Positions 1-64,000 of a stretch of 64,000 bases of DNA are shown piece after piece. This DNA comes from an uncultured Spirochaetaceae bacterium (lineage in GTDB: Bacteria > Myxococcota_A > UBA9160 > UBA4427). The notes under the pieces were generated by a model. That model was not told the origin of the DNA, ran no database searches, and saw nothing but the letters and a program-made list of their open reading frames with translations. The number at the start of each line of letters is the position of its first letter. Positions within the stretch are counted from its first letter, which is position 1. The stretch is taken from contig CAZETS010000005.1 of NCBI GenBank assembly GCA_964515335.1, forward strand, positions 10,174 to 74,173, read 5' to 3'. A program made the position numbers and the translations under genes.

Positions 1-1103
1 AGGCCGCCGACCCATTCCGTGACGGCATCGGCGACGCGATCCACCTCGCCGTCGCTCAGCTCGGGGTACAGGGGCAGGGAGACGACCTCGCGAGCGAGCG
101 CTTCGCTGTGCGGGAGACTTCCGGCCGCATGCCCGAGAAACGCGTACGCGGGCATCAGATGGATGGGATGCGGGTAGTGGACGCCCGTGGCGATCCCTCT
201 CCCGGCGAGCGCCTCGCGAAGGGCATCGCGCTCTTCGCTGCGGATCACGTACTGGTGCCGGGCGTGCTCGACGCCCGCTCCGGCCAGCAGCCTGGGCACG
301 ACACCCCCGAGACGCTCGTCGTAGCGATCGCCGATGCGGCGACGGCGCTCGAGGAAACGCGGCAGATGGGGCAGCTTGGCGCCGAGGATCGCGGCCTGCA
401 GTTCGTCGAGGCGTGAGTTCTGCCCCTCCCGCTCGGCGCACACCGCGCCCTCGAAGCCGTACTGCCGCAGGCTCCGCATCAGCGCGACGAGCTCCGGGGC
501 GCGGCTGGCGCACAGGCCTGCGTCCCCGTACGCGCCGAGGTTCTTGGTGGGGTAGAAGGAGAACGCAGCGACGTCGCCGAGCGTGCCGGCCATTCGGCCC
601 CGGATGGTCGCGCCGTGAGCCTGCGCGCAGTCCTCCAGGATGCGGATCGGGCGCGCTCCGATGATCTCGCGCAGGCCCGCCACGTCGACGACGTTGCCGT
701 AGAGGTGCACCGGCAGCACCGCACGGGTGCGCGCACCGATGCGTTCCTCGACGGCATCGAGATCCATCAGCCCCGTCGCCGGATCGACGTCGCAGAAGAC
801 CGGCGTCGCCCCGACCTGGCGAATCGCACTCACCGTCGCCACCGCGGTGTTTGCGACCGTCAGCACCTCGTCCTCGGCGTCGACGCCGAGGGCTCTCAGC
901 CCGATGACGATCGCATCGGTGCCACTGGCGACGCCTACGCAACGGCCTGCGCCCAGGAACGACGCGAACCCCTCTTCGAAGCGCTCGACCTCTTCGCCGA
1001 GAATCAGGCGCCCCGAGGAGATCACCCGATCGATGGCTGCCTCGATCTCGCCGCGCAATACCTCGTGCTGCGCCAGATAGTCGAAGCTCTCGACCGGCGT
1101 CAT
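1..1103 (-). CDS. DegT/DnrJ/EryC1/StrS-family PLP-dependent sugar aminotransferase (ArnB-like); the C-terminus runs off the window edge
   Basis: My own minus-strand translation from the ATG at 1103..1101 gives MTPVESFDYLAQHEVLRGEIEAAIDRVISSGRLILGEEVERFEEGFASFLGAGRCVGVASGTDAIV...GVHYPHPIHLMPAYAFLGH...SLPHSEALAREVVSLPLYPELS, a typical DegT pattern. It is absent from the ORF track because there is no stop codon inside the window. Confidence 0.85.
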   Translation of the reverse strand, partial: MTPVESFDYLAQHEVLRGEIEAAIDRVISSGRLILGEEVERFEEGFASFLGAGRCVGVASGTDAIVIGLRALGVDAEDEVLTVANTAVATVSAIRQVGATPVFCDVDPATGLMDLDAVEERIGARTRAVLPVHLYGNVVDVAGLREIIGARPIRILEDCAQAHGATIRGRMAGTLGDVAAFSFYPTKNLGAYGDAGLCASRAPELVALMRSLRQYGFEGAVCAEREGQNSRLDELQAAILGAKLPHLPRFLERRRRIGDRYDERLGGVVPRLLAGAGVEHARHQYVIRSEERDALREALAGRGIATGVHYPHPIHLMPAYAFLGHAAGSLPHSEALAREVVSLPLYPELSDGEVDRVADAVTEWVGG

Positions 1104-1188
1104 CTCCAGTCGATCTCGAGGTTGGAGCCGAGGAGGCCGGGACCTCCCGTCACCGGAACCGGACTGCCGCAGAAGTCCTCGGCGAAGC

Positions 1189-2232
1189 TCATGACGGCTT
1201 CCGATCGTCGTCCTCGCAATTCATCGTCCTGCGGGCGACGAACATCGGGCTGCCGTTGCCCTGCAGGAAGAGACGGCCGAGGTACTCGCCGATCATTCCG
1301 AGAGCGAACAGCTGAACGCCGGAGACGACGAGAATCAGCACGGCCGTCGAGGCCCAACCGGGCACGAGTTCGGGATCCTGCAGGCGCTCGGCCATCACGA
1401 ATACGGTGAGAACCAGCCCCACGAAGGCGAACAGGATCCCGAGCAGGGACGCGATTCGCAGCGGCAGGATCGAGAAGTTCGTCAGCATGTCGAGCCACAG
1501 GCGCGTCAACTTCATGAGCGTGTAGTTGGAGCGGCCTTGCTGGCGGGGGCTGTGCTCGACGAGCTGAGTGGTGTAGTTCGCGGTCGAGCGCAGGATGAGC
1601 CCGTCGACGTAGGGATAGGGGCCTTCGTACCGCGTGATCTCGTCGATCATGAAGCGACTGATCGCCTTGAAGGACGACAGGTAGAGGCCCCACTCCTTCT
1701 TCAGCATCACGCTGGCCACGGCGTTGTTGAAGCGGCTGCCGAGGTTGCGGAAGGCGCTGTGCTGCTTCTTCTCGTAGCGGGAGAAGACGACGTCGTACCC
1801 CTCCCGGAGCTTCTCGACGAGCTTCGCGACCTCGGCAGGCGGGTTCTGGAAATCGTCGTCGACGATCACCGCGCAGTCGCCCCGGCAGTACGAGAGCCCG
1901 GCCATCACCGCGTTGTGCTCTCCGAAGTTGCGGGCGAGATCGACGAAGCGCACCCACGAGTGGGCGGTCGCCAGCCGGCGGCAGATCTCGCCCGAATCGT
2001 CCGGGCTCGCATCGTTGACCAGGACGATCTCGAAGTCGTAGCGCGTCGCCAGCTCGGCGTGGAGCCGCTCGACGAGCTGCTCGAGGGTGCCGCTGCTGTT
2101 GTAGACGGGAACGATGACCGAAACGCGCAAGCAGGGCGCGGCGGCCTCCTCCAGTCCGGGCTGGTGCGCTGCGCGCGTCGTCTTCTCCGATGACATCAGC
2201 GGGCCTTGCTCGCTCGCTCGTGGAACGACCAC
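1189..2232 (-). CDS. Family-2 glycosyltransferase, polyprenol-phosphate sugar transferase type (ArnC/GtrB/DPM1-like) with C-terminal TM helices
   Basis: VSVIVPVYNSSGTLEQLVERL...EIVLVNDASPDDS...VIVDDDFQNPP (DxD-type core), followed by two hydrophobic helices (ILPLRIASLLGILFAFVGLVL; AVLILVVSGVQLFALGMIGEYLGRL). The alternative start MSSEKTT at 2196 is equally plausible. Confidence 0.85.
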   Translation of the reverse strand: MVVPRASEQGPLMSSEKTTRAAHQPGLEEAAAPCLRVSVIVPVYNSSGTLEQLVERLHAELATRYDFEIVLVNDASPDDSGEICRRLATAHSWVRFVDLARNFGEHNAVMAGLSYCRGDCAVIVDDDFQNPPAEVAKLVEKLREGYDVVFSRYEKKQHSAFRNLGSRFNNAVASVMLKKEWGLYLSSFKAISRFMIDEITRYEGPYPYVDGLILRSTANYTTQLVEHSPRQQGRSNYTLMKLTRLWLDMLTNFSILPLRIASLLGILFAFVGLVLTVFVMAERLQDPELVPGWASTAVLILVVSGVQLFALGMIGEYLGRLFLQGNGSPMFVARRTMNCEDDDRKPS

Positions 2233-2352
2233 GCGTCGATTCCGGCGCCGAGAGCGTAGGGAAGGGACGCTCGGCGCTGCAACCGAAGCCGGGCCGTCGT
2301 CGCGACGATTCTCCTCTTGCCTCGCGGGCGGCCGGGCAACTCGCCTACGTGC

Positions 2353-3120
2353 TCACGGCTTGCGTCCGATCGCGTACACGGAGCTGCCGAACGGGAAGCG
2401 CACGCCCTGCGCGATCATGCGGTTCTCCAGGGCCAGCACCGAGAAGAGCGCGCGATTCACGAGTGGGTGCGGAACGCTGTGCAGATCCGACCGGGCGGCC
2501 TCGTCGCGGCGTGGCTGGCGGAACATCGTCGGCAGGCGGCGGGCAACCACCAGCGGAAACAGCAGACACAGTCGATACGTGATCAGCTGCACGCGCAGCC
2601 CGAGCTGGTTGAGCAGCCCGACCACGCGGCCGGCCGTGTAACGTTCACGGGTGTGGACGGCCACGTCGTGCTCGCTGTAGAGCCACTCGTAGGCGGGGAG
2701 GTTCAGCACGAAGAGCCCACCGGGCCGCAGCGCTTCCACGAGTCGCCGCAGGCCCGGCAGTGCGCGATCCACGCCCGGGATGTACAAGACGTCGAGGCTC
2801 GTGACCAGATCGAGGCCGCCGGCAGGCAGCGGAGGGTCGCAGATGTCTCCGCCACGCAGATCGGCGCCGGGGACCCTGCAGCGGGCGAGGCTCAGCGCCT
2901 CTTCGGACACATCGAAGCCGCCGAGACAGGCCGGCTCGAGGTGATCGCGCAGCTCGGCGAGGTTGCGCCCGGTTCCACAGCCCGCGTCGAGGACTCGCGG
3001 GTGGCGGGGAAGTCCCGAGCCGGGCGGCGTCAACGTGCGCACGAGCACGTCGCGAAGCCCCCTGTACCACCACAGGTCGTCCTCGACGCGCGCCATCGTC
3101 TGGTGTTCGCCGGGATTCAA
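2353..3120 (-). CDS. Class I SAM-dependent methyltransferase
   Basis: SAM motif I VLDAGCGTGRNLAEL, a post-I acidic residue, and LRPGGLFVLNLP (motif III-like). Confidence 0.8.
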   Translation of the reverse strand: MNPGEHQTMARVEDDLWWYRGLRDVLVRTLTPPGSGLPRHPRVLDAGCGTGRNLAELRDHLEPACLGGFDVSEEALSLARCRVPGADLRGGDICDPPLPAGGLDLVTSLDVLYIPGVDRALPGLRRLVEALRPGGLFVLNLPAYEWLYSEHDVAVHTRERYTAGRVVGLLNQLGLRVQLITYRLCLLFPLVVARRLPTMFRQPRRDEAARSDLHSVPHPLVNRALFSVLALENRMIAQGVRFPFGSSVYAIGRKP

Positions 3121-3161
3121 TCGACCCGCCTTGCCACGCTATCGGCCGATCGAAGACCCGG

Positions 3162-4376
3162 TCAGGACGCGACGGGAATCGACAGGCTGACCTCGTCGGC
3201 CTCTGCACCGGCCGCCTCGGGCTCGAGGGAGGGCGGGTCGAGGGCGGGATCCTCGAAGCGGCGCAGCGGCTTGTAGAGGGTCGAGCGCTCGACGGGCACC
3301 CGTCCGATCTCGCGGATCAGGCGCCTGAAATCCTCCGGTGCGGTGTTCTCGCCGAACATCGAGCCCGACTCGCGGCTGATGGACTCCTCCATCAGCGTGC
3401 CGCCGAAGTCGTTGGCGCCGGCGGTCAGCGCCATCTGCCCGACCTTGTGGCCCATCTTGACCCAGCTGACCTGGATGTTCTGGATGTACGGCCGCAGGAA
3501 GAGCCGCGAGACCGCCACCATCCGCAGGTCCTCGTAGACGCCCGCTCCCGGCCGCGAGCCGAGCACGTTGTAGAGCTCGTTCAGCTCGTGGATGTAGCCG
3601 AGCGGCACGAACTCCGTGAAGCCGCCGGTTTCCTTCTGCAGCTCGCGAATCAGGTTCATGTGCGCCGCCACGTGGCGCGGCGTCTCGATGTGGCCGTACA
3701 TGACGGTCGACGAGGTCGGCAGACCCAGCGCGTGTGCGGCGCGGATGATCTCCACCCAACGGTCCGTCTTGATCTTGCGCGGCGACAGGATGTTGCGGAT
3801 CTCGTCGTCGAGGATCTCGGCCGCCGTGCCGGGCAGGCTGCCGACGCCGGCGTCCATCAGCCAGCGGATGTAGTCGGGGAGCGTCATGCCGCTCTTGCGG
3901 TGCCCCCAGTCGATCTCCTCGGGCGAGTAGGCGTGCAGGTGAAGCCCCGGGAATGCCTCCTTGATGGCGAGCACCACGCGCCGGTAGTCCTCGTGGTCCT
4001 TCTGCGGATGGATGCCGCCCTGCATGCAGATCTCGGTGGCTCCGCGCGCGACGGCGTCAGCGCACTTCTCGAGCACCACCGACATGTCGTGGTCGTAGGC
4101 CTCGTCCTGGTGCTTGTGGCGCGCGAAGCCGCAGAACGAGCAGCCCACGTAGCAGACGTTCGTGAAGTTCACGTTGCGGCAGACCACGTAGCTGACGTCG
4201 TCGCCGACGTCTTCGCGGCGCGCACGATCGGCCGCCCACAAGAGGGCGTGCAGGTCGGCGCCCTCGGCGGCGAGCAGCAGCTCGGCGTCCTGCTGTGAGA
4301 GGTCTTTTCCGTCGAGGCAGGCGTCCAGGGCTCGCGCCACTCGCGGGTTCACGTCGTCGGTCATGCGTTCGAACAT
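3162..4376 (-). CDS. cofH: FO (7,8-didemethyl-8-hydroxy-5-deazariboflavin) synthase subunit 2, radical SAM
   Basis: VSYVVCRNVNFTNVCYVGCSFCGFARHK (CxxxCxxC radical-SAM cluster in the CofH/FbiC-C context), plus GGIHPQ and TVMYGHIETP. The start MFERM at 4376 overlaps the cofG stop (TGATG). The 864-aa track ORF is an upstream over-extension. Confidence 0.85.
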   Translation of the reverse strand: MFERMTDDVNPRVARALDACLDGKDLSQQDAELLLAAEGADLHALLWAADRARREDVGDDVSYVVCRNVNFTNVCYVGCSFCGFARHKHQDEAYDHDMSVVLEKCADAVARGATEICMQGGIHPQKDHEDYRRVVLAIKEAFPGLHLHAYSPEEIDWGHRKSGMTLPDYIRWLMDAGVGSLPGTAAEILDDEIRNILSPRKIKTDRWVEIIRAAHALGLPTSSTVMYGHIETPRHVAAHMNLIRELQKETGGFTEFVPLGYIHELNELYNVLGSRPGAGVYEDLRMVAVSRLFLRPYIQNIQVSWVKMGHKVGQMALTAGANDFGGTLMEESISRESGSMFGENTAPEDFRRLIREIGRVPVERSTLYKPLRRFEDPALDPPSLEPEAAGAEADEVSLSIPVAS

Positions 4377-5608
4377 CAGGCAGCCTCCTCGTCGGACTGG
4401 TGGGAAGGTCGCCGCGCGTAGCCCTCGTCGGTAGCGAAGCGCGGCAAGGCATCGAGAATCCGTGGATCGAAGAAATCCGGGCGCCCGAGCACCCAGTCGG
4501 GATAGACGGGCCCGCGGTCGCGCAGCTTCTGTCCGCTGCGCTCGGTCAGCTCGCGGAGCCGATCGATCGCGGGCCACGGGGCCTCGGGGTTGATGAAGTC
4601 GACGGTGACCGGGGAGACACCCCCCCAGTCGTTCAGTCCGGCCGTCGCCAGCCGGTCGAGCATCTCGGGCGCCAGGTTCGGCGGCGCCTGCACGTTCATC
4701 GCCGGGCCCATCACGAGCCGCGTCAGCGCCACCCAGCCGATCACCTCGTCGTCGCGGATCGGCGGCGTCGCGCGCATCGGCGTGCCCGGCTTGGGGTGGA
4801 AGGGCTGGACGATCACCTCCTGGATGTGGCCATGGCGGTCGGCCAGGTCGCGGATCGTCAGCAGGGTGTCGATGCGCTCCTCGTCGTTCTCCCCGATGCC
4901 GAGGAGCAGCCCGGTGGTGAACGGAACGCGCAGCTCGCCGGCCTCCTCGTGCATGCGGATGCGCACCGCGGGATCCTTGTCGGGGGCGTGGAAGTGCGCC
5001 ATGCCGCGGCCGCGCAGCCGCTGACTGGTGGTCTCCATCATGAGACCCATCGAGGCGTTCCAGGGCCGCAACGCCGTCATCTCCTCGGCGGAGAGGATCC
5101 CGGCGTTGGTGTGCGGCAGCATGCCGCCCTCGAAGGCGACCCGGCAGGCCTCGAGGACGAGATCGACGGTGGTCCCGAGCCCCCGCTCGGCGAGCCACTC
5201 GCGATGGGCCCGGTAGGCGACCTCGGGCTTGTCGCCGAGACACATCAGCGCCTCGGTGCAGCCGGTCTTCACGCCGCCGCGCACCACCTCGGCCACCTCG
5301 TCCAGCGTGTAGGTGTGCGCCTCGGGCGAGTCGGGCTGCTTGGCGAAGCTGCAGTACGTGCAGCGGTTGCGGCAGAGATTCGTGAGCGGCAGGAAGACGT
5401 TGCGCGAGACCGTCACGACATCGCCCTTGCCGGCGAGCTTGCTCGCGTGGGCGACCTCGGTGAGCGCGGCCAACACGCCCTCGTCGCGCAGGTGCGCGGC
5501 GAGCCGCAGCGCCTCGGCCCGCTCGAGCCGGCCGGCGTCGAGTGCGGACGTCGCGAGGCGGGCCGCGTCGTCCGCCGTCATCGATGAGGCGGGGTCGGGG
5601 AGGGTCAC
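4376..5608 (-). CDS. cofG: FO synthase subunit 1, radical SAM
   Basis: VTVSRNVFLPLTNLCRNRCTYCSFAK matches the CofG/FbiC-N signature. It sits directly upstream of cofH and is translationally coupled to it. GTG start at 5608; an internal MTADD start is also possible. Confidence 0.85.
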   Translation of the reverse strand: MTLPDPASSMTADDAARLATSALDAGRLERAEALRLAAHLRDEGVLAALTEVAHASKLAGKGDVVTVSRNVFLPLTNLCRNRCTYCSFAKQPDSPEAHTYTLDEVAEVVRGGVKTGCTEALMCLGDKPEVAYRAHREWLAERGLGTTVDLVLEACRVAFEGGMLPHTNAGILSAEEMTALRPWNASMGLMMETTSQRLRGRGMAHFHAPDKDPAVRIRMHEEAGELRVPFTTGLLLGIGENDEERIDTLLTIRDLADRHGHIQEVIVQPFHPKPGTPMRATPPIRDDEVIGWVALTRLVMGPAMNVQAPPNLAPEMLDRLATAGLNDWGGVSPVTVDFINPEAPWPAIDRLRELTERSGQKLRDRGPVYPDWVLGRPDFFDPRILDALPRFATDEGYARRPSHQSDEEAA

Positions 5609-5776
5609 GGTGGGTAGAGGCCTTCCGAGCGCGGGCGAGCGACCACGATAGCGCCGGCCCGGTCGGGTCGCCGTGCCGACATCCGGCGCCGCCCCGGCCC
5701 CGGCCGGCGCAATGACCGCTCGGAAATCCGGCGCCCCCGGGGGCTCGAGCCGGCACGAGGAGCGGCCGAGGGCCGA

Positions 5777-7225
5777 TCAGACGGCGTCCTCCCCACGGCG
5801 CGCTCGCCGATCCAACGCCTCGAGGATCTCGCGATGCCGCTCACGCGTCATGCGGTAGCGCGAGAGGAAGATCAGCGTCAGCACATAGCAGAACATCAGC
5901 CCCGGCCCGACCGCCAGACCGAGCTTCACGATCTTGTCCGCGGACACCTCGCCGACCTCGGCCCCGCGCGGAAACGCGATCGCATCGAGAGCGATGCCGG
6001 CCGCGAACGATCCGATCCCCGACGCGGACTTGAGCGAGAAGGCGATCGCGGCGGAGAAGACGCCCTCGCGCCGCTGCCCGGTCTCGAGCTCACTCTCGTC
6101 CACGGTGTCGGCCACCATCGACGACGCGATGATCCCGATCGCGACCACCGGCACGATCAGGATGGTCACGTGCACGAGGATCAGGACGAAGAGCAACGGC
6201 TCGCCGTTCTCGGGCATCCATCCGGCCAGGCGCAGGAAGATCGGCAGCGGGCCGAAGAAGACCGCGAAGCTGGCGAGCCCGAGCGCGGCGCCACGCTTGT
6301 CGTAGCGCTCGGTGAGCCGCCGCGTGCCGAGGAAGGCCAGCACGATGGACAGCCCGGGCGTGACGAGCAGGAGGCTCAGCTGCTCGGTCGTGAACCCCCA
6401 GTAGTAGGTGTTCACGTACAGGCCGACGACGTCGTTGAAGCCGCCGGCCACCGAAGCACACATGAAGCTCGCGACGATCATCCGATACGACCGGTTCCCG
6501 AACGCGTCGCGCAGCTCGCCGCCCAGGCGCCGAAGCGAGAAGGGCTGAGCGGCGCTCGCCCCGCGCATCCGCGGGATCAAGCGGTGGGTGCCCGCCGCGC
6601 AGCTGATGATCGCGAGCACGACGACCACCGCACAGACGGCCCCCCAGCTCGCGTAGGCGCCCGGGTTCAGGCGCCCTTCCGGATACTCGGGGGTCGGGAC
6701 CAGGAAGTACCGGTAGGCGACGAACGTCATCGCGATGCCGCCGAGCCACCCGAGCAGATACCGCCAGCTCACCAGCGACGTACGCTCGTCGTAGTGGGTG
6801 GTCATCTCGGGCACCATGGCGGAGCTCGGGATCGAGTAGAACGTCATCGACACCCTCACGCCGACCGCGAAGCCGCAGAGCCAGACGAACAGGCCCGTCT
6901 GCGACAGCTCCGGGGGCGAGAAGAGCATCCAGAAGCACACCGCCATCGGGAGCGCCGAGCAGTACATGAACGGATGCCGCCGGCCCCAGCGCGACCGGAA
7001 GCCGTCCGAGAGCGAGCCGACGAGCGGATCGGTGACGGCGTCTACGCAGAGGGCGAGGAAGATCGCCAGTCCGGCCAGCGATCCCGAGAGCCCGAGGACG
7101 TTGTTGTAGTAGAAGAGCAGGAAGACGTTGAACGCGAAGTTCTTCGTCCCCTCGGCGATCGAGCCGCTGCCGTAGAAGGCCTTGACGGAGAGCGGCAGGC
7201 GCCCGGTCGACGACGCTCCGGTCAT
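5777..7225 (-). CDS. MFS transporter, glycoside-pentoside-hexuronide (GPH/MelB-like) family
   Basis: The N-terminus LSVKAFYGSGSIAEGTKNFAFNVFLLFYYNNVLGLS...AVTDPLVGSLSDGFRSRWGRRHPFM is the GPH-family signature, and there are about 12 hydrophobic segments. The start at 7225 forms an ATGA overlap with the upstream gene. Confidence 0.8.
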   Translation of the reverse strand: MTGASSTGRLPLSVKAFYGSGSIAEGTKNFAFNVFLLFYYNNVLGLSGSLAGLAIFLALCVDAVTDPLVGSLSDGFRSRWGRRHPFMYCSALPMAVCFWMLFSPPELSQTGLFVWLCGFAVGVRVSMTFYSIPSSAMVPEMTTHYDERTSLVSWRYLLGWLGGIAMTFVAYRYFLVPTPEYPEGRLNPGAYASWGAVCAVVVVLAIISCAAGTHRLIPRMRGASAAQPFSLRRLGGELRDAFGNRSYRMIVASFMCASVAGGFNDVVGLYVNTYYWGFTTEQLSLLLVTPGLSIVLAFLGTRRLTERYDKRGAALGLASFAVFFGPLPIFLRLAGWMPENGEPLLFVLILVHVTILIVPVVAIGIIASSMVADTVDESELETGQRREGVFSAAIAFSLKSASGIGSFAAGIALDAIAFPRGAEVGEVSADKIVKLGLAVGPGLMFCYVLTLIFLSRYRMTRERHREILEALDRRARRGEDAV

Positions 7226-7572
7226 TCGCCCGCGCTGAAGAAGTCGGCGCGGGGCTGACCGTTCGAGTCGTAGACGGCCTCGCAGAGATCCACGCGGTAC
7301 TTCGAGACCTCGGCGCCTCTCAGGCCGTGACGGCCGAGCGTCCGAAGCATGGCCGCGTAGTGGGGGCCCGCGAAGTGGGCGGCGAGATCCGCCTCGCGGG
7401 TCCAGCACTCGAAGACGGCGACGCGGCCGGGGGAGGCCGGGTCGGCGGTCCAGCTGTAGGCCTCGCAGCCCGCCTGCGCGAGGGCGCCGTCGATGTGGGG
7501 ACGGGCGGCGTCGAGGGCAGCCTCGCGTCGATCCGGATCGATCGCAATGGTGCCGGCGACGACGATCTTCAT
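7222..7572 (-). CDS. Antibiotic-biosynthesis-monooxygenase (ABM) domain protein
   Basis: MKIVVAGTIAIDPDRREAALDAARPHIDGALAQAGCEAYSWTADPASPGRVAVFECWTREADLAAHFAGPHYAAM fits the ferredoxin-like ABM pattern. The stop overlaps the transporter start (ATGA). Confidence 0.65.
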   Translation of the reverse strand: MKIVVAGTIAIDPDRREAALDAARPHIDGALAQAGCEAYSWTADPASPGRVAVFECWTREADLAAHFAGPHYAAMLRTLGRHGLRGAEVSKYRVDLCEAVYDSNGQPRADFFSAGE

Positions 7573-7706
7573 GGACGAGCTCCCTTGCCGGCCGGCGCGC
7601 GCAGAGGATGCGGGCTCGCACCCGGCCGGGCGCCCGAGTCTACACGAGCCTCCGAGCCGCCATCGGCCATCCACCCGGCGCCGCTCGGTTCCGTTCCCGG
7701 AGACCG

Positions 7707-7722
7707 GCGGGGCCGGCCCCGC
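7707..7722 (-). terminator. GC-rich hairpin 4 nt after the LpxL-like stop; a possible operon end
   Basis: Perfect 16-nt palindrome GCGGGGCCGGCCCCGC (6-bp stem, 4-nt loop). There is no U-tract, which is common in high-GC genomes. Confidence 0.35.
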
Positions 7723-7725
7723 TCG

Positions 7726-8781
7726 TCACGCCGTGCGTCGTCGTGGCGAGCCGGCGCGCAGCCGGTGCCGGACCCATCGCAAAGCGCCCGTCCGCGGCGG
7801 ATACGGGTCGCTCTGCTCGATCTCCGCGGCGGGGGCGGGCGGCCGGGTCCGCCAACGGCGCTGCGACCACATCCACTGCTCGGGGTGGCGGCGCACCGCC
7901 GACTCGATGGAAGCGGTCATCCGCGCCACGTTGCGCTCGAGCGCTGCGGCGAACTCGGCGCTCCGCGGATCGCCACTCGCGGACTCGAAGTCGAGGGGCG
8001 GCCCGGCCGACACGACGTGACGGGCCTCTTCGCCGACGCGGTGACCGAAGACCGGCACCACCGGCACGCCCCGCCGCATGGCGATCAGTGCCGGCGCCGA
8101 GCGCGTGCAGGCCAGGCGCGAAAAGAATGGCACGAACACACCCTCGGCGGCCCGCGCGTTCTGGTCGAGCAGCACCACACCGATGCGCCCGTCGCGCAGC
8201 GCGCCCAGGAGCCGGCCGGCGGCGCGGGGCCCCATGCGGATCTCTTCGAGGTCACCGTCCCCGGCACCGCGCACGCGCGTCATCATGCGCGTGAGGCGCT
8301 CGTTGCCGAAACCTCGGTGGACGACGGTCAGCGGATAGCGGCGCGCGAGCGCCGCCGCATACAGGTCCCAGGTGCCGAAGTGTGCGCTCACCACGAGCAC
8401 GCCACCGGTCGGCGAGTCGGCGATCGACTGCTCGATGTGCTCGGCTGCGTCGAAACGCACGCCGTCGAGCACGGCCTCGCGGTGCGGCCCCTGCAGCAAA
8501 GCCAGCTCGGCGATTCCTCGGCCGAGGTTCGAGTAGGCGTCGCCAAGCAACCGCTCCCGATCCGCCACCGTCGCGTCGGGGAACGCGATGCCGAGGTTGA
8601 TGCGCGACAGGTCGGTCGCCGTGCCGCCGAGCGAAGCGACGCGCCGGCCCCAGGCGCCGCCGATCGCCAGCGCGCGCTCGGGCTCGCGGGCCGCGAGTGC
8701 GTCGCGCACGAGCCGCACGGGCAGGAACGACAGGGCGTCGCGCGTCGCGCTCGCCCGGTCCGAGGCGCCCTGCACGCTCAC
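7726..8781 (-). CDS. Lipid A biosynthesis (LpxL/HtrB/MsbB-family) late acyltransferase homologue
   Basis: GGVLVVSAHFGTWDLYAAAL (HxxxxD box), GVVLLDQNA, FFSRLACTRSAPALIAMRRGVPVVPVF and a C-terminal RRHPEQWMWSQRRWRTRP (the family-typical P-EQW-W--RRW tail). The GTG start at 8781 overlaps the folB stop (GTGA). Confidence 0.8.
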   Translation of the reverse strand: MSVQGASDRASATRDALSFLPVRLVRDALAAREPERALAIGGAWGRRVASLGGTATDLSRINLGIAFPDATVADRERLLGDAYSNLGRGIAELALLQGPHREAVLDGVRFDAAEHIEQSIADSPTGGVLVVSAHFGTWDLYAAALARRYPLTVVHRGFGNERLTRMMTRVRGAGDGDLEEIRMGPRAAGRLLGALRDGRIGVVLLDQNARAAEGVFVPFFSRLACTRSAPALIAMRRGVPVVPVFGHRVGEEARHVVSAGPPLDFESASGDPRSAEFAAALERNVARMTASIESAVRRHPEQWMWSQRRWRTRPPAPAAEIEQSDPYPPRTGALRWVRHRLRAGSPRRRTA

Positions 8782-9212
8782 GCCGGCCGGCGTCGCGTGA
8801 GGCGGACGCCCGTGCCCTCGACCGGTCCCGCGAGCGGCGCCGCCTTGCGCACGGTGACCGTGACGTGATCGATCGGGAAGCGCTCGAAGAGCGCCGAGGC
8901 GATGCGCTCGCCGAGTGCCTCGACGAGGCGGTGCTCGCCGCCGCCTGCCACTTCCTCGACCACCGCGTAGACGGCCCCGTAATCGATCGTGTCGGCGATG
9001 CGATCGCTCCGGCCCGCAGGCGCGAGCGAGCAGCCGAGCTCGAGGTCGATGCGCACGGGCCGGCGCATGCGGCGCTCGGCGGCCGTCACACCGAGCGCCG
9101 ACGGCACCTGCACGCCCTCGAGGAGGATCACGTCCGCTTCGGTCGCCCGTGCGGACCGGGATCCACTGTCGACCTCAGCTCGAGGCATCGCCGCGACCGC
9201 GGGGCGTCGCAT
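8778..9212 (-). CDS. folB: Dihydroneopterin aldolase
   Basis: ILLEGVQVPSALGVTAAERRMRRPVRIDLEL...SDRIADTIDYGAVY...LVEALGERIASALFERFP...VTVTVRKAAP aligns with the FolB catalytic Glu/Tyr/Lys positions. The start is ambiguous (9212 or MPRAEV at 9188); both overlap the carboxylase stop. Confidence 0.75.
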   Translation of the reverse strand: MRRPAVAAMPRAEVDSGSRSARATEADVILLEGVQVPSALGVTAAERRMRRPVRIDLELGCSLAPAGRSDRIADTIDYGAVYAVVEEVAGGGEHRLVEALGERIASALFERFPIDHVTVTVRKAAPLAGPVEGTGVRLTRRRPA

Positions 9213-12200
9213 CGCTCGGCCCGGATCGGCCGATGCGCAGCGCGGCCTCGAGGGTGGCGATCAGCTGCTCGCGCATACGTCGCGGCTCGATGATGGCCGA
9301 CAGCGACCCAACGTCGCGCGCTCGCTCGACGCTGTGGATGCGATCGAACTCCGCCGCCACCTCGCCCTGCTTCTCGAGCCGGACCTCCCGAAGCAGCGCG
9401 TCGAGCTCGGCGCGACCCTGGTCGGTGGGCTGGCCGCGCAGGCTCTGCTCCTTCTCGACGACGCGCGGATCGCGCACTGCCTGCGCGCGCACCTCGCGGG
9501 CGAACACCACCGAGGCCGCGGGGCCGCCGCCGATCACCGACGCGTACGAGCCGGTGAGCGCAGTCGCCTCGAGGCCGGGATTCAGCTCCTGCGAGAAAAC
9601 CACGTAGGCGCCGCCGTGGTAGCGCGATACCACGGTGAAGAGGATCGGACCCTCGAAGTTCACCACCGCGCGGGCGATCTCCGCCCCGTACTCGAGCTGC
9701 AGCTTGCGGAGCGACTCGGGGGAGCCGTCGAAGCCCGACAGGTTGGCGAGCACCACCACCGGGCGCACGCCGCTGGCCGCGTTGATGGCCCGAGCCACCT
9801 TCTTCGACGAGAACGGGAAGAGCGTGCCGCCGTTCCAGTCCTCCGGTCCGTCGTGGGGCCGGTAGCCGTCGCGCGGCAGCGTGTGACCCTCGATGCCGAT
9901 CAGCGTGGTCGAAATGCCGCCGAGGTGCGCGTCCCACACGATGGCCGTCTCGCCGCCCACCATCCGCTTCCAACGCTCGAGGTGTCCGCCGTCCTCGTCG
10001 ATCAGCGCCGACATCACGTTCCGCATCGCGAATGGCCGCTTGCGGCCGGGATTGGTCTCGTCGTCGAAGATCTCGCCGACGCTCGCGAACCCGAACGCGT
10101 CGTCCGGCGTCGCGAAGTCGCAGACCGAGCGGTGTCGGTCGTCCCCGCTCTCGCTGTGTCGCGGGCCCGGCTCGCCGGGCACCACGTACGAGTAGCGGTA
10201 GTGGTCGTAGAGGATGCGATAAGCGTCCGCGATGCCGATCGCGTAGTGCTGCGCCTCGCCGTTGGGGCCCATGATGCGCTCGTAGCCGCCGATCGCGAGC
10301 TCGTCCTCGGCCGAAACCGAGCCGGCCGCCTCGAGGGCGCGGCGGCCCGTCAGCACCATCGACGCCTCCTGGGTCATGATGAGCGTGCCGCGGGTGTGCA
10401 TCAGCATGGTGGCGAGCGCGTCGAAGTAGGCCTGGGCGCCGATGTTGACGCCGCAGACGATCACGTTCACCTCGCCGCCCGCCTGGGTGAAGGTGACGAT
10501 GCGGCGCACCACGCGCGCCGTGGCGTCGAGGTTCTCGGTGCCGCTGTCCATCGCGATGCGCGCGCCGCTCGACACGGCGACCCACTCGAGCGGCACCTGC
10601 ATGCGCTCGGCCAGGTCGAAGGCAGCCACCAGGCGGTCGCACTCGGGCGCCGCGAGCGCCCCCATGCCGATCGTCGGGTCGGAGAACGCCACGACGCGAC
10701 GCATGCCCTCGGGCAGCTTCTCGGTCGGCGTCGAGATGACGCCGATCACCACGCCCGCGCGGTTCTCCCCGTAGGCCCGCCCGGCCACGCTGATCGCGGT
10801 CGGGACATCCACCTCGGGATCGAGATCGTACTCCTCGAAGGTGCCGGTCGGCAGCGCGCTGACGGCCCGGTCGGGTGCACGCTCGACCAGGTTTCGATCT
10901 TCCGAGGTCAGGAGCTTCACCACCTCGTAGGGGTACGGCTGCCGGCTCCGCCGCGCGGCCATCACGCGCCGCTCGTAGTCGCCGGCGGGCTCGAGGGGAT
11001 CTCGATGCGGCTCGCGCATCGAGATCTCCATCTGCTCGCCGGTGTCGAGGATCTCGATCTCGCGGGTTCGCGCCGGGGCGTCGGGCTCGGCCGGGTCGAG
11101 GAGATTCAGCCGTACGATCACCTTGTCGAGACCGAGGTGCCGCGTTGCGGGGGCGAGCCGGCGGGACACCTCCTCGATGGATTCGTCGTCGAGGTAGACG
11201 GGCGGGGCGACGAACACCGCGATGCGGTTCCACTGCAGCCGGCGGCGCGCATCGCGCACCTGCAGGATGCCGCGCAGGCTGCGCGTCGCCCGGTGGAAGA
11301 CCCGCTCGAAGCCGGGCAGGTGGTTCGAGAGCTCCGGGCCCGCCTCCGAGGCGCGGTCGCGCATGTCGGCAAGCACGAACACGCGCTCGTCGCCCGGCAT
11401 CCCGATCGCGCGGCCGTGGAACGAATAGACGCCCTCCTCGGCGGGGATCCGCTCGAGCTCGAAGTTCGAGTAGCGATCGAGGTCGATGCGAGCGGCCGTC
11501 TCGGGGTGCAGGTCGTAGTACTGCCGGAGCACCACACCGCCCGACACGCGGTCCCAGGTCTTGAAGACGTGATCGATCCCGCCCTCCTCGCCGAGCAGGC
11601 CGAGCGTGAACCGGCAGTCGGGGCCGTCGCGGCCGAGCAGCGGCTCGAGGTCGGCGCGCACCGCCTCGAAGTCGATCTCCTCGCCGGGCGGCACGGCGAG
11701 CTCGAGGGCGTGCAGCCGCGTTCCGGGCTCGAGTTCGACGATCCGGCGCGCGGCGCGACACAGGCGCTCCGCAGAGTCGAGCAGGTCGCCGGCGTGAGCC
11801 GCCCCGACCATCACGAGCCCCGCCTCCGGATACTCGACGCAGTGGATGCGGGCAGTGTCGACGACCGCCGCGCGGAAGACGCTCGGAACCCGGGGCGAGT
11901 AGCGGCGCTGGGTGTGGGCGGCGAGCGCGATCTCGCGCCGCGTGACGTCGTCGGAGCTGATCCACTGCCCGACCCGGTCGAAGACCGCGCGCGGCGCCGC
12001 CGCCACCTCGAGCAGCACGCTCGTGGGCGGCACCGTGATCTCGTGCTCGGCCTCGGCGATCCACCGCTCGACCTCTCCGGAGACCCGCGCCGCCCGCCCC
12101 TCGATGCCGGGACGCAGGTGCGTCACGTAGGCGGCCTCGAGGGCGGCGTCGGCGACGGCGTCGCTGACCTGCGGCCGCAGCCGGGCGATCCGCGCGAGTG

Positions 12201-14850
12201 CGGTCGCCAGCGGAGCCTCGGTCTGGAGATCGATGCCCGCCTTGGCGAGGTCGGCGACGCGGCGAAGCATCGCCAGCACCAGTCGGTAGCGAAGCCCCGT
12301 CTCGCGTTGGGCGGACAGCATCCGAAGCACCGCGCGCAAGAGCCGGCCGCTCGGCGTGAGATCGCGCACGCCGTACTGCGCGAGTGCGCGACCCACCAGG
12401 TCGAGGAACTCCTGCTCGATGCCCGCCCCCTCGGCGCGCACGCGCCGCACGTACATGCGGAAGCGCGCGTCGTTGGACGGTCCGAGCTCACCCGACACCG
12501 AGGCTCGTGGCGCGCGGATGAAGACCTCCTCGAGGTCGACGAAGGTCTGCAACTCGTGACGAATCTCGGCGAGCTCCCGGCGGAAGCTCTCGGACAGATC
12601 GGGCGGGATCGGCGCCTCGAGAAAGTCGACCAGCCGATCGCCACGGGAGGGGTTGGCGTCGTAGCCGAGGATCAGCCGCCGCACCTCCTCGCGCACCGTG
12701 TCGATAGCCGCCCGGCGCGCCGTCAGGTCGGCGCCGTTCGCGGCGACGAGGTCGGGGATGCCGAGCGGACCGTCGCTCGACGGCGCGAACAGCACCGCGA
12801 GCGGGTCGACCTGGTCGGGAAGCGCGAGCCGCCGCGAGGGCACGCCGCCTTCGCCGCCCTCTGCGCCCGGGTCGATGACGAGCAGCACCTCGCCGGCCGC
12901 CACCTGCTGGCCGCTGTGCACGCGCACCTCGCGCACCACGCCCGAGACCGGCGCCTGGAAGCCGATCTCCATCTTCATGGCCTCGACGAGACCGAGCGAC
13001 TGCCCGGCCTGCACGGTGTCGCCGACCGCCACGTGCACCGCCACCACCATGGCGGGCGTGCCCGAGCGCACCTGGCCCGCGGTCTGCAGCCCGTACGCGT
13101 AGGGGCTGCCGTCGACCTCGAGCCGCATGCCCAGGTCGGAGGCGTCGTACTCGATGCGGCGCACGCGATCGTCGATGATCAGGCGCGCCTGGTGGTGACC
13201 CTCCTCGCGCATCTCGGCGCCGACCGCGCGGCCCTCGAGGTGCACCCGATAGCGCCAGGCGCCGATCGCGTAGACGGTGAGCTCGTATCCCTCGCCCTCG
13301 TAGGTGAGGTCGATCTGCTGCCCCTCGGCGGGCGGGATCGACGCGCGGGAGAGCGCACCGGGGTCGGCGTAGAAGGTGTCGCGCGCCCGGGCGCGGCCGC
13401 GTTGATAGGCGATGATGGCGGCCGCCACGAAGGCGTCGCGCTCCTCGGCGACGTCGCACAGCCGCGCGGTATCGCGCTCCTCGTTCCAGCGATCGAGCCA
13501 GGTGGTGTCGACGGGCCCGCTGCGGAACGCCTCGGCGCCGAGCAGCTCGATCAGGTAGCCCTTGTTGCTGGCGCCGCCCTCCACGACCAGCTCGAAGTCG
13601 CGCAGCGCGCACTCGAGCCGGGCCCGCGCCTCCTCGCGGTCGTCGCCGGTGGCGATCACCTTGGCGATCAGCGAATCGAAGTCCGACGAGACCGAGGTGC
13701 CCGAGGTCACCCCCGAGTCGATGCGAATCCGCGGGCCGAGTGCCGGGTCGAACCGCGCGACGAAGCCCGGCGACGGCAGGAAGCCCTGGTCGGGATCCTC
13801 GGCGCAGACGCGCGCTTCGATGGCCACGCCGCGCTCGACCACCTCGACGTCGGCGATCGATTCGCCGCGTGCGATGCGGACCTGCAGCTGCACGAGGTCG
13901 ACACCGGTGATCTCCTCGGTGATGCCGTGCTCGACCTGCAGGCGCGGGTTCACCTCGAGGAAGAAGAACTCGCTGCCGCCGAGCAGGAACTCGACGGTGC
14001 CGACGCCCGTGTAGCCGACCTGGGTGGCCATCTCGACGGCCGAGCGCTCGAGCGCTTCGCGCACGGCGGGGTCGAGACCGGGGGGCGGCGCCTCCTCGAG
14101 CACCTTCTGGTGTCGGCGCTGCACCGAGCAGTCGCGGCTGCCAACGGCGGTCACGTGGCCGTGCCGATCGGCGGCGATCTGCACCTCGATGTGGCGTCCG
14201 CCGGTCACCATCTTCTCGACGAAGAGGGCGCCGTTGCCGAACGCCCCCTCGGCCTCGGCGGCCGCCGAGCGGAAGGCCTCCTCGATCTCGGCCTCCTCGC
14301 GGACGATGCGAATGCCGCGCCCGCCCCCGCCCGCCGTCGCCTTGATGACCACCGGGTAACCGATGCGCGCTGCGTGGCGGCGCGCCTCGGCGGCATCGGC
14401 GAGCGCGCCGCCGCTCCACGGCGTGACGGGGACGCCCGCCTTCTCGGCGAGCTGCTTCGAGGTGATCTTGTCGCCGAGCCGGCGCATCGCGTCGGCGGAC
14501 GGGCCGAGGAAGCGGATCCCCTCGGCGGCCAGACGATCGACGAACAGCGGGTCCTCGGCGACGAACCCCCAGCCCGGCCAGACAGCGTCGGCCTCGACCT
14601 GGCGCAGCGCCGTCAGCAGACGCGCGTGATCGAGATACGCGGCAACCGCGCCGCCGTCGCTCGGCAGCTCGATGGCGCGATCGGCGTGCCGCACGAAGGG
14701 CGCATCGCGATCGGGCCGCGTGTAGAGGGCCACCACCTCCATCGAGCTGCCCTCGACGGCGCGCAGTGCCTTGACGGCGCGAATGCAGCGCAGCGCGGGC
14801 TCGCCGCGATTCACGATGGCGAGTCGCCGGATCTCGTCCCGGGCCGTCAC
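9175..14850 (-). CDS. Single-chain multidomain biotin-dependent acyl-CoA carboxylase (BC - BCCP - long central region - carboxyltransferase), 1,891 codons
   Basis: BC domain: RRLAIVNRGEPALRCIRA, VIKATAGGGGRGIRIV, FLEVNPRLQVEHGITE. BCCP: GLVEAMKMEIGF (biotinyl-Lys codon at 12973..12975). CT: VVAFSDPTIGMGALAAPE...VCGVNIGAQAY...LANLSGFDGSPESLRKLQLEYGAEIARAVVNFEGPILFTVVSRYHGGAYVVF. The GTG start at 14850 overlaps the PPTase stop (GTGA) and retains the conserved BC N-terminus. Confidence 0.9.
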   Translation of the reverse strand: MTARDEIRRLAIVNRGEPALRCIRAVKALRAVEGSSMEVVALYTRPDRDAPFVRHADRAIELPSDGGAVAAYLDHARLLTALRQVEADAVWPGWGFVAEDPLFVDRLAAEGIRFLGPSADAMRRLGDKITSKQLAEKAGVPVTPWSGGALADAAEARRHAARIGYPVVIKATAGGGGRGIRIVREEAEIEEAFRSAAAEAEGAFGNGALFVEKMVTGGRHIEVQIAADRHGHVTAVGSRDCSVQRRHQKVLEEAPPPGLDPAVREALERSAVEMATQVGYTGVGTVEFLLGGSEFFFLEVNPRLQVEHGITEEITGVDLVQLQVRIARGESIADVEVVERGVAIEARVCAEDPDQGFLPSPGFVARFDPALGPRIRIDSGVTSGTSVSSDFDSLIAKVIATGDDREEARARLECALRDFELVVEGGASNKGYLIELLGAEAFRSGPVDTTWLDRWNEERDTARLCDVAEERDAFVAAAIIAYQRGRARARDTFYADPGALSRASIPPAEGQQIDLTYEGEGYELTVYAIGAWRYRVHLEGRAVGAEMREEGHHQARLIIDDRVRRIEYDASDLGMRLEVDGSPYAYGLQTAGQVRSGTPAMVVAVHVAVGDTVQAGQSLGLVEAMKMEIGFQAPVSGVVREVRVHSGQQVAAGEVLLVIDPGAEGGEGGVPSRRLALPDQVDPLAVLFAPSSDGPLGIPDLVAANGADLTARRAAIDTVREEVRRLILGYDANPSRGDRLVDFLEAPIPPDLSESFRRELAEIRHELQTFVDLEEVFIRAPRASVSGELGPSNDARFRMYVRRVRAEGAGIEQEFLDLVGRALAQYGVRDLTPSGRLLRAVLRMLSAQRETGLRYRLVLAMLRRVADLAKAGIDLQTEAPLATALARIARLRPQVSDAVADAALEAAYVTHLRPGIEGRAARVSGEVERWIAEAEHEITVPPTSVLLEVAAAPRAVFDRVGQWISSDDVTRREIALAAHTQRRYSPRVPSVFRAAVVDTARIHCVEYPEAGLVMVGAAHAGDLLDSAERLCRAARRIVELEPGTRLHALELAVPPGEEIDFEAVRADLEPLLGRDGPDCRFTLGLLGEEGGIDHVFKTWDRVSGGVVLRQYYDLHPETAARIDLDRYSNFELERIPAEEGVYSFHGRAIGMPGDERVFVLADMRDRASEAGPELSNHLPGFERVFHRATRSLRGILQVRDARRRLQWNRIAVFVAPPVYLDDESIEEVSRRLAPATRHLGLDKVIVRLNLLDPAEPDAPARTREIEILDTGEQMEISMREPHRDPLEPAGDYERRVMAARRSRQPYPYEVVKLLTSEDRNLVERAPDRAVSALPTGTFEEYDLDPEVDVPTAISVAGRAYGENRAGVVIGVISTPTEKLPEGMRRVVAFSDPTIGMGALAAPECDRLVAAFDLAERMQVPLEWVAVSSGARIAMDSGTENLDATARVVRRIVTFTQAGGEVNVIVCGVNIGAQAYFDALATMLMHTRGTLIMTQEASMVLTGRRALEAAGSVSAEDELAIGGYERIMGPNGEAQHYAIGIADAYRILYDHYRYSYVVPGEPGPRHSESGDDRHRSVCDFATPDDAFGFASVGEIFDDETNPGRKRPFAMRNVMSALIDEDGGHLERWKRMVGGETAIVWDAHLGGISTTLIGIEGHTLPRDGYRPHDGPEDWNGGTLFPFSSKKVARAINAASGVRPVVVLANLSGFDGSPESLRKLQLEYGAEIARAVVNFEGPILFTVVSRYHGGAYVVFSQELNPGLEATALTGSYASVIGGGPAASVVFAREVRAQAVRDPRVVEKEQSLRGQPTDQGRAELDALLREVRLEKQGEVAAEFDRIHSVERARDVGSLSAIIEPRRMREQLIATLEAALRIGRSGPSDATPRGRGDASS

Positions 14851-15515
14851 GAGGCGAGCCTCGCGGGCGTGTGTGCGGCCGGCAGCCGGCACGCGAAGGC
14901 GACCAGCCCGCCGTGGTGGGACAGCGAAAGGTCGGCGCCGCTGGGCGCCCGGTCGAGGAGCAGCTCGGGGATGCGTCCGCGCTTCGCGATGGCGAGGCGC
15001 GTCACCGCGACCCCCAGACGGTCGGCGAGGCGCTCCCGGGCGAGTCGGCGCGCCGCCGCGCTGTGCACGGCGGGCGTGAGCGGGGCGTCGGGCCCGGCGG
15101 CGAGGCGCTCGAATCCGTGGACGAGGCCCGCCGGTCCCTCGTCGGACCAGGTCGCGATGGCGTGCACGGCGCCGTCCGCGCACGTGATCGAGAGCGCGAC
15201 GCGGTGGTCGCCGTGAACCACCCCGCCGGCCCGCGAGGTCGGTGCGGCGCCGCGCTCCAGCCAGGTGTCGGGCTCGGCCGCGAGGTCGACCCGAAAGCGC
15301 ACCGGAGAGAAGGCCGTGTCCGGGTCGCGCTTCTTCACGAGCTTGTAGGCGGCCTCCTTGGCGGCCCAGTGACACCAGCGCTCGCGGCAGGGATCGGCCG
15401 CGCCACGAATCGCGACGCGCTCTTCGGGCCGGCACACGCGCGCGTCGAAGCGCTCGCGGGGCCGACGCGGATCCGCGTCGCGATCGCGCAGGTCGACGAT
15501 GTCATTGCCCACCAT
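14847..15515 (-). CDS. 4'-phosphopantetheinyl transferase
   Basis: MVGNDIVDLRD (AcpS/PPTase motif 1-like) and HWAAKEAAYKL (W/F-x-x-KE-A-x-x-K motif). At about 222 aa it has Sfp-like length. It overlaps both neighbours. Confidence 0.75.
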   Translation of the reverse strand: MVGNDIVDLRDRDADPRRPRERFDARVCRPEERVAIRGAADPCRERWCHWAAKEAAYKLVKKRDPDTAFSPVRFRVDLAAEPDTWLERGAAPTSRAGGVVHGDHRVALSITCADGAVHAIATWSDEGPAGLVHGFERLAAGPDAPLTPAVHSAAARRLARERLADRLGVAVTRLAIAKRGRIPELLLDRAPSGADLSLSHHGGLVAFACRLPAAHTPARLAS

Positions 15516-16350
15516 CGACAGCCTCCGGCGACTCCGCGCAGGCACCCCGTGCGCGGAAGTGCTCGTCCTCCATGCGGGCGAGCTGAGCGAGCACTTGATT
15601 GGCGAGGTCGCGCGAGCGGCGCGCGCCGCGCGCGTCGGACTTGGGCTCGATACACGAGACCGACACGCGGATCGTGTCGCCGCGCGCCGGGTAATCGCTC
15701 CAGCTCGCCTGTGCGTCGCCGCGCATGTACACACAGGCCACTCGACACCCCTCCACGGAGCCGACGACGCGCCCGACCCCCCAGGCCGCGTTGTCGACCG
15801 ACACACGGCCCGAACGACTGCGCCCACCCTCCGGAAACAGCAACGCGATCTCACCGCGCTCGAGCACGTAGCGGATCCGGTCGAGCACCTCGGCGACGTC
15901 CTCGCGGCTGCCGCCGCGCCGGATCGGAATGCACTTCGCGAGATAGACGAGCACGCGCATCGCAGCGGTCCGCGCGAAGTTCGCTTCCTCGGGCGTGTTC
16001 CAGGGCAGGGCGTCGAAGTCCACCACGTACCGCCAGCTCGGCCCGATCGCCCAGGCGATCAGAAACGAGTCGATCAGCGTGAGGTGGTTGGCGCAGATCA
16101 GCAGCGGCGCGCCCGACGCGGCCCGGATGCGCGCAAAGGCGCGCCGCGTCGCGGCGACGTCGGCGATCCGGTAGCCGAGCACGAAGCGCAGCACGAGCGC
16201 CGCGGCCGGCACCCAGATCGGCGCGACCAGCCAGCCGACGGCCCGCTGCACGCGGTGCCGCCGCTCGAGGGCGGCCGCCACCGGGATCGGCGTCATGGCG
16301 TCGACCCGGGTCACGGCAGGCTCGGCGCGATCGGCTCGGGGGCGAGACAC
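15502..16350 (-). CDS. PlsC/LPLAT-family (1-acyl-sn-glycerol-3-phosphate-type) acyltransferase
   Basis: LLICANHLTLIDSFL (HxxxxD) and LLFPEGGRSRSGR (block III). The N-terminus is hydrophobic. The start is uncertain (GTG 16350 or MTPIPV at 16296). Confidence 0.8.
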   Translation of the reverse strand: MSRPRADRAEPAVTRVDAMTPIPVAAALERRHRVQRAVGWLVAPIWVPAAALVLRFVLGYRIADVAATRRAFARIRAASGAPLLICANHLTLIDSFLIAWAIGPSWRYVVDFDALPWNTPEEANFARTAAMRVLVYLAKCIPIRRGGSREDVAEVLDRIRYVLERGEIALLFPEGGRSRSGRVSVDNAAWGVGRVVGSVEGCRVACVYMRGDAQASWSDYPARGDTIRVSVSCIEPKSDARGARRSRDLANQVLAQLARMEDEHFRARGACAESPEAVDGGQ

Positions 16351-16381
16351 GGCGCTGCCCGGCGGAGGCGCGAAGCCTCGT

Positions 16382-16630
16382 TCACCCGAGCTTCGACGAG
16401 ATCAGGCTCACGGCGTCGCCGACGGTATTCACCGAATCGACGTCCTCGTCCTCGATCTCGATGTCGAACTCGTCCTCGAAGGCGATCACCACGTCGACGA
16501 GGCGGGCAGAGTTGACCTTGAGGTCGTCGAGGATGTTGGTCTCGGCCGACACCGACGCCAACGCCTCCTCGTTCTTCACCCATGGAGTCAGGATCTTGAC
16601 CACGCGCTCCTGCACTTCGCTCTGATCCAT
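16382..16630 (-). CDS. Acyl carrier protein (divergent)
   Basis: The 82-aa acidic four-helix pattern ...ILDDLKVNSARLVDVVIAFEDEFDIEIEDEDV... aligns to AcpP LGADSLDTVELVMALEEEF, with the Ser retained. A strong RBS (AAAGGGAGG) lies 7 nt upstream of the ATG. Confidence 0.85.
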   Translation of the reverse strand: MDQSEVQERVVKILTPWVKNEEALASVSAETNILDDLKVNSARLVDVVIAFEDEFDIEIEDEDVDSVNTVGDAVSLISSKLG

Positions 16631-16747
16631 CTTCTCGTCCTCCCTTTAGTCCCTCTTCGAAGCCCTTTTGCAAGCCTTCTTGCGATCCTTCTCGCGGTCC
16701 AACGGACCCCGATCGGGGTCGCCCGTCTCACGGACGCCTTCGCCCGC

Positions 16748-18025
16748 TCAATCCTGCCACCGCCTGAAGACCAGGCAAGCGTTCACGTCGCCGAACCCGA
16801 ACCCGGCCTTCACGAGCACGTCGAGACCCTCGAGCTCGCGCAGGGTGTGAGGAATCGATGCCTCATGGGGCTCGATCTCGGGGTGGACGTCCTCGCAGTT
16901 GATCGACGGGTGCACGAAGCCCCCGCGCACCATCAGCACCGAAGCCACACACTCGACGGCGCCGGCCGCGCCGAGCGCGTGGCCGATCATCGATTTGGTG
17001 GACGTGATGGGGGGCAGCTCGCCCGGCCCGCGGCCGAGGGCCGCCGCCCAGGAGCCGATCTCCTTCGGATCGGCGCCGGTCGCGGTGAGATGACCGTTGA
17101 TGGCGTCCACGTCGTCGGCCGGGGTGCCCGCGTCCTCGAGGGCCGCGTGGATGCAGCGGCGCACGCTCTCCGGGTTGGGGGCCGTCATGCTGCCCCCCAT
17201 CCGGTGCCCGCCGCAGTTGATCGCCTGCCCGGCCACCTCGGCGTAGATCCTTGCGCCGCGCGCCCGCGCCGACTCCTCGCTCTCGAGCATCAGCACGCCG
17301 GCCCCCGAGCCCGGCACGAAGCCGCCCGCCGAGGCGCTCATCGGGCGCGAGGCCTTCTCGGGGGCGTCGTTCGAGCCGCGGTTGAGGACCCGCATCGCGT
17401 CGAAGCCGGCCCAGATGTAGTGGCTGGCCGCCTCGGCGCCCCCGCACAGCATGCGCTGGGCGCGTCCGGCGCGGATGCGCTCCAGCCCCATCGCGATCGC
17501 CTCGGTGCCGGTGCTGCAGGCGCTCGAATTCGTCGTCACCTGGTTGCCGAGCGCGAACTGGCCCGACACCCGCGCCGAGATGCCGCTCGCCATCACCTGC
17601 TCGACGGCCGTCGACCCCAGCCGACGCGCCTTGCCGGCGTCGGTCAGCGGAACCACCCTGGCGCCGATCGTGTCCATGCCGCCGATGCCGGTGCCGAGGA
17701 TCGCACCCGTGTCCCAGTCGACCACGTCCCCGTCGCGCGCCGGGCGCTCGAGGCCGGCGTCGAGCCAGGCCTCGAGGGTGGCGAGGCTCGCGTAGCGGTG
17801 GCTCATGTTCATCGCGAGGAGCTCGTCCTCGTCGAAACGCTCGGCGACCAGCTCGTCGACGCCCTGCGGCACACCCGCCACAGTGCAGCCGAACTTGCTC
17901 TCGGCCATCTGCTCGATGTGCCGGATGCCCGACTCGCCCTTGCGGAGCGCCTCCTCGTAGTCGCCGAGCCCCACGCCGTTCGGCGCGACCACCCCCATTC
18001 CGGTGACCACCACGCGCCGTGTCAT
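16748..18025 (-). CDS. Beta-ketoacyl-ACP synthase I/II (FabB/FabF-type)
   Basis: RRVVVTGMGVVAPNG, active-site NSSACSTG, DAINGHLTAT, SMIGHALGAAG and FGFGDVNACLVF. The start MTRRV at 18025 forms an ATGA overlap with the upstream dehydratase. Confidence 0.9.
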   Translation of the reverse strand: MTRRVVVTGMGVVAPNGVGLGDYEEALRKGESGIRHIEQMAESKFGCTVAGVPQGVDELVAERFDEDELLAMNMSHRYASLATLEAWLDAGLERPARDGDVVDWDTGAILGTGIGGMDTIGARVVPLTDAGKARRLGSTAVEQVMASGISARVSGQFALGNQVTTNSSACSTGTEAIAMGLERIRAGRAQRMLCGGAEAASHYIWAGFDAMRVLNRGSNDAPEKASRPMSASAGGFVPGSGAGVLMLESEESARARGARIYAEVAGQAINCGGHRMGGSMTAPNPESVRRCIHAALEDAGTPADDVDAINGHLTATGADPKEIGSWAAALGRGPGELPPITSTKSMIGHALGAAGAVECVASVLMVRGGFVHPSINCEDVHPEIEPHEASIPHTLRELEGLDVLVKAGFGFGDVNACLVFRRWQD

Positions 18026-18507
18026 TTCGGAACCCCCATGCCGGACAGCTCGCCCGAGCAAACCACGCTGCCGTCATCGAGCTTCATCTCGACCTCGGCC
18101 CTCAGCTTCTTGCGGCGAAAGAACTTCACGCGGCCGGTCGTGGTCACCCGGTCGCCCGGCAGCACCTGGCCCGAGAAGTCGATCGTGCAGTCGGTGAACA
18201 CCGTCACGACCTTCTCGAGCTCTTCGGGCGCCACCTCGAGCGCATACAGGTAGAGGCCCTGCGCGACGACACCGGCCTGCGCCATCGTCTCGATCAGGAT
18301 CACGCCCGGCGTGATCGGGTTGCCGGGGAAGTGGCCGCGGTAGAAGTCGGCGTCCTTCGGGAACGTGTAGCTCGCCACGATGTGCTCGCGGTCGAGCTCG
18401 TGGATGGTGTCGATGAAGCGGAACGGCGCCTGCTGGGGGACGCGCGCGAGCACCTGCTCCTTCGTCAGCACCTGGGCGACGTCGCCGCTCTCCGCCCGAC
18501 TAGCCAC
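18022..18507 (-). CDS. FabZ-like hot-dog-fold 3-hydroxyacyl-ACP dehydratase
   Basis: PFRFIDTIHELDREH...YRGHFPGNPITPGVILIETMAQAG is the FabZ catalytic His/Glu context. The GTG start overlaps the fabG stop by 8 nt. Confidence 0.8.
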   Translation of the reverse strand: MASRAESGDVAQVLTKEQVLARVPQQAPFRFIDTIHELDREHIVASYTFPKDADFYRGHFPGNPITPGVILIETMAQAGVVAQGLYLYALEVAPEELEKVVTVFTDCTIDFSGQVLPGDRVTTTGRVKFFRRKKLRAEVEMKLDDGSVVCSGELSGMGVPK

Positions 18508-19228
18508 CGTACATGCCCCCGTTCACGTGGATCACCGTGCCGTTCACGTAGCTGCCGCGGTTGGCGAGGAACGAGACGACGTCGGCGACCTCTTCGGCGG
18601 TCCCCATCCGGCCCTGCGGGATGCGCGAGAGGATCGCGCCCTTCACCTCGTCGGGCAGCTCGTCGGTCATGTCCGTGTCGATGAAGCCCGGCGCCACCGA
18701 GTTGACGAGGATCTCGCGACCGGCCAGCTCCTGGGAGAGCGACTTGGTGAACGCATCGAGGCCGGCCTTCGCCATCGTGTACGGGATCTGGCCAGGATTG
18801 CCGGTGTGGCCGACCACGCTCGAGATGTTGATGATGCGCCCGGCCGACTTGCGGAACATGAAGCGGCGCAGCACCAGCTTGGTGAGGTACCAGGTGCCGC
18901 GCGCCAGACCCGCCACCGCGTCGTACTGCTCGAGGTTCATCGTCAACATGGGAGCGTTGACGTTGTAGCCCGCGTTGTTGACGAGCACGTCCACACGGCC
19001 GGCTTCTTCCTTGATGGTCTTGATGACCGCGTCGACCTGCTCGGCATCGGCGAGATCGCCCTGCAAGCCGAACGACTCCGGCAGCTCGGCCATCAGCTTC
19101 CGGGCCTTCTCCTCGCTCGAGCGGTAGTGGACCGCCACCCGGTAGCCGTCCGCAGCAAGGCGACGCGCGCAGGCGGCGCCGATGCCGGTGGCGGCGCCGG
19201 TGACGAGGGCGACGGGCAGGTCGCTCAT
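18500..19228 (-). CDS. fabG: 3-oxoacyl-ACP reductase (SDR)
   Basis: VALVTGAATGIGAA (TGxxxGxG), NNAG, and the S...YxxxK triad (ISSVVG...YTMAKAGL). Confidence 0.9.
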   Translation of the reverse strand: MSDLPVALVTGAATGIGAACARRLAADGYRVAVHYRSSEEKARKLMAELPESFGLQGDLADAEQVDAVIKTIKEEAGRVDVLVNNAGYNVNAPMLTMNLEQYDAVAGLARGTWYLTKLVLRRFMFRKSAGRIINISSVVGHTGNPGQIPYTMAKAGLDAFTKSLSQELAGREILVNSVAPGFIDTDMTDELPDEVKGAILSRIPQGRMGTAEEVADVVSFLANRGSYVNGTVIHVNGGMYGG

Positions 19229-19818
19229 CGCTCCATCCTCCCGCCGCGCGAGCGCTCGGAGGCCAGCGGGTAGTCGGGGTAGTCGATGTCGCGGAAGAGC
19301 CCGACACGCGCGCCCTTCACGGTGTAGATCTCGTCGTCGTCGACGAACAGGCTCGCGTCGCCGATCACCATGGAGGCGCCGGCGTTCTGCAGCTCGGTGT
19401 AGCGCTTCACCTTGATCTCGTAACGAATCACCGAATCGTGGGGGCGGATCTGCCCGAAGAACTCCACCTCCCCGCAGCCGAGCGCGCGGCCGCTGCCGAG
19501 CCCGCCGCGCCAGTTGCAGTAGAAGCCGAGCAACTGCCAGATGCCGTCGAGGCCGAGACAGCCCGGTTGGACCGGATCACCCTGGAAGTGGCACTGGAAG
19601 AACCAGTCGTCGAGGTTGACGTCGCGCTCGGCCACGATGCGCCCGCGCGGCCCCTTCGCGCTGATCTCGAGCACGCGATCGACCATCAGCATCGGAGGCG
19701 TCGGCAGCCTGGCCTTGAGGGCCTCGGGCGCATCCTTGACGAGCCGACCGTACGCGAAGGCCAGCAGCTCGGGCTTCGCGAAGTGATCGCGCGCCTTGAA
19801 CTCCTCGTAGGTCATCAT
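19225..19818 (-). CDS. fabA: FabA-type 3-hydroxyacyl-ACP dehydratase/isomerase
   Basis: LPTPPMLMVDRV...DDWFFQCHFQGDPVQPGCLGLDGIWQLLGFYCNWRGG...GRALGCGEVEFFGQI is almost collinear with the E. coli FabA core [34 protein letters not shown]. It has ATGA overlaps at both ends. Confidence 0.85.
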   Translation of the reverse strand: MMTYEEFKARDHFAKPELLAFAYGRLVKDAPEALKARLPTPPMLMVDRVLEISAKGPRGRIVAERDVNLDDWFFQCHFQGDPVQPGCLGLDGIWQLLGFYCNWRGGLGSGRALGCGEVEFFGQIRPHDSVIRYEIKVKRYTELQNAGASMVIGDASLFVDDDEIYTVKGARVGLFRDIDYPDYPLASERSRGGRMER

Positions 19819-20810
19819 GACCCGGCACCCGCGTCGAACCGCAGCAGATACGACGACCAGGTGAGCCCCGAGCCGACGCCCACTACCGCGATGTCGTCGT
19901 CGGCACGCCACTTGTCCCACATCTGCGAGACCACCGATCCCGAGCTCGCCGCCCCGGTGTTGCCGTACCACTCGGCGTTGCTGTGGTGCCGGTCGGAGGG
20001 GATATCGCAGCGCTTGCAGACGGCCTCGAGCATGCGCAGGTTGGCCTGGTGGCCGACGAAGTGCAGCCGCCGATCGCCGCCGTCGTGCTCTTCCTTGATG
20101 GCGTTGTAGAGCAGCGCCGTCTTCTTGATGGCGAACATCTGGACGGTGCGGCCCTCCTGCTCGAAGTAGCCCTCGCGCGGGATCAGCACCTTGTCGTTGC
20201 CCGCCGGACTCGACTCGAGCCGCGTCGAGACGATCTCGGCGCGGCCCTTGCGGCGCGGCGAGAGCACCGCCGCGAGGCCCGCGTCGCCCCACAGCACCGC
20301 GGCGGCGCGATCCGAATAATCGACGGTGCGCGTCATCGACTCCATGGAGACCAGCAGCACGTAGTCGGGCAGCGCGTCGGGCCGCATCATGTCGAGCATG
20401 TGCAGGCCGGCGAGGAAGCTCGTACAGGCCGAGTTCACGTCGACCGCAGGCGCCTCGATGTCGAGCGCGCGCGCGAGGTTGCAGGCCTCGGCGGGCGATA
20501 CCGTGTCGGGCGCACAGCTGCCGCCGATCACCAGGCCGACGTCCGAGGCGGAGATACCGGCCCGCTCGAGGGCAAGGCGGGCGGCCCGTGCTCCGAGTTC
20601 GGCGTTCGAGTGCTCGGCCGCCTCGGCGGCCGCGCGGGTCTCGGCGTTGCGGGTCTCGCGGATGTAGTCGAGCGGCAGCACGGTGCGCCGGGCCCGGATG
20701 CCGACCCGTTCCATCACCCACTGGTCGCTGGTCCCGATGTCGAGCGACTCGAGGAAGGCGTTCGTGATTTCGTTCTCGGGATGGAAGTGCCCGAGCCCCA
20801 GGAGATTCAA
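19815..20810 (-). CDS. fabH: Beta-ketoacyl-ACP synthase III (FabH-like)
   Basis: ITNAFLESLDIGTSDQWVMERVGIRARR, VNSACTSFLAGL (Cys), FVGHQANLRM (His), YGNTGAASSG (Asn). TTG start at 20810, preceded by GGAGG 8 nt upstream. Confidence 0.85.
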   Translation of the reverse strand: MNLLGLGHFHPENEITNAFLESLDIGTSDQWVMERVGIRARRTVLPLDYIRETRNAETRAAAEAAEHSNAELGARAARLALERAGISASDVGLVIGGSCAPDTVSPAEACNLARALDIEAPAVDVNSACTSFLAGLHMLDMMRPDALPDYVLLVSMESMTRTVDYSDRAAAVLWGDAGLAAVLSPRRKGRAEIVSTRLESSPAGNDKVLIPREGYFEQEGRTVQMFAIKKTALLYNAIKEEHDGGDRRLHFVGHQANLRMLEAVCKRCDIPSDRHHSNAEWYGNTGAASSGSVVSQMWDKWRADDDIAVVGVGSGLTWSSYLLRFDAGAGS

Positions 20811-21115
20811 CGTGAATCCCTCCTCGACTGTGGCAGTCCGCTACGGGACGCCTCGTGCCACCCGCTTGGCGTGTCGGGAACCTCCATCGACGCTGCGTCC
20901 ACCTCTCCCGGCCAGCTCCGCTTCATGCACACCGAGTCGAGGGCCGCCAAGCCGCGCCCCCGGCGTTCTGCTCCGACGGGGATCATGTTTCCCCGCTGCG
21001 CGACCCACACCGGGGCCCACCGACACCAAGCCATCGAGCCCTGACCGGGATTCCCTCACGGGAACGCAGCCAGGCCGAACTTAGCCCCGCAAGGGCCCGT
21101 TTTGGCGGGACCCAA

Positions 21116-21133
21116 TGCAAATGTCCTGCAAAT
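21116..21133. promoter_or_regulatory. Direct heptamer repeat TGCAAAT x2 (11-bp period) in the lowest-GC patch of the dinG/fabH intergenic region
   Basis: TGCAAAT occurs at 21116-21122 and 21127-21133, about 310 nt upstream of the fabH-like start. Its function is unknown. Confidence 0.2.
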
Positions 21134-21167
21134 TCTCGCCGAACGGATCGACTACCCCGGGCGCTGA

Positions 21168-24107
21168 TTATGACTTGGAGTCACACCCCGTCAACGCAGC
21201 GCCGAGCTGCACCTCGGTGGCCAGCTCGACCAGCTCGCCGGGCCCGATCCAGTGGACCTCGGTTCCCGCGGGGAATGCGTCGCCGAGGCGGCGCGAGTAG
21301 CCCCGCGAGCCCCGCGGCTCGACGATCACCACGATGCCCCGGTCGCTCTCGCCGCGGATCAGCCGGCCCGCCATCTGCTTGAGGTGCAGCAGCATCTTGC
21401 CGAGCCGGTAACGCTCGAAGGCGTTCACCCCGAGGTCGCGGATGCGGGCCTCGCGGCGGCGGCGAAGCTCGGTCGGCACCTCGAAGGGGAGCTTCTCGAT
21501 CACCACCGCCTGCAGGTCGTCGCCCGGGATGTCGACGCCCTGCCAGAAGGTTCGCGCCCCCAGCAGCACGGCGCCGCCGGGCGCGCCGCGGAAGCGACGG
21601 ACCAGCCCGGCCGGGTCGGCGGCGGCGCGCTGCGGCCACAGCACCTCGATACCGTCGCGAGCGAGCTCGACCTCGAGTCGCTCGGCGACTTCGCGCATGC
21701 GCCGGAGACTCGTGAACAGGCCCAGTGTGCGACCGCCCAGCCGGCGCGCCAGCAGGGCGATCGCCTCGGCGGTGCGGGGCACCAGCTCGTCGGGGCCCTG
21801 CGGATCGGGCAGGGCGGCGATCCGCATGTTGCTCGCGTAGTCGAAGGGGCTCGCGACCGACAGGCGATCGACCCCGAAAGCGGTGCGCTCCTCGAGTTCG
21901 AGCTCGCCGAGCGCCGCGAAGGCGTCGCCGCCCACGAACAGGCTCGCCGAGACCGCCGCGAAAGAGTCCCGGCCCTCCAGGAACTGGCGATGGAAGGAGC
22001 CCGCCGGCGATACGGGCCGAAGGGCCAGCAGCCAGCGGTCGTAGGGGACGACCAGTCGATCGAAGGCCGCGACGACTTCGGCCGCGTCGGCGCCGAACGC
22101 CGTGCGCAGCGCCTCCGCGGACTCGCGCAGCGCGCTCGCGTTGCGCTGCACGGCCGTCGGACCGTCGCCGACCGCCGTCGGCGCCTCGTCGAACGACCAC
22201 TCGGCGCGCGCGTCCAGCTCGTCGGCGAGCCTCGCCAACGACTCGAGCCGCCCGGCCGCCGCATCCGCGGCCTGCGCGGCGGCGGGAAACAACGCGTCGG
22301 CGGCCTCCGGCAGCTCGACCTCGCCGTACTCGCCCGCGCGCGCCGAGACGGTGCGCCCGATCGTGCCCAGATCGAGGGCCAGCTCGCGGCGGGTGTCGCG
22401 CACGGTCTTCTGCGCCTCGAGGCGCTGCTTGCGGGGCAGCAGCGCCGCGGCCGGCTCGGCGCCGTTCGCGGCCGGCGAAACGCCGAACACCTCGTCGATG
22501 CGTTCCATCAGCTCTTCGGGCCGCACCACCTGGCTGTAGACGTCGTCGGCCACGCCAGCGAGCTCGTGTCCCTCGTCGGCGATCACGTGACCCACGCGCG
22601 GGTAATCGGGCGGCCAGCGCAGCAGCAGGTCGTGGTTGGCGACCACCAGATGCGCCTTCGCGAGCGCGGCGCGGCGCTGCCCGAAGGGGCAGCGTTTGCG
22701 ATGCGCGCACTCCTCGCGGCTGCACTGCTCGGCACGTTGCGCGACCGAGCCGCGCACCAGGTCGCGCAGCAGCGGATGACGCGACAGCAGCGAAGCGGGC
22801 AGCGCCCCCACCTCGCCGGCCGACCGGTTGCGCGCGCAGCCGAGCAGCGTCGCGAAGGCGAGCCGATCCTCCTCGAGCAGCTCGCCATCACCGCCGCGGG
22901 CGAGCGTCTCCTGCAGCCGCTTCTCGCACACGTAGTTGGCGCGGCCCTTGATGGAGAGCGCCCGCAGATCGGCATGGCCCAGCATGCGGGCCGCAGCCGC
23001 GATGTCGTTCTCGAGCAGCTGGTCCTGGAGCAGCTTCGTGCGCGTCGAGACGACCACCGGGTCACGCTCGCCCTCCGCGGCGCGCGCCATCACGAAGGGA
23101 ATCGCGGCGGCCAGATAGGCGAGCGACTTCCCGACGCCGGTGCCGCCCTCGAGGAGCAGCGTGCCGCCGCCGGCGAGATTGCGGTGGAAGCCGCGCATCA
23201 GCTCCACCTGCTCGGCGCGCGCCCGGTAGCCGGGGAAGTGGCGGCGCCCGCGCGCTTCGTCGAGCAGCACCGCCGCGATCGCGTCCGCGTCGAAGGGCAC
23301 CGGCGGCTCGTCGCTCTCGCCGATCGCGAGAAACTGCGGCTCGTCGTGGTCGTCGGCCGAGTGCGGGGCGGAGAGCAACGCGAGCCACGGCGAGCCGGGC
23401 ACGAAGCGGCGCAGCGCGCGGGCCGCGACGCGGTAGCGCCGGGCCGCGGCCGATTCGGCGACGCGGCACAGCACGGCGAGCAGGTCGACGGCGGCCTCGC
23501 CCGCGCGGGGGCGCGCGGGCCGCTCGAGGACGCGCAGCGTCAACGCGTCGAAGCTCGAGTCGCGGACGTCGGGATGGGCGAGGGAGACGAGGTCGCGCGT
23601 GTCGAGGCAGGCGGCGCGGGCGAGCGCAGGCGAGATCTCGCGCGCGAGGAAGGGGCGCACGGCGCCCTCGTCGTGGACGACGAGGCGTCGTCCCTTCAGC
23701 GCGTCCCGAAGGTGGGGCGCTGCATCTTCGATGGCGGGCGCCGACGCGAGGTCGTCGGTGGTCAGGCCGATGCGCTCGGCCGCAGCGGCCGGACGACCGT
23801 CGCGCACGCGCAGCGGCGTGGAGAGCAAGCGCGGCGCCTCCCCGCCGGCCCCGTCGACCAGCACGAGACCGATCTCGAGGATCGCGGACGAACGCGAGTC
23901 GGCGGAGCCCGTCGTGACGAGAGCCACGACGGCGAGCGGCCCGACCGCCTCGACGAGCGGCGCCAGCGTACCGCCCACCGCGTCCGCGGCGGCCACGTGG
24001 ACGCCGTCCGCGCCGGCGAGCGGCGCGCTCTTCAGCTCGGCACGGTTCCGCGCCGGCTCCCGGGCACCCGGCTCGCCGTCAGACGTAGATCCCGCCCTTG
24101 AAGTCAC
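21168..24107 (-). CDS. dinG: DinG/Rad3-family ATP-dependent helicase with an N-terminal DnaQ-like (degenerate) exonuclease domain
   Basis: Walker A LLLEGGTGVGKSLAYL, a DEAH-like box VIADEGHEL, a Cys cluster (YVCEKR...GCARN...CSREECAHRKRCPFG), and C-terminal GRLIRGESDRGIVVIVEPR. The N-terminus reads VVALVTTG...ILEIG. The start overlaps the upstream gene by 29 nt and may lie further in. Confidence 0.85.
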   Translation of the reverse strand: MTSRAGSTSDGEPGAREPARNRAELKSAPLAGADGVHVAAADAVGGTLAPLVEAVGPLAVVALVTTGSADSRSSAILEIGLVLVDGAGGEAPRLLSTPLRVRDGRPAAAAERIGLTTDDLASAPAIEDAAPHLRDALKGRRLVVHDEGAVRPFLAREISPALARAACLDTRDLVSLAHPDVRDSSFDALTLRVLERPARPRAGEAAVDLLAVLCRVAESAAARRYRVAARALRRFVPGSPWLALLSAPHSADDHDEPQFLAIGESDEPPVPFDADAIAAVLLDEARGRRHFPGYRARAEQVELMRGFHRNLAGGGTLLLEGGTGVGKSLAYLAAAIPFVMARAAEGERDPVVVSTRTKLLQDQLLENDIAAAARMLGHADLRALSIKGRANYVCEKRLQETLARGGDGELLEEDRLAFATLLGCARNRSAGEVGALPASLLSRHPLLRDLVRGSVAQRAEQCSREECAHRKRCPFGQRRAALAKAHLVVANHDLLLRWPPDYPRVGHVIADEGHELAGVADDVYSQVVRPEELMERIDEVFGVSPAANGAEPAAALLPRKQRLEAQKTVRDTRRELALDLGTIGRTVSARAGEYGEVELPEAADALFPAAAQAADAAAGRLESLARLADELDARAEWSFDEAPTAVGDGPTAVQRNASALRESAEALRTAFGADAAEVVAAFDRLVVPYDRWLLALRPVSPAGSFHRQFLEGRDSFAAVSASLFVGGDAFAALGELELEERTAFGVDRLSVASPFDYASNMRIAALPDPQGPDELVPRTAEAIALLARRLGGRTLGLFTSLRRMREVAERLEVELARDGIEVLWPQRAAADPAGLVRRFRGAPGGAVLLGARTFWQGVDIPGDDLQAVVIEKLPFEVPTELRRRREARIRDLGVNAFERYRLGKMLLHLKQMAGRLIRGESDRGIVVIVEPRGSRGYSRRLGDAFPAGTEVHWIGPGELVELATEVQLGAALTGCDSKS

Positions 24108-25725
24108 GATCCTGCTTGATCATCACGTTGACGAGGGCCGGCTTGCCCGAAGCGGCGGCCCGCTCGAGGGCCGGCCGCAGCTCGTCGGGCTGCTCGACCA
24201 GCTCGCCGTGCCCGCCGAGCGCCTCGACGACCTTGTCGTAACGGGTCCGGTTGAGCAGCGTGCCGTCGAGCCGGTCCCAGCCCATCATGGCGCCCTGCGG
24301 GCGCATCATCTGCCCCCAGGCGCCGTCGTTGCCCACGATGCCGATGATCGGCAGGCCGAAGCGCACGGCGGTGTCGAACTCGAATCCGTTCAGCCCGAAG
24401 GAGCCGTCGCCGAAGACGATCACCACCCGCTTCTCGGGATGCGCGAGCTGAGCGGCCAGCGCGAACGGCGCACCCACGCCGAGGGTGCCGAGCGGACCCG
24501 GGTCCATCCAGGCCCCCTCGCCCTTCACGGGAATGATCTTCGCTGCGGTCGCCACGATGTCGCCACCGTCGCCGACCACGATCGGGGCGTCCAGTGTGTC
24601 CAGCCAGTCACGCACCTCGCGGCACATGCGCTGCGAGTCGATCGGCACCTCGTCGCTGTTCAGGTTGGCCTGGACCTTCGCTTCGGCGGCGTCCTCGATG
24701 ACGCGCAGCTCGTCGCGCCAGCCCGAGTAGTCGAGCTTGACGCCCTGGTTCTTCATCTCCTCGAGCAGCAGATCGAAGCTGCAGCCGAGGTTGCCGACCA
24801 GCGGCACGTCGGTCCCGCGGTTCTGGCCGATCAGCGTCGCGTCCATCTCGAGCTGGATGATCTTGGCGCCGGCGGGGATCGTCTGGCCGAAGCGCATCCG
24901 GAAGTCGAGCAGCGTGCCCGCGAGCAGGATGCAGTCGATCTGCTGCATGGCGTCGCGCCGCGAGCGGTTCAGGAACTCGGGCGAGTCGTACGGCACCGTG
25001 CCACGACCCATGCCGTTGGTGTAGGTCGGGATGTGGGTCTCGCTGATGAAGCGGTTCATCGCCTCGCTGCCGCGCGACCACTTGACGCTGGTGCCGGCCA
25101 TCAGCATCGGGCGCTCGGCCGCCGCCAGGGCCTCGATCGCATTCCGAACCTCGTCGCGATCCGGCGACAGGCGCGGCGGCTCGGTGCGGATGCGCGGGAC
25201 CGTGACGTCCTCCCACTCGCACTGGCCGTTCCAGGTGTCCATCGGGATCTCGAGGTACGCCGGGCCGGGAATGCCCGACACGGCGTGCCGGATCGCGAGC
25301 TCGACGAACTCCGGGATGCGGTCGGTCGTGTAGACGGCATCGCAGTACTTCGTGATCGGCCGGACCACGCCGAGGTGGTCCATCTCCTGCAGCGATCCCT
25401 TGCGGAGCTGGCTGAAGGGCCCCTGGCCGCCGAATACGAGGATCGGCGAGTTGGCCCGCCACGCGTTCGCGATGCCGGTGACGCCGTCGGTCACGCCGGG
25501 GCCCGCCGTGATGGCCGCCACCCCGATGCTGCCGGGATTGCAACGCGCCCAGGCGTCGGCGGCGTGGACCGCGGCCTGCTCGTGACGCACGTCGATGATC
25601 CGGATGCCCTCGTCGAGACAACCGTCGTAGAGCGGCATGATGTGGCCGCCGGAGAGCGTGAACAGCACCTCGACGCCGGCGTTCTTCAGGGCGCGGGCCG
25701 CGAGCTTGCCACCGTGCACGGGCAT
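24079..25725 (-). CDS. Thiamine-diphosphate-dependent enzyme (acetolactate synthase / oxalyl-CoA decarboxylase-like family)
   Basis: RHEQAAVHAADAWAR...ITAGPGVTDGVTGIANA (N-terminal Pyr domain) and GTLGVGAPFALAAQLA...FGDGSFGLNGFEFDT (TPP-binding GDGx motif). Confidence 0.85.
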   Translation of the reverse strand: MPVHGGKLAARALKNAGVEVLFTLSGGHIMPLYDGCLDEGIRIIDVRHEQAAVHAADAWARCNPGSIGVAAITAGPGVTDGVTGIANAWRANSPILVFGGQGPFSQLRKGSLQEMDHLGVVRPITKYCDAVYTTDRIPEFVELAIRHAVSGIPGPAYLEIPMDTWNGQCEWEDVTVPRIRTEPPRLSPDRDEVRNAIEALAAAERPMLMAGTSVKWSRGSEAMNRFISETHIPTYTNGMGRGTVPYDSPEFLNRSRRDAMQQIDCILLAGTLLDFRMRFGQTIPAGAKIIQLEMDATLIGQNRGTDVPLVGNLGCSFDLLLEEMKNQGVKLDYSGWRDELRVIEDAAEAKVQANLNSDEVPIDSQRMCREVRDWLDTLDAPIVVGDGGDIVATAAKIIPVKGEGAWMDPGPLGTLGVGAPFALAAQLAHPEKRVVIVFGDGSFGLNGFEFDTAVRFGLPIIGIVGNDGAWGQMMRPQGAMMGWDRLDGTLLNRTRYDKVVEALGGHGELVEQPDELRPALERAAASGKPALVNVMIKQDRDFKGGIYV

Positions 25726-25804
25726 GGGGGACTCCTATCGATCGAAGGGAGGGGGGGATGAGGACGAGAGGCGAAGAAGCACGATATCACCGCCCAGGAC
25801 CGAG

Positions 25805-25831
25805 CCGCCAACTGCCCTCCGCCAACTGCCC
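25805..25831. promoter_or_regulatory. Tandem 13-bp direct repeat CCGCCAACTGCCC x2 upstream of the TPP-enzyme gene
   Basis: Copies at 25805-25817 and 25819-25831, about 80-106 nt upstream of the ATG at 25725 and just downstream of the pal terminator hairpin. Confidence 0.2.
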
Positions 25832-25846
25832 CCCAAGAAGGACGAA

Positions 25847-25873
25847 GGGCGGAGCCGCCCGGCGGCTCCGCCC
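25847..25873 (-). terminator. Intrinsic-terminator-like hairpin downstream of pal
   Basis: GGGCGGAGCC-gcccggc-GGCTCCGCCC (10-11 bp stem). On the minus strand it is followed by TTCGTCCTTCTT. Confidence 0.5.
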
Positions 25874-25927
25874 TCGAATCCCATCCCGCGCGCCGTCGGG
25901 CGCGTCTGCAGCGATGTCTCGCGGCGT

Positions 25928-26467
25928 CTACTCGGCGGGCTCGAAGTCGGCGCGGCGGTTCAGCTGCCACGCCCTCTCGGTGTTGCCCTGCGCGGCGGGG
26001 CGCACCTCGCCGTAGCTCACGATCGTCATCTGATCCATCGGAACACCGAGATTGGCGAGATAGCGCCGCACCGAGGCCGCGCGCCGCTCCCCGAGGGCCA
26101 GGTTGTACTCCTCGCTGCCCCGGTTGTCGGTGTGGCCCGCGATCACGATCGCGATGCCCGTTTCGTTCAGCGCCCCCGCGCCGCCGCGCAGCTCGTTGAC
26201 CGCATCCGCGCGGATGTCCGACTTGTCGAAGTCGAAGTAGACGGGCTCCATGCCCACCCACTCGACGGTCTCGACGACCAGCGTCGACTCTTCGACGACC
26301 GGAGCCGTCGCGCCCGCATCGCTGAACTCGCTGCCCGTCGAGGGCTCGGCCGGGGCTTCCTCTTCGGTCGACGCACATCCCCCGAGAGCGATCACGAGTG
26401 CCGACGCGACGCACAGCACGAGCCTCGACACGGTGGGTCGAGAGAGAAGGAGGGCTTGTCGCTTCAT
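25928..26467 (-). CDS. pal: Peptidoglycan-associated lipoprotein (OmpA-C family)
   Basis: Signal peptide with lipobox (VIALGGC), then VYFDFDKSDIRADA...IAGHTDNRGSEEYNLALGERRAASVRRYL...NRRADF. Confidence 0.85.
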   Translation of the reverse strand: MKRQALLLSRPTVSRLVLCVASALVIALGGCASTEEEAPAEPSTGSEFSDAGATAPVVEESTLVVETVEWVGMEPVYFDFDKSDIRADAVNELRGGAGALNETGIAIVIAGHTDNRGSEEYNLALGERRAASVRRYLANLGVPMDQMTIVSYGEVRPAAQGNTERAWQLNRRADFEPAE

Positions 26468-26743
26468 GGGTGTTGGATTCCTTTTGATGGCGGGTCTCGT
26501 GATGGAGGGCCCCGATGCCGCGCCGCCCGGCGGCGGCGCGGCGAGAAGATGGAGATTCCTGCGGGATGTCGCAAGCGCGAGAGCCTGTGCGACGGCCGCA
26601 AGCGCGCTTTGGCCGGCGTTTCCGTCAGGCGACACCCGCCGTGGGCCCCGACGCCACAGCGGCGACGACGACCAGGCCGATCGATATTCGACCGATGCCC
26701 CGCAACACGATGTGACGAGCGACACCGCCGCGACTTCCCCACA

Positions 26744-28093
26744 ATGCCGGCCTTCATCGGTTTGCCCGGAGAGGAAGCGTTGGCGAGCACGCCTCCCGAC
26801 ACAGATAGCGCCGTCGCGCCGCCGCTCGACGCGACCGAGCGCCGCCGCGGTCGCCGGCTCGCGATCTCGAGCCATCCGCTCGGCATGACGTTCGGACTGG
26901 TATTCACCCAGCACCTACCGACCCTCGCGCTGGTGTCGCTCGGCGCCAGCGAGACGGTCGTGGGGCTGCAGAGCGCCTTCGGGGCCGCGGACCTGCTGCG
27001 GCTGCCCACCCTGCGCGCCGTCTCGGTCTTCGCCAAGCGCACGATCCTGGTCGGCGGGCAGGTGGCCGCTCTTGTCGCGGCCACGCCCATGCTGGCCTTT
27101 CCCCTGCTGCTCGACGAGGCCCGCGCGGGCAGTGATCGCGCGGTGGGGATCGCGTTGCTGAGCCTGATGACCGTCGTCGCCTGGATGCGCATCTCCGAGA
27201 CGGTCTGGTTTCCGCTGCTGCGCAGCTACGTGGAGCCCGACCGCATCGGCCGCTTCTTCGGAACGCTCCGCTCGGGCTGGCACCTCGCCCTCATCGTCTA
27301 CTACCTGGGGGCCAGCTTCTGGCTGGCCCGACACCCGGACGGGTTCGGTCCGCTCTTCGCGGTCGCCTGGGGGTTCGGGCTGCTTCGCATCCTGCTGATC
27401 CGCAGGCTGCCGGAGCGCAGCGAGCAAACCGGCGAGCGCATCCGCGCCCGGGAGGCGATGGCTTTGATCGTTCACGAGCGACCGCTGCGCCGCTACCTGG
27501 TGGGCGCGAGCATCACCGCCGCCGTACGGGGGAGCGTCGTGCCCTTCGTGCTGGTGATGATGCGCCGCGAGATCGGCTTCGCGGACGGCGAAGTGCTCTA
27601 CACCACCGTCGCCTTCTTCGCGGGCGGGCTGGCTTCGCTCTATCTGTGGGGCCGCACGGTCGACCGCGTGGGCCCCGCGCCCGTCTTCCGCCTGACGTCT
27701 CTCGCCGGCGGCGCCCTGATCGCTTCGCTCGTGCTCGTCGAGCAGGCGAGCGCCGGAGCGCTCGTCGGACTCGTCGGCTTCTTCTTCGCCTTCGCGGTGC
27801 TGAACTCCGGCTTCGGAGTGGCCGACACACAGGTGCTCTTCGGTCTCGCGCCGCCCGAGGCGCCGGCGCGCACGTTGGTGATCGCCCTGACGGTGTCGGC
27901 GGTGCTCGGCAGCCTGGCGCCTCTGGTCGTGGGGAGCGCGCTCGACGCCTTCCTCGACGGCCGGGAGAGCGAGCGGCTGCTGGTCTACCATGGGTTCTTC
28001 GCGATCGCGGCGGCCGTTCAGGCGCTGGCCTTCCTGCCGCTTCGCGGCTTCCGGCGCGAGGTCGGCGGCGACCGCGCGAGGGATCGGGCGTGA
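26744..28093 (+). CDS. MFS transporter (substrate unknown)
   Basis: About 12 hydrophobic segments, with loop motifs such as VEPDRIGRFFGTLRSGW. Start chosen at MPAFIGL. The track ORF (from 25637) is an over-extension antisense to pal. Confidence 0.65.
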   Translation: MPAFIGLPGEEALASTPPDTDSAVAPPLDATERRRGRRLAISSHPLGMTFGLVFTQHLPTLALVSLGASETVVGLQSAFGAADLLRLPTLRAVSVFAKRTILVGGQVAALVAATPMLAFPLLLDEARAGSDRAVGIALLSLMTVVAWMRISETVWFPLLRSYVEPDRIGRFFGTLRSGWHLALIVYYLGASFWLARHPDGFGPLFAVAWGFGLLRILLIRRLPERSEQTGERIRAREAMALIVHERPLRRYLVGASITAAVRGSVVPFVLVMMRREIGFADGEVLYTTVAFFAGGLASLYLWGRTVDRVGPAPVFRLTSLAGGALIASLVLVEQASAGALVGLVGFFFAFAVLNSGFGVADTQVLFGLAPPEAPARTLVIALTVSAVLGSLAPLVVGSALDAFLDGRESERLLVYHGFFAIAAAVQALAFLPLRGFRREVGGDRARDRA

Positions 28094-28098
28094 ACGCG

Positions 28099-29631
28099 AT
28101 GGGCAGCGGCGGCGGCACTGGAGACGCGGGCGACGTGCACGCCGAGCGGCTCCTGCTGGTGCGCTTCAGCGGCGACATCACCACCAAGGCCGAGGCGACC
28201 CGCCGCCGCTTCCTGCGGCGCATGGTGCGCAACATCAAGGACGCGCTCGCCAGCGAGGACGTCTCGCACCGGGTCACCCGCACCCACGACCGCATCTTCG
28301 TGTCGCTCCCGCGCGCGGGCGCCGAGCGCGGAGCCGCGGCGCTGCAGCGCGTGTTCGGCGTGCAGTCGCTCGCGCCAGTCGAAGAGATCGACTGGGAGAC
28401 CGTCGACGACCTGGTCGCCAGGGGCGAGCCGTTCTTTCGCGAGCTCGTGCGGGGCCGGCGCTTCGCGGTGCGGGCGCGCCGTGTCGGCGACCGCAGCGCT
28501 ATCGCGGCGCGCTCCGGGGACGTCGAGCGCGAGCTCGGCGCCGCGCTGCTGCCCGTCTCCGCCGGCGTCTCCCTCGACGAGCCCGAGGTGACGGCTTCGC
28601 TCGAGCTGATGCCGGACCGCGCCTACCTGTTCGAGCGGAGTCTGCCCGGCGCAACCGGCCTGCCGCTCGGCGTCGAGTCGCGCGCCGTTGCGCTGATCTC
28701 GGGCGGCTTCGATTCACCGGTGGCGGCCTGGATGATGATGAAGCGCGGCATCGCGCTCGACTACGTGCTGTGCAACCTCGGCGGAGCAGAGCAGCAGCTC
28801 GAGACGCTCGCCGTCGCCAAGCGGCTCGCCGAGCGCTGGGCGTACGGAACGCGCCCGCATCTGCACGTGGTCGACTTCGACGACGTCACCCGCGAGCTGC
28901 AGACCCACGTCGCGACGCGCTTCTGGCAGATCGTGCTGAAGCGCTGCATGATGCGCGCCGCCGAGATGGTCGCCGCCGAGCGGGACGCGCAGGCGATCGT
29001 GACCGGCGAGGTGGTCGCGCAGGTCTCCTCGCAGACGCTCCCCAACCTCGCGGTCATCTCCGCCGCCACGCCGCTCCCCATCCTGCGCCCGCTGCTCGGT
29101 TTCAACAAGCAGGAGATCATCGAGCTCGCCCGGCACATCGGCACCCACGACCTGTCGGCGCGGGTCGCCGAGTACTGTGCGCTGGTGCCCAGCAAGCCGG
29201 CGACACGCTCGACCGTGGCGCAGATCGAGGCCGAGGAGACCGATCTCGATCCGGCCATCCTCGAGCGGGCGGTCACCGAGCGCAGCGTCTTCGATCTGCG
29301 CACCCTCGACCTCACGAGCCTCGAGCGCCCCGAGATCCGCATCGACCACGTTCCCGACGACGCAATCGTCCTCGACCTGCGCTCGAAGGCCGCCTACCAG
29401 GGCTGGCACTACCCGGGCGCGCTCTTCCTCGACTTCGCGAACGCGCTGCGCGTCTACGCACAGCTCGATCGCAACGAACGCTACGTGCTCTACTGCGAGT
29501 TCGGGCTGAAGAGCGCGCATCTCGCCGAGCTGATGCGGCGCGAGGGCCTTTCAGCGAGCCACTTCGACGGGGGCCTCAAGGCGCTGATCGCCTTCGCGCA
29601 GGCGAAGGGCATCGCTACGCCCGAGCGCTGA
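28099..29631 (+). CDS. thiI: tRNA 4-thiouridine(8) synthase ThiI with C-terminal rhodanese domain
   Basis: A THUMP-like N-terminus, the PP-loop VALISGGFDSPVAAWMMMKRG, then TGEVVAQVSSQT and a C-terminal rhodanese region (YVLYCEFGLKSAHLAE). A GTG at 28090 overlapping the MFS stop is an alternative start. Confidence 0.85.
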   Translation: MGSGGGTGDAGDVHAERLLLVRFSGDITTKAEATRRRFLRRMVRNIKDALASEDVSHRVTRTHDRIFVSLPRAGAERGAAALQRVFGVQSLAPVEEIDWETVDDLVARGEPFFRELVRGRRFAVRARRVGDRSAIAARSGDVERELGAALLPVSAGVSLDEPEVTASLELMPDRAYLFERSLPGATGLPLGVESRAVALISGGFDSPVAAWMMMKRGIALDYVLCNLGGAEQQLETLAVAKRLAERWAYGTRPHLHVVDFDDVTRELQTHVATRFWQIVLKRCMMRAAEMVAAERDAQAIVTGEVVAQVSSQTLPNLAVISAATPLPILRPLLGFNKQEIIELARHIGTHDLSARVAEYCALVPSKPATRSTVAQIEAEETDLDPAILERAVTERSVFDLRTLDLTSLERPEIRIDHVPDDAIVLDLRSKAAYQGWHYPGALFLDFANALRVYAQLDRNERYVLYCEFGLKSAHLAELMRREGLSASHFDGGLKALIAFAQAKGIATPER

Positions 29632-29685
29632 CGCGGGGCGATTGCGGGGCGGCCGCCGGGCCGAGCGGCGAGGGCGTTCGGGCGA

Positions 29686-30441
29686 CTACTCGTCCGCGCC
29701 TTCAGGCGCGGGGGTGCCGGGGGCGCCGAGGGCCTCGTCGAGGAGGCGTTGGCGTTCCTCGACCTGCATCTCGCGCAGGACGCGCAGGCGACGGCGCATC
29801 TCCTTTCGCTCGGACTCGCTCATCTGCTGCCAGCGCAGCTTGTTCTGCTCGATCCGAAGGCGATCCTCGTCCGAGAGCTCGAGCAGGTCGTGGAGGCTTT
29901 CGCGCAGCGCCGCCTGGGCGTCGTCGTCGAGATCGCGATAGGCGCGCAGGCTCTCGCGAAGCGCGCGGCGCTCGTCGAGCGACAGATCGCGCAGCTTCTC
30001 GCGCACGGCGCGGCGCTCGGCCGGGCTCAGGTCCTGGAGCCGACCGCGCAGCGCCCGGCGCTCGGCGTCGGGCAGGTTCTCGAGCTGGCGACGGCGCTCG
30101 GCGGCACGCACGCGACGGCGCGCATCGCGGCGGTCGCGAAAGGAGAGGTCGTCCGACAGCCGGCGGCGCATCGAGCGATACTCGGCCCGCATGGCGGCGC
30201 GCTCGCTCGGACCCGCCTCGCGCCACTTCTCCCGCAGCTGCTCGCGCACCTGCTCGCGCAACGCCCGGCGCTCGGCGGTGGACAGCTCGCGCCACTCCTG
30301 GCGGTCGGCGAGGCGCTGCTCGCGCACCTGATCACGCACCGCGCGGCGCGCGTCGCGGACGCTCGCGTCGACCGTCACGTCCGAGGCCGTAGCGGCGGAC
30401 GCGGCCACCATCATCAGACAAGAAAAGACGAGAAAACGCAT
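29686..30441 (-). CDS. Secreted repeat protein, DUF3106-like (six or more L-S/P-x-x-ERRALR-x-x-L repeats)
   Basis: Signal peptide MRFLVFSCLMMVAASAATA, then repeats LSTAERRALREQV / LPDAERRALRGRL / LSPAERRAVREKL / LSLDERRALRESL. The ATG overlaps the anti-sigma stop (TGATG). Confidence 0.6.
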   Translation of the reverse strand: MRFLVFSCLMMVAASAATASDVTVDASVRDARRAVRDQVREQRLADRQEWRELSTAERRALREQVREQLREKWREAGPSERAAMRAEYRSMRRRLSDDLSFRDRRDARRRVRAAERRRQLENLPDAERRALRGRLQDLSPAERRAVREKLRDLSLDERRALRESLRAYRDLDDDAQAALRESLHDLLELSDEDRLRIEQNKLRWQQMSESERKEMRRRLRVLREMQVEERQRLLDEALGAPGTPAPEGADE

Positions 30442-31262
30442 CAGAGCGCCTCCGGACCGTCGAGCCCGCCGAGCAGCTCGAGCAGCTCGAGGTTTCCGAT
30501 CACGTCGAGATCGCTGAGCACCTCGTACTCGAGCGCCACCGCGAGCTCGACGTCACTCACCGCGGCGAGCAGCGGGTCGTCGGAGGCGAGCGGGGACGCG
30601 TCTTTCACGGGCGCTTCCGCCCGGGCCAGCTGCTGTGCGGGCGGGGGGGCCGGGACGGTCGCGGGGAGCGGCTCCTCGACGGCGACCGGTGGCGCATCAG
30701 CCCGGGCGATCCGGTCGGCGCTCGGCGGGCGCGGCGCCGGCGCTGCCTGCGCGTCGGGGACGGGCGCCGGCTCGACGCGCTCGCTGACGGCGACCGGCGT
30801 CAGCGGATCGCCGTCAGCCGACGGCGCGGGATCGGTGTGCGCGATCGACGGCGCATCGGCGGGCCCGGGACCCGGTCGGGGCCCGGTGAGCAGGTAGAGG
30901 GCGAGGCCAGCGGCCAGCGCCATGCCGACCGGCGCGCGCCAGCGCCCGCGCAGCACCACGACCCGCGCGCGCCCCGGGTCGACGGCGGGCTGCGCGTCGA
31001 GCTTCGCGCGCAGGTCGGCGTGCAGCCGCGACAGCCGGTCCGGGGCCGGCAGCTCGCCGCCGAGCAGGCGCAGCTGCCCGTCGATCTCGCCGAGGCGCTC
31101 GAAGCGGGCGGCCAGCTCGGGCTCGCGAGCGAGCCGGGCACGCAGCGCGTCCGCGGCGCCGGCCTCGAGTTCGTCGTCGAGCAGCGCGGAGAGCGCCTCG
31201 TCGAGCGCTGCCTCCGGGGCGCTTTCGTCCATGGGAGGGGAGCGATCGTCGTCACGCGTCAT
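30441..31262 (-). CDS. Anti-sigma factor (RseA-N-like) with a single TM helix
   Basis: LSALLDDELEAGAADALRARLAREPELAARFERL (RseA-type N-terminus), TM helix VGMALAAGLALYLL, and a Pro/Ala-rich periplasmic tail. The ATG at 31262 is preceded by GGGAGAAGG. Confidence 0.65.
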   Translation of the reverse strand: MTRDDDRSPPMDESAPEAALDEALSALLDDELEAGAADALRARLAREPELAARFERLGEIDGQLRLLGGELPAPDRLSRLHADLRAKLDAQPAVDPGRARVVVLRGRWRAPVGMALAAGLALYLLTGPRPGPGPADAPSIAHTDPAPSADGDPLTPVAVSERVEPAPVPDAQAAPAPRPPSADRIARADAPPVAVEEPLPATVPAPPPAQQLARAEAPVKDASPLASDDPLLAAVSDVELAVALEYEVLSDLDVIGNLELLELLGGLDGPEAL

Positions 31263-31298
31263 GACCTTCTCCCGTTCGTTCCGTCTCACCGGTTCGTT

Positions 31299-31358
31299 TC
31301 ATGCTTCTCTTCATGCTTCTTTTCATGCTTCTTTTCATGCTTCTTTTCATGCTTCTCT
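31299..31358. repeat. Perfect-phase tandem repeat, 12 bp x 5 (TCATGCTTCT[C/T]T), 33% GC, flanked on both sides by CGGTTCG
   Basis: Read directly from the sequence: units start at 31299, 31311, 31323, 31335 and 31347. The flanking CGGTTCG copies are at 31290-31296 and 31359-31365. Confidence 0.95.
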
Positions 31359-31402
31359 CGGTTCGACCCGTCGTCGCAAGGGTTCCGCTTCGATCTCTGC
31401 CG

Positions 31403-32002
31403 TCAGCCCGCGGACTCGTGGGCCACCGCCCGCAGCGGCCTCGCCTCGAGGCCGCCGTCCAGCGCATCCACCCTCGACACCAGTGCACTGCGTCCACGAT
31501 GCACCAATGCCTTGACGGACTTCTCGGTCGTCTCGAGGATCGCCGCCACCTCGGCGTACGAGTGTCCTTCCGCGGCCGACAGCCAGAGCGCCATGCGTTG
31601 TCGCTCCGGCAGGCCGTCGAGCAAGCGCTCGACGGTGGCACGACGACGGCGCGACTCGACCAGGCCGTCCACGCGCGGCCGGGCATCGGCGATCACCCGC
31701 TCGTCGGCCTCCTGGTGGCGATGGCGTCGGCGCGGCCGCTTCAGCTCGTTGAGGGCCAGGTTGGTGGCGATGCGATAGAGAAAGGTCGAGAAGCGGGCGC
31801 GCGGCTCGTAGCGCTCGCGCGCACCGTGGAGCCGCAGGAACGCGTCCTGGAGCAGCTCTTCTGCGGTTCCCGTATCGCCCACCATTCGCTCCAGATACCG
31901 CAGGAGCGGACCCGCCCAGCGGTGATAGAGCCCGTCGAACGCGGAGTCGTCGCCCGCCTGGAAGGCAAGCATCAATGCGACGTCCGGGTCCGAGTCCTGC
32001 AC
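31403..32002 (-). CDS. ECF (group IV) sigma-70 factor
   Basis: Region 2: LMLAFQAGDDSAFDGLYHRWAGPLLRYL...AEELLQDAFLRL...FSTFLYRIATNLALN. Region 4: LPERQRMALWLSAAEGHSYAEVAAILETTEKSVKALVHRGR. GTG start at 32002 with GGAGG 5 nt upstream. Confidence 0.85.
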   Translation of the reverse strand: MQDSDPDVALMLAFQAGDDSAFDGLYHRWAGPLLRYLERMVGDTGTAEELLQDAFLRLHGARERYEPRARFSTFLYRIATNLALNELKRPRRRHRHQEADERVIADARPRVDGLVESRRRRATVERLLDGLPERQRMALWLSAAEGHSYAEVAAILETTEKSVKALVHRGRSALVSRVDALDGGLEARPLRAVAHESAG

Positions 32003-32099
32003 GACGACCTCCGCTGCGTCTCCAACCCCACACAACCACTTTGGTTGCGCGAACACCAGAGGGCGGCCCCCGTGGGGGATAAAACCTCGTGGGGGCCGC

Positions 32100-32978
32100 T
32101 CAGGCTGTCTCAAAAAGCTTGGCGAGGAACTCGACGACCAGCCGGTCGAAGGCCTCGGGCTGCTCGATGTTCAGGATGTGACCGGCCCCGGGCACCACCT
32201 CGCTTCTCGCTTTCGGAAGCTTCGCGGCCATCACCTCGGCGGCCTGCAGGTAGGCGTCGTCGTGCTCGCCGACGAGCACGAGGGCCGGCTTCTCGATGCC
32301 CGCGAGGTCGTCGATCACCGACGGCGCGAGGCCCGCGACTCGCCGGCCGAACTCGGCGACTCCGTGCGGGCTCTGGGCCGCGATGGCCTCGGCGGCGACC
32401 CGCGCGGCGGGCAACTCGGGCTTGCGGCCGATACAGGTGGGCGCCGCCTTGCCGGTCACGAAGGCCTCGAAGCCGCGCGACACGATGTAGTCGGCGGTGC
32501 GCTCGGACTGCTGCTTCCAGCGAGCCGCGGCCTTCGGGTTCTTGAATCCCGGTCCGCTCCCGGCCAGCACGAGGCCGCCAACGCGATCGGGATGCGCGAC
32601 GGTGAAGTGCAGCGAAGCCAGCCCCCCGAAAGACAGCCCGGCCAGCACGACGGGCTCGCCCGGCGCGAGCCAGTCGGCGACACGGCCGAGGTCGGACACG
32701 ACCTGCTCCATCGAGTAGGCGGAGGGGGCGTCCGGGGCCTCGGAGCGACCGTGACCCCGGTAGTCCCAGAGCCCGACGCGATGACCCGCACGGACGAGCG
32801 GCTCGACCTGGGGCAGCCAGTTCGCGTGGGTGGTCGAGTACGCGCACGAGAAGATGATCGGCACACCGCCGCGCCCCGGCTCACCGTGGCGCTCGACGTA
32901 GAGCCCGACTCCGTCACTCGCTTCGATCACCGCCACCTCTCCGGTCCGGTCAGCCGCCGAGCGCCGACTCGAGGGCAT
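32100..32978 (-). CDS. Alpha/beta-fold hydrolase
   Basis: WDYRGHGRS, nucleophile elbow LAGLSFGG, and C-terminal GAGHILNIEQPEAF. Confidence 0.8.
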   Translation of the reverse strand: MPSSRRSAADRTGEVAVIEASDGVGLYVERHGEPGRGGVPIIFSCAYSTTHANWLPQVEPLVRAGHRVGLWDYRGHGRSEAPDAPSAYSMEQVVSDLGRVADWLAPGEPVVLAGLSFGGLASLHFTVAHPDRVGGLVLAGSGPGFKNPKAAARWKQQSERTADYIVSRGFEAFVTGKAAPTCIGRKPELPAARVAAEAIAAQSPHGVAEFGRRVAGLAPSVIDDLAGIEKPALVLVGEHDDAYLQAAEVMAAKLPKARSEVVPGAGHILNIEQPEAFDRLVVEFLAKLFETA

Positions 32979-33366
32979 CGACCATCTCGCCGAGCTGGTC
33001 CTCCATGGGCCCCTTGATGGTGAACTCGGGCACGAAGCTCTTCGTGCGACCGGTCATTTCGATGGTGACGACCGCCGTGTCGCCGTGGTCGTCCACCTCG
33101 ACGAGACCTTGCAGCTCGCGCCAGACCTTGCCGTCACAGACCTTCTCGAACGCGACGCTCCCGTCCATGCGGAACCGCCAGTGGAAGGTCGCCTCGCCCT
33201 CGCGGCCGAGGGCCGTGTAGGCGGTTCGTGTCGTCACCTCGTCGGGCTTGCGGCCGACGACCTCGGTGCGGCCGGGCAGCAACGAGACCAGCACCTCCTC
33301 TCGCGCCAGCGTCTCGACGACGGCGTCGCGAGAACGATCGACGGAGAACCGCTTCGAGATCTGCAT
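32950..33366 (-). CDS. SRPBCC (START/CoxG/polyketide-cyclase-like) family protein
   Basis: 138 aa, starting MQISKRFSVDRSRDAVVETL... with a beta-rich pattern typical of the SRPBCC fold. Assignment is by overall pattern only. Confidence 0.55.
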   Translation of the reverse strand: MQISKRFSVDRSRDAVVETLAREEVLVSLLPGRTEVVGRKPDEVTTRTAYTALGREGEATFHWRFRMDGSVAFEKVCDGKVWRELQGLVEVDDHGDTAVVTIEMTGRTKSFVPEFTIKGPMEDQLGEMVDALESALGG

Positions 33367-33491
33367 CACCTCGCCTCCGCGCTGGACAGCCAGCAAGGCC
33401 AGTCTAGCTCGGGCGCGACACGGTTCCCGGTCGATCCTCGTCGCATCCCGCCTATGGCAAAAGCCGCAGCGGGACGGCAGCATCACGCCCC

Positions 33492-35201
33492 GTGGGCGCC
33501 CCGTCGACCGAACCGTCCCCGCAGCGCAGCTGGATCCGCATCGCGATTCCCGCGGCGGCCGCCTGCCTGGCGTTCGCGGCGCTGACGCCCGCCCTGAGCG
33601 GCGAGTTCGTCAACCTGGACGACCCCGTGAACTTCGTCAGCAACGACGCCTGGCGGGGCGTCGGCAAAGCCCAGCTCGCGTGGATGTGGTCCCACTTCGA
33701 CGGCCACTATCAACCGCTCACCTGGCTCAGCCACGGCATCGAGTTCGCGCTGTTCGGCCTGAGCCCGCGCGCCTTCCACACCACGAACCTGCTGCTGCAC
33801 GCCGCCAACACGGTGCTCGCCTACCTGGTCTTCCTGGCGCTCCTCGCCCGCAGTCCGGGGCTCGCCGCGCACCGCAACGACGACCGGCTGCGATGGGCGG
33901 CGGGCGCCGGCGCCCTGCTGTTCGCCCTGCATCCGCTTCGCGTCGAGGCGGTGGCCTGGATCACCGAGCGCCGCGCCGTGCTCTTTCTCTTCTTCGCACT
34001 GCTGAGTGTGCTCTTCTATCTGCGCAGCACGGCGCCGGAGCTGGCCGCTGTCCGGCGGCGCGGCCTGGCCGCGATCTCGGTCGCGTGCTTTGCGCTCTCG
34101 ATGCTCTCGAACGCACTCTGCATGACGCTGCCCGTCCTGCTGCTCGTCATCGACGCCTATCCGCTCCGTCGGCTGCGCGGCCTCGCCGACCTTCCAGCCC
34201 GGGTCGTCGAGAAGTGGCCGTGGTTCGCCGTGACGATCGCCGGCATGGCGGCACAGCTGTACGCCCAGAGCGCCGGTAACGCCATCGACCCCGAGTCGAC
34301 CTACGGGCTGGCCGACATGCTGACGCAGCCCGGCTACCGCTTGTCGTTCTATTTGTGGAAGACCGCGGTACCGACGGGCCTGTACCCGATGTACACGCTG
34401 CCCCTCGTGCGCGATCCGTGGTCGACCACGAACCTGCTCTGCGCCGCGGGAGTTCTCACCATCACCGGCGTTCTGATCGCCTTCGCGCGCCGCGCACCGG
34501 CGCTGCTCGCCGGGTGGCTGGCGTTCGCGCTGCTGCTCTCACCGGTGCTCGGCCTCGTGCAGGTCGGCTACCACTTCGCGGCGGACCGCAACACCTACTT
34601 CGCGGGCCTGGTGGCTGCGCTGCTCTGCTCCGGCGGACTCGCCTGGCTGTGGACGAGGGGGCGCCTGGTGGGGCCGACCGCGGCGCTCGCCGCCGGCGTG
34701 ATCTCGCTCTACGGCGTGATGAGCTTCGAGCAGGCAAAGACCTGGCGCTCGAGCGTCGCGATGTGGAGCAACGCGCTCGAGCACGACCAGGACAGCTACG
34801 TGGCCCACTACAGCCTCGGCCACGAGCTGTACGACCGGGGCGAGTTCGATCTCGCCATCGACCACTACACCCGCGCCATCTTCGCCCGCGACGACGATGC
34901 ACGCTTCTGGTACAACCGCGGCGTCAGCTGGGCCGCCAAGCGCGAGCCGACCCGTGCGATCGCCGACTTCGACCGCGCGATCGAGATCGATGCCGGCCAC
35001 TGGATGGCCTACAGCAACCGCGGCGTGCTCCACATGATGCGCGGTGACGATGAGCTCGCCGTCGACGACTTCACCCGCGCCATCGACCTCATGCCCACCG
35101 GGAGCGGCCTCTACCTGTCCCGAGCCCGGGCCCACGAAAACCTCGGCAACCACGCCGCCGCCCAACGCGACCGGGCCCGAGCCCGCAACCCGTCCCCCTA
35201 G
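33492..35201 (+). CDS. Membrane GT-C-type (PMT_2/TMTC-like) glycosyltransferase with C-terminal TPR repeats
   Basis: N-terminus GEFVNLDDPVNFVSN...HYQPLTWLSHGIEFALFG...FHTTNLLLHAANTVLAY followed by many TM helices. The C-terminus carries three or more TPR units (AHYSLGHELYDRGEFDLAIDHYTRAI...WYNRGVSWAAKREPTRAIADFDRAIEID...). Confidence 0.7.
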   Translation: MGAPSTEPSPQRSWIRIAIPAAAACLAFAALTPALSGEFVNLDDPVNFVSNDAWRGVGKAQLAWMWSHFDGHYQPLTWLSHGIEFALFGLSPRAFHTTNLLLHAANTVLAYLVFLALLARSPGLAAHRNDDRLRWAAGAGALLFALHPLRVEAVAWITERRAVLFLFFALLSVLFYLRSTAPELAAVRRRGLAAISVACFALSMLSNALCMTLPVLLLVIDAYPLRRLRGLADLPARVVEKWPWFAVTIAGMAAQLYAQSAGNAIDPESTYGLADMLTQPGYRLSFYLWKTAVPTGLYPMYTLPLVRDPWSTTNLLCAAGVLTITGVLIAFARRAPALLAGWLAFALLLSPVLGLVQVGYHFAADRNTYFAGLVAALLCSGGLAWLWTRGRLVGPTAALAAGVISLYGVMSFEQAKTWRSSVAMWSNALEHDQDSYVAHYSLGHELYDRGEFDLAIDHYTRAIFARDDDARFWYNRGVSWAAKREPTRAIADFDRAIEIDAGHWMAYSNRGVLHMMRGDDELAVDDFTRAIDLMPTGSGLYLSRARAHENLGNHAAAQRDRARARNPSP

Positions 35202-35251
35202 CGCCCTGCGTCCTCGCGAGGGGCCCCGATCCCCGCGCCCCCCGCGCCGCC

Positions 35252-36973
35252 TCAGCGAATCTCCACCAGCACCGGCGGCACGAGCAGGGGCCCATCGGCC
35301 GAAACCGTCGCCAGCAGGGAATCGACCCAGCCGAAGCCCCGAGGCAGCGGCAGGGCCTCGTAGACGACCCGCGCCAAGCGGGCTTCGAGCAGCTCCGCGA
35401 GCTCTTCCGACAGACGCTTCGGGGCCGGCCGCGCCACCAGCTCCACGTCGGCATCCGGATCGAGCTCGAGGGCCCGCCGGATCCGGTCGACGGCAGCCCG
35501 CAGTCCGCCGATCTCGTCGACCAGACCGATCTCCAACGCCTGCCGTCCCGCCCAGACCCGCCCCTGGGCGACCGCGTCCACCTGACCCAGCTCGAGCGGG
35601 CGACCTTCGGCGACGCGCTCGAGGAACAGCTCGTAGGTGCTCTGCACGATGCCCTGCAGCCGCGCTCGAGCGCCGTCCGAGAGCGGCTCGCTCGCGAGCA
35701 GGAAGTCCGCGTAGGCGCCGCGCGTCATCGACTCGCGCGCCACACCGAGCTTGTCGAGCGCGCCGCCCATCAACGGGCGCAGGGCGAACACACCGATCGA
35801 GCCCGTCAGCGTGCCGCCGTTCGACACCACGCCGTCGGCCGCGGCCGCCACGTAGTAGCCGCCCGAGGCAGCCAGGTCCGAGAACGACGCGACGATCGGC
35901 TTGCCGTGCTCGCGCGCGGCCACGATGGCGCGCCAGATCTCCTCGGCGGCCAGCGCCGAGCCACCCGGGCTGTCGATGCGCAGCAGGATGGCGTCGATCT
36001 GCGGATCCTCGGCGGCCTGCGCGATGGTCTCCGCCAACGTCTTCGACGCCATCACGGACCCGCCTCCCCACGACCGCGAGCCACGCCCCTGCACGACGGG
36101 ACCGCTGCCGTAGACGAGCGCAACGCTCGCGACCGGCCGGAAGCCCACCTCGGCGGGCAGCACGCCCGCGTAGGTGTCGTGGCGGACGATCTCCCCCGGC
36201 ATCTCCTCGAGCAGCTCGTCGAGGTGCAGCGAGCCGTCGGCGAGCCCCTGCACGACGAGCTCGACCGGCAGCACCGGGCCGCGGTCGATCGCGGCCACCA
36301 CCGACGTGCGATCCATGCCGCGGCCCTCGGCGATCGCGTCCACGAAGGCGCCGTTCGCCGAGTCGAGGAGCGACTCGGCCATTTCGCGCGTCGGCTCCGA
36401 CATGCCCCTGCCCGTGTACGACTCGACGGCACTCTTGTACTTGCCGGCCTTGCCCACTTCGAATCCGACGCCGAGCTTCTCCCACAGGCCGCCGAGGAAG
36501 AGGTACTCGGCGGCGAGCCCCACCACCGGCACCGCCCCACCCTCGACGACGTAGATCTCGTCGGCCGCCGTGGCCACGTAGTACTCGCGCGTGGCACTGA
36601 AGGACGCGACCTCGAGGAACGCGACCGTCTTGCGCCCGGCGTCGCCCAGCCGGCCGACCGCCGCGCGCAGCTCGTCGGCCTTCCCCCAGCCGATCTGCAG
36701 CGGCCGGATCACCAGCACCACGGCGGCGAGTCGATCGTCCCGCTCCGCCATGGTCAGGGTCGAGAGCAACGACACGAACGAGCGTTGGTCCTCGCCGAGC
36801 GCCCGGGCGATCAGCGACGGCTGCGCGGCCTCGACGTACTCGCCCCCTATCTCGAGCACCAGCGTGCTGCCGGGCGAGATCTCCGGGCCGGCGCGGTCCT
36901 GCAGGAACGCCATTGCCAGCAGAACAGCCAGCACGACGAGGAGGAAGATGCGGAACTTGCTCGGTCGCTTCAC
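35252..36973 (-). CDS. sppA: Signal peptide peptidase SppA, 67K type (tandem S49 domains)
   Basis: N-terminal TM anchor, then two ClpP/crotonase-like halves: VVLVIRPLQIGWGKADELR...YYVATAADEIY and ILLRIDSPGGSALAAEEI...ASFSDLAASGGYYVAAAAD...GSIGV. GTG start at 36973 with GAGGA upstream. Confidence 0.85.
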   Translation of the reverse strand: MKRPSKFRIFLLVVLAVLLAMAFLQDRAGPEISPGSTLVLEIGGEYVEAAQPSLIARALGEDQRSFVSLLSTLTMAERDDRLAAVVLVIRPLQIGWGKADELRAAVGRLGDAGRKTVAFLEVASFSATREYYVATAADEIYVVEGGAVPVVGLAAEYLFLGGLWEKLGVGFEVGKAGKYKSAVESYTGRGMSEPTREMAESLLDSANGAFVDAIAEGRGMDRTSVVAAIDRGPVLPVELVVQGLADGSLHLDELLEEMPGEIVRHDTYAGVLPAEVGFRPVASVALVYGSGPVVQGRGSRSWGGGSVMASKTLAETIAQAAEDPQIDAILLRIDSPGGSALAAEEIWRAIVAAREHGKPIVASFSDLAASGGYYVAAAADGVVSNGGTLTGSIGVFALRPLMGGALDKLGVARESMTRGAYADFLLASEPLSDGARARLQGIVQSTYELFLERVAEGRPLELGQVDAVAQGRVWAGRQALEIGLVDEIGGLRAAVDRIRRALELDPDADVELVARPAPKRLSEELAELLEARLARVVYEALPLPRGFGWVDSLLATVSADGPLLVPPVLVEIR

Positions 36974-37082
36974 GGTCGTCCTCTGTGGGATCGACGGCAA
37001 GGCTATCCCACCGGCGCGGGTCCCCGCATCGTCGGCTGAGCGACGCCGGGAAGATCGACCGGCGACGCGCCTGCGGCCCTCT

Positions 37083-38069
37083 TCAGCTCGCCGCCCCGGA
37101 CGCCGGATCCCGGCGCTGCGAGACCAGCCAACGGTCGGCGAAGTGCTGCGCGACGATCGAATTGTTGCGCGTCGCGACATCGTCGCCGCTGCTGTTGATC
37201 CAGCCGAGGCTCGTGCGGTCGTAGAAGCGCTTGCGGCGACGCGGCTGGTAGTTGGAGTAGCGGGCGGGCACGACGAACTTGGGGGCGCGCAGGTGGGCGC
37301 TGATCCAGACGTCGTCGACGAAGAAGGCGGCCTCGGGGGCCCCCGAGTAGTCGACGAGCGCGTCGGCGTCGAAGAAGCGCGGCCGGACCAGGTAGCCGCC
37401 GACGCCGCGAACGACGTCGACCGGCCACTGTCGTCGGATGCGGCGCGCCAGCACCGGAGCCGGCGGGCGGATGAACACGATGGTGTAGAGGTTGGCGGGC
37501 CGGTGGACGAGATCGGGCGGCACGATCCAGCCGCAGAAGGAGAACGCCGCGCCGGGATCGGCATCGGAGGCCGCGGCCAGGTCGGCGAGCAGGTTGGGCG
37601 GGTAGGCGCGGTCGTCGTCGACCACGACGACGCGCTGGTCGGGCGGCAGCTGCAGGACGGAGGGAATGAGCTTGGTGGCCGGCCCGTGGTCCTCGCAGTC
37701 GACGATCGTCAGCGCCGACAGCTCGCGCAGATGATCGGGCACCTCGTAGGCGCACTGCTCGCGCTTCGAGTACTTGGGAACGTTCAAGCGTATCTCGCGG
37801 GGCGCGAGATCCTGACGCAGGAGCGATTTGAGGGTGTCCTCGATGTGGGGGATCCGGCTGGGGATGGTCGTCAGGCTGACGACCACGTCCGAGCGGTTCG
37901 GGTTGGCGGCCCACGCGCGGTCGAGGTCCTGCAGGCTCGCCCGCGAGAGCCGCCACTCGTCCAGCGTGTCGTGGACGAGCGTCTTGCCCTCGATGAAGTC
38001 GTAGATCCCGACGAGGGTCAGGACCGCCGCCGGAATCGCCAGTAAGAGCCACTCCATCCCGCTCTCCAA
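37083..38069 (-). CDS. Putative membrane-anchored glycosyltransferase (GT-A-like; family not resolved)
   Basis: N-terminal TM helix, then VVVSLTTIPSRIPHIEDTLKSLLRQ and VVVVDDDRAYPPNLL (DxD-like). Assignment is by motif resemblance only. Confidence 0.5.
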   Translation of the reverse strand: MESGMEWLLLAIPAAVLTLVGIYDFIEGKTLVHDTLDEWRLSRASLQDLDRAWAANPNRSDVVVSLTTIPSRIPHIEDTLKSLLRQDLAPREIRLNVPKYSKREQCAYEVPDHLRELSALTIVDCEDHGPATKLIPSVLQLPPDQRVVVVDDDRAYPPNLLADLAAASDADPGAAFSFCGWIVPPDLVHRPANLYTIVFIRPPAPVLARRIRRQWPVDVVRGVGGYLVRPRFFDADALVDYSGAPEAAFFVDDVWISAHLRAPKFVVPARYSNYQPRRRKRFYDRTSLGWINSSGDDVATRNNSIVAQHFADRWLVSQRRDPASGAAS

Positions 38070-38075
38070 CCGCCT

Positions 38076-38888
38076 CTACCCGTCTTCGAGGTTCGCAAGC
38101 TCGCGCTGATCGAAGACCACGAGCAGCAGCGCCACCCCGCCAGCCGCCCACGCGAGCGTGCGCGGCAAGACGTCCCAGGCCGAGATCGTCTCGGGAACCT
38201 GCTGCGACCAGGGCGAGAGAGCCAGGATCAGGGTGCTGAGCAGCGGCGGTCCGAAGCTGTCGAGCACGAAGTAGAAGCCCGAGAGCGATCGACCCGCCGC
38301 GCTGGCGACGTTGAGGACACCGATCAGCCCGACGCCGCCGAAAACGAACAGCATCGTCACGATTCGCGGCACGAAGAGCGAAGCCGTCATCGCCAGCGCC
38401 GCCACCGCGACCGACGACATCACCACCGCCAGGGTCGCCCCGATGGCGGGCCCGAGCGGCAGACCGCCGCGCACGGCCAGCAGGAACGTCGCTCCGAGGC
38501 AGAGGACCAGGGCGGCGCCGAGCGACACCGCGAGCGATCCGAGCAGCCGCGCCAGCGCGAGGGTCGGCCGACTGATCGGCCGCGCGAGCAGCAGTGTCGC
38601 GCTGCCGTCGTCGAAGACGGCGCGTAGATGATCGGAGGCGAGCAGGCCCGCGAGCGCGATGCTCCACAGTCCGAGCACGGCGAACGTCAGCATGCCGGTC
38701 CAGCTGAGCACGTCGACCGGGACCGGCTGATCGCCCACGCCGAGGTTTACGCTGCACGACGTGCAGCTATCCATCATCATCAGCGAGAGGAAGCTGATCG
38801 CGAGCACGGCGGGTACGATGCGACGCCGGCTGGCATCGCGAACCGCCTCGCCGGCGAGCAAGCGGAGCGCCCGCGACTCAACGCGCAT
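38076..38888 (-). CDS. ABC-2-type transporter permease
   Basis: Six hydrophobic segments. It overlaps the upstream ATPase gene by 11 nt. The first periplasmic loop is Cys-rich (MMDSCTSCSV). Confidence 0.6.
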   Translation of the reverse strand: MRVESRALRLLAGEAVRDASRRRIVPAVLAISFLSLMMMDSCTSCSVNLGVGDQPVPVDVLSWTGMLTFAVLGLWSIALAGLLASDHLRAVFDDGSATLLLARPISRPTLALARLLGSLAVSLGAALVLCLGATFLLAVRGGLPLGPAIGATLAVVMSSVAVAALAMTASLFVPRIVTMLFVFGGVGLIGVLNVASAAGRSLSGFYFVLDSFGPPLLSTLILALSPWSQQVPETISAWDVLPRTLAWAAGGVALLLVVFDQRELANLEDG

Positions 38889-39636
38889 CGTCGCGACTCC
38901 CGCCCAGGCGGTTTCGGCGTTCCGCGACGAGCCGCACGAACGCGTCCTCGAGCTCTTCGCCTTCGCGCACGATCTCGCCGACCGGCCCCTGAGCGACCAC
39001 GCGCCCCTCGTCGAGGATCGCGAGCCGATCGCACAGGCGCTCGACCTCGGAGAGCAGGTGCGAGCTGATCAGCACCGTGGCGCCCCGCTCGCGGGCGCCG
39101 GCGATCCAGTCGCGCGCTTCCCGCATCCCGATCGGATCGAGGCCGCTGCTCGGCTCGTCGAGCACCACCACCCGCGGCTCGCCGAGCAGCGCTTGCGCGA
39201 AGCCGACGCGCTGCGCGAGGCCTTTCGAGAGCTCGCCGAGGAGATCGTCGAGGCGGCTCTCGATGCCGGTCAGCAGGGCGACCCGGTCGATCTCGTCCTC
39301 GAGCGCATCGCCGCTCAGGCCCGCGAGCGCGCCGTGCAGTGACAGGAAGCGATGCACTCCCACGTGGCCCGGCAGGGCGAGCCGCTCGGGCAGGTAGCCC
39401 ACCCCGCGGCGCGCCTCGGCGTCGAGCGGGTCCCATCCCTGCAGCTGAACCGTGCCGTCGGACGGATGGCTGAGCCCCAGGATCAGCCGCAGCGCCGTCG
39501 TCTTGCCGGCGCCGTTCGGCCCGAGCAGCCCGAGCGCTCCACCCTCCGGCACGGCGAAGCTCACCCGGTCGAGCGCCGCCCGCCCCCCGTACTGCTTCGT
39601 CACCTCGACCAGCTCGATCACCGACACGGCGCGCAA
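38878..39636 (-). CDS. ABC transporter ATP-binding protein
   Basis: Walker A GPNGAGKTT, signature LSKGLAQRV, Walker B VVVLDEPSSGLD, H-loop SSHLL. Confidence 0.9.
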   Translation of the reverse strand: MRAVSVIELVEVTKQYGGRAALDRVSFAVPEGGALGLLGPNGAGKTTALRLILGLSHPSDGTVQLQGWDPLDAEARRGVGYLPERLALPGHVGVHRFLSLHGALAGLSGDALEDEIDRVALLTGIESRLDDLLGELSKGLAQRVGFAQALLGEPRVVVLDEPSSGLDPIGMREARDWIAGARERGATVLISSHLLSEVERLCDRLAILDEGRVVAQGPVGEIVREGEELEDAFVRLVAERRNRLGGSRDDAR

Positions 39637-39681
39637 GCCTAACGCCGACTCGGGTCGGGCGCTCCGCTTTGGCGCGGGAGC

Positions 39682-39700
39682 GGCCCGCCGGGTGCGGGCC
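39682..39700 (-). terminator. Hairpin downstream of the PilZ gene
   Basis: On the minus strand: GGCCCGC-acccg-GCGGGCC (7-bp stem). No U-tract. Confidence 0.3.
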
Positions 39701-39717
39701 GGACCTTCAGCCGTCGA

Positions 39718-40257
39718 TCAGCCCTCGATCAGCCCTTCGAGCTGCTCGTGCCCGAGGGCCTCGGCGAAGAGCGCGTCGACGGCCCGCTGCTGCTCGGGAC
39801 CGAGGTCGACGAACTTCACCCCCATGCCGAGCTGACGCCCTCTCATCGCCGCGTCCAGGTTGAGGGACACCACCTCGCAGGGCACCTCGACACTCTCGTT
39901 CGCGGCGTCGACCGCGAGGATCAGGACGAATTTCGCGCCGATCTCCAGCGGAAACGCCGTGCTGATGAACAGGCCGCCCTTTGAGACGCTGCTGATCATC
40001 GCCTCCTCGAGGTCCTCGCGGGAGCGGTACTCGACCAGCATGCGGGTCGGGACGCGCAGGTGCTTGCGGCGCTCGCCACCGGCGGGCCTCGATACGTCGG
40101 AGATCTGTTGTCCGAGCTTCTGCTCGAGCTCGCGCCAGCGCTCGTACTCGCTCGGCGTGACACCCTGGTGGACGCGCTTGCGCTCGAGCTGCCCGTACTC
40201 GCGAAGCAGGGGAAGCAGGCGCATCATCGACTTCCGGGGCGTCATGCCAGGCTTCAT
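39718..40257 (-). CDS. PilZ-domain (c-di-GMP-binding type) protein
   Basis: RRKHLRVPTRMLVEYRS...ISSVSKGGLFISTAFPLEIGAKF (RxxxR ... D/NxSxxG pattern) and GMGVKFVDL. Start placed at MKPGMT; the track start at 40341 is possible. Confidence 0.7.
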   Translation of the reverse strand: MKPGMTPRKSMMRLLPLLREYGQLERKRVHQGVTPSEYERWRELEQKLGQQISDVSRPAGGERRKHLRVPTRMLVEYRSREDLEEAMISSVSKGGLFISTAFPLEIGAKFVLILAVDAANESVEVPCEVVSLNLDAAMRGRQLGMGVKFVDLGPEQQRAVDALFAEALGHEQLEGLIEG

Positions 40258-40388
40258 CGTCCCGCCCGTCGCACGAGTGAAGCGCCCGGCAGTCGCCCGC
40301 GCCCGAAGCGGCGGGCCGACGAGCCACCACTCACTCGCCACTCATCGATTCATGGGAGGCAAACGGCGCGTCGACTACGCTAGACGGC

Positions 40389-41228
40389 ATGTCCGAAACA
40401 CTTCCGCTGCCCTTCATCCCCGACCACCGCCCCCCCGACGACCCCGGCGCCGACCCGCTGCTCTTCGCGTTCTGGCGCCGCGAGCTGCTCGTCACGACCG
40501 ACAACTCGGTGCCGGCCGTCGGCGTCATCGATGACCACGACATCGAGGCCGTGCGCACCCAGTACCTCGGCCGCCTCGGTGAACGCCACTGCTTCTCGGC
40601 GCAGCTCGACGAGGCCTTCCGGCCGCCCGAGGGCCTGGCGCTGCGCGATCTCCGCATGCTCTTCGGCGCCTTCGACGAGACCCTGCACACCCTCGCGGGA
40701 CGGGCCGTGCAGATCGTCGAGTGGGAGCGTACCCACCAGTTCTGCGGTGCTTGCGGGGAGCGCACCGTCCCCTCGAAGAACGACCGCTCGCGCACCTGTC
40801 CGGACTGCGAGCTGCCCGTCTACCCGCGGCTCTCGCCCGCGATGATCGTGGTCGTCGAGCGCGGCGACGAGATCCTGCTCGGTCGCTCGAAGCACTTCCC
40901 GGCCGGCATCTACAGCACGCTGGCCGGCTTCGTCGAGCCGGGCGAGAGCGCCGAGCAGGCGGTGATCCGCGAGGTCTGGGAGGAGACGCGCATCGTGGTC
41001 GGGGACGTCCGTTACTTCTCGAGCCAGCCCTGGCCGTTTCCCAACTCGTTGATGCTCGGCTTCACCGCCCAGTACGAGAGCGGCGAGATCGACACCCGCT
41101 ACGACGACGAGGTCGAGGCCGCGGGCTGGTTCCACGTCGACGCGATGCCGAATACGTTTCCCGGCAACGTCAGCATCTCGCAGTGGCTCATCCAGGACTT
41201 CATCCGGCGCAAGCGGGGCAGCGCCTAG
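40389..41228 (+). CDS. nudC: NAD(+)/NADH diphosphatase
   Basis: Zinc ribbon CGACGERT...CPDCE, Nudix box GFVEPGESAEQAVIREVWEETRI, and the NudC-specific SQPWPFPNSLMLGF. Confidence 0.85.
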   Translation: MSETLPLPFIPDHRPPDDPGADPLLFAFWRRELLVTTDNSVPAVGVIDDHDIEAVRTQYLGRLGERHCFSAQLDEAFRPPEGLALRDLRMLFGAFDETLHTLAGRAVQIVEWERTHQFCGACGERTVPSKNDRSRTCPDCELPVYPRLSPAMIVVVERGDEILLGRSKHFPAGIYSTLAGFVEPGESAEQAVIREVWEETRIVVGDVRYFSSQPWPFPNSLMLGFTAQYESGEIDTRYDDEVEAAGWFHVDAMPNTFPGNVSISQWLIQDFIRRKRGSA

Positions 41229-41249
41229 CACCGGGCGCGGCGGTCACGA

Positions 41250-42098
41250 CTACCCGCCGGCCGCCTCGTCGCCCTTCTCGCCGAAGCGGGGGGCGTGGCG
41301 GCCGTAGACGTGGTCGCCGATCCGCTGCATGCGAGCCATCTCGTCGGCGTCGAGGGGACCGGCGTCGAGAGCGCGGATGGCTTCCTGCATCTGCTCGCGA
41401 TCGGCGGGGCCGCAGAGCACCATGCTCACGGCGGGGTTCGAGAGCGCGAACCGGTAGCAGTCCCGGGCGGGCGGCGGCTCTTCGCCGGCGGGCATCTTCT
41501 TGGGATCGAGCAGCTGCCCCCAGCGCGTCGCCGTGTAGCTGACGATGCCCGGTCGCGGCGATTCGGGGACGTGGGGGAAGACATCGCGCTCGGCGCCCCG
41601 GTTCGCCGCGTTGTAGCGCAGCATGAAGGCACCGAACGGGCTCTCCTTGGCGGCATAGCGCCGGAAGTGATCCTGCAGAGATGGGCGGTTGTGGGTGCTC
41701 ATCATCAGGTGCCGCACCTTGCCCTTCTCGACCAGGCGGCGGGCCGCATCGATCAGGGCCTGGCCGGGAGGCCGGTTCCACATGCCGAGCAGCAGGAAGT
41801 CGAAGTACTCGACGCCGCTGCGCCGCAACGCCACGTCGATCGAAGGCCCGAGCAGAGCGGCGACGCGTGTGTAGGACTGCACGGTCAGCACGACGCCCTC
41901 TCGATCGCGGCGCGCCACGTGCCGGATGGCGCGCCCGAAGGCGGGCCTGCGGATCGACCCCCAGTAGAGGTAGTTGATGCCCTGCTCGACGGCCTCCTCG
42001 ATGAACGCCGGGTCGCCGGTGAAGCTGCTGCCGATGCCGAGTCGTGAGACCCGAAGCCCGGTCTCGCCGAACGGGACCGGTGTACGGAAATCGGACAT
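41250..42098 (-). CDS. Aldo/keto reductase family oxidoreductase
   Basis: GLRVSRLGIGSS..., INYLYWG and VEYFDFLLLG patterns. The ATG at 42098 is preceded by AGGAGAA. Confidence 0.75.
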   Translation of the reverse strand: MSDFRTPVPFGETGLRVSRLGIGSSFTGDPAFIEEAVEQGINYLYWGSIRRPAFGRAIRHVARRDREGVVLTVQSYTRVAALLGPSIDVALRRSGVEYFDFLLLGMWNRPPGQALIDAARRLVEKGKVRHLMMSTHNRPSLQDHFRRYAAKESPFGAFMLRYNAANRGAERDVFPHVPESPRPGIVSYTATRWGQLLDPKKMPAGEEPPPARDCYRFALSNPAVSMVLCGPADREQMQEAIRALDAGPLDADEMARMQRIGDHVYGRHAPRFGEKGDEAAGG

Positions 42099-42171
42099 GG
42101 CGTTCTCCTGTGGTGCGTGGGGCCTGGCCGGGCAGCTTCGCGTGCGCCGGAGTCGCGTGGGCGGTCGTCCC

Positions 42172-43023
42172 CTACGGCAGCCCCGCCCCGGCCACGTCCA
42201 CCTCCACCACCTCGATGCGCCCATCGCGCTCGCGCTGGCAGTACTCGGGATTGCTGTCGCCGGCCGTGCACACCAGCAGGTGCCTGCGCTCGGGCCCGCC
42301 GAGCATGCACGCAAACGCCTGGCGCTCGACCTCCACCTTGTGGGTGATCTCGCCGCCTTCGAGGACGCGGAAGCAGCCGTGACTGACCGGCGACGCGACC
42401 CAGACGGCGCCCTCGGCGTCGAGCGCGATGCCGTCGGGCAGCACGCCGTCGAGCCGGGCCCAGACGCGGCGATTCGAGAGCGAGCCGTCGTCGGCCACGT
42501 CGAAGGCGCTCAGGCATTGGCCCATCGTCTCGCCGATGATCAGTGTGCGGCCGTCGTCGGTGATCACGGTGCCGTTCGGGAAGGCGAGATCCCCGGCCAC
42601 CACCCGCGCACCGCCGTCCGGCGTCACCAGGATCAGGTCGGCGTTGCGCCGCTCGCCGCCGCCGTGGAGATCCCAGCCGAAGTTGCCCACGTAGGCGTTG
42701 CCGCGCGCGTCGACCACCATGTCGTTGCAGTGGAAGCCGGCGAGTGGCGAGAGGTCGGCGTGCAGGACGAGCGTTCCGTCGGGCTCCATGCGGAGCACTC
42801 GCCGGTCCTGCATGGAGACGACGAGCATGCGGCCGTCGGGCAGCCAGCCGAGCCCGGAGGGGTCGTTCTCGACGAACGCGACCTCCTCGCGCTTGCCGTC
42901 GAGGTCGACGGTCAGCACGCGCTGGCTGTGCATGTCGGAGAAGTAGAGCCGCTCGTCGCGCCAGCGCGGCCCCTCTCCGAAGGCCACATCCTCGAGGAGC
43001 GTGGTCGTCCCGAGAGTCTGCAT
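42172..43023 (-). CDS. SMP-30/gluconolactonase/LRE-like beta-propeller protein
   Basis: GEGPRWRDERLYFSD, PSGLGWLPDGRMLVV, NDMVVDARGNAYVGN, FPNGTVITDDGRTLII, PDGIALDAEGAVWVA. Confidence 0.8.
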   Translation of the reverse strand: MQTLGTTTLLEDVAFGEGPRWRDERLYFSDMHSQRVLTVDLDGKREEVAFVENDPSGLGWLPDGRMLVVSMQDRRVLRMEPDGTLVLHADLSPLAGFHCNDMVVDARGNAYVGNFGWDLHGGGERRNADLILVTPDGGARVVAGDLAFPNGTVITDDGRTLIIGETMGQCLSAFDVADDGSLSNRRVWARLDGVLPDGIALDAEGAVWVASPVSHGCFRVLEGGEITHKVEVERQAFACMLGGPERRHLLVCTAGDSNPEYCQRERDGRIEVVEVDVAGAGLP

Positions 43024-43055
43024 CCTCTACTCCTCGTCGCTCGCCGGCGCCGGGA

Positions 43056-43544
43056 TCAGCTCGACGTCCGGGCGATCGTCGCGAACGCCTCGCGCACCTC
43101 GTCGGGCGCCTGGACGAGCTCGACCAGCACGCCCTCGGCTCCGATCGGGGCGGCCTCGTTGCCCTTGGGGTGGATGAAGCAGACGTCGAACCCGGCGGCG
43201 CCCTGGCGGATGCCGCCCGGCGTGAAGCGGACGCCCTGGCCCTCGAGCCACTCGACGGCGGCGGGCAGGTCGTCGATCCACAGGCCCACGTGGTTGAGTG
43301 CCGGGTCGTGCACCTTGGGCCGGCTGTCCGGGTCGATGGGCTGCATGAGGTCGACCTCTACCTTGAAGGGGCCGTCGCCCGCCTCGCAGATGTCCTCGTC
43401 GACATTCTCGCTCTCGCTCCGGTAGCTGGACGCGTACGAGAGCCCGAGGGTATCTACCCAGAAGCGCCGCAGCTTCTGCTTGTCGAGACCGCCGACCGCA
43501 ATCTGCTGGACACCGAGAACCTTGAAGGGGCGGGGGGAGGGCAA
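43056..43544 (-). CDS. VOC (glyoxalase/bleomycin-resistance/epimerase) family protein
   Basis: [25 protein letters not shown]...CFIHPKG...VLVELVQ. Confidence 0.7.
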
Positions 43545-43587
43545 CGCACTGCTCCTTTCGCTGAGATCGTCTGAGTGGTGGGTTCGC

Positions 43588-43604
43588 TCCGCCCGCAGGG
43601 CGGA
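43588..43604 (-). terminator. Hairpin after rlmE, preceded by stop codons in all three frames
   Basis: On the minus strand: TGACTAGACTGACTGA, then TCCGCCC-tgc-GGGCGGA (7-bp stem). Confidence 0.4.
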
Positions 43605-43617
43605 TCAGTCAGTCTAG

Positions 43618-44241
43618 TCAGTCGTCACGCTCGGCGGTGCCCCGATAACCCCGTGCCAGCAGGTACCGCTCGCTGCTGCCCTTGCGGGTCGCCCCTGGCT
43701 TGACGGTCTTGACCTGCGCGAACGCCGCGCGCATCCGGCGCTGGAATTCCTGCGCCTCCGGGCAGTCGAGGAGCTTCACCAACAAGGCGCCATCCTCCCG
43801 AACCAGCAGGGGAATCAGCCCATCGACCGCCTCGAGGAGGCGCTCTTCGGCGGCCCGGTCGGTCTCGCGGATGCCGGTCAGCTTGGGGGCGGCGTCGGAC
43901 AGCAGCACGTCGCAGCGCCCGCCAAGAACTTCGCGAATGCGTTCGCAAATAGCCGGATCCTCGATGTCCCCCACCATTGCGAACACGTTCGCCAACTCGA
44001 GGGGCGGGTCGATGGCAACCCGGTCCACGCCGACCACGCGCCCCTGCGGGCCCACGGCCCGGGCCGCCTCCTGGAGCCAGCCACCCGGCCAGCAGCCGAG
44101 GTCCACCACCCGCTGGCCCTTCGCGAGCAGGCGGTGGCGGCCCTGCAGCTCGGCGAGCTTGTAGACGGCCCGCGAGCGAAAGCCCTCGCGCTTGGCACGC
44201 TGGTGGAAGTGGTCCTTGCGGTCGTAGCGGGCGACGGCGGA
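43618..44241 (-). CDS. rlmE: 23S rRNA 2'-O-ribose U2552 methyltransferase (FtsJ/RlmE); start codon unresolved
   Basis: RYDRKDHFHQRAKREGFRSRAVYKLAELQGRHRLLAKGQRVVDLGCWPGGW...VLLSDAAPKLTG...LVKLL is collinear with E. coli RlmE. The conserved N-terminal 44 codons lie between the in-frame rplC TAG (44244..44242) and the first canonical start (GTG at 44109). Confidence 0.7.
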   Translation of the reverse strand, partial: SAVARYDRKDHFHQRAKREGFRSRAVYKLAELQGRHRLLAKGQRVVDLGCWPGGWLQEAARAVGPQGRVVGVDRVAIDPPLELANVFAMVGDIEDPAICERIREVLGGRCDVLLSDAAPKLTGIRETDRAAEERLLEAVDGLIPLLVREDGALLVKLLDCPEAQEFQRRMRAAFAQVKTVKPGATRKGSSERYLLARGYRGTAERDD

Positions 44242-44889
44242 CTACTTCTTCGGTGCCACGGCGCGTCGCACACGGACGAGGCCGTTGTTGTGGCCGGGCA
44301 CGGCGCCGCGCACGAACAGCAGGTTGTTGTCGGCGTCGACGCGCACCACCTCGAGGTTCTGCACGGTCACGCGCTCGGCGCCCATGTGGCCGGCGTGCTT
44401 CTGGCCCTTCCACACCTTGGCGGGATAGGCGCCGGCGCCGATCGAGCCGGGGTGCCGGAAGTACTCGTGGGTGCCGTGGGTCTTCTTCTTGATCGCGAAG
44501 CCATGGCGCTTGACGACACCCTGGTAGCCGCGCCCCTTCGAGGTGCCGATCGCGTCGACGCGTTGCCCGGCCTCGAAGATGTCGGCCTTGATGACCTGGC
44601 CGACTTCGATCTCGCCCACCTCATCGTCGGAGAGGCGGCTCTCGGCGAGGTGCCGCTGGGGCTCTACGCCCGCCTTCGTGAAGTGGCCGGTCTCGGGCTT
44701 GTTGAAGAGGTTCGCGCGGCGCTCCCCGAAGCCGAGCTGCACCGCCGAGTAGCCGTCGGGCCCGTCGCTCTTCTTGATCTGCACGACGGTGTTCGGGCCC
44801 GCCTCGAGGACGGTGACGGGGACGGCCTCCCCGGTCTCGTTGTAGACCTGGGTCATGCCGAGCTTTCGGCACAGCAGTTCGATGGACAT
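44242..44889 (-). CDS. rplC: 50S ribosomal protein L3, located outside any S10-type ribosomal protein operon
   Basis: LLCRKLGMTQVYNETGEAVPVTVLEAGPNTVVQIK...KPETGHFTKAGVEP...GTSKGRGYQGVVKRHGF...HPGSIG...KHAGHMGAERVTVQNLEVVRVDADNNLLFVRGAVPG is collinear with E. coli L3. Confidence 0.9.
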   Translation of the reverse strand: MSIELLCRKLGMTQVYNETGEAVPVTVLEAGPNTVVQIKKSDGPDGYSAVQLGFGERRANLFNKPETGHFTKAGVEPQRHLAESRLSDDEVGEIEVGQVIKADIFEAGQRVDAIGTSKGRGYQGVVKRHGFAIKKKTHGTHEYFRHPGSIGAGAYPAKVWKGQKHAGHMGAERVTVQNLEVVRVDADNNLLFVRGAVPGHNNGLVRVRRAVAPKK

Positions 44890-45132
44890 GGTGGGACTCC
44901 CGACTCCGTCGATTGGACCACCCGAAGGGTGTTCGTCGCGGGTCTGCGAGGGGATTGTCTGACTGCCTGTCCGGGCGGGGGCACGCCTTGCACGCAACCA
45001 CCCGCCCCGTTGCGGGGTCCCGAGTCCTGCTAGCCTCGGCTGCCCGCATCGCCGGCCCGGGCTCCCGGCCCGGATGGCATCCACCCGGCCTGGCTGCCCG
45101 GGGGGGCCGCAATATAGGAAGACGCACCCCGG

Positions 45133-46836
45133 ATGTCCAGGCGACCGTCGAGTCGAGAGCCGAGCCGACCCGCCGGCGTCCGGCCCCTGCTCGTCCTCGC
45201 CCTCGACGGCGCCACCTTCGACGTGATCCGGCCCCTGGCGGCCGCCGGGCGGCTCCCCAACCTCGCCCGCTGGATCGACGAGGGCAACGCCGGGACTCTC
45301 GCCTCGACGACGCCGCCCGTCACCTTTCCCGCCTGGACGACCTTCATGACAGGCCTCTCCCCGGGCCACCACGGCGTCTTCGACTTCACGCAGAAGGTGC
45401 CGGGCGCCTACCGGATCCGCTTCGTGAACGCCTCGGACCGGGTCGGCGAGACGATCTTCGCCGGCGCGGCCCGGGCCGGCGGACGCGTGCTGGTGCTCGG
45501 CATGCCGGCCAGCCATCCCGTCGAGCAGCTGCCCGGCCTGTTCGTGCCGGGCTTCGACGCGCCGGTCTCGACCGGCAGCGACGCCGAGGCGACCAGCGAC
45601 CCGGACCTCTATCGCCGCATCGCGGCTCGCGCCGGGCCCTGGATGCGCCCCGACATCGACGAGTCCGCGCAGGGCGACGACTTCGCGGAGCGGGCCGTCG
45701 GAACGCTGCTGGCCCGTGTCGAGCGGAAGAAGCGCTTCGCGTTGGCGGCCCTCGACGAGATGAAGCGGCGCGACGGCGTGCGTCCCGATCTGGTCACCAT
45801 CGTGTTCGCCGAAAGCGACACCGTCGGCCACCACTACTGGCGCGACCACGACCCGAAAAGCCCGCGGCACGACCCCGCCGCCTCCCCGGCCCGCCGGGAC
45901 GCGATCGCGGCGGTGTACGGCGCGCTCGACACGGCTTGCGGTGAGATCCGCGACGCCTACGGGGACGACGCCGCGTGCCTGGTCGTCTCGGACCACGGCA
46001 TGGGGGGCGCGGCCCGCGAGATCGTCCACCTGAACCGGCACCTCCGCGACTGCGGGCTGCTGGCCCGGCGCTCCGAGCGCGCCACCGCCTTCGACGCGCT
46101 GGCCCGCACCGCCCGCGACACCGCGCTGCGCGTGCTTCCAGCGGCGCTCGCCCAGCGCATCTTCCGGCGCGCTCGCGGTGCGGCGGCGCGGCTCGAGAGC
46201 GCCGCCCGCTTCGGCGGAATCGACTGGTCGCGCACGCTCGCGTTCTCCGAGGAGGCCAATACCCTGCCGGGCGTGTGGATCAACCTGGCCGGCCGCGAGG
46301 CCGCGGGCTGCGTGGCGCCCGGCGACTACGAGAAGACGCGGGACCGCGTCATCGATGCCCTGGCGGGATGGCGGCTTCCCGGCGGCGGGCCCGTGGTCGC
46401 CCGGGCGGTCCGGCGCGAAGAGGTCTACTCGGGGCCGTTCGTCGACCGTGCCCCCGATGTGCTGGTCGAGCTCGCCCTCTCCCGGGGCTACGGTCTCTCG
46501 CTCGTTCCGACGCCCTGGGCGGCGGCGACCAGCGACTCGGCGCGAACGCTGTCCGAAGCCGAGCTGGCCGGAGGACGCGGGCGCGGCATGAACGGAACCC
46601 ATCGCAGCGACGGCATCCTGATCGACGTGCGAAAAAATGCGAACGACGAACAGGAACCGAGAAATCCGGCCCTGCCCGCCCGGCTGGCGGACGTCGCGCC
46701 CTTGATGGCGGACCTGATGGGGCTCGACTGGCGACCCGCGGCGGCGTCACCGGGCGACGGTCAGCGACGCGACTACACGGACGAGGAGGACGCCATCGTG
46801 GCGGGCCGGCTGCGCGCGCTGGGGTACCTCGAGTGA
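45133..46836 (+). CDS. Alkaline-phosphatase-superfamily enzyme (type I phosphodiesterase / nucleotide pyrophosphatase family)
   Basis: LLVLALDGATFD...TTPPVTFPAWTTFMTGLSPGHHGVFDF and IVFAESDTVGHHYW...LVVSDHGMG (metal-ligand blocks of the AP superfamily). Confidence 0.7.
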   Translation: MSRRPSSREPSRPAGVRPLLVLALDGATFDVIRPLAAAGRLPNLARWIDEGNAGTLASTTPPVTFPAWTTFMTGLSPGHHGVFDFTQKVPGAYRIRFVNASDRVGETIFAGAARAGGRVLVLGMPASHPVEQLPGLFVPGFDAPVSTGSDAEATSDPDLYRRIAARAGPWMRPDIDESAQGDDFAERAVGTLLARVERKKRFALAALDEMKRRDGVRPDLVTIVFAESDTVGHHYWRDHDPKSPRHDPAASPARRDAIAAVYGALDTACGEIRDAYGDDAACLVVSDHGMGGAAREIVHLNRHLRDCGLLARRSERATAFDALARTARDTALRVLPAALAQRIFRRARGAAARLESAARFGGIDWSRTLAFSEEANTLPGVWINLAGREAAGCVAPGDYEKTRDRVIDALAGWRLPGGGPVVARAVRREEVYSGPFVDRAPDVLVELALSRGYGLSLVPTPWAAATSDSARTLSEAELAGGRGRGMNGTHRSDGILIDVRKNANDEQEPRNPALPARLADVAPLMADLMGLDWRPAAASPGDGQRRDYTDEEDAIVAGRLRALGYLE

Positions 46837-47594
46837 GCGGCGCGCTCTCGCAACCGGGCGACCGCCCGAAGCTCTCGCTGGTGTTCCCCGTCTTCGACGA
46901 GGCGGCGAACGTCGGGGAGGTGATCGAGAGCGCCTGCGTGATCGGCGCGCAGCTCGTCGAGCGCTTCGAGGTCGTGGTGGTCGACGACGGCTCGCGGGAC
47001 GGCAGCGCCGACATCATCGACGCCTGGTCGGCGAGCGACGCGCGGGTTCGCGCGGTGCGGCACGGCGCGAACGCGGGCTACGGGGCGGCGCTGCGCTCGG
47101 GGCTGACCGCCGCCCGCGGCGAGCTGGTATTCTTCAGCGACGCCGACCTGCAGTTCGACCTGGCCGAGCTCGCCCGTCTGCTCCGCCACACCCGCGACTT
47201 CGACATCGTGGCCGGCTATCGCTCGCCGCGGTGCGACCCGTGGCCGCGCATCGTCATCGCCCGGGTCTGGGCGGCGCTGGTGCGCGTGCTCTTCGGCTTG
47301 CGGGTGCGCGACATCGACTGCGCGTTCAAGGTGTTCCACCGGCGCGTCGTCGACGAGCTGCCGCTCTCTTCGGTCGGCGCGTTCATCAACACCGAGCTGC
47401 TGGTGCGCGCCCGCGCGGCCGGGTTCCGCATCCAGCAGGTTCCGGTCAGCCACCGTCGGCGGCTCCGCGGTCGGCAGACCGGCGCGAGCCCCCGGGTGAT
47501 CGCGCGCGCGGCGGTCGAGCTGGCGCGCCTGTATCGCACCTTGCGCACGCCGCCGGTGGGCGGGCGCGCGGCCTCGCGGGCCGAGTCGGAGTGA
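46833..47594 (+). CDS. Family-2 glycosyltransferase (dolichyl/polyprenyl-phosphate hexosyltransferase-like)
   Basis: LSLVFPVFDEAANVGEVI...VVVVDDGSRDGSADI...NAGYGAALRSG...FFSDADLQFD. The GTG start at 46833 overlaps the upstream stop (GTGA). Confidence 0.85.
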   Translation: MSGALSQPGDRPKLSLVFPVFDEAANVGEVIESACVIGAQLVERFEVVVVDDGSRDGSADIIDAWSASDARVRAVRHGANAGYGAALRSGLTAARGELVFFSDADLQFDLAELARLLRHTRDFDIVAGYRSPRCDPWPRIVIARVWAALVRVLFGLRVRDIDCAFKVFHRRVVDELPLSSVGAFINTELLVRARAAGFRIQQVPVSHRRRLRGRQTGASPRVIARAAVELARLYRTLRTPPVGGRAASRAESE

Positions 47595-48769
47595 CGTCGC
47601 GCCCGTCGGCGCGCCGCGACGAGATCGCGCTGGCGCTCCTCGGCGCGTTTCCGTTTCCGCTGCCCCAGGGCTCGCAGATCTTCATGGCCGACCAGGCCCG
47701 CGCACTCGCGCGGGCGGGCGCACGGCCGACGCTCTTCACCTACGGGCGCGGACAGGGAGCCCCGCCGCCCGATCTCGACGTCGCGGCCGCGCCCGCCTGG
47801 ACGACACCGCGCGCGATGCGATCGGGACCCAACGCCGGCAAGCCGTTGGCCGACAGCGCACTGCTCGCAACCTGGACGCGCGCGGCCTCGCGGCAGCGCT
47901 TCGCGTTCGCGCTGGCCCACAACGTCGAGGCGGCCTGGATCGGGCTGCTGGCGAGGGCGAGAACCCGCGTGCCGGTCGTCTACGTCGCCCATACGCTGCT
48001 TCGTCACGAGCTCTCCGCCTACGCGCACCCGCGCTGGCGCAGGGTCCTCGATCGCACGGGTGCGCGCATCGATCACTTCGTGGCGCGGCACGCGGACGCC
48101 GTGCTGGCGCTCTGCGAAGAGGCCGCCGACGAGCTGGCCCCGCACGCACGCGGTCCGGTCGCAGTGATTCCGCCCGGACACGATCCGGCCGGGCCGCCGT
48201 CTTCCGCGGCGATCGACCGGGTCTGCGCGCACCACGATCTGCGCCCGCATGCGTTCTTCCTCTACACCGGAAACCTCGACGGCTACCAGGAGCTCGAGCT
48301 GCTCGCGGCGGCCGCGGGGCGACTCCCGGCGGGCGCACCGCCGGTCGCGGTTGCGACCCACGACGCGCCGGCCGCCGCCGCCGCGGCGCGCAGGCTCTCT
48401 CCGCTTCGCATCGTGTCGGTGAGCGCCTGGGACGAGATGCGCGCGCTCATACACGCCGCACGGGCGCTCGTGCTGACGCGCCGCCGGCCCGGCGGCTTCC
48501 CCGTCAAGCTGCTCAACTACATGGAGGCGGCACGGCCGATCGTCGCCTTCGAGCAGGTCGCCGTGGGGCTCCGGGACGGCGAGTCGGCCCGCCTGCTCGA
48601 CGCCGCCGCCGGGGCCGCGGACCTCGCCAGCGCGCTCACCGGCCTCGATCGCGAACCCGCGGCCGCCGAGCGGCTCGGCGCGGCCGCGCACCGGCACCTG
48701 CTCGACCATCACGGCTGGGAGGCGATCGCGCAGCGCACCCTCGAGCTGCTCGCGAAGCTTCGCGACTAG
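47591..48769 (+). CDS. GT-B-fold glycosyltransferase (GT4-like)
   Basis: FPFPLPQGSQIFMADQARALARAGA... at the N-terminus and C-terminal ...VLTRRRPGGFPVKLLNYMEAARPIVA (E-x7-E-like region). The GTG start overlaps the GT2 stop (GTGA). Confidence 0.7.
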   Translation: MTSRPSARRDEIALALLGAFPFPLPQGSQIFMADQARALARAGARPTLFTYGRGQGAPPPDLDVAAAPAWTTPRAMRSGPNAGKPLADSALLATWTRAASRQRFAFALAHNVEAAWIGLLARARTRVPVVYVAHTLLRHELSAYAHPRWRRVLDRTGARIDHFVARHADAVLALCEEAADELAPHARGPVAVIPPGHDPAGPPSSAAIDRVCAHHDLRPHAFFLYTGNLDGYQELELLAAAAGRLPAGAPPVAVATHDAPAAAAAARRLSPLRIVSVSAWDEMRALIHAARALVLTRRRPGGFPVKLLNYMEAARPIVAFEQVAVGLRDGESARLLDAAAGAADLASALTGLDREPAAAERLGAAAHRHLLDHHGWEAIAQRTLELLAKLRD

Positions 48770-49254
48770 TCGCCCGGCAGCGGCGGATCGATGCGGCCCG
48801 TCCGCTCGAGCCGCGCCAGAACGCTCCCCTCGGCGTCGAGCAGCTCGAGGGCTTCGTCGCGGACCCGCCAACCCACCACCGCTTCGAGCGCCTCGAAGTA
48901 GCGGCTCTCGACTTCGTCTGCCGGCGGCCCGCACGCCATCCGCGTACTGGCCAGCGGCCCGAACGAGATCGCATCGCCGTCGATCGTGTAGCGGCCCGTC
49001 ATGCGGTTGCAGCCCGCGAAGCCGCTGGCGCGTGCAGCCGCCGCGTCGAGCAACAGCGTCGGGGCGCGGTTCGCGTGCAGCCGCGGCACCGGCCGACCGT
49101 CGAGTTCGGCGACGCGCCAGACCGTATCGACCGGCGGCTCGCCCGGGCCCACGAGCGACGCGCAGCCGGCCAGCGCGAGCAGCGCGACGGCCGCAAAGAC
49201 GCGGGGCGAGCGCAGCTTCGTGGATCCCCGACCGCGCCTCCCGAAGACGATCAC
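48766..49254 (-). CDS. META-domain (HslJ-like) lipoprotein
   Basis: Lipobox LLALAGC, then WRVAELDGRPV...ASGFAGCNRMTGRYTIDGDAISFGPLASTRMAC...ESRYFEAL. A GTG start at 49254 is assumed. Confidence 0.7.
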   Translation of the reverse strand: MIVFGRRGRGSTKLRSPRVFAAVALLALAGCASLVGPGEPPVDTVWRVAELDGRPVPRLHANRAPTLLLDAAAARASGFAGCNRMTGRYTIDGDAISFGPLASTRMACGPPADEVESRYFEALEAVVGWRVRDEALELLDAEGSVLARLERTGRIDPPLPGD

Positions 49255-49312
49255 CGGCGGATGCGGGGGCAGCGGTCTCTGCACGGCGAAAGGCCTCGAG
49301 CCCCGTCGCCGC

Positions 49313-49951
49313 TCAGCCGGCGCGCCGGAGTGCGTCGGCGACCACCTCGAGCCGGTCGTTGCCGAAGTACATGTCGTCGCCGTCGACGAACATCGTGGGC
49401 GACCCGAAGCCACCGCGCGCGATCAGCTCGTCGGTGGCATCGCGGAGCCTCTGCTTGCAGGCCGGCTCCGCGATCTTCTCGAGCAGCTCGTCCGGGTCGA
49501 GGCCGACCTGCTCGGCGATGCCGCGCACGACGTGGTCCTGCGAGATGTCCGCGAGGTTGCCCCAATAAGCCTCGAAGGCCGCGCGTGCGAACGCCACCAG
49601 GCGCCCGTGCTCGGCGGCCACCGAACAGCCGCGCATCACCTTCACGCTGTTGACGGGAAAGACCGTAGGCTGACCGATCACGAGTCCCGTCGAGCGCGCC
49701 CAGTCGGCGAGGTCCTTGAAGTAGTACTTCGCCTTGCGGCCGGCCGCGCTCGTCTCGCCCTGGGCGAGCCGCTCGGGGATCTTCGCCCGCTGCTCGTAGA
49801 CGTCCCGGTTGATCGCGTTGAAGACGCCACCGACGAGGATCGGACGCCACACGATCTCGGCGCCCGTGTGCTCCACGATCGGCTGCACGCGATGGAAGGC
49901 CAGATACGTCCAGGGGCTCGAGCAGTCGAAGAAGAACTCGAGGCGCGGCAT
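49313..49951 (-). CDS. DsbA-family / 2-hydroxychromene-2-carboxylate isomerase-like protein
   Basis: LEFFFDCSSPWTYLAF...WRPILVGGVFN...GFGSPTMFVDGDDMYFGNDRL. Confidence 0.8.
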   Translation of the reverse strand: MPRLEFFFDCSSPWTYLAFHRVQPIVEHTGAEIVWRPILVGGVFNAINRDVYEQRAKIPERLAQGETSAAGRKAKYYFKDLADWARSTGLVIGQPTVFPVNSVKVMRGCSVAAEHGRLVAFARAAFEAYWGNLADISQDHVVRGIAEQVGLDPDELLEKIAEPACKQRLRDATDELIARGGFGSPTMFVDGDDMYFGNDRLEVVADALRRAG

Positions 49952-50007
49952 GCGGGCACGCTAGCAGGCGGGTGCCGAAAGCGGGCCGGCCTGCTTCGGG
50001 TCGCGGG

Positions 50008-50751
50008 TCATCGAGCAGTCGCCTCCTGGGCCGAGCGCACCAACACGCGGCCGCACCGCGGACAGCAGGCGAGCAAGTCGTCGGGCTCGGCGCGAATGCG
50101 GTTGTACTCGACGACCGGCAGTCTGACGCGACACGCCCCGCACGTTCCCTTCGTCAGCTCGGCGGCGGCCCGGCCGCCGAGACGCTCCTTGGTGCGCAGC
50201 CGGTCGTACTCTTCGAGGATCGCGGCCGGCAATCCGACCCGGCCCGCTTCCCATCGATCGGTCAGCTCGGCGAGCTCGCCGTCGATCACGCCCTCGGCCC
50301 GGGCGATGGCGTCGCTTGCGTCGGCTGCCTCCTGGTCGATCGCCGCGCGTGTGGCCCGGTTCGCCGAGATCTCGCCCTCGACCCGGTCGATCTCCTCGAG
50401 CAGATCCATCTGCTGCTGCTCGTGGTCGGACTGGCGGGCGCGCACCAGCGCGACCTCCTCCTGCATGGCCTGGAGCTCTTTGGCGACCTTGACGCTGCCC
50501 GAGTAGAGGGTGCCCTCGAGGTCGGCCGCCTGCTCGGCGATCTCCTCGACCCGCACGGCGGCCTCGCTCTCGGATGCCGCCAGGGCCGCCCGGCGCTCGC
50601 CGAGCTCGACGTGCGCGGCGTCCGTCGAGGCGGCGCGCCGCTGCAGCTCACGCAGGCTCTCGCGTTCGGGCAGGGTGCGGCGGCGCTCGATCAATGCGTC
50701 GCGTTCGAGGTCGATGGTCTGAACGCCGAGCAATCCGAGGCTGACGGGCAC
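50008..50751 (-). CDS. Coiled-coil protein with C-terminal C4 zinc ribbon (COG1579/DUF164-like)
   Basis: Long heptad-like region, then GTCGACRVRLP...CCPRCGRVLV. Confidence 0.7.
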   Translation of the reverse strand: MPVSLGLLGVQTIDLERDALIERRRTLPERESLRELQRRAASTDAAHVELGERRAALAASESEAAVRVEEIAEQAADLEGTLYSGSVKVAKELQAMQEEVALVRARQSDHEQQQMDLLEEIDRVEGEISANRATRAAIDQEAADASDAIARAEGVIDGELAELTDRWEAGRVGLPAAILEEYDRLRTKERLGGRAAAELTKGTCGACRVRLPVVEYNRIRAEPDDLLACCPRCGRVLVRSAQEATAR

Positions 50752-50837
50752 CGGGTGAGCGTATCACGCCAACAGCGGGACGACTCGGCGAGCGGTCGCA
50801 ACTGCGGTCGCCCGGGCGCTGTGTTAACCGTCCGTCG

Positions 50838-51770
50838 ATGACCGATCTCCCGACGCCGGACATCCGGGCGCGCATCGACGCGCTGCTCGGCGCGAGGACC
50901 GTCGAGCACCAGCCCACCGAGGGCGGCTACTCGCCGGCGGCGCGCTGGCGGGTCCGTACGGCGGGGGGCGAGCGCGCGTTCGTCAAGATGCCGCGAAACG
51001 AGCACTCGCTGCGGGCGATCCGCACCGAGAGCGGCGTCCTGCAGACACTGGCCGACCGGGGCCTCGACTTCGCGCCGCGCTTCATCGCCTTCGAGGACGA
51101 TCCGGTCCAGCCGCTGCTCGTCATCGAAGACCTCGGCGACGCCCGCTGGCCCCCGCCCTGGGACGAAGCCCTCGTCGATCGTGTCCGCGACACGCTGGCC
51201 CGCATGCACGACACGCCGACCACCCTGGCGCCCTTCTCGGAGGTGCACGCGGGCGAGGACGGAGGCTGGCGCGACGTCGCCGACGACCCCGCGCCGTTCC
51301 TCGCGCTCGGCCTCGCCTCGCGGGAGTGGCTCGAAGCCTCGCTCCCCGCGCTGATCGACGCCGAAGCACACGCCGAGTTGGACGGTGAATCGCTCACCCA
51401 CTTCGACGTGCGCAGCGACAACCTCTGCCTGGCCGACCGCGGCGTGGTGCTGATCGACTGGAACTTCGCCTGCGCGGGCAACCCGAAGCTGGACCTCGGC
51501 TGCTGGCTGCCGAGCCTGCAGATGGAGGGCGGGCCGGCCCCCGAGTCGCTGCTCGCCGGCGAGCCCGAAGTGGCAGCGTGGGTGAGCGGCTTCTTTGCGG
51601 CGCGGGCCGGACTGCCCGTGATCCCCTCGGCGCCGAGCGTGCGCGACGTGCAGATCGCGCAGCTCCGCACCGCGCTGCCGTGGGGCGCGCGGGCGCTCGG
51701 GCTGCCTGTCCCCGACGGCCCGGCGCTCAGTCGATCCGGTCGCCGACGAAGAGATAACGGTTCAGGCTGA
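50838..51770 (+). CDS. Phosphotransferase-family (APH/choline-kinase-like) kinase
   Basis: LTHFDVRSDNLCL (HxDxxxxN catalytic loop) and VLIDWNFA (DxD/DWN Mg site). Confidence 0.75.
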   Translation: MTDLPTPDIRARIDALLGARTVEHQPTEGGYSPAARWRVRTAGGERAFVKMPRNEHSLRAIRTESGVLQTLADRGLDFAPRFIAFEDDPVQPLLVIEDLGDARWPPPWDEALVDRVRDTLARMHDTPTTLAPFSEVHAGEDGGWRDVADDPAPFLALGLASREWLEASLPALIDAEAHAELDGESLTHFDVRSDNLCLADRGVVLIDWNFACAGNPKLDLGCWLPSLQMEGGPAPESLLAGEPEVAAWVSGFFAARAGLPVIPSAPSVRDVQIAQLRTALPWGARALGLPVPDGPALSRSGRRRRDNGSG

Positions 51771-52515
51771 AGAAGTAGCGCCCCTCGCGGCCGAGCTGAT
51801 CGAGCTCTGCGAGCCAGCCCTTCGCGTCGTCCTTCGTGCAGGCGCGCCGGCCCGCCGAAAAGCCGGCGATCATCTTCGTGAGGTGCCAGCTGAAGGCGTT
51901 GCGGTGGTGCTCGGGGTTGAGCATCGGGATGGCGCGCCGGTCGCGCACGCGAAAGCCGGCCGCCTTCATCTGTGCGCCGAGGGTGCGCGGCAGCCCGCGG
52001 TGCACGAAGTGCTCGTCCCAGGCGTCGAGGATGCGGGCCAGCCGGTCCGGGTCCCCGGTGTGGACGACCAGCGAGTCGTAGTCGGTATCGAGCACCGCCA
52101 GACGACCGCCCGGCCGCAGCACGCGACGCACCTCGGCGAGCGCGCCGGGGATGTCGGGCACGTACTCGTAGACCTGAGTGGTCACCACGGCGTCGAAGCT
52201 CGCGTCGGGATACGGGAGCCTGGCGGCGTCGCCCTGCTCGAAGGACGCCTGGGGCAGGTCCTCGCAGCGGCGGCGCGCGACGGCGAGCATCGGCTCGGAC
52301 TGATCGAAGCCCGCGGCGCGGCCCTCGGGGCCGACGGTGAGCGCCAGATCGCGAAGCAGCAGCCCCGGCCCGCAGCCGATGTCGAGCACGTGCTGGCCGG
52401 GCTCGAGGCCGAGCGCCCCCAGCACGATGACTCGCTGCTCGACGACGTCGCTGGTCAGGTAGGCGGCCTCGAGGCCACGGGCCGCCGCCTCGTCGAACTC
52501 GATACCCCGAGCCAC
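51727..52515 (-). CDS. Class I SAM-dependent methyltransferase
   Basis: VLDIGCGPGLLLRDLA, a DQSEPML acidic loop, and LRPGGRLAVLD. Confidence 0.8.
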   Translation of the reverse strand: MARGIEFDEAAARGLEAAYLTSDVVEQRVIVLGALGLEPGQHVLDIGCGPGLLLRDLALTVGPEGRAAGFDQSEPMLAVARRRCEDLPQASFEQGDAARLPYPDASFDAVVTTQVYEYVPDIPGALAEVRRVLRPGGRLAVLDTDYDSLVVHTGDPDRLARILDAWDEHFVHRGLPRTLGAQMKAAGFRVRDRRAIPMLNPEHHRNAFSWHLTKMIAGFSAGRRACTKDDAKGWLAELDQLGREGRYFFSLNRYLFVGDRID

Positions 52516-52519
52516 CCCG

Positions 52520-53611
52520 CTACTCGTCGGCCGGGGCGGGCGACGATCCGCGCTGGATCGTCTCGACGATCACCTCGCGCAGCCGCACCGGGTCGACCGG
52601 CTTCTTGAAGATCACGCCCTCGAGGCCCTTCATGCGCGAGCGCTTGATGATGTGGTCCTTGTCGTAGTGGAACGCCGTCATCATCAGGACCGGCAGGTCG
52701 GGCAGCCGCTCGCGCACGTGCAGGTAGAGCTGGTGGCCGTCCATGCGCGGCATCACGACGTCGGTGAGCATCAGGTCGAAGGTCCGAGAGGAAAGCTCGT
52801 CGAGGGCCTCGAGGCCGTCGTGCGCGACCTCGACCGAGCAGCCGTCCGCCTCGAGGATCTCCTTCAGGGTGTTGCAGATGCCGCGATCGTCGTCGACGAC
52901 GAGCAGCTGCAGTCCGGCGAGCCGCGCGTCGTGCCGGGCGTGGCGGGTCTCGTCGCGGCGCAGGTCGATCATTCGCGCCGGCCCCACGTAGCCGACCGTC
53001 TCGTAGGTGTCCTTCTGCACCATCTCGCCGAGCCGATCGAGGACGTCCGAGACCCGGGCCACCTCGCGGCGAATCGCGTCGATCCGCTCGTCCTCGACCG
53101 AGCAGTCGCGCTCGCCCGCGAGCCGGGAGATCTCGTTCTCGAGCAGCTGGCACTGGTTGAGGATCACCGCGAGCGGGTTGTTGATCTCGTGGGAGAGGCC
53201 GATCGCCACCTCGCCGAGGGTCGCGAGCTGGTCCTTGTGGAGGATCTCTCGCAGGTCCTTCGCGTACCCGATCGTGCCGTTCTCGTCGCCGCCGTCGTCG
53301 TAGAGCAGGGTGCCCGAGATGGCGACCGGGATCTTCTCACCCGACATCGTGAGGAATTCGGTCTGGAAGCTCTGTACGATGCCGGCGCCGCCGTGCTCGG
53401 GGCTGCGCATCGCGTTGGCGACGCGCCGGGCCTCGTCGATGCTCGAGTAGAAGAGGCCGACGAAGCGGCCGAGCACCTCGTCGCTCGTGTAGCCGAGGCT
53501 TCGCGAGGCGCCGTCGTTGTAGTAGACGACGCGCCCCTTGCGATCGGTCGCGACCACGATGTCGGTCGAGCGGTCGGTCAGCCGCTCGAGCATCTCTCGT
53601 GTCAACGCCAT
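52520..53611 (-). CDS. PAS - HisKA(DHp) - receiver protein lacking a recognisable HATPase_c domain
   Basis: PAS: IVVATDRKGRVVYYNDGASRSLGYTSDEVLG. H-box: LATLGEVAIGLSHEINNPLAVI. REC: LLVVDDD...LMLTDVVMPRMDG...FKKP. No N/G1/F/G2 boxes lie between the DHp and the REC domain. Confidence 0.8.
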   Translation of the reverse strand: MALTREMLERLTDRSTDIVVATDRKGRVVYYNDGASRSLGYTSDEVLGRFVGLFYSSIDEARRVANAMRSPEHGGAGIVQSFQTEFLTMSGEKIPVAISGTLLYDDGGDENGTIGYAKDLREILHKDQLATLGEVAIGLSHEINNPLAVILNQCQLLENEISRLAGERDCSVEDERIDAIRREVARVSDVLDRLGEMVQKDTYETVGYVGPARMIDLRRDETRHARHDARLAGLQLLVVDDDRGICNTLKEILEADGCSVEVAHDGLEALDELSSRTFDLMLTDVVMPRMDGHQLYLHVRERLPDLPVLMMTAFHYDKDHIIKRSRMKGLEGVIFKKPVDPVRLREVIVETIQRGSSPAPADE

Positions 53612-53621
53612 GGCGCGGCGA

Positions 53622-54593
53622 TCACTCGATGCCCTGCTCGGCGAGCCAGCGCTCGGCGTCGATCGACGCCATGCAGCCCGTGCCGGCCGCCGTCACCGCC
53701 TGGCGGTAGACCGGGTCGGCAACGTCGCCGCACGCGAACACGCCCTCCACCGAGGTGCGCGTCGTGCCCGCCGTGACCCGGAGGTAGCCGGCATCGTCGA
53801 AGTCGAGCTGGCCGGCGAAGAGCTCGGTGTTCGGCTTGTGGCCGATCGCGACGAAGAGGCCATCGACCCGCAGGTCGTCGGTCTCACCCGTCTTCACGTC
53901 CTTCACGCGGACTGCAGTCACGACATCGTCGCCGAGGACCTCGTCGACCACCGAGTCCCAGAGGAAGTCGATCTTCTCGTGCTGCATGGCGCGCTGCTGC
54001 ATGATCTTCGAAGCCCGCAGCTCGTCGCGGCGGTGGATGACCGTGACCTTCGTGGCGAAGCGCGTGAGGAAGAGCGCCTCCTCCATCGCGGTGTCGCCGC
54101 CGCCCACGACGGCGAGCGGCATGTCGCGGTAGAGCGCGCCGTCGCAGGTCGCACAGGCCGAGACCCCGCGGTTCTGCAGCCGCGTCTCGCTCTCGAGCCC
54201 GATCCACTTCGCGGTGGCGCCCGTGGCCACCACCAGGGCGTCCGCGGTGTAGCGGTCGTCGCCGACCGACAGGCGGAAGGGACGCTCGGAAAGGTCGACG
54301 CTCGTCACGTCCTCGAAGACGATCCTCGTCCCGAAGCGCTCGGCCTGCTTCTGCAGGTCTTCCATCATGGCCGGGCCGCTCGTGCCCTCGGGATAGCCCG
54401 GATAGTTCTCGACGTCGGTGGTGATCATCAGCTGGCCGCCGAACTGGAAGCCGGCGATCACGATCGGATCGAGGCCCGCCCGCGACGCGTAGATGGCGGC
54501 CGTGTAGCCGGCCGGTCCACTGCCGATGATCAGGATCTTCGCGTGTGTGACATCGGCGTTCGCCGGATTCGGCTCGTTCGCCTGATTCGACAT
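53622..54593 (-). CDS. trxB: Thioredoxin-disulfide reductase
   Basis: ILIIGSGPAGYTAA, redox-active CATCDG, VVGGGDTAMEEALFLT, GVFACGDV. Confidence 0.9.
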   Translation of the reverse strand: MSNQANEPNPANADVTHAKILIIGSGPAGYTAAIYASRAGLDPIVIAGFQFGGQLMITTDVENYPGYPEGTSGPAMMEDLQKQAERFGTRIVFEDVTSVDLSERPFRLSVGDDRYTADALVVATGATAKWIGLESETRLQNRGVSACATCDGALYRDMPLAVVGGGDTAMEEALFLTRFATKVTVIHRRDELRASKIMQQRAMQHEKIDFLWDSVVDEVLGDDVVTAVRVKDVKTGETDDLRVDGLFVAIGHKPNTELFAGQLDFDDAGYLRVTAGTTRTSVEGVFACGDVADPVYRQAVTAAGTGCMASIDAERWLAEQGIE

Positions 54594-54747
54594 GGCTGGG
54601 GGAAGTTCCTTCGGGCCGGCTCGGCGCGCGCACGACCGCGGTCGCGAACGGGGCCGGTTGGCCCGTCGGGGCGCGGCCCGATGGTACCGCCGGGGCAGGG
54701 GGGTGCCAGAGGGTGGCGGATTGCCGCGACGGCTCGTGGACCGGGCC

Positions 54748-56448
54748 CTAGAGCGGTTCGGTGATCGGCAGCTCCTCCCACAGCAGCTGGAGGAAGACGC
54801 CGATGAAGAACGAGAGGAACGTCATCAACAACAGCGCGGAAGGGAACGCATAGACGGGCTCGAAGCCGACGATGCGCGGCAGATCGCCGAGCAGCGGAGG
54901 AAGCTGCTGCTGCAGGACGGAGACGGTCGCGTCGAGACGCCCGCTGGGCTCCCAGCTGCGCAGCACCATGAACGGCCCGATCAGGCTCGTCATCACGAGG
55001 CCCAGTGCCGCAGCCTGCAGGACACCGAGCAGGAAGATCGCCCGCGCGCGCACGAACGCCACCGCACTGTCGCCGATCCGCCGGCGCACCTCGACGTAGA
55101 TGTAGAGCAGCGTCACCAGGCCGAGAAACATCACCAGGCCGCCAAGCATCGCCACGTCGCGCCCGGCCAGCGCCCACACCTCGTCGATCAGGAAGACCGG
55201 CGCATAGCCGACGATGATGCCCGCTCCGATGCGCGGCACCGAGGCGTGGAAGAAGCTCAGATCGCGCCTCCACACGAATCGATAGAGGAGGAACCAGCTC
55301 GCGAGGGCGAAGACCACGACGACTTCGGCCGAGCAGACGAAATCGAAGAACCGCGGCACCCGGTCGTAGGCGACGGCGGCGCCGACGAAGGGCAGCAGGA
55401 TCGCCGCGAGGGCCGCCGTGTAGTTGGTGGGCGTGTGCCACGTCAGCGTCGCGCCGCCGTCGTTCTCGCCCTGCTCGAGCCAGGCGGCGTGCTGGATGAC
55501 CGCCGAGGAGTGCTGGATGTCGTACTGGCGCAGGAACCAGCGCTCGAGCTTCTTGAGCAGCCGCAGACAGTCTCGATCGCCCCGCCGCAGGAAAGGCGAT
55601 ATGTCCTCGCCGCATCGGATCGCGTCCGAGCCGGCGGCCGTCACCGCGGCGAGGATCTCGCTCTCACGATCGCCGAAGGGACTGTCCTCCTTCTCGAAGG
55701 CCTGGTTGTCCTCGTCGAGGCAGACCCCTTCGACCCATTGGTAGAAGGCGCGCTCCGTCATGCGCACCAGCATGCGGTCGACGCGCTCGGGCTCTCCGCT
55801 CTCGAGCGCGTGGAAGAAGCCGCTCTCGGTCGGGTCGTCGCCCGGATCGACGGGATCGACCTGCCGGGCCACGTAGCGCAGCAGGTACTCGGCGCTCACC
55901 CGGCCGCGCGTCACCACCTCGAGCGAGCGGTACATGCGCCGGCGCAGCACGTAACCCGCGAGCCGGATCGGGCGGATCGGCTCGGCCTCGAGGCTCTCGC
56001 CGAAGCGGACGAGCAGCTGGGCGAGCAGCGCGACGTCCTGGTGGAAGCGCACGTGCATCGCCTCGTCGAGCTGATCGTCGGCGTCGAGCTCGGCGCAGAT
56101 GCCGTCGAGATAGACGGGCGCCGCGGCGAGCAGCCGGCCCATCAGCTCGCGGCTGTCGCGGCGGTTCGCGTTCGGGTGCAGGAGACGCGTGCGGCGCAGC
56201 AGATCGTCGAGCTGCAGGATCAGCTCGGTTGGATCGTGGCGCCCGGCGTGGAAGGAGAAGGTCTCGTGGAAGATGCGCTCGAATCCGTCGCCCCGGTCGA
56301 TCTCGAAGCGCACCTCTCGCGCGTGGAAGGCGAACGTGAAGCGGAAGGTGGCCTGCAGGCGCTCGATGCGCAGCGTCAGCCGCGAGAGCCCGCCGCGACG
56401 GGGCGGCGCCGGGGGCGACGGAGCGGAGACCGTGGTCTCGGCGGACAC
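54748..56448 (-). CDS. Hypothetical protein: a soluble N-terminal region of about 330 aa with no recognised domain, plus a C-terminal block of about six TM helices
   Basis: GTG at 56448, 5 nt after the response-regulator stop. The C-terminal hydrophobic segments include AAILLPFVGAAVAY, VVVVFALASWFLLY, IGAGIIVGYAPVFLI, MLGGLVMFLGLVTLLYIYV, IFLLGVLQAAALGLVMTSLIG and LLLMTFLSFFIGVFLQLLW. The track ORF (842 aa) is over-extended across the regulator gene. Confidence 0.55.
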   Translation of the reverse strand: MSAETTVSAPSPPAPPRRGGLSRLTLRIERLQATFRFTFAFHAREVRFEIDRGDGFERIFHETFSFHAGRHDPTELILQLDDLLRRTRLLHPNANRRDSRELMGRLLAAAPVYLDGICAELDADDQLDEAMHVRFHQDVALLAQLLVRFGESLEAEPIRPIRLAGYVLRRRMYRSLEVVTRGRVSAEYLLRYVARQVDPVDPGDDPTESGFFHALESGEPERVDRMLVRMTERAFYQWVEGVCLDEDNQAFEKEDSPFGDRESEILAAVTAAGSDAIRCGEDISPFLRRGDRDCLRLLKKLERWFLRQYDIQHSSAVIQHAAWLEQGENDGGATLTWHTPTNYTAALAAILLPFVGAAVAYDRVPRFFDFVCSAEVVVVFALASWFLLYRFVWRRDLSFFHASVPRIGAGIIVGYAPVFLIDEVWALAGRDVAMLGGLVMFLGLVTLLYIYVEVRRRIGDSAVAFVRARAIFLLGVLQAAALGLVMTSLIGPFMVLRSWEPSGRLDATVSVLQQQLPPLLGDLPRIVGFEPVYAFPSALLLMTFLSFFIGVFLQLLWEELPITEPL

Positions 56449-56453
56449 CGGAG

Positions 56454-57602
56454 CTAGAGGACCCGCTCGCGGGGGTTCTCGCCCGACTCGTAGTAGTCCT
56501 CGACGCGGCGCGCGAGCGCCTCGACGCGCTGGGGCAGACCGTCGGGGCGCGGCCAGCGCTTGTTGGCGACCAGCATGCGGTCGCGCAGCAGCTGGGCCTC
56601 GGGGTACTCGTCGCGGTGCAGCACGTCGTCGACGTCGAGCCAGCTCTGCATCGCGGTCTGGCCGCGGGTGATGCGCTCGGCCAGCTCGGCCATGTTGGGC
56701 GACGTGATGCCGCTGCCCTCGACGTCGCCGAGCAGGCCGGCGAGTCGCCCGAGCGCAGCCTCGAGCACGTCTCGCAGGCCGCCGGCCTCGGCCGCCACCT
56801 CGTCGATGATCTCCTCGAAGGCGCGCCGCAGCGGCTCGTGGGAGATCTCCTTGAAGCGCACCACACGACCGAGCGACTCGCCCCCCGAGCCGGCCAGCGG
56901 CTGCACGCTGATGCGCACGCGGTGGCCCTTGCCGCCGGTCGCCAGGTCCATGTCCTCGAAGCCGCCGTCCTGCTCGTCGGCGAGCTTGCGCACCGTGCCG
57001 ACCAGGTTGCCCGCACATGGGCAGGCGAGCACGTCGTCGATCGTGCGGCCCGCCGGCTCGCCCTCGATGCCCAGGTAGGCGCGCGCCGGCGCGTTCGCGG
57101 CGCGCACGATGCCCGACCGGTCGACCGCGATGGCGCCGACGTCGAGCTTGTCCATCACGGCCTGCATGATCGAGTTCGCGCTCTGCAGATCGGCGAGCAG
57201 GCGCCGGTTCTCGCAGGCGAGCGCGTGGTGCTCGGCGGCCCGGCGCACCACGTTCTTCAGCTCGTCGGGCTCCCACGGCTTGTTGACGTACGCGTAGACG
57301 TGACCGGCGTTGATGGCCTGAATGGTGGCCTCCGAGTCGGCGAACCCGGTCAGCATGATGCGCACCGTGTCGGGATGCCTGGCGTAGACCTGCTCGAGCA
57401 GCTCGACACCGCTCATCTCGGGCATCCGCTGGTCGGTGATCACCACCGCCACGGGCTCGTTGTCGTCGAGCAGCTGGACGGCCTTCCGGGGGTCCGTGGT
57501 CGTGAGGACCCGGTAGTCACCCATGAAGGTGAACGTCATCGTCTCGAGGATGGCTTCCTCGTCGTCGACGATCAGGATGCGGGGCAGCTCGGCGTCGCTC
57601 AT
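56454..57602 (-). CDS. Response regulator: REC + PAS-like + uncharacterised C-terminal helical region
   Basis: ILIVDDEEAILE...VVITDQRMPEMSG...MLTGFAD...YVNKPW (REC of the RpfG-associated type), then DKLDVGAIAVDRSGIVRAANAPARAYLG (PAS-like). No DNA-binding or enzymatic output motif was recognised. Confidence 0.8.
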   Translation of the reverse strand: MSDAELPRILIVDDEEAILETMTFTFMGDYRVLTTTDPRKAVQLLDDNEPVAVVITDQRMPEMSGVELLEQVYARHPDTVRIMLTGFADSEATIQAINAGHVYAYVNKPWEPDELKNVVRRAAEHHALACENRRLLADLQSANSIMQAVMDKLDVGAIAVDRSGIVRAANAPARAYLGIEGEPAGRTIDDVLACPCAGNLVGTVRKLADEQDGGFEDMDLATGGKGHRVRISVQPLAGSGGESLGRVVRFKEISHEPLRRAFEEIIDEVAAEAGGLRDVLEAALGRLAGLLGDVEGSGITSPNMAELAERITRGQTAMQSWLDVDDVLHRDEYPEAQLLRDRMLVANKRWPRPDGLPQRVEALARRVEDYYESGENPRERVL

Positions 57603-57659
57603 GGTCGCGTCTCGGTCGACACGCTTTGCGGGTGGAAGGACAGCTGTCGGGCGGCCAGG

Positions 57660-58220
57660 CTAGAAGCCGATCACGCCCTTCGCCTCGTCGGCCTTGCGGC
57701 GCCGGTCGACGTCGGCGCGCAGCTTGCGGCGCTGCTCCTCGAGTCGTTTCGGCAGTCGTTCCTGGGCCACCTTGGTCCACGGCCGGTGCTCGGCGCCGTC
57801 GCGGAAGCGCTTGAACTTCCGGTAGGCGGCGAGCTCGTGCTTGAACCCGCTCTCGACGAACTTGATCATGATGGCGTCGTCGAGGAAGCCGAGAACGGGC
57901 ACGTGGTCGGGAATCAGATCCTCGGGCTCGGCGAAGTAGGCCAGCGCGCCGAGCACCTGGTCGACCACGGGTTTCGGGGCGTGGTAGTCCTCGTCCTCGA
58001 TGATCGCCGTGAGGTCGTCGATGGCCTCGACGGCCGTCACGACGAAGTGCGGCGTCTTCTTCGCGGCCCTGACGCTCTCCACCAGCGAACGCGCGCCCTC
58101 GAGGATCTCCTCGCGGCTCGCTTCCCGGGCGGCCGCGCGCGCCTTCCTGAACAGCTTCCGGAAGTACGAGACGTCCTGTTCGTCGAGCGTGAAGCTGACC
58201 TTGAAGGAAGTCGTAGCCAT
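57660..58220 (-). CDS. DUF1232 (YkvA-like) domain protein
   Basis: ALAYFAEPEDLIPDHVPVLGFLDDAIMI matches the DUF1232 core pattern. Confidence 0.65.
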   Translation of the reverse strand: MATTSFKVSFTLDEQDVSYFRKLFRKARAAAREASREEILEGARSLVESVRAAKKTPHFVVTAVEAIDDLTAIIEDEDYHAPKPVVDQVLGALAYFAEPEDLIPDHVPVLGFLDDAIMIKFVESGFKHELAAYRKFKRFRDGAEHRPWTKVAQERLPKRLEEQRRKLRADVDRRRKADEAKGVIGF

Positions 58221-58287
58221 CGGTGGCCTCGGGACGTGAGTTGTGGGCGCGACGCCGCGACCCTCGGGCGCGGCGAAGCGGACTCTA

Positions 58288-59697
58288 TCAGTACCGGGCG
58301 TAGTCGATCAACCGCGCGGGCGAGGCCTGCCACTCACCCCGCCAGTGCTCGAGCACGGCCTCACCCGGGCTGCGACCGAGCGCGATCTGCTCCTGCAAGG
58401 GGTCGAGGAAGGCGCGCTCGTCGGGCGCCGAGCCGGCGGGCTCGGCGATCGCACGCAGCCCCGCGCTCGCGATGTCGACCAGCTCGCGCGCCAGGTCGAG
58501 CACCGGGCGACCGGCCACTCGCGCCGCGAGACCGTCGCGAGCCACCGCCTCCTGCGCGGCCTCGCGCTCTTCGCGCGAGTAGTCGGCGACCAGTCGCCAG
58601 GCGGCCGCGCACGCGTCGTCGTCGTAGAGCACGCCCTTCCACAGCGCCGGCAATGCACAGATGAGGTCTCGGGGCACCGCATCCGCGCCGCGCACCTCGA
58701 TGATGCGCTTGAGACGCACCTCGGGGAAGACCGTCGTCAGGTGCAGGTCCCAGTCGTCTTCGTCGGCGCGCAGGCCCGCGAAGCCGTGCTCCATGAACTC
58801 GCGGAACGTCGTGCCCTTCGCCGGCGTGTAGGTCCCGTCGCGCACCACGAAGAACATCGGCACGTCGAGCGCCCACTCCACGTAGTCGCGATAGCCAAAG
58901 CCCGACTCGAAGACGAAGTGCAGCAGCCCGCAGCGGTCGGGATCCGTGTCGCGCCAGATCTCCACGCGCTTCGACGCGAAGCCGCTCTCGCCGCCCGCCG
59001 CGATGCTCGAGTTGGCGAACATCGCCGAGACGATCGGCGTGCACCCCATCGCGGTGCGCAGCTTCCGCGCCATGTCGGCCTCGTCGGCGAAATCGAAGTT
59101 GGCCTGCACGGTGGCGCTGGCGTGCATCATGTCGAGGCCGAGTCCGCCGCGGGTCGGCAGGTACTCGCGCATGATGTCGTAGCGGCGCTTCGGCATCACG
59201 GGGATCTCGGGCACCGGGTGGAGCGGGTCGATGCCGAGGGCCACGAAGACGATGCCCATCTCGGACGCGATCTCGTTCGCGAGGTCGACGTGATGGTTGA
59301 ACTCGCTGCAGGTCTCGCGGATCGCACCGAGGGGCGCCCCCGACAGCTCGATCTGTCCGCCGGGTTCGAGGGTGATCGAAGCGCCGTCCTTCTTCAGGGC
59401 GATCACGTTCTCGCCCTCGAGGACGGGACTCCAGCCGTTGACCGCGGCGATCCGCTCGAGCAGGCGGCCGATGCCGCGCTCGCCCTCGTAGGGGACGCGC
59501 TCGAAGCTGTCGGCATAGAGCGCGATCTTCTCGTGCTCGGTGCCGATCACCCAACGCTCGCGCGGCTTCTCGCCCGAGCGGAGGTACGCCACGCAGTCGT
59601 CGACGCTCGTGATCGCCGCGCCCCGGTCGCTCACGGGCACTCCCCTCGGCGTGCGGTGGCGCGCTGCCTGGTCGATCGGTTCACGGCGCGACGGCAT
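58288..59697 (-). CDS. gshA: Glutamate--cysteine ligase, plant/proteobacterial GCS2 type
   Basis: GTEHEKIAL...ITLEPGGQIELSGAP...PKRRYDIMREYLP...MMHASATVQANFDF...FPEVRLKRIIEVRGAD. Confidence 0.85.
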   Translation of the reverse strand: MPSRREPIDQAARHRTPRGVPVSDRGAAITSVDDCVAYLRSGEKPRERWVIGTEHEKIALYADSFERVPYEGERGIGRLLERIAAVNGWSPVLEGENVIALKKDGASITLEPGGQIELSGAPLGAIRETCSEFNHHVDLANEIASEMGIVFVALGIDPLHPVPEIPVMPKRRYDIMREYLPTRGGLGLDMMHASATVQANFDFADEADMARKLRTAMGCTPIVSAMFANSSIAAGGESGFASKRVEIWRDTDPDRCGLLHFVFESGFGYRDYVEWALDVPMFFVVRDGTYTPAKGTTFREFMEHGFAGLRADEDDWDLHLTTVFPEVRLKRIIEVRGADAVPRDLICALPALWKGVLYDDDACAAAWRLVADYSREEREAAQEAVARDGLAARVAGRPVLDLARELVDIASAGLRAIAEPAGSAPDERAFLDPLQEQIALGRSPGEAVLEHWRGEWQASPARLIDYARY

Positions 59698-60127
59698 CCT
59701 CGATGAAGGCGCATACGAAGTCGCCCATCGCGGCCTCGATCTCGGCGTTCGCCGACGTCGGGAACGAGCGGCAGGGCCCCTCGGCCTTGCCGGTCCGGAA
59801 CGGGCCCACGAGCGTGACCTCGCCCTTGCTCTTCACCGTGACGATCGCGCGATGGCGCCCGCGCCCCAGCTCGAACTCGACGGCGTGCAGGTGCTTGTCG
59901 TCCACCCGCGGAACCGAGAGGGAGACCTCCAGCTGCGGGGCGGTGGGCCGAACGGCGGCGTGGTAGCGCCCGAGCGCCGAAGCGACCCGGCCGTGCAACG
60001 ACCTTGCGCAGCTCCAGGCGTCATCCAGCGCCTCGGCGTGGCGGGCCTCGCGGTCGGCGAGACGCCGGCCGAGCTCGGCGAGCCGTTCTTCGATCTTCTC
60101 GTTTGCTTCGGATCGGGTATCGGACAT
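59681..60127 (-). CDS. Hypothetical protein (N-terminal coiled coil, no recognised domain)
   Basis: ATG with GGGAGG/GAGG upstream. Its position is consistent with the neighbouring genes and the stop overlaps the gshA start region. No motif was recognised. Confidence 0.45.
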   Translation of the reverse strand: MSDTRSEANEKIEERLAELGRRLADREARHAEALDDAWSCARSLHGRVASALGRYHAAVRPTAPQLEVSLSVPRVDDKHLHAVEFELGRGRHRAIVTVKSKGEVTLVGPFRTGKAEGPCRSFPTSANAEIEAAMGDFVCAFIEDAVAP

Positions 60128-60303
60128 GGCGGACCTCGCCTCCCTGGGCCGGGCCGGCGCCGGGTGGAGCTTCGACGTTGCTGCCCGGCTGCCCGGCGAC
60201 CCTGGGAGTGCAACGGGGGCGCGAGGGCCCGTCCGTCACGTTAGCGCGACAGGGGAAATGCCTTCGATGCCGCGGCGCGGGGGCGGATTCGGTGGCGGGT
60301 GTG

Positions 60304-61704
60304 TCAGAGCGCCTCGTCGGCGGCCACCAGGGTCGCCGAGCCGAGATCCGAGAGCAGCAGGTCGCGCCGCGCCTTGAAGAGCGCCCAGTCCTGACGGGCC
60401 ACGCCGTCTGCGGGCGGCGAGACGATGTCGAGGGGATTCACGTAGCGGCCGTTCTTCTGTACACGGAAGCAGACGTGCGGGCCGGTCGCGAGGCCGGTGG
60501 AGCCCACGTAGCCGATGATCTGCTTCTGCTCGACGGTGTCGCCGACCTTCATCCCCTCCTCGAAGGCCGAGAGATGCGCGTAGTAGGACACGTAGCCGGT
60601 GCGGTGCTTGACCTTCACGAGATTGCCGGACGCCCCCGCCCAGCCGCGATAGATCACCGTGCCATCGGCCACCGACCAGACCGGCGAGCCCGCCGCCGCC
60701 GCGTAGTCGATGCCGCGATGCGGGCGCACGACGCCGAGGATCGGATGCCGCCGCGCAGTCGTGAACGCCGAGCTGATGCGCCGGTACTCGAGGGGCGCCA
60801 CCAGGAAAGCCCGCTCGATCGCGCTGCCGTCGGGCCGGTAGTAGCCGGCGCCGCGACTGGCCTCGCCCTCGAAGAGCACCGCCTCGAAATCGCCCACGCT
60901 CCCCCGGTAGCGGGCCGCGAGGATGCGTCCGGGCTTGACGTAGACCTCGTCGCCTTCGGGGTCGGTGCGGTAGAGACGCTCGTAGAGGATCTCGAAGTCA
61001 TCGCCGGGACGGACGTTTCGACTGAAGTCGATGTCCCAGGCGAAGATGTCCGCGAAGGCCCCGGCGAGCGCCGAGTGCTCGCCGGCCCGCACGATCGCCT
61101 CGTAGAGCGAGCTCTCGATGCCACCGCTCACCTTCGCGAGCTCGGTGCGCAGCGCGGCCTGGTCCTCGCGCACCGCGTAGCGGGCTCCCTCCCAGAACAG
61201 GTAGAAGCTCTTTTCCGCGCTCGTCGAGTAACGGAAGTCGAGCACCATGCCGTCGGGGTCCTGGCCGAGCCGGTAGCTGTGGCCGGGCTGAGCGCGACGG
61301 AAGTCGAAGACGCCGCGCAGCTCGCGGGCGATCAGATGGATGGTCGCCGAGGAGATTCCCTGCCCGCGCAGCGCCGTGGAAAGCGTCTGGCCCCGCTGGA
61401 GCACACCCTTGGTGACGATCGTGAGCGGTGTCGGCGGAGCCCAGCCCTCGTCGTCCGGTCGGACGTGTTCGGGCAGATGCAGGGGCAGTGTCTCGATCGC
61501 GACGGGCGCGTACTCGGCGACCACCTTCGAGCCCGGCCCGTCGCGCAGCGCGGCGGGCGGTTGCGCGGACACGTCCGGCGTGTCGCCCGGCTCGGGCGCA
61601 TCGAATCCGAACAGGAAGACAGTTGCGACGAGCAGGGCCGCCAGCGGTCCGCGAGCGGTGCTCGACGGCGACTGGAGCGGGCCCCGCGCCTGGGGGAAGG
61701 GCAC
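60304..61704 (-). CDS. M23-family metallo-endopeptidase (MepM/NlpD-like)
   Basis: RPHRGIDYAAAAGSPVWSVADGTVIY...VKHRTGYVSYYAHLS...GYVGSTGLATGPHVCFRV (HxxxD ... HxH zinc motifs). N-terminal membrane anchor. Confidence 0.85.
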   Translation of the reverse strand: MPFPQARGPLQSPSSTARGPLAALLVATVFLFGFDAPEPGDTPDVSAQPPAALRDGPGSKVVAEYAPVAIETLPLHLPEHVRPDDEGWAPPTPLTIVTKGVLQRGQTLSTALRGQGISSATIHLIARELRGVFDFRRAQPGHSYRLGQDPDGMVLDFRYSTSAEKSFYLFWEGARYAVREDQAALRTELAKVSGGIESSLYEAIVRAGEHSALAGAFADIFAWDIDFSRNVRPGDDFEILYERLYRTDPEGDEVYVKPGRILAARYRGSVGDFEAVLFEGEASRGAGYYRPDGSAIERAFLVAPLEYRRISSAFTTARRHPILGVVRPHRGIDYAAAAGSPVWSVADGTVIYRGWAGASGNLVKVKHRTGYVSYYAHLSAFEEGMKVGDTVEQKQIIGYVGSTGLATGPHVCFRVQKNGRYVNPLDIVSPPADGVARQDWALFKARRDLLLSDLGSATLVAADEAL

Positions 61705-61980
61705 CCGTATCTCCTCTGACTACGAGCTGGGCACGAACGGCTGGTTGATCGGGGGGGCACGCGTCGCTGTGAACGCGGCCTATACTTAGCCGCTCGCGTG
61801 CGGCTGTGCACGGCAGATCGTCGGCACGCGCCGCCGCAACCCCGCCTTTTCGCACGACCATCGAAACCCACCGGATCCGCGGTCCCCGCCGGAAACGCGC
61901 AGCGAGCCAACGAGGGCCGGGGCGCGGGGGACGGGCCACGGTTCGCGCGGGAAGAGGCCATCATCGAACTCGGACCCCGC

Positions 61981-63483
61981 ATGCAGCACTCGCCACACCG
62001 ACTTGCTCGCTTTCCCACCGGCGCAGGGATCGCGGGGCTGATCGCCACGCTGCTGCTGCTGTCTGCACCGCGACCGGCCTGGCCGGTCTGGCCCTTCGAC
62101 TCCGCGGCGGATCCGGCGGCGCCGGAAGCCACCGAAGAGGTGGCGGGGTTCCTCTCCGAGATGATCCGGCACCCCACCTTCGAGCCGCCCGGCAACGAGC
62201 AGCTGGTGGCGGAGGTGATCGTCGAGCGACTCGCCGGGGCCGGCATCGAGTCGCGGATCGTCGACACGCCGGGCGAGGGCCGCGCGGCCGCCTGGGCGCG
62301 CGTGCCCGGCAGCGGCGCCGCTCGCCCGATCGTGCTGCTGTCGCACATCGACGTCGTGCCGGCCGACGCCGACGCCTGGGAGCGCGATCCCTTCGGCGGA
62401 GAGATCGCAGGCGGCTTCGTCCACGGCCGCGGCGCCCTCGACGCCAAGGGCGTGACGGCCGTGCAGGTGTTCGCGCTACTCGCAGTCGCCCGCCGCGGGA
62501 CGCCGCTCGAGCGGGACGTGATCCTGCTCGCGACGCCGGGCGAAGAGACCGGCGGCCTCGACGGCGCGGGCTTCATCGCGCGTGAGCATCCCGAACTGCT
62601 CGGCGACGCCGAGTACCTGCTGACCGAGGGCGGCAGCATCCGCCCGCGCCGGCGCGGTCCCGGCTCGCCCGACGTGCCGCCGATGTGGGGCGTCACGGTC
62701 ACCGAGAAGAGCCCGTGCTGGCTCGAGCTGTCCACCCGGGGAACGCCCGGCCACGGCTCCTCGCCGCGGCGCGACGCCGCCGTGCCCCGGCTGATCGCGG
62801 CGCTCGATCGCGTGCGGCGCGTCGAGGCGCCGGTGCGCGTGCTCCCCGAGGTCGAGACCATGTTCCTCGCGCTCGCCGCCAGCGCGCCCGCCGAGGACCG
62901 GGCGGGCTTCGTTTCGCTCGCCAGCTCGCTCGACGCGGACTCCGACTTCGCGCGCCGCTTCCTGTCCGAGCCCGGCTACAACGCGCTGGTCCGCAACACG
63001 ATCTCGATCACGGTGCTCGAGGCCGGCGTCAAGACCAACGTGGTTCCCGGCGTCGCGCGCGCGCGACTCGACGTGCGGCTGCTGCCCGGCGAGCGCTGCG
63101 CGGACTTCGTGCGCGCCCTCGAGAACGTCGTCGCCGACCCCCTGGTCTCGATCGAGACGCTGCTCTCGTTTCCATCGCTGAGCTCGCCGGCCGACACCGA
63201 GCTGTTCCGGGCCATCGAACGGGTCGCGCTGGCCCACGACCCGGACGCGCTCGTCGTGCCCCGCATGATCGGCGGCTTCACCGACGCCCACTGGTTTCGC
63301 GAGCTCGGCATCCTGTCCTACGGCTTCGTGCCCCGCTGGCTCGACACCCCCGACGCCCGGGGCGTGCACGGCACCGACGAGCGGGTCTCGGTGGAGAATC
63401 TCGAGCGGGGCGTCGTGACGACGGTGGAGATCCTCGAGGCGCTCGAAGGGCGGCCCGCGAGCGGCCCGCCGTCAGCCCTCTGA
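61981..63483 (+). CDS. M20-family metallopeptidase (ArgE/DapE/ACY1/CPG2 type), secreted
   Basis: Signal-like N-terminus, then VLLSHIDVVPAD...GRGALDAKG...ATPGEETGG...LTEGG. Confidence 0.8.
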   Translation: MQHSPHRLARFPTGAGIAGLIATLLLLSAPRPAWPVWPFDSAADPAAPEATEEVAGFLSEMIRHPTFEPPGNEQLVAEVIVERLAGAGIESRIVDTPGEGRAAAWARVPGSGAARPIVLLSHIDVVPADADAWERDPFGGEIAGGFVHGRGALDAKGVTAVQVFALLAVARRGTPLERDVILLATPGEETGGLDGAGFIAREHPELLGDAEYLLTEGGSIRPRRRGPGSPDVPPMWGVTVTEKSPCWLELSTRGTPGHGSSPRRDAAVPRLIAALDRVRRVEAPVRVLPEVETMFLALAASAPAEDRAGFVSLASSLDADSDFARRFLSEPGYNALVRNTISITVLEAGVKTNVVPGVARARLDVRLLPGERCADFVRALENVVADPLVSIETLLSFPSLSSPADTELFRAIERVALAHDPDALVVPRMIGGFTDAHWFRELGILSYGFVPRWLDTPDARGVHGTDERVSVENLERGVVTTVEILEALEGRPASGPPSAL

Positions 63484-64000
63484 GGACGGCGACGCACCTC
63501 CGCGGCCACCGAGCTTCCGCACGGTCGCCATCACGACGCGCAGGGCATCCTCGGTCCCGTTCGCGCGCCCCTTCTCGAAGTCGCCCTCGATCTGCCCCAT
63601 CTGGTTGGTGACGTGGGCGAAGCAGATCAGCGGCTTGCTGCGTGCCCGCGCGAACGCGTAGAGGGCCGCCGCCTCCATCTCGACGGCGAGCAGACCGCGG
63701 CCGCGCATCGACTCGATGGCCTGCTCGGTCTCGCGAAAGGGCGCGTCGGTCGTCCAGGTGGCGCCCTTCAGGACCGGGAAGTCGAGCTTCTCGAAGGCGC
63801 CCTCGAGGGCTTCGATCAAGTGCTCGGGGGCGTCGCTGTACGTCGACGGGGGCAGGTAGTGGTAGCTCGTGCCCTCGTCGCGCAGCGCCCGGTCGATCAG
63901 CACGAAGTACGGCGGCTGCCGGGCGGGCACGAGCTGTCCCGACGAGGTCACGCTGACGAGCAGCCGGCAACCCGAGGCGAACAGCTCCTCGGCGACGAGC
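63472..64000 (-). CDS. PNP_UDP_1-family nucleoside phosphorylase (N-terminus beyond the window edge)
   Basis: GATWTTDAPFRETEQAI...GLLAVEMEAAALYAFA. My own translation shows the frame stays open to position 64000 (LVAEELFASGCRLLVSVTSSG...). Confidence 0.7.
   Translation of the reverse strand, partial: LVAEELFASGCRLLVSVTSSGQLVPARQPPYFVLIDRALRDEGTSYHYLPPSTYSDAPEHLIEALEGAFEKLDFPVLKGATWTTDAPFRETEQAIESMRGRGLLAVEMEAAALYAFARARSKPLICFAHVTNQMGQIEGDFEKGRANGTEDALRVVMATVRKLGGRGGASPSSEG

Follow-up and report, generated by a model that had tools for sequence, protein, structure and literature searches.

A predicted single-chain acetyl-CoA carboxylase with a eukaryote-like central domain is encoded in a conserved fab operon of uncultured Myxococcota

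The window, by which we mean the whole 64-kb stretch of DNA analyzed, contains an operon with the gene order fabH-fabA-fabG-fabZ-KS-ACP-PlsC-like acyltransferase-PPTase-ACC-folB-LpxL-like acyltransferase, and the acyl-CoA carboxylase (ACC) is the ninth gene (Table 1). From fabH to the LpxL-like gene the packing is tight, with gaps of -44 to +117 nt, and a 357-bp gap lies upstream of fabH. The start of FabA is probably near 19818, and that of the KS is probably an ATG at 18025, overlapping the FabZ stop. FabG reaches 222 bits with NF009466, exactly the cut-off of that model. The KS scores 305 bits with the NCBIfam fabF model (cut-off 494), and the Cys and two His of its active site can be recognized in the sequence. 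The FabZ orthologues of relatives match ApeI-like proteins. The attachment site of the ACP, LKVNSARL, has NS in place of the usual DSL. The FolB ORF overlaps the 3' end of the ACC gene, and the LpxL-like gene, which is below the cut-offs of the NCBIfam models, overlaps the FolB stop by 4 nt; FolB is probably a passenger gene. The preliminary description, made from the sequence alone, had called this a type II FAS operon. The fab operon is real, but it is not a complete FAS II, because FabD is absent from it and, in the window, enoyl reductase is absent as well. The step from malonyl-CoA to malonyl-ACP thus has no local gene.

Table 1. Features of the carboxylase gene and its operon, with the related loci in which each neighboring gene is found
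Feature	Position	Strand	Basis and remarks	Loci
Single-chain acyl-CoA carboxylase CDS	9175..14850	(-)	1,891 aa, GTG start, TGA stop; full-length homologues	
BC domain, residues 7-453	13492..14832	(-)	Pfam and NCBIfam	
BT-like (BC-CT interaction) linker, residues 454-596	13063..13491	(-)	Homology only	
BCCP domain, residues 597-659	12874..13062	(-)	Pfam Biotin_lipoyl, E 6.5e-16	
Central domain (CD), residues 661-1380	10711..12870	(-)	Profile, AF2 model, Foldseek	
CT domain, both lobes fused, residues 1381-1871	9238..10710	(-)	Pfam Carboxyl_trans, E 5.9e-28	
FabH-like KAS III, first gene	19815..20810	(-)	Pfam ACP_syn_III and ACP_syn_III_C; NCBIfam below cut-off	57/59
FabA, bifunctional 3-hydroxydecanoyl-ACP dehydratase/isomerase	19225..19833	(-)	NCBIfam NF003509, 210.6 bits (cut-off 124)	52/60
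FabG-type 3-oxoacyl-ACP reductase	18500..19228	(-)	NCBIfam TIGR01830, 255 bits	53/60
FabZ/ApeI-like hot-dog dehydratase	18022..18507	(-)	Pfam FabA-like; NCBIfam fabZ below cut-off	59/61
FabF/FabB-like elongating KS	16748..18061	(-)	Pfam ketoacyl-synt N and C	60/62
Atypical ACP, 82 aa	16382..16630	(-)	Pfam PP-binding; all NCBIfam ACP models below cut-off	66/68
PlsC-type (lysophospholipid/glycerolipid) acyltransferase	15502..16350	(-)	Pfam Acyltransferase, E 9e-13	68/70
4'-Phosphopantetheinyl transferase (PPTase), ~230 aa, start uncertain	14847..15545	(-)	Pfam ACPS; upstream of ACC	66/71
FolB (dihydroneopterin aldolase)	8778..9212	(-)	Pfam and TIGR00525; downstream of ACC	only 29/69
LpxL/HtrB-family (lipid A late/lysophospholipid) acyltransferase	7726..8781	(-)	Pfam Lip_A_acyltrans, E 1e-37	52/69

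The carboxylase gene is a single intact reading frame. Its translation has 1,891 codons and one stop, which is terminal, as the preliminary description had stated. The motifs listed there were found at residues 174 (GGGGRGIR), 299 (EVNPRLQVEH), 623 (EAMKME), 1701 (LANLSGFDGSPESLRKLQLEYGAEIARAVVNF), and 1745 (HGGAYVVF), and the overlap it had noted between the GTG start and the PPTase stop is also present: the start (14848-14850) and the TGA stop (14847-14849) share the sequence GTGA. The two genes overlap by 4 nt in the related loci L001-L003 too, and homologues of the protein begin at the position matching this GTG. A longer ORF reaching to 15435 was rejected because its extension is Arg-rich and runs out of frame across the PPTase gene, while the homologues begin at the GTG. 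The long frame could have arisen as an assembly or frameshift fusion of subunit genes, or the gene could have come recently from a eukaryote, but no support was found for either and both are extremely improbable. A protein identical to that of the window is recorded from 12 contigs, and the same long frame (1,850-1,900 aa) is found in related MAG loci and in at least 120 protein clusters (1,740-1,912 aa, 60-80% identity). The GC content of the gene (72-74%) and its GC3 (0.89) match those of the flanks and neighboring genes. End to end, the protein shares 41% identity with Thermoleophilia (actinobacterial) and Holophaga members of the family, against about 15% with eukaryotic central domains, which argues against a eukaryotic transfer.

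Homology of every domain and intact catalytic and biotinylation motifs identify the protein as a predicted ACC with the order BC-BT-BCCP-central-CT. Translation, Pfam matches, and motifs agree in this with the single-chain BC-BCCP-central-CT order proposed earlier, and all of the Pfam domains named in that proposal were matched, ACC_central at a borderline score. Both Pfam and NCBIfam recognize every catalytic domain. The N-terminal biotin carboxylase, also anticipated, consists of Biotin_carb_N (residues 7-122), CPSase_L_D2 (127-332), and Biotin_carb_C (345-453). GGGGRGIR, RDCSVQRRHQKVLEEAP, EVNPRLQVEH, and EARVCAEDP are intact in it, and we take these motifs to correspond to the catalytic residues of E. 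coli BC. The top PDB matches of this domain are the bacterial-type BC domains of PC, MCC, and PCC, and residues 6-660 align end to end to residues 7-651 of the MCC alpha subunit 3u9s, which holds BC-BT-BCCP. The predicted biotinyl-Lys is K626 within EAMKME, encoded by AAG at 12973-12975, exactly where it had been placed before; A624-M625-K626 is invariant across 34 homologues.

The region of about 720 aa between BCCP and CT is truly homologous to the central domain of eukaryotic ACC: both a profile of this region alone and Foldseek match ACC central domains. The preliminary description could name no motif in this region and suggested that it might be a scaffolding or regulatory domain analogous to the eukaryotic one; the relationship holds, but it is one of homology rather than analogy. 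Pfam ACC_central matches residues 839-985 with 23.8 bits (cut-off 23.2). In the PDB, ACC central-domain chains alone match the central-only family profile at E < 0.1, in two collinear stretches with E 4e-6. An AF2 model of the domain (pLDDT 80.2, pTM 0.74) gave eukaryotic ACC central-domain entries as the best 30 Foldseek matches (E 1e-19 to 1e-6, probability 1.0), with alignments covering about 700-800 columns and the next class of match appearing only at E 0.01. In the model the N-terminal part (about 700-985, CDN plus CDL-like) is helical, and two alpha/beta domains come after it (about 991-1109 and 1130-1279, CDC1/CDC2-like); this order of secondary structure fits the CDN/CDL/CDC1/CDC2 of yeast (PMC4833862). 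The similarity in sequence is weak (28 bits with the profile, about 15% identity in structural alignments). A domain once considered exclusive to eukaryotes has a genuine counterpart in this bacterial ACC.

The C-terminal CT domain has both lobes fused, as first described; its N lobe carries SSGARIAMD, and its C lobe carries LANLSGFDGS and RYHGGAYVV. Eukaryotic ACC CT domains top its PDB ranking with the single sequence and with the profile, although the matches are weak (49-67 bits), and the PDB matches at E <= 1e-3 include no chain named LCC.

The operon is conserved in a large uncultured clade of Myxococcota. A relative of the ACC is encoded in 163 genome stretches, and the best 80, every one from an uncultured MAG, were retained as loci; 78 of these 80 have a near-full-length CT match. 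Each of the eight genes upstream of the ACC is kept in about 87-97% of the assessable loci of related GTDB species (52-68 of 59-71 loci, depending on the gene), and the gene order is the same in relatives with 61-70% identity. An enoyl reductase is part of the operon in 40 of 59 relatives. In a distant Polyangiaceae member the ACC lies between a PKS/PUFA-like synthase and a PPTase, and in other phyla the gene stands alone. The new findings are that the multidomain ACC family reaches this clade, other members being labelled Acidobacteriota and Chloroflexota, and that here the gene belongs to an operon that also encodes a dedicated ACP and PPTase.

The protein represents an enzyme type already known, since a fused ACC with the same architecture has been described in bacteria. 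SACE_4237 of Saccharopolyspora erythraea was characterized in 2019 as a homodimeric BC-BCCP-central-CT enzyme (Livieri et al. 2019, PMC6491548). According to that paper, it is an active homodimer that carboxylates acetyl- and propionyl-CoA with similar efficiency but not palmitoyl-CoA, and it is an essential housekeeping source of malonyl-CoA for fatty acid synthesis. By that description both proteins are single chains of about 200 kDa and share the domain order, a CD related to the eukaryotic one, and a CT that groups with eukaryotic ACC CT domains; the 41% identity given above is to the Thermoleophilia member and not to SACE_4237 itself. The paper reports orthologues only in Actinobacteria, whereas the host here is an uncultured myxococcotal bacterium, and SACE_4237 is characterized as an enzyme, while the PPTase-coupled ACC of the fab operon is known from sequence. 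The mycobacterial LCC (2015), which the preliminary description cited as precedent, is also a bacterial single-chain biotin-dependent acyl-CoA carboxylase, but the wrong comparison: PMC6491548 and PMC4833862 describe it as a homohexamer of independent fusion origin that prefers long-chain acyl-CoA and has no central domain. Dedicated carboxylase subunits of polyketide/PUFA gene clusters, of the PrmP3/SACE_0026 type, are likewise encoded beside a synthase that consumes their product, but that paper places them in group IV, a multi-subunit type with separate CT subunits, and they are not CD-containing single chains (PMC6491548).

Eukaryotic ACCs (yeast Acc1 and human ACC1/2; PDB 5csl, 5i6e, 6g2i) share with the window protein the domain order, a homologous CD with a helical part and then two alpha/beta domains, and the CT motifs SGARI(G/A)M, LAN(W/L)xGF(S/D)G, and RGG/HGG. 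The window protein differs from them in being about 350-450 residues shorter, with a compact CT of about 510 aa, and its BC-BT-BCCP part is nearer to bacterial MCC/PCC alpha subunits than to eukaryotic BC. In the AF2 model the connection between beta2 and beta3 of CDC1 is a 3-residue turn, so that, tentatively, nothing corresponds to the 36-residue phospho-regulatory loop (Ser1157) of the yeast enzyme.

Overall the protein appears to be a fused biotin-dependent ACC of the bacterial eukaryote-like family, with its malonyl-CoA most likely used by the co-encoded type II synthase (probability roughly 0.85). Given the position of the gene in a conserved fab operon, supply of malonyl-CoA to the adjacent synthase is the natural inference. 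A shared operon means co-expression and is no proof of metabolic channelling, and we infer that the enzyme is dimeric, as well as its substrate and the metabolic coupling. By analogy with the family, K626 would be biotinylated by the host biotin ligase and the biotin carboxylated by the BC domain with ATP and bicarbonate. The BCCP would then swing over to the CT active site, formed at the CT homodimer interface, where the carboxyl group would pass to acetyl-CoA, and possibly also propionyl-CoA, to give malonyl-CoA in the former case. The CD would be a non-catalytic, hinged scaffold setting the positions of BC and BCCP with respect to the CT dimer. The ACC gene is translationally coupled to the PPTase gene. 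Malonyl-CoA would most likely be loaded onto the ACP by a FabD encoded elsewhere and used by the type II synthase of the operon, and the PlsC-like and LpxL-like enzymes would transfer the acyl-ACP products to lipid acceptors.

The role of the operon can be read in different ways. This may be the only ACC of the lineage and the operon its primary fatty acid synthase, with no specialized lipid involved, much as SACE_4237, essential and housekeeping in the description cited (PMC6491548), serves S. erythraea; we put this at somewhat below an even chance. Synteny is held in nearly all of about 60 assessable species, the region adjoins housekeeping genes for a DinG-like helicase, FolB, and CofG/CofH, and in relatives dnaA is within about 10 kb. 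The enoyl reductase of many relatives completes the elongation cycle, and no accA or accD was found among the ORFs scanned in the window, which are part of all its ORFs. The atypical ACP, the FabH, KS, and FabZ proteins that fall under equivalog cut-offs, and the missing FabD speak against a primary synthase, as do the dedicated Sfp-sized PPTase and the two acyltransferases, typical of specialized lipid or aryl-polyene-like clusters, and the ApeI/ApeP-like hits of the dehydratase.

These same features suggest, with a chance likewise somewhat below even, that the operon encodes an additional type II synthase with a dedicated task. It would build a particular acyl chain, probably cis-unsaturated, for one specific lipid of the membrane or outer membrane, and the ACC would be its private source of malonyl-CoA. 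The ACP has its own PPTase, a true FabA accompanies the divergent Fab proteins, and PlsC-like and LpxL-like acyltransferases are both present; the Polyangiaceae relative couples the ACC-PPTase pair to a PUFA/PKS-like synthase, and the gene stands alone in other phyla. Retention in essentially every clade member and a position near the origin are more usual of core metabolism, however, and thioesterase or export genes are not conserved. By Pfam names, aryl-polyene clusters resemble the operon in having a KS, a KR, two hot-dog dehydratases, a dedicated ACP, and PlsC-like and LpxL-like acyltransferases. The operon differs in its true FabA, FabH, and ACC, and it lacks any adenylating starter enzyme, chain-length-factor KS, thioesterase, methyltransferase, or export gene. 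We know of no aryl-polyene cluster with an ACC.

It is unlikely that the enzyme acts mainly on propionyl-CoA or, like LCC, on long-chain acyl-CoA, producing methylmalonyl- or alkylmalonyl-CoA extenders instead of malonyl-CoA. At such divergence the specificity of a CT domain is not readable from sequence, and SACE_4237 is described as accepting propionyl-CoA about as efficiently as acetyl-CoA; its reported inactivity on palmitoyl-CoA (PMC6491548) and the CT ranking, headed by ACC domains, point the other way, and the partners FabH, FabF, and FabA are of types that use malonyl-ACP.

The single-chain acyl-CoA carboxylase of the window is a member of the bacterial family of eukaryote-like multidomain acetyl-CoA carboxylases (ACCs) established by SACE_4237 of Saccharopolyspora erythraea, and its architecture is not new. 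The report on SACE_4237 (Livieri et al. 2019, PMC6491548) describes the first prokaryotic multidomain ACC to be characterised, an enzyme of about 200 kDa with the order BC-BCCP-central-CT that is active only as a homodimer. It carboxylates acetyl- and propionyl-CoA but not palmitoyl-CoA, it is essential for de novo fatty-acid synthesis, and its CT clusters with that of eukaryotic ACC. The same study lists orthologues only in Actinobacteria and proposes that the fusion arose there. The window protein resembles this type in domain order, central domain (CD) and CT; the sequence comparison was made with another actinobacterial member, from Thermoleophilia. The two are collinear from end to end (blastp, 41% identity over residues 9-1877), and a Holophaga protein also has 41% identity, over residues 7-1874. 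The remaining distant members show about 48% identity over the CDC2 sub-domain of the CD and the CT. These identities place the window protein in the same family as the actinobacterial multidomain ACCs. No paper describing a Myxococcota version was found in the literature.

SACE_4237 is thus the right precedent, and not the long-chain acyl-CoA carboxylase of mycobacteria (LCC) named in the preliminary description. LCC is a different enzyme, and PMC6491548 and PMC4833862 describe it as an independent fusion with no central domain. It is a homohexamer, and Livieri et al. place its CT in their group III, that of LCC. Membership of the window protein in the LCC type is rejected because it has a 720-aa central domain and because two PDB searches with its CT, with 33 and 43 matches at E <= 1e-3, contain no LCC chain.

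The carboxylase is encoded in one uninterrupted frame with intact catalytic motifs, and every detail given earlier from the sequence alone is confirmed. The G+C content of the window is about 71%, and long spurious open reading frames therefore occur on both strands. A GC3 filter singles out the minus-strand frame 9175-15501 as coding (GC3 0.89). Read from the GTG at 14850, the frame has 1,891 codons and ends in its only stop. The part of the frame upstream of 14850 is an Arg-rich wrong-frame read-through of the PPTase gene. The N-termini of homologues coincide with the GTG start. This start shares the sequence GTGA with the TGA that ends the upstream PPTase gene, and a 4-nt overlap of the two genes is also called in three relatives (L001-L003). 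The BC motifs GGGGRGIR and EVNPRLQVEH lie at residues 174 and 299 and are invariant across 34 homologues. The biotin motif EAMKME is at residue 623, and its A624, M625 and K626 (codon AAG) are invariant in the same set. The two CT motifs quoted in the preliminary description are located at residues 1701 and 1745. A frameshift, an assembly fusion and a recent eukaryotic transfer are all rejected on the basis of G+C content, GC3, the existence of homologous full-length proteins and loci, and the 41% identity to other bacteria.

The domain architecture combines a bacterial-type N-terminal part with a CT that is nearer to the eukaryotic enzyme. A Pfam scan recovers the BC domains, Biotin_lipoyl, Carboxyl_trans and, at a borderline score, ACC_central, in agreement with the order proposed earlier. 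The protein has both hallmarks of a biotin-dependent carboxylase, an ATP-grasp BC domain and a BCCP with the biotinyl-lysine. One polypeptide carries BC-BCCP-central-CT, and its 1,891 aa are within the range for multidomain ACC (about 1,800-2,400 aa). In the canonical bacterial AccA/AccB/AccC/AccD enzyme, by contrast, BC, BCCP and the two CT halves are on separate chains, and AccC-type NCBIfam models cover only residues 7-458 of the window protein, all under their cut-offs. Residues 6-660 are collinear with the entire BC-BT-BCCP alpha subunit of methylcrotonyl-CoA carboxylase (3u9s), and the top BC matches in the PDB are bacterial-type enzymes, not eukaryotic ACC. When a full-length family profile is searched against the PDB, BC matches dominate, and the result holds no information on the middle region.

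The CT shows the opposite affinity, according to a ranking of PDB similarities and not a phylogeny. With the single sequence, the 16 best matches are eukaryotic ACC CT chains (E 5e-12), and the first PccB-like beta subunit follows at 1e-7. With a family profile, the 20 best are again eukaryotic ACC CT (67-48 bits), and beta subunits begin at 42 bits. By this similarity ranking the CT lies closer to group V of Livieri et al., that of the eukaryotic ACCs, than to PccB/AccD-type beta subunits. Motifs common to both are SGARI(G/A)M, LAN-x-x-GF-x-G and (R/H)GG-x-(W/Y)VV. The protein is nevertheless not a eukaryotic ACC proper, in which the CDC1 sub-domain bears a phospho-regulatory loop, BC has inserts of the eukaryote type and the CT is about 750 aa long. 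The CT of the window protein is about 510 aa, and its BC-BT-BCCP part aligns best over its whole length with the bacterial MCC/PCC alpha subunits.

The sequence profile and the structure model show that residues 661-1380 are truly homologous to the central domain of eukaryotic ACC. This domain was held to be unique to eukaryotes in 2016 (PMC4833862). The preliminary description could not name this region and suggested an analogy with the eukaryotic domain; the profile and Foldseek matches bear out the resemblance and show that it is one of homology, not of analogy. The relationship is visible only through a family profile and a structure model. A single-sequence phmmer search of the region against the PDB gave just two chance-level matches to ribosomal uL13. 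In contrast, a profile built from the same region of 15 family members matches only acetyl-CoA carboxylase central-domain chains at E < 0.1, in two collinear stretches. These are chains from yeast (5i6e/5csa/5csk/5cs4) and Chaetomium (5i6h/5i6i), with E values from 4e-6 to 5e-4, and from human ACC1, with an E of 0.03. An AlphaFold2 model of the CD, with the profile alignment as input, has a mean pLDDT of 80.2 and a pTM of 0.74. In segment numbering, which starts at residue 661, it has a long all-helical part (about 40-325), an alpha/beta unit (331-449) whose third and fourth strands are followed by two long inserted helices, and a second alpha/beta unit of the same pattern (470-619). The order of these elements fits what has been published on the yeast CD, with its helical CDN, four-helix CDL and duplicated CDC1/CDC2 folds (PMC4833862). 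A Foldseek search of the PDB with the model gave 30 matches at E <= 0.001 (1.4e-19 to about 1e-6). All 30 are eukaryotic ACC central-domain entries with a probability of 1.00; those that span the whole CD have roughly 650-830 alignment columns, and the next best are armadillo repeats at E of about 0.01. RMSD values are high, in keeping with the hinge motions that are known between CD sub-domains. In yeast, strands beta2 and beta3 of CDC1 are linked by a 36-residue phospho-regulatory loop (PMC4833862). In the model, the CDC1 strands at 340-347 and 351-357 are joined by 3 residues, tentatively suggesting that the counterpart of the yeast loop (Ser1157) is absent and replaced by a short turn. A compact bacterial enzyme that has a CD, apparently no such loop and a good AlphaFold model would be tractable for studying how the CD positions BC, BCCP and CT.

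The distribution of related sequences indicates that the multidomain ACC family is spread over at least four phyla, well beyond Actinobacteria, and that it reaches a large uncultured Myxococcota clade. A protein identical to the window ACC has been recorded from 12 contigs. Its full-length relatives (1,740-1,912 aa) at 60-80% identity number at least 120, and those that carry names are Myxococcota or Deltaproteobacteria MAG proteins with generic names. When one genome per GTDB species is taken, 163 stretches encode a central-domain relative. The best 80 of these all come from uncultured MAGs, most of which have a Myxococcota or Deltaproteobacteria label and many a marine origin. Among 1.84 billion representatives, an exhaustive profile search found 1,119 matches at E <= 1e-3, of which 295 reach E <= 1e-30; lengths of 1,750-1,900 aa occur in many of the matches. 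Named distant members come from Holophaga, Blastocatellia, Ktedonobacteraceae, Anaeromyxobacteraceae, Polyangiaceae, Acidimicrobiia and Thermoleophilia. With 163 stretches and members in other phyla, the name "actinobacterial homodimeric ACC" and the origin proposed for the eukaryotic enzyme need to be re-examined with broader sampling.

It is very improbable that, of all surviving relatives of the organism that donated eukaryotic ACC1, the ACC of the Myxococcota clade and not the actinobacterial one stands closest to that donor. If it were, the committed step of fatty-acid synthesis would join the eukaryotic lipid genes recently proposed to derive from Myxococcota, in a study that does not mention ACC (bioRxiv 10.64898/2026.05.08.723234). 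Whole-protein scores against yeast and human ACC are 312 and 305 bits for the window protein and 332 and 337 bits for the Thermoleophilia member. By this crude comparison the two are about equally distant from the eukaryotic enzymes, and nothing hints at a Myxococcota-eukaryote kinship. Searched with a yeast CD fragment, an essentially prokaryotic protein collection gave only two short fragments.

The ACC gene is embedded in a strongly conserved operon with type II fatty-acid synthesis (FAS) genes and a dedicated ACP, PPTase and acyltransferases. The preliminary description had placed it in a FAS operon, and discrete genes for FabH, KS (FabF/B), FabG, FabZ/FabA and ACP are indeed contiguous with it, in an order that relatives share. 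On the minus strand a DinG-like helicase gene is followed by a 357-bp gap and then by FabH-like KAS III, FabA, FabG, FabZ/ApeI-like dehydratase, FabF/B-like KS, ACP, PlsC-type acyltransferase, PPTase, ACC, FolB and an LpxL-family acyltransferase. Genes for an MFS/GPH transporter, CofG and CofH lie 3' of the LpxL-like gene. Gaps from fabH to the LpxL-like gene are -44 to +117 nt, indicating one transcription unit. The same gene order is found in the three relatives at 61-70% identity. Conservation was counted by tblastn of the window proteins against the 80 species loci, using only loci with enough flank and, for upstream genes, only same-strand matches upstream of ACC (see table). An Rfam scan of the whole window found no RNA family, and hence no riboswitch or leader upstream of fabH.

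Features of the carboxylase and its surroundings, with the conservation of operon genes among related species loci
Feature	Location	Strand	Profile evidence	Assessable loci with match
Biotin_carb_N	residues 7-122		Pfam	
CPSase_L_D2	residues 127-332		Pfam, E 2.4e-67	
Biotin_carb_C	residues 345-453		Pfam	
Biotin_lipoyl	residues 597-659		Pfam, E 6.5e-16	
K626 codon	12973-12975	-		
ACC_central	residues 839-985		Pfam, borderline (23.8 bits, cut-off 23.2)	
Carboxyl_trans	residues 1381-1871		Pfam	
FabH		-		57/59
FabA		-		52/60
FabG		-		53/60
FabZ		-		59/61
KS		-		60/62
ACP		-		66/68
PlsC-like acyltransferase		-		68/70
PPTase		-		66/71
FolB (downstream)		-		29/69
LpxL-like (downstream)		-		52/69
MFS_2/GPH-family symporter	5777-7621	-		
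CofG	4376-5608	-	TIGR03550, 410 bits (cut-off 213)	
CofH	~3162-4370	-	TIGR03551, 459 bits (cut-off 374)	
Methyltransferase	2353-3120			
GT2 glycosyltransferase	1189-2232			
DinG/YoaA-like helicase	21168-24107	-		
TPP enzyme	24079-25725	-	acetolactate synthase model, 522 bits (cut-off 587); 2-hydroxyacyl-CoA lyase, 355 bits	

Embedding in an operon with PPTase appears to be a Myxococcota trait, as the placement of ACC differs in other lineages. It is a solitary gene in Holophaga (where a bioB-like gene is nearby), in Anaeromyxobacteraceae and in Ktedonobacteraceae. In Thermoleophilia it is close to FAS II genes but outside them, and one Polyangiaceae MAG has it flanked by a PUFA/PKS-like synthase and a PPTase. 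This last cluster (L084, 1875-16113) encodes an acyl-CoA dehydrogenase, a 1,933-aa KS-AT-KS-ACP protein, a 799-aa KR-DH protein, ACC and an Sfp-type PPTase with 4PPT_N and ACPS domains; it is a PUFA/PKS-like synthase with its own fused ACC, a distant family member. In the Holophaga-labelled genome (L085) the biotin synthase-like gene, with radical-SAM and BATS domains, is at 17310-18245, about 1.7 kb downstream of ACC on the opposite strand.

The overall interpretation of the preliminary description, a fused carboxylase that probably supplies the adjacent synthase, is supported. From family knowledge and the precedent of SACE_4237, K626 would be biotinylated. The BC domain would carry out the ATP-driven carboxylation of biotin, and the BCCP would move to a CT active site formed across the CT dimer, where the carboxyl group would be transferred to acetyl-CoA. 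The CD would act as a non-catalytic hinged scaffold. The operon argues that the malonyl-CoA would feed the co-encoded synthase. Neither FabD nor an enoyl-ACP reductase accompanies the type II FAS genes in the window, and FabD (Acyl_transf_1) is found neither in this operon nor in any related locus. A FabD encoded in trans would have to load malonyl onto the atypical ACP, which the adjacent PPTase would activate. A FabV/TER-like enoyl reductase is present upstream of fabH in 40/59 loci; it is absent from the entire window and missing in the window's sub-clade. Where it occurs it is a 314-320-aa SDR with a GGSSGFGLA N-terminus and a match to Pfam Enoyl_reductase (for example L002 2959-3921 and L003 3924-4868), and a few loci have the reductase and no FabA. 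The presence of FabA in the window suggests cis-unsaturated chain products, and the acyl-ACP would probably be disposed of by the two acyltransferases. A single-gene source of malonyl-CoA would be attractive for metabolic engineering.

In this uncultured marine lineage, the conserved operon of ACC, PPTase, atypical ACP, Fab enzymes and two acyltransferases marks either primary lipid synthesis organised in an unusual way or a dedicated pathway for lipids of a kind not yet known. That it is the primary FAS of the lineage and that it is a second, dedicated pathway are rated about equal. The attachment site of the ACP reads LKVNSARL instead of DSL, and ACP, FabH, KS and FabZ all score below their NCBIfam cut-offs, as would be expected of a specialised system. 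FabA, on the other hand, clearly exceeds its cut-off, and FabG just reaches one. Several of these traits of the gene products thus speak for a specialised system more than for a canonical one.

The surroundings of the operon are partly conserved. An 864-aa "fused FbiC-like" frame at 3162-5756 (minus strand) was rejected, since the N-terminal half of it runs out of frame across the real CofG gene. CofG and CofH are thus encoded separately, by two genes, as they are in the relatives, and together form the synthase of FO, the deazaflavin chromophore. Many relatives keep the pair in synteny downstream of the ACC operon, with a CofG-like match in 42/59 loci, and in the window it is followed by genes for a methyltransferase and a GT2 glycosyltransferase. 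In relatives, dnaA is about 7-10 kb downstream of the operon (L001 22494-24122, L002 19295-21229), placing the lipid operon near the presumed replication origin; the equivalent stretch of the window has no dnaA. The 614-aa symporter between the LpxL-like gene and CofG has an N-terminal extension of about 140 residues and is found at that position in only 2/64 related loci. The helicase directly upstream of fabH (950-990 aa; L001 683-3544, L003 1-2769) has a match in 45 loci, and its counterparts in relatives have an RNase_T (DnaQ-like exonuclease) domain at the N-terminus. Upstream of the helicase is a 548-aa TPP enzyme that is kept at the same position in L001.

Follow-up and report, generated by a model that had tools for sequence, protein, structure and literature searches.

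Why does a short, AT-rich tandem repeat lie between the gene for an ECF sigma factor and that for its putative anti-sigma factor, and could its copy number influence the balance between the two proteins? We examined this locus within a 64-kb stretch of DNA (hereafter, the window). The original prediction offered three readings of the repeat: a variable-number element that tunes anti-sigma translation, a binding platform for a regulator or a neutral microsatellite. With a confidence somewhat above even, we interpret the array as a young, lineage-specific minisatellite (a variable-number tandem repeat, VNTR) that arose by replication slippage and is near-neutral, any effect that it has being graded and exerted on translation of the anti-sigma gene.

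The repeat lies in an operon on the minus strand. The sigma gene (31403–32002) starts with GTG at 32002, 5 nt downstream of a GGAGG, ends with TGA at 31405–31403 and encodes a 199-amino-acid protein, an identical copy of which is called on 21 public contigs. This protein matches Pfam Sigma70_r2 (PF04542) and Sigma70_r4_2 (PF08281) and NCBIfam sigma70-ECF, scores 92 bits against a cut-off of 42.9 for TIGR02937 and consists of the sigma-2 and sigma-4 domains only, so that its predicted identity as an ECF sigma factor is clear. Upstream of the gene, GCGCAACC (32050–32043) and GGGTTGG (32028–32022), separated by 14 nt, form a putative ECF-type promoter (32022–32050, minus strand). The GCGCAACC-N14-GGGTT motif is kept upstream of the sigma gene in eight lineages, the 14-nt spacing included, and on the basis of this conservation and its resemblance to ECF promoters it looks like the promoter of the operon. 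Downstream of the sigma gene, a 140-nt spacer (31263–31402) precedes the putative anti-sigma gene (30441–31262), which starts with ATG at 31262 and encodes a 273-amino-acid protein with one transmembrane helix and an LSALLDDEL motif. Its Shine–Dalgarno (SD) region (31265–31273, minus strand) reads GGGAGAAGG, contains GGGAG as the SD and is followed by TC and the ATG; this region is homologous to the SD-ATGA junction of a related locus (L037). The 273-amino-acid protein itself has no Pfam or NCBIfam match. Six of eight positional orthologues match zf-HC2 at an LSALLDGEL motif (one of them also matches RseA_N), all below the curated cut-off; the N terminus of the window protein (MTRDDD) aligns with the orthologues, and the C-terminal motif is conserved. 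Its predicted role as an anti-sigma factor is thereby upheld as a sound inference from orthologous position and weak signatures, rather than as demonstrated family membership. The third gene, encoding a 251-amino-acid DUF3106 protein (29686–30441, minus strand), shares 1 nt of its start with the anti-sigma stop (TGATG). An apparent length polymorphism of this protein (251 versus 299 amino acids in L002) is an artefact of scaffold Ns.

The array occupies 31299–31358 and, read on the plus strand, consists of five head-to-tail 12-bp units, TCATGCTTCT(C/T)T, 60 bp in all. On the coding (minus) strand, each unit comprises the 10-nt core AGAAGCATGA and a 2-nt linker (AA or AG). The outer two units carry C at position 11 and the inner three carry T, and the sequence and Tandem Repeats Finder (TRF) together bear out the five-unit array and this pattern as predicted. 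Across the window, TRF reports the array at 31293–31356 (period 12, 5.3 copies, 94% matches) with a score of 114, the highest of 70 rows, and all five occurrences of the core in the 64 kb lie within it. The array is also the compositional extreme of the window: the 60-mer of lowest GC content (0.35) falls in the array region and the next lowest elsewhere reaches 0.50. The GC content of the array itself is 0.367 (22 of 60) against 0.711 for the window, and not 0.33 as first given. Two CGGTTCG heptamers, to which no strand is assigned, bracket the array, one on the sigma-proximal side (31359–31365) and one on the anti-sigma-proximal side (31290–31296). Both are present in the window as predicted, but their identity is not a conserved feature, because on the coding strand the sigma-proximal copy reads CGAGCCG in the sister haplotypes with four and six units, and the other copy reads CGAACCT in a further scaffold (L188).

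To relate the array to its close genomes, we counted units in public contigs of the same species, the flanks of which are 97.5–100% identical. The array is found in independent assemblies and is therefore not an assembly artefact of the window. Three haplotypes occur within the cluster. Haplotype A, with five units, comprises the window and 17 complete contigs from ENA, NCBI and JGI that are 99.7–100% identical, some of them the same data held in two archives. Haplotype B, with six units, comprises three mutually identical contigs from three runs (L047–49), and haplotype C, with four units, is represented by L050. Divergence is about 2.5% between haplotype A and either of the other two, and 0.7% between B and C. 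Across 2.5–3.4 kb, the array indel of 12 or 24 nt is the sole gap between haplotypes; changes are always in whole units. In the 15 units of these three haplotypes the 10-nt core is invariant and the 2-nt linker alone differs (AA, AG or CA). No haplotype has zero or one unit, and every AUG is intact in all alleles. Copy number thus varies between related strains, as the original prediction had anticipated, and in the manner expected of a slippage-type VNTR, with near-identical tandem units and whole-unit differences between close genomes.

Variation within the population is hinted at by weaker evidence. The short, low-coverage scaffold L188, from the same study as haplotype A, has four units and flanks identical to those of the window, with two substitutions, a C-to-T change in an array core and one change just past the array; the L001/L191 scaffold carries a run of Ns within the array. 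Contig breaks, at first considered as proof of heterogeneity, were given less weight: two Logan contigs of the same run, L190 and L194, end within the array, perhaps because of small k-mers, and the exactly periodic stretch of the array (about 47 nt, counted by hand) can mislead assemblers and break contigs at small k-mers. All 17 complete five-unit contigs and all three six-unit contigs are uniform. The array thus behaves as a slowly evolving VNTR, changing at about 1% sequence divergence, and not as a fast switch. The stochastic switch that had been suggested is unlikely, because copy number is uniform within each haplotype, the unit is a multiple of three and no promoter spans the array.

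Comparison with more distant relatives places the array in an evolutionary context. A GTDB scan found no representative genome for the species, the best sigma match being 77% identical, and the nearest relatives derive from marine metagenomes, TARA among them. Homologues with 64–74% identity are labelled Myxococcota or Deltaproteobacteria metagenome-assembled genomes by their sources, and the phylum assignment rests on these source names. Synteny is kept in relatives (a 138-amino-acid gene, an abhydrolase gene, sigma, anti-sigma, DUF3106 and, on the opposite strand, ThiI), despite which the distance between the sigma and anti-sigma genes varies. The two genes overlap by ATGA or GTGA in L036 (85% sigma identity), L037 (82%), L135, L136 and L137, and by 11 nt in L138. 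They are separated by 18 nt in L026–35 and L131, by 28–30 nt in L133 and L134, by 118 nt in L132 and by a non-repetitive spacer of about 103–115 nt in the P0003 and P0004 lineages; in most other orthologues the distance is −4 to 30 nt. In the alignment, the ATGA at 31262 of the window is homologous to the ancestral stop/start overlap, and in the nearest outgroups (L036 and L037) the two genes overlap by GTGA/ATGA. These sequence comparisons indicate that the 140-nt spacer is the derived state and a stop/start overlap the ancestral one. Some 85 orthologous loci were compared and all lack the array; among the roughly 110 fetched loci that TRF covered, a tandem array occupies this spacer in no cluster other than the 90% sigma cluster to which the window belongs. 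The array is therefore lineage-specific and restricted to one species, and since no other lineage has it, it does not qualify as a conserved device of regulation.

The unit itself probably originated at the locus, as an amplified and decayed copy of the SD-ATGA start of the anti-sigma gene. Local alignment of the left flank and first unit (CGAACCGAGAGAAG-CATGA) with the anti-sigma start (CGAACGGGAGAAGGTCATGA) gives a score of 21 (shuffle P = 0.011), which 0.3% of genomic windows equal; the similarity is moderately significant and was noticed post hoc. The same segment also resembles the L037 junction GAGAGCCGCATGA. Such an origin would explain the purine-rich stretch followed by ATGA in each unit. 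We also considered a dedicated repeat family or mobile element and rejected it: two tandem cores give at least 80 matches in JGI metagenomes, in unrelated contexts with GC contents of 0.22–0.66 (among the matches listed, mostly apparent KKHD/EKHE-type coding repeats), and the flanking heptamers, which resemble target-site duplications, differ between haplotypes.

On the coding strand the array opens a mini-ORF (31252–31350) that runs, as predicted, from the ATG at 31350 to a TGA at 31254–31252 within the anti-sigma start. It has 32 codons from the first AUG (MKRSMKRSMKRSMKRSMKRTGETERTGEGHDA), further in-frame AUGs at 31338, 31326, 31314 and 31302, and shares 11 nt (ATGACGCGTGA, 31262–31252) with the beginning of the anti-sigma gene, the frame of which contains one TGA in every unit. 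The claim that copy-number changes keep the mini-ORF frame also holds: the unit is 12 nt and the flanks are identical, so the mini-ORF is intact in the four-, five- and six-unit alleles. Upstream of every array AUG, AAGAAG ends 1 nt from the start codon; the sigma and anti-sigma genes, by contrast, have canonical SDs, GGAGG and GGGAG, at 5–6 nt. The AAGAAG is not a functional SD arrangement, and initiation at these AUGs would have to rely on lack of structure. Such a lack is predicted: when the 2.4-kb operon mRNA is modelled by local folding, the array has a mean unpaired probability of 0.70 against 0.37 for the transcript, which makes it the most accessible region of the modelled mRNA. The fold of the spacer is not significant (z = −0.14), with the array unpaired in the centroid structure, and a search of the spacer against Rfam found no family, the sole match being a chance hit to mir-572 (E = 0.83). 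We also examined a hairpin that might sequester the anti-sigma ribosome-binding site and be opened by translation of the upstream ORF (uORF). It (GGGAG..GUCAUG/CGUGAC..CUCCC) is present in both the minimum free energy and the centroid structures, and was rejected because shuffled sequences fold at least as stably (z = +0.5 to +0.7).

Coupling between adjacent genes requires overlaps or very short distances and is lost at 20–38 nt (PMC10666635), so the 140-nt spacer cannot itself couple sigma and anti-sigma. Short ORFs can hand ribosomes to an overlapping downstream start (PMC12548453), and the stop of the mini-ORF lies within a few nucleotides of the anti-sigma start, its 11-nt overlap placing it at the margin of the range that PMC10666635 considers. 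The mini-ORF may be translated, and if so the anti-sigma gene would plausibly be affected. The P0003 lineage hints that translation across a long spacer may matter, since it has its own 10-codon uORF that ends in a GTGA overlap.

Together, these observations suggest the following history. In the ancestor, the sigma stop would have overlapped the anti-sigma start (ATGA), and in this clade the two genes would have drifted apart. The SD-ATGA junction may then have been duplicated, the upstream copy decaying and a 12-nt piece of it expanding by slippage to four to six copies. In the operon mRNA, about 60 purine-rich nucleotides would remain unpaired immediately ahead of the ribosome-binding site of the anti-sigma gene, the four to six in-frame AUGs of the array opening a single short ORF that ends 11 nt within that gene. 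The effect on fitness is most likely small, and any action would go through translation, with the array either offering ribosomes a landing pad or, as a uORF, delivering them to the anti-sigma start or interfering with them there. The ratio of sigma to anti-sigma would then shift heritably and by degrees rather than switch on or off. What we infer here is slippage as the mechanism, the start-site origin and any translational effect. An entirely neutral microsatellite, one of the readings first proposed, is fully consistent with the data.

The array has nevertheless been kept in all haplotypes with its AUGs intact, which could reflect selection instead of youth and concerted evolution. In the strongest form of such a view, termination at the UGA at 31254–31252 and re-initiation at the AUG at 31262 would supply most of the ribosomes that translate the anti-sigma gene, with unit number setting its output and thereby the threshold of the ECF response. 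The overlap of the mini-ORF stop with the anti-sigma start in all alleles, the predicted accessibility of the array, the resemblance of its units to a genuine start site and the one common linker change (AAA to AAG), which is synonymous for the mini-ORF, all speak for a selected coupler or rheostat of this kind. So do the independent uORF of the P0003 lineage, which could open a more stable ribosome-binding-site hairpin there (z = −1.7), and the precedent for uORF ribosome delivery, with mycobacterial MIRU repeats, in PMC12548453. Against it, no SD stands at the right distance from the array AUGs, the anti-sigma gene has a good SD of its own and a hairpin so weak that help in unfolding it is unneeded, and the first array AUG lies 50 nt past the sigma stop, leaving no coupling to sigma. 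The P0004 lineage, furthermore, has a long spacer and no comparable uORF, the array is missing outside one species and a 12-nt unit preserves frame automatically. We therefore regard such selection as unlikely, though a serious contender. The fuller proposition, that the lineage rebuilt ribosome delivery after loss of the ATGA by means of start-site copies, and that four, five or six units set the sigma:anti-sigma ratio and with it the ECF stress threshold heritably, is more doubtful again. 

The remaining explanations do not involve the mini-ORF. The repeated 12-mer might be a multi-site target for an RNA-binding protein, such as Hfq, or for a DNA-binding regulator. The distal face of Hfq binds A-R-N triplets, and each unit offers AAA-AGA-AGC for binding of this type; the five or six identical, regularly spaced, purine-rich sites are single-stranded in the model, and across the three main haplotypes variation is confined to the linker, the core staying constant. 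The AUG interrupts the A-R-N run in every unit, however, the units lack GGA, the motif of CsrA, the 12-bp period matches no common DNA-binding geometry (10.5–11 bp) and CATG is the only palindrome. Since the array is missing in all relatives with the same sigma/anti-sigma system, no conserved regulator–site pair is evident, and this reading has only a slim chance of being correct. A slimmer chance attaches to an internal promoter, perhaps dependent on the same ECF sigma factor, that would make the array the 5′ leader of an anti-sigma/DUF3106 mRNA. A box in the spacer (31364–31388, minus strand) consists of GCGGAACC and CTTGCGACGACGGGTCG, and its TGCGACGA(C)GG(G)TCG part is common to the 103–115-nt spacers of P0003 and P0004. 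Read as GCGGAACC ... GGGTCG (31388–31364), it resembles the sigma promoter, with GCGGAACC matching the conserved −35-like GCGCAACC, and the MIRU-containing intergenic region of senX3-regX3, which behaves in the manner proposed here, shows promoter activity (PMC4213456). Yet the −10-like GGGTC lies 11 nt past the −35-like element, 3 nt too close by comparison with the invariant 14 nt of eight orthologous promoters, and the −35-like element is not kept in the P0003 and P0004 spacers; we therefore rejected it as an ECF promoter. The spacer also contains no sigma-70-type promoter, and no intrinsic terminator follows the sigma gene. A coding explanation, in which the array is or was a C-terminal tail of the sigma factor, to which read-through of UGA-C would add a charged, His-rich extension, is close to negligible. 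The sigma frame after the stop does read RQRSKRNPCDDGSNREKHEKKHEKKHEKKHEEKHETNR*, with (E/K)KHE repeats, in phase with the ancestral ATGA (sigma stop to ATGA, 144 nt or 48 codons), and the tandem 12-mer is widespread in metagenomes as apparent coding repeats. A coding role is nonetheless unlikely because two in-frame stops are present in all haplotypes; the sigma stop is homologous in the alignment in P0003 and P0004, which have no array, being in phase has a one-in-three chance and both linker substitutions are non-synonymous in the sigma frame.

The near-neutral minisatellite that we favour has clear counterparts. Intergenic VNTRs and minisatellites attributed to slipped-strand mispairing, such as MLVA loci, show the same near-identical head-to-tail units, whole-unit differences, conserved flanks and variants at edges or linkers, and nothing essential distinguishes the array from them; what is particular here is the position between sigma and anti-sigma genes and an AT-rich unit in a 71% GC genome. 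Phase-variable simple-sequence contingency loci of Neisseria and Haemophilus have repeats in promoters or ORFs. The array resembles these loci as a slippage-prone repeat near a regulatory junction; unlike them, it has a unit that is a multiple of three, lies outside annotated genes or a mapped promoter spacer, offers no switch of frame or spacing and is stable within haplotypes. Termination–reinitiation at ATGA or TGATG (PMC10666635, PMC6728339) is of the same type as the ancestral junctions (L036, L037 and L135–137) and the anti-sigma/DUF3106 TGATG, and the mini-ORF likewise has its stop near the anti-sigma AUG. Unlike in those systems, however, 140 nt separate sigma from anti-sigma, and the overlap of the mini-ORF is 11 nt rather than 1, 4 or 8.

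The original prediction had named no precedent for a repeat that tunes translation in an ECF system. That statement is weakened by the MIRUs (mycobacterial interspersed repetitive units) between senX3 and regX3 (Supply et al. 1997, via PMC12548453 and PMC4213456), which it overlooked. These variable-number tandem repeats contain a short ORF that is oriented with the operon and overlaps the start of the downstream regulator gene, being coupled at −4 nt. The units there are 77 and 53 bp (PMC4213456); MIRUs are described as apparently mobile, lie at many genomic sites and occur in many mycobacteria, with their number and unit type differing between strains. The array shares with MIRUs variable tandem repeats in a two-gene signalling operon and a repeat-borne ORF that overlaps the downstream gene. 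In contrast to MIRUs, the array has a 12-bp unit, occurs at a single locus in 64 kb and apparently derives locally from the anti-sigma start; its units also make up a single uninterrupted ORF with several AUGs, which overlaps the anti-sigma gene by 11 nt (against −4 nt) and is uncoupled from the upstream gene. The array is not a member of the MIRU family, and MIRUs are its closest precedent.

If the array is a mere slippage hot spot, it can serve to tell strains apart in an uncultured, Myxococcota-like marine population and marks a site at which assemblers may break or miscount. The series from ATGA overlap through spacers of 18–30 nt and 103–118 nt to 140 nt with an array constitutes a natural experiment on the loss of coupling between sigma and anti-sigma genes. 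If copy number does alter anti-sigma translation, the locus would be a compact natural case of heritable, stepwise tuning of the sigma:anti-sigma ratio, a translational rheostat made by a VNTR, and would stand beside MIRUs as a second, independent instance of a repeat whose short ORF feeds the regulator gene that follows it.

Tight coupling in this cluster is retained at the junction of the putative anti-sigma and DUF3106 genes and lost at that of the sigma and anti-sigma genes. The anti-sigma stop and DUF3106 start share one nucleotide in a TGATG (window 30437-30446, minus strand), and the corresponding gene calls in relatives likewise abut or overlap.

Long sigma/anti-sigma spacers also occur in other lineages. 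In the P0003 lineage of orthologous loci (L006-L015), the spacer is 103 nt long and non-repetitive, and contains a 10-codon upstream open reading frame (ATGCTCGAC...CGATCGTGA), located about 60-103 nt past the sigma stop, whose own stop overlaps the GTG start of the anti-sigma gene (GTGA). A hairpin sequestering the ribosome-binding site is predicted in this spacer (z = -1.7), which is polymorphic across samples through a 1-nt indel (GACGACTC versus GACACTC). A distant orthologue with 64% sigma identity, in the MAG Deltaproteobacteria MED660, independently has a 118-nt AT- and purine-rich spacer (L132:3077-3194) with many ATGs, among which ATGAAATAAGATG lies right at the anti-sigma start.

Upstream of the sigma gene, the motif GCGCAACC-N14-GGGTT(G/C) (window 32022-32050, minus strand) is conserved at a constant distance in eight lineages (the window, L006, L016, L026, L036, L037, L047 and L131), with CTGTTT or GTGTTT in two of them. 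From this sequence conservation, the motif probably serves this sigma group as its autoregulated ECF promoter. Between the abhydrolase stop and this putative promoter lies a GC-rich inverted repeat, GGCCCCCACGAGG TTTTAT CCCCCACGGGGGCC (window 32065-32097, minus strand).

Tandem 12-mers of the form AGAAGCATGA+NN are common among unrelated organisms, with at least 80 matches in a metagenome pattern search (L051-L130), the largest among the matches listed having 18 units (L129). These tandems are apparently coding repeats, specifying (K/E)KH(D/E)-type His-rich charged tracts.

Many contigs of haplotype A, the five-unit allele, terminate 240-930 nt inside the anti-sigma gene (L003-L005 and L042-L045), one of them being 215 kb long. 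The ends fall within or near the Pro/Ala-rich periplasmic region, which suggests that strain-level variation there breaks assemblies. Within the P0011-lineage anti-sigma gene (L026-L031), a 12-nt coding repeat, CGAGTGACGAGG, is present in three copies at about 3684-3725, and the product is called at 230, 232 or 234 amino acids, differing by sample.

The window itself carries a 42-bp, two-copy tandem repeat (23576-23658; TRF score 99), and its DUF3106 gene shows 12- and 33-bp periodicity (30217-30326; TRF scores 57 and 91, respectively), in agreement with the repetitive ERRALRE-type protein sequence. The closest outgroup, with 85% sigma identity, has a 17-bp repeat of 3.4 copies, GACGGCTCTTGCGGGCT, at the junction of a 138-amino-acid gene and the abhydrolase gene (L036:1459-1515). 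Intergenic tandem repeats may be recurrent in this clade.

Follow-up and report, generated by a model that had tools for sequence, protein, structure and literature searches.

In termination-reinitiation systems such as trpB-trpA and the coat-lysis pair of phages fr and MS2, the downstream start lies a few nucleotides past the upstream stop, as it does at the rplC-rlmE junction described here. Reinitiation of this kind can dispense with a Shine-Dalgarno sequence and operates over a spacing of no more than about 20 nt (Huber et al. 2019 and 2023; PMC6728339, PMC10666635), and rplC-rlmE matches in both respects. The known reinitiating pairs in the papers we consulted restart at ATG, GTG or TTG, typically within ATGA or TGATG overlaps, and a 2025 review of coupling documents no case of reinitiation at codons of the GUC, GUU or GCG type. 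It is unsettled by what rules post-termination ribosomes select the site of restart, and whether they scrutinize the start codon as 30S initiation complexes do (review PMC12548453). Conserved non-canonical starts are known from the translation-related genes infC (encoding IF3) and pcnB, whose AUU start leads to low expression that is potentially IF3 dependent (10.1101/063800). We found no literature describing rplC-rlmE as an operon or rlmE genes with a non-canonical start.

The window, the 64-kb stretch of DNA that we analyzed, carries the gene order rplC-rlmE-glyoxalase; all coordinates below are for features on the minus strand. The rplC gene, encoding ribosomal protein uL3, occupies 44242..44889 and consists of 215 codons plus TAG, with its ATG at 44889..44887. 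A Shine-Dalgarno sequence, GGGAG, can be read at 44897..44901, 7 nt 5' of this ATG, and comparison of loci shows GGAG kept upstream of the L3 gene in relatives. The neighbors of rplC are a divergent phosphodiesterase-family gene and rlmE. The rplC stop (TAG, 44242..44244) is followed by a non-coding 6-nt spacer, TCCGCC (44236..44241), and then by a GTC (44233..44235), the presumptive non-canonical start, or point of resumption, of rlmE. If GTC is the start, this FtsJ-family 23S rRNA 2'-O-methyltransferase gene spans 43618..44235, or 205 codons plus TGA. The GTC occupies the position homologous to the ATG, GTG or TTG of relatives: M-A-R-Y-D-R-K-D in canonical relatives aligns with V-A-R-Y-D-R-K-D in the window.

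A reading of the sequence alone had noted that the rplC TAG is in frame with rlmE, and that rlmE has no start codon ahead of its conserved N terminus. Both points can be read directly in the window. The frame that follows the TAG, the same as that of rplC, runs for 207 codons to the TGA at 43620..43618; upstream, the in-frame codon string of rlmE stops at the rplC TAG. TAG is an ordinary stop that terminates 11 of the 40 long ORFs in the 64-kb window, and no tRNA or suppressor genes were found there. Between the TAG and the GTG at 44107..44109 (codon 45), the rlmE frame contains no ATG, GTG or TTG. That GTG is the start used by gene callers, giving a 163-aa product; it would drop 44 conserved codons, including the AAG at 44158..44160 for the Lys of the 'YKL' motif, which alignment to 1EIZ equates with catalytic K38 of E. 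coli RlmE. Neither the window nor the junction matches known RNA families at gathering thresholds, and only chance-level matches appear at E <= 1.

The 5' leader of the L3 gene (44904..44944) is conserved as CGCGA / GAAC-stem-loop-stem-GGTCC / AATC, with the hairpin at roughly 44915-44934. This motif is kept in loci L005-L016, L021 and L045, shows compensatory changes at two stem pairs, and has no Rfam match. It forms part of the operon context, apart from the question of how rlmE starts.

The L3 protein looks like an ordinary uL3. It matches TIGR03625 as a full-length equivalog, scoring 274 bits where the cut-off is 142.9 and covering model positions 2-202 of 202, and also matches PF00297. 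It is collinear with ribosome-resident uL3: its residues 6-211 align with the same residues of chain 7sfr_D at 217 bits (E = 2e-63), and in all, 58 uL3 sequences matched it at E <= 1e-30. The gene does lie outside the S10-operon order rpsJ-rplC-rplD, as the sequence-only reading had noted: tblastn with E. coli queries turned up no homologues of S10, L4 or L2, either across the 64-kb window or in the flanking sequence of the loci that were fetched, and neither a second rplC nor an S10 operon was found there. The suggestion that this might be a paralogue of a ribosomal protein, made in the same reading, is unsupported by a protein that aligns end to end with ribosome-resident uL3 and scores above the equivalog cut-off.

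The peptide encoded after the TAG matches the Pfam FtsJ profile PF01728 (E = 1e-39, profile positions 1-181 of 181) from residue 21 and TIGR00438 from residue 10, so the conserved FtsJ domain starts directly after the stop. Scores against the RlmE equivalog models TIGR00438 and NF008390 fall below cut-off (162.8 bits against 300.15 and 122.8 against 269, respectively). The protein can be aligned with the structures of MRM2 and FtsJ, and its best homologues are named RlmE-family methyltransferases; it is an RlmE-family member, with a presumed specificity for U2552. The catalytic tetrad of RlmE is K-D-K-E. Query residues 20-199 align with residues 1-178 of the 1EIZ chain, and if this 180-residue chain corresponds, as we assume, to E. 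coli RlmE residues 30-209, query K28 falls on K38. The remaining tetrad positions, D116, K156 and E191, and the SAM-binding DLGCWPGGW (motif DLGxxPGGW) are invariant in 29 homologues.

For comparison across species we assembled 78 loci, consisting of the window and 77 species-level Myxococcota loci, all from MAGs. L3 and rlmE are adjacent in 75 of the 78. The stretch from the Tyr to DLG spans 41 codons and has equal length in every locus (78/78), and pN/pS for the N-terminal codons is 0.33 where rlmE has no canonical start and 0.34 where it has one; within the clade of the window it is 0.18. Judged by this codon-level constraint, the N-terminal segment of rlmE is translated, under purifying selection like that on its canonical relatives. 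Automated calls in the clade give products of 163-195 aa, as would be expected if rlmE were decaying or made as a 163-aa protein from GTG 44109. Such a product, however, has no catalytic Lys, and the 44 upstream codons are selected as in canonical genes; the first downstream canonical start shifts between codon 20 and codon 80 among relatives, and the non-canonical state is maintained across a clade of 21 species. We regard truncation or decay as most improbable.

A canonical rlmE start is present in 35 of the 78 loci and missing from 43. Under the same test, a canonical start was found in 71/71 L3 genes and in 57/58 downstream glyoxalase genes, and the absence of start codons is thus far beyond chance and specific to rlmE. 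In loci L012, L035 and L043, no ATG, GTG or TTG occurs upstream of the rlmE start position or within about 57-64 codons downstream of it. The codons at the start position of the 43 non-canonical loci are GTC (14), CTG (9), ACG (5), GTT (5), GCG (4), ATC (3), ATT (2) and ATA (1). All 43 are near-cognates, one mismatch from AUG or GUG, against 5/43 two codons upstream and a base rate of 0.30 per codon. The codon type is stable within deep clades, with shifts among near-cognates from GTT to ATT and from GTC to GTT. The sole canonical locus in the GTC/GTT/ATT clade is L020, which has an ATG, a spacing of 125 nt and a GAGGAG Shine-Dalgarno sequence. GUC, GUU and GCG are each two substitutions away from AUG and lie outside the start codons of table 11.

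The sequence-only reading had also raised an assembly or sequencing error, or a recent point mutation, as the cause of the missing start. The junction is base-identical in at least four separate assemblies (L001-L004 among them), the exact L3 protein is indexed in 48 blocks of the collection, and the same junction recurs in other species and in unrelated data sets, including a record of the marine metagenome PRJEB4352. These observations refute that proposal, and the chance of an error here is vanishingly small.

The distance between the two genes differs sharply between the two classes. Of the 43 non-canonical loci, 34 have a stop-to-start spacing between -4 and +18 nt; of 32 canonical ones, 2 do (Fisher p = 1.4e-10, uncorrected for phylogeny; these locus statistics count species as independent, though states cluster on the tree). 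The window, at 6 nt, lies within the range of about -8 to +20 nt expected of coupled pairs. The Shine-Dalgarno sequence follows the same division: it is absent from the tight-spaced non-canonical loci (mean -2.5 kcal/mol versus a background of -3.4) and present in the wide-spaced non-canonical loci and the canonical loci (means of -5.5 and -4.35 kcal/mol, respectively). Upstream of the GTC in the window and its clade the value is -1.9 kcal/mol, no better than the same background and amounting to no Shine-Dalgarno sequence. Non-canonical codon, short spacing and a missing Shine-Dalgarno sequence are therefore linked.

Reading frame, by contrast, is not conserved. The three frame relations occur 11:13:10 among the 34 tight-spaced non-canonical loci. 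In close relatives of the window the spacer measures 4, 5, 6, 7 or 8 nt with both ORFs intact, so that upstream translation cannot run into rlmE in any fixed frame. The TAG-6 nt-GTC junction is shared with the distinct species L005, L009, L016 and L086-L090, and these loci, along with L045, L049 and L081, have the TAG in frame with rlmE as in the window; in the close relatives L006 and L091 (5 nt) and L092 (8 nt), both genes are complete but rlmE lies in another frame. The suggested comparison of orthologous junctions therefore gave a split answer: the missing start is conserved by clade, and the in-frame stop is not. Because the spacer varies by 1-2 nt and all three frames occur, the in-frame TAG is no more frequent than chance and is incidental, and a read-through fusion is unconserved.

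Low-level read-through of the UAG into an L3-RlmE fusion was one option in the sequence-only reading. Such a fusion, by read-through or another recoding event and as the active form in the window's lineage, would make sense of the in-frame lineages listed above and of the strong preference for TAG as the L3 stop (41 of the 43 loci without a canonical rlmE start). In other species, however, TGA or TAA closes L3 orthologues at this same point. The 120 best homologues of each of the two proteins include no L3-FtsJ fusion, folding of +/-70 nt with RNAalifold gave no conserved RNA structure at the junction (0 compensatory pairs, no covariation), and the window's junction sequence contains no X XXY YYZ slippery motif. 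We consider read-through very unlikely, and it lacks support as a selected mechanism.

Further candidates were rejected. An out-of-frame start inside rplC, split off by a 1-nt deletion (compare the 'MSRAW...' extensions of P0001-P0012), is absent in half of the clade, and its positions are unconserved where it is present. As a Shine-Dalgarno-like cause of TAG conservation, 'AAGTAG' falls short, since its duplex energy of -1.9 kcal/mol does not even reach background (-3.4). A translational hop between AAG codons, landing on that of R-K-D, is contradicted by a last L3 codon that is not always AAG and by conservation of the skipped Y-D/E/Q-R residues.

What remains of the sequence-only reading is its option of termination-reinitiation or initiation at a non-canonical codon, which fits the data; the GTC at 44235..44233 and the clade-wide state are new here. 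We propose that rplC and rlmE constitute a two-gene operon in which rlmE, having neither a canonical start nor a Shine-Dalgarno sequence, is probably translated by termination-coupled reinitiation. Ribosomes terminating at the rplC UAG would remain on the mRNA and restart 6 nt downstream, at GUC 44235..44233, yielding active RlmE at its full length of about 205 aa. Since reinitiation at such a poor codon should be inefficient, RlmE would be made as a small, fixed fraction of L3. A low ratio would suit an enzyme of which the cell requires many fewer molecules than of a ribosomal protein, and would tie its supply to ribosome production. This proposal draws on the evidence that the N-terminal segment is translated, that no canonical start can serve, and that the spacing is one over which reinitiation has been seen to work in experiments (PMC10666635). 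In a stronger form, which we advance only tentatively, rlmE may be expressed solely by post-UAG restart, without a Shine-Dalgarno sequence, in dozens of species and over long evolutionary spans, at GUC, GUU, GCG and ACG, none of which any bacterial code table recognizes as a start codon.

Coupling is not the whole story, because eight non-canonical loci have spacings of 23-81 nt and no nearby upstream stop. In all, nine non-canonical loci are wide-spaced (23-111 nt), and only L073 among them has a uORF ending beside the non-canonical codon, a 20-codon uORF that stops 4 nt before CTG. The strong Shine-Dalgarno sequences of these nine loci suggest that near-cognates are used there without tight coupling, as they would be everywhere if 30S subunits started de novo at GUC with rplC translation irrelevant. 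Through the weak codon, rlmE expression could then respond to the level of IF3 or to how mature the ribosomes are, comparable to the AUU of infC. In E. coli, assembly-defective 30S subunits relax start-codon scrutiny (PMC6868393), which would provide a feedback logic for an assembly-factor gene. Stand-alone initiation is, however, difficult to reconcile with the window and its clade, where a GUC lacking a Shine-Dalgarno sequence would be expected to give next to no product, and it gives no reason for so strong a link to a stop 2-9 nt upstream. We consider it unlikely.

Restart might also require no start codon at all. An unrecycled post-termination 70S ribosome could move a few bases along the mRNA and go on elongating with an elongator tRNA (Val on GUC), without initiator tRNA. 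Janosi in 1998 and Inokuchi in 2000 reportedly observed unscheduled downstream translation after stops in RRF-depleted E. coli. The window's clade, with no Shine-Dalgarno sequence, no canonical codon and a stop 4-8 nt upstream, offers what such resumption would need, and GTC or GTT would persist as a Val codon; conservation of GTC could indeed be simply that of a Val codon. Yet the start codon is near-cognate in every non-canonical locus and switches among near-cognates, which argues for recognition by initiator tRNA. Resumption is moreover closed to the wide-spaced loci with Shine-Dalgarno sequences and would leave the reading frame poorly defined. We judge it quite unlikely.

If rlmE is indeed expressed solely by post-UAG restart, post-termination ribosomes would be far looser on start codons than initiating 30S subunits, and evolution would have exploited this to hard-wire the output of an rRNA-modifying enzyme at roughly 1:100-1:1000 relative to that of a ribosomal protein. 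More generally, an arrangement like this looks like a simple means of coupling the supply of a late 50S assembly enzyme, in a constant low proportion, to the synthesis of ribosomal proteins. Across the 43 species-level loci, codon identity varies together with restart spacing and Shine-Dalgarno strength, which supplies sequences for testing how restart works. There are also consequences for annotation. In addition to the truncated rlmE calls, other calls carry false N-terminal extensions that run out of frame through rplC (P0001-P0012, P0034), and start sets restricted to ATG/GTG/TTG or table 11 lead to systematic mis-annotation of such genes.

The enzyme family and catalytic residues are those of E. 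coli rlmE (ftsJ), which forms an operon with ftsH rather than lying between rplC and a glyoxalase gene, and which has an ordinary ATG. Like prfB, with its +1 frameshift, and programmed read-through genes, rplC-rlmE has an in-frame stop within a seemingly continuous coding sequence; those systems need a conserved frame, a slippery site and a stimulator, whereas here the frame varies and neither site nor structure was found. As in infC and pcnB, a non-canonical start is conserved in a translation-related gene. However, infC uses a Shine-Dalgarno sequence, de novo initiation and one fixed codon, whereas the rlmE codon varies by clade, lies up to two steps from AUG, and in most loci abuts a stop without a Shine-Dalgarno sequence. 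Unrecycled post-termination ribosomes under RRF depletion restart just past a stop without a canonical signal, as rlmE appears to do. To our knowledge, such downstream translation is known only as a defect phenotype or from constructed reporters, never as natural housekeeping expression. Two further papers are related to the subject of unrecycled post-termination ribosomes (PMC7538156, PMC9955659). Unlike the reinitiating pairs such as trpB-trpA, rlmE would restart at GTC, GTT, CTG, ACG, GCG or ATH, 2-9 nt past the TAG.

In the window, an rplC frame of 215 codons runs on the minus strand from an ATG at 44889 to a TAG at 44244..44242, and an rlmE frame of 207 codons, in frame with rplC, extends from there to a TGA at 43620..43618. 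Re-reading this strand confirmed the in-frame arrangement described in the sequence-only reading, as well as the lack of any ATG, GTG or TTG in the rlmE frame between the TAG and the GTG at 44109. The upstream gene product is a bacterial uL3 of full length, which scores 274 bits on TIGR03625, where the cut-off is 142.9. The post-TAG frame encodes a complete FtsJ/RlmE domain that covers positions 1-181 of 181 in PF01728 from residue 21 after the TAG, with a TIGR00438 match beginning at residue 10. Alignment with the FtsJ crystal chain 1EIZ and human MRM2 shows that the Lys in the YKL motif of the post-TAG peptide (Lys28, codon 44160..44158) corresponds to E. coli K38, with which the K-D-K-E catalytic tetrad begins. 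The remaining three tetrad residues and the SAM-binding motif DLGCWPGGW are invariant among homologues. Because Lys28 precedes GTG 44109, the 163-aa rlmE product that gene callers predict from that codon would lack a catalytic residue; the earlier suspicion that a start there would delete a conserved segment thus holds.

Public rlmE annotations are inconsistent in this clade. Among annotated homologous proteins (P-numbers), some are truncated calls of 163-195 aa without the catalytic Lys (P0004, P0016, P0017, P0022, P0029, P0033, P0046, P0087, P0090 and P0102), and others, among P0001-P0012, P0034 and P0119, carry spurious N-terminal extensions rich in Arg or Ser that come from reading rplC in another frame. 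The long extensions of P0001-P0012 and P0034 derive in this way from the rplC 3' end. The rlmE call in CP070734.1 starts at CTG.

An assembly or sequencing error had been offered as one explanation for the missing start. In the contig collection, 48 blocks list the exact window L3 protein, and four contigs from independent assemblies (three ENA, one JGI) agree base for base at the junction. The same or a near-identical junction, TAG-TCCGCC-GTC, occurs in distinct species, among others at the relatives' loci L005, L009, L016 and L090 and in the P0123 group, which includes a PRJEB4352 marine metagenome record. Identity across four assemblies and recurrence in other species refute such an error.

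To place the junction in context, a one-genome-per-species scan retrieved 80 Myxococcota MAG loci, 77 of which were anchored on the invariant Tyr of Y-D/E/Q-R-K-D and analyzed (78 with the window). In 75 of these 78, rlmE directly follows L3. An ATG, GTG or TTG is found two or three codons before the Tyr (M-A-(R)-Y-D-R-K-D) in 35 loci and is absent from 43, the window among them. Codons at the homologous start position in these 43 non-canonical loci are GTC (14, including the window), CTG (9), ACG (5), GTT (5), GCG (4), ATC (3), ATT (2) and ATA (1). In an assignment-free count, all 43 show, at position -2 or -3, a codon that differs from AUG or GUG by one base; the same class appears at -4 or -5 in 5 of 43 (base rate 0.30 per codon). 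Three loci (L012, L035 and L043) have no canonical start in the first 57-64 rlmE codons. Start-codon states are clade-stable on a neighbor-joining tree of RlmE, and the 21-species clade holding the window is uniformly GTC, GTT or ATT, with a sole ATG exception (L020). This lack is specific to rlmE: the same test found canonical starts in 71/71 L3 genes and 57/58 downstream glyoxalase genes. The codon just before the rlmE start position (window 44236-44238) is CCC or GCC in 31/43 non-canonical loci, so that a CC adjoins the start position, as it does in several canonical loci (GCC ATG, CCC GTG).

Comparative evidence indicates that the N-terminal segment is nonetheless translated. From Tyr to DLG it measures 41 codons in 78/78 loci. 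The non-canonical and canonical loci give non-synonymous/synonymous ratios of 0.33 and 0.34 for this segment, and the window clade gives 0.18, with synonymous differences close to saturation (pS 0.56). Constant length and low ratios show that rlmE is under selection as a full-length protein.

Low-level UAG read-through, yielding an L3-RlmE fusion, was another proposal. Within the window clade the TAG-to-GTC segment is 4, 5, 6, 7 or 8 nt long while both ORFs stay intact, and is therefore not coding sequence. In the 34 tightly spaced loci (putative rlmE start -4 to +18 nt from the L3 stop), the three frames of rlmE relative to L3 occur 11:13:10 (chi-square p = 0.81). The window's in-frame TAG is an accident, and the three possible frames are equally frequent. 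Neither the 120 best homologues of L3 nor those of RlmE include a fused L3-FtsJ protein. Frames, spacer lengths and homologues together lead us to reject read-through as a selected mechanism. TAG also serves as a genuine stop elsewhere in the window, as had been noted, ending ~11 of 40 long ORFs. No covariation-supported RNA structure was found around the junction.

Tight spacing marks 34/43 non-canonical versus 2/32 canonical loci (Fisher p = 1.4e-10, which treats species as independent and overstates significance). Anti-Shine-Dalgarno pairing in the tight non-canonical loci is no stronger than at random positions, averaging -2.5 versus -3.4 kcal/mol (window, -1.9). A Shine-Dalgarno sequence is present in the nine widely spaced non-canonical loci (-5.5 kcal/mol) and in canonical loci (-4.35 kcal/mol); L020 has 125 nt spacing and GAGGAG. 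At L073, with the end of L3 111 nt upstream, a 20-codon uORF (ATGACTGGG...CGGCGGTAA) ~60 nt upstream of rlmE ends 4 nt before the CTG at the rlmE start position and may have taken over the upstream-cistron role. Eight widely spaced non-canonical loci have no upstream stop near the rlmE start position. The L3 stop is TAG in 61/75 loci, including 41/43 where rlmE lacks a canonical start; rlmE's own stop is TAG in 29/78. A role specific to UAG/RF1 in restarting could account for this bias, as could phylogenetic inertia.

No S10, L4 or L2 gene lies nearby in any fetched locus, in agreement with the earlier view that this rplC stands away from its S10-operon partners. The window L3 aligns collinearly, at 217 bits, with uL3 chains resident in ribosomes, L3 always has its own Shine-Dalgarno sequence and canonical start in the loci compared, and rplC-rlmE-glyoxalase synteny is kept in a 6.25-Mb contig and two complete MAG chromosomes. 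This gene looks like the cell's ordinary rplC, moved out of the S10 operon in the clade ancestor. Gene order is also conserved on either side of the pair (window ~41000-47600; L001, L085), with a phosphodiesterase (PF01663) and glycosyltransferases of the GT2 and GT4 families upstream and divergent, and, downstream, glyoxalase-4, an SMP-30/gluconolactonase-like gene, a NudC-like NUDIX and a PilZ gene; this order is retained in the 6.25-Mb contig at 71% L3 identity.

A conserved 5' leader (window 44904-44944, minus strand), whose hairpin has two covarying pairs, precedes rplC and recurs just upstream of L3 at L005-L016, L021 and L045. Its flanks (CGCGA / AGAACG ... CGGUCC / AUC) are similar to nt ~2573-2616 of E. 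coli 23S rRNA, in the helix 93 region; the 23S gene has a single match to the pattern AGAACGN{5,20}CGGTCC, at 2587-2611, where 0.01 would be expected. The leader may be an rRNA mimic for L3 autoregulation. It has no Rfam family, and an L3 leader is absent from a table of Eckert & Weinberg 2020.

The best-supported explanation, also among those first proposed, is termination-coupled reinitiation at a non-canonical codon, to which short spacing, weak Shine-Dalgarno pairing and near-cognate codons all point. Reinitiation after termination drops steeply past about 14-20 nt in experiments (PMC10666635), a range that the spacing in these loci matches. Ribosomes ending L3 at UAG would restart at the GUC 6 nt downstream (44235..44233). 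Initiator tRNA may read GUC, GUU and GCG, by G·U pairing at position 1 and with one further mismatch; alternatively, unrecycled 70S ribosomes may resume with elongator tRNA. Measured against AUG, initiation in E. coli reaches about 1-2% at AUA, AUC, AUU and CUG and 0.1-1% at other codons (10.1101/063800). Given such weak initiation, RlmE would be made at a small, fixed fraction of L3, a sensible ratio, we infer, when enzyme and ribosomal protein share a transcript. The comparisons support non-canonical, termination-coupled initiation of rlmE as a clade-wide and evolutionarily stable trait, not a local oddity. We found no paper on rplC-rlmE operons, and non-canonical start codons in coupled genes receive no mention in a 2025 review of translational coupling. 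The rlmE case would be a new form of translational coupling as well as of non-AUG initiation, both of them known kinds.
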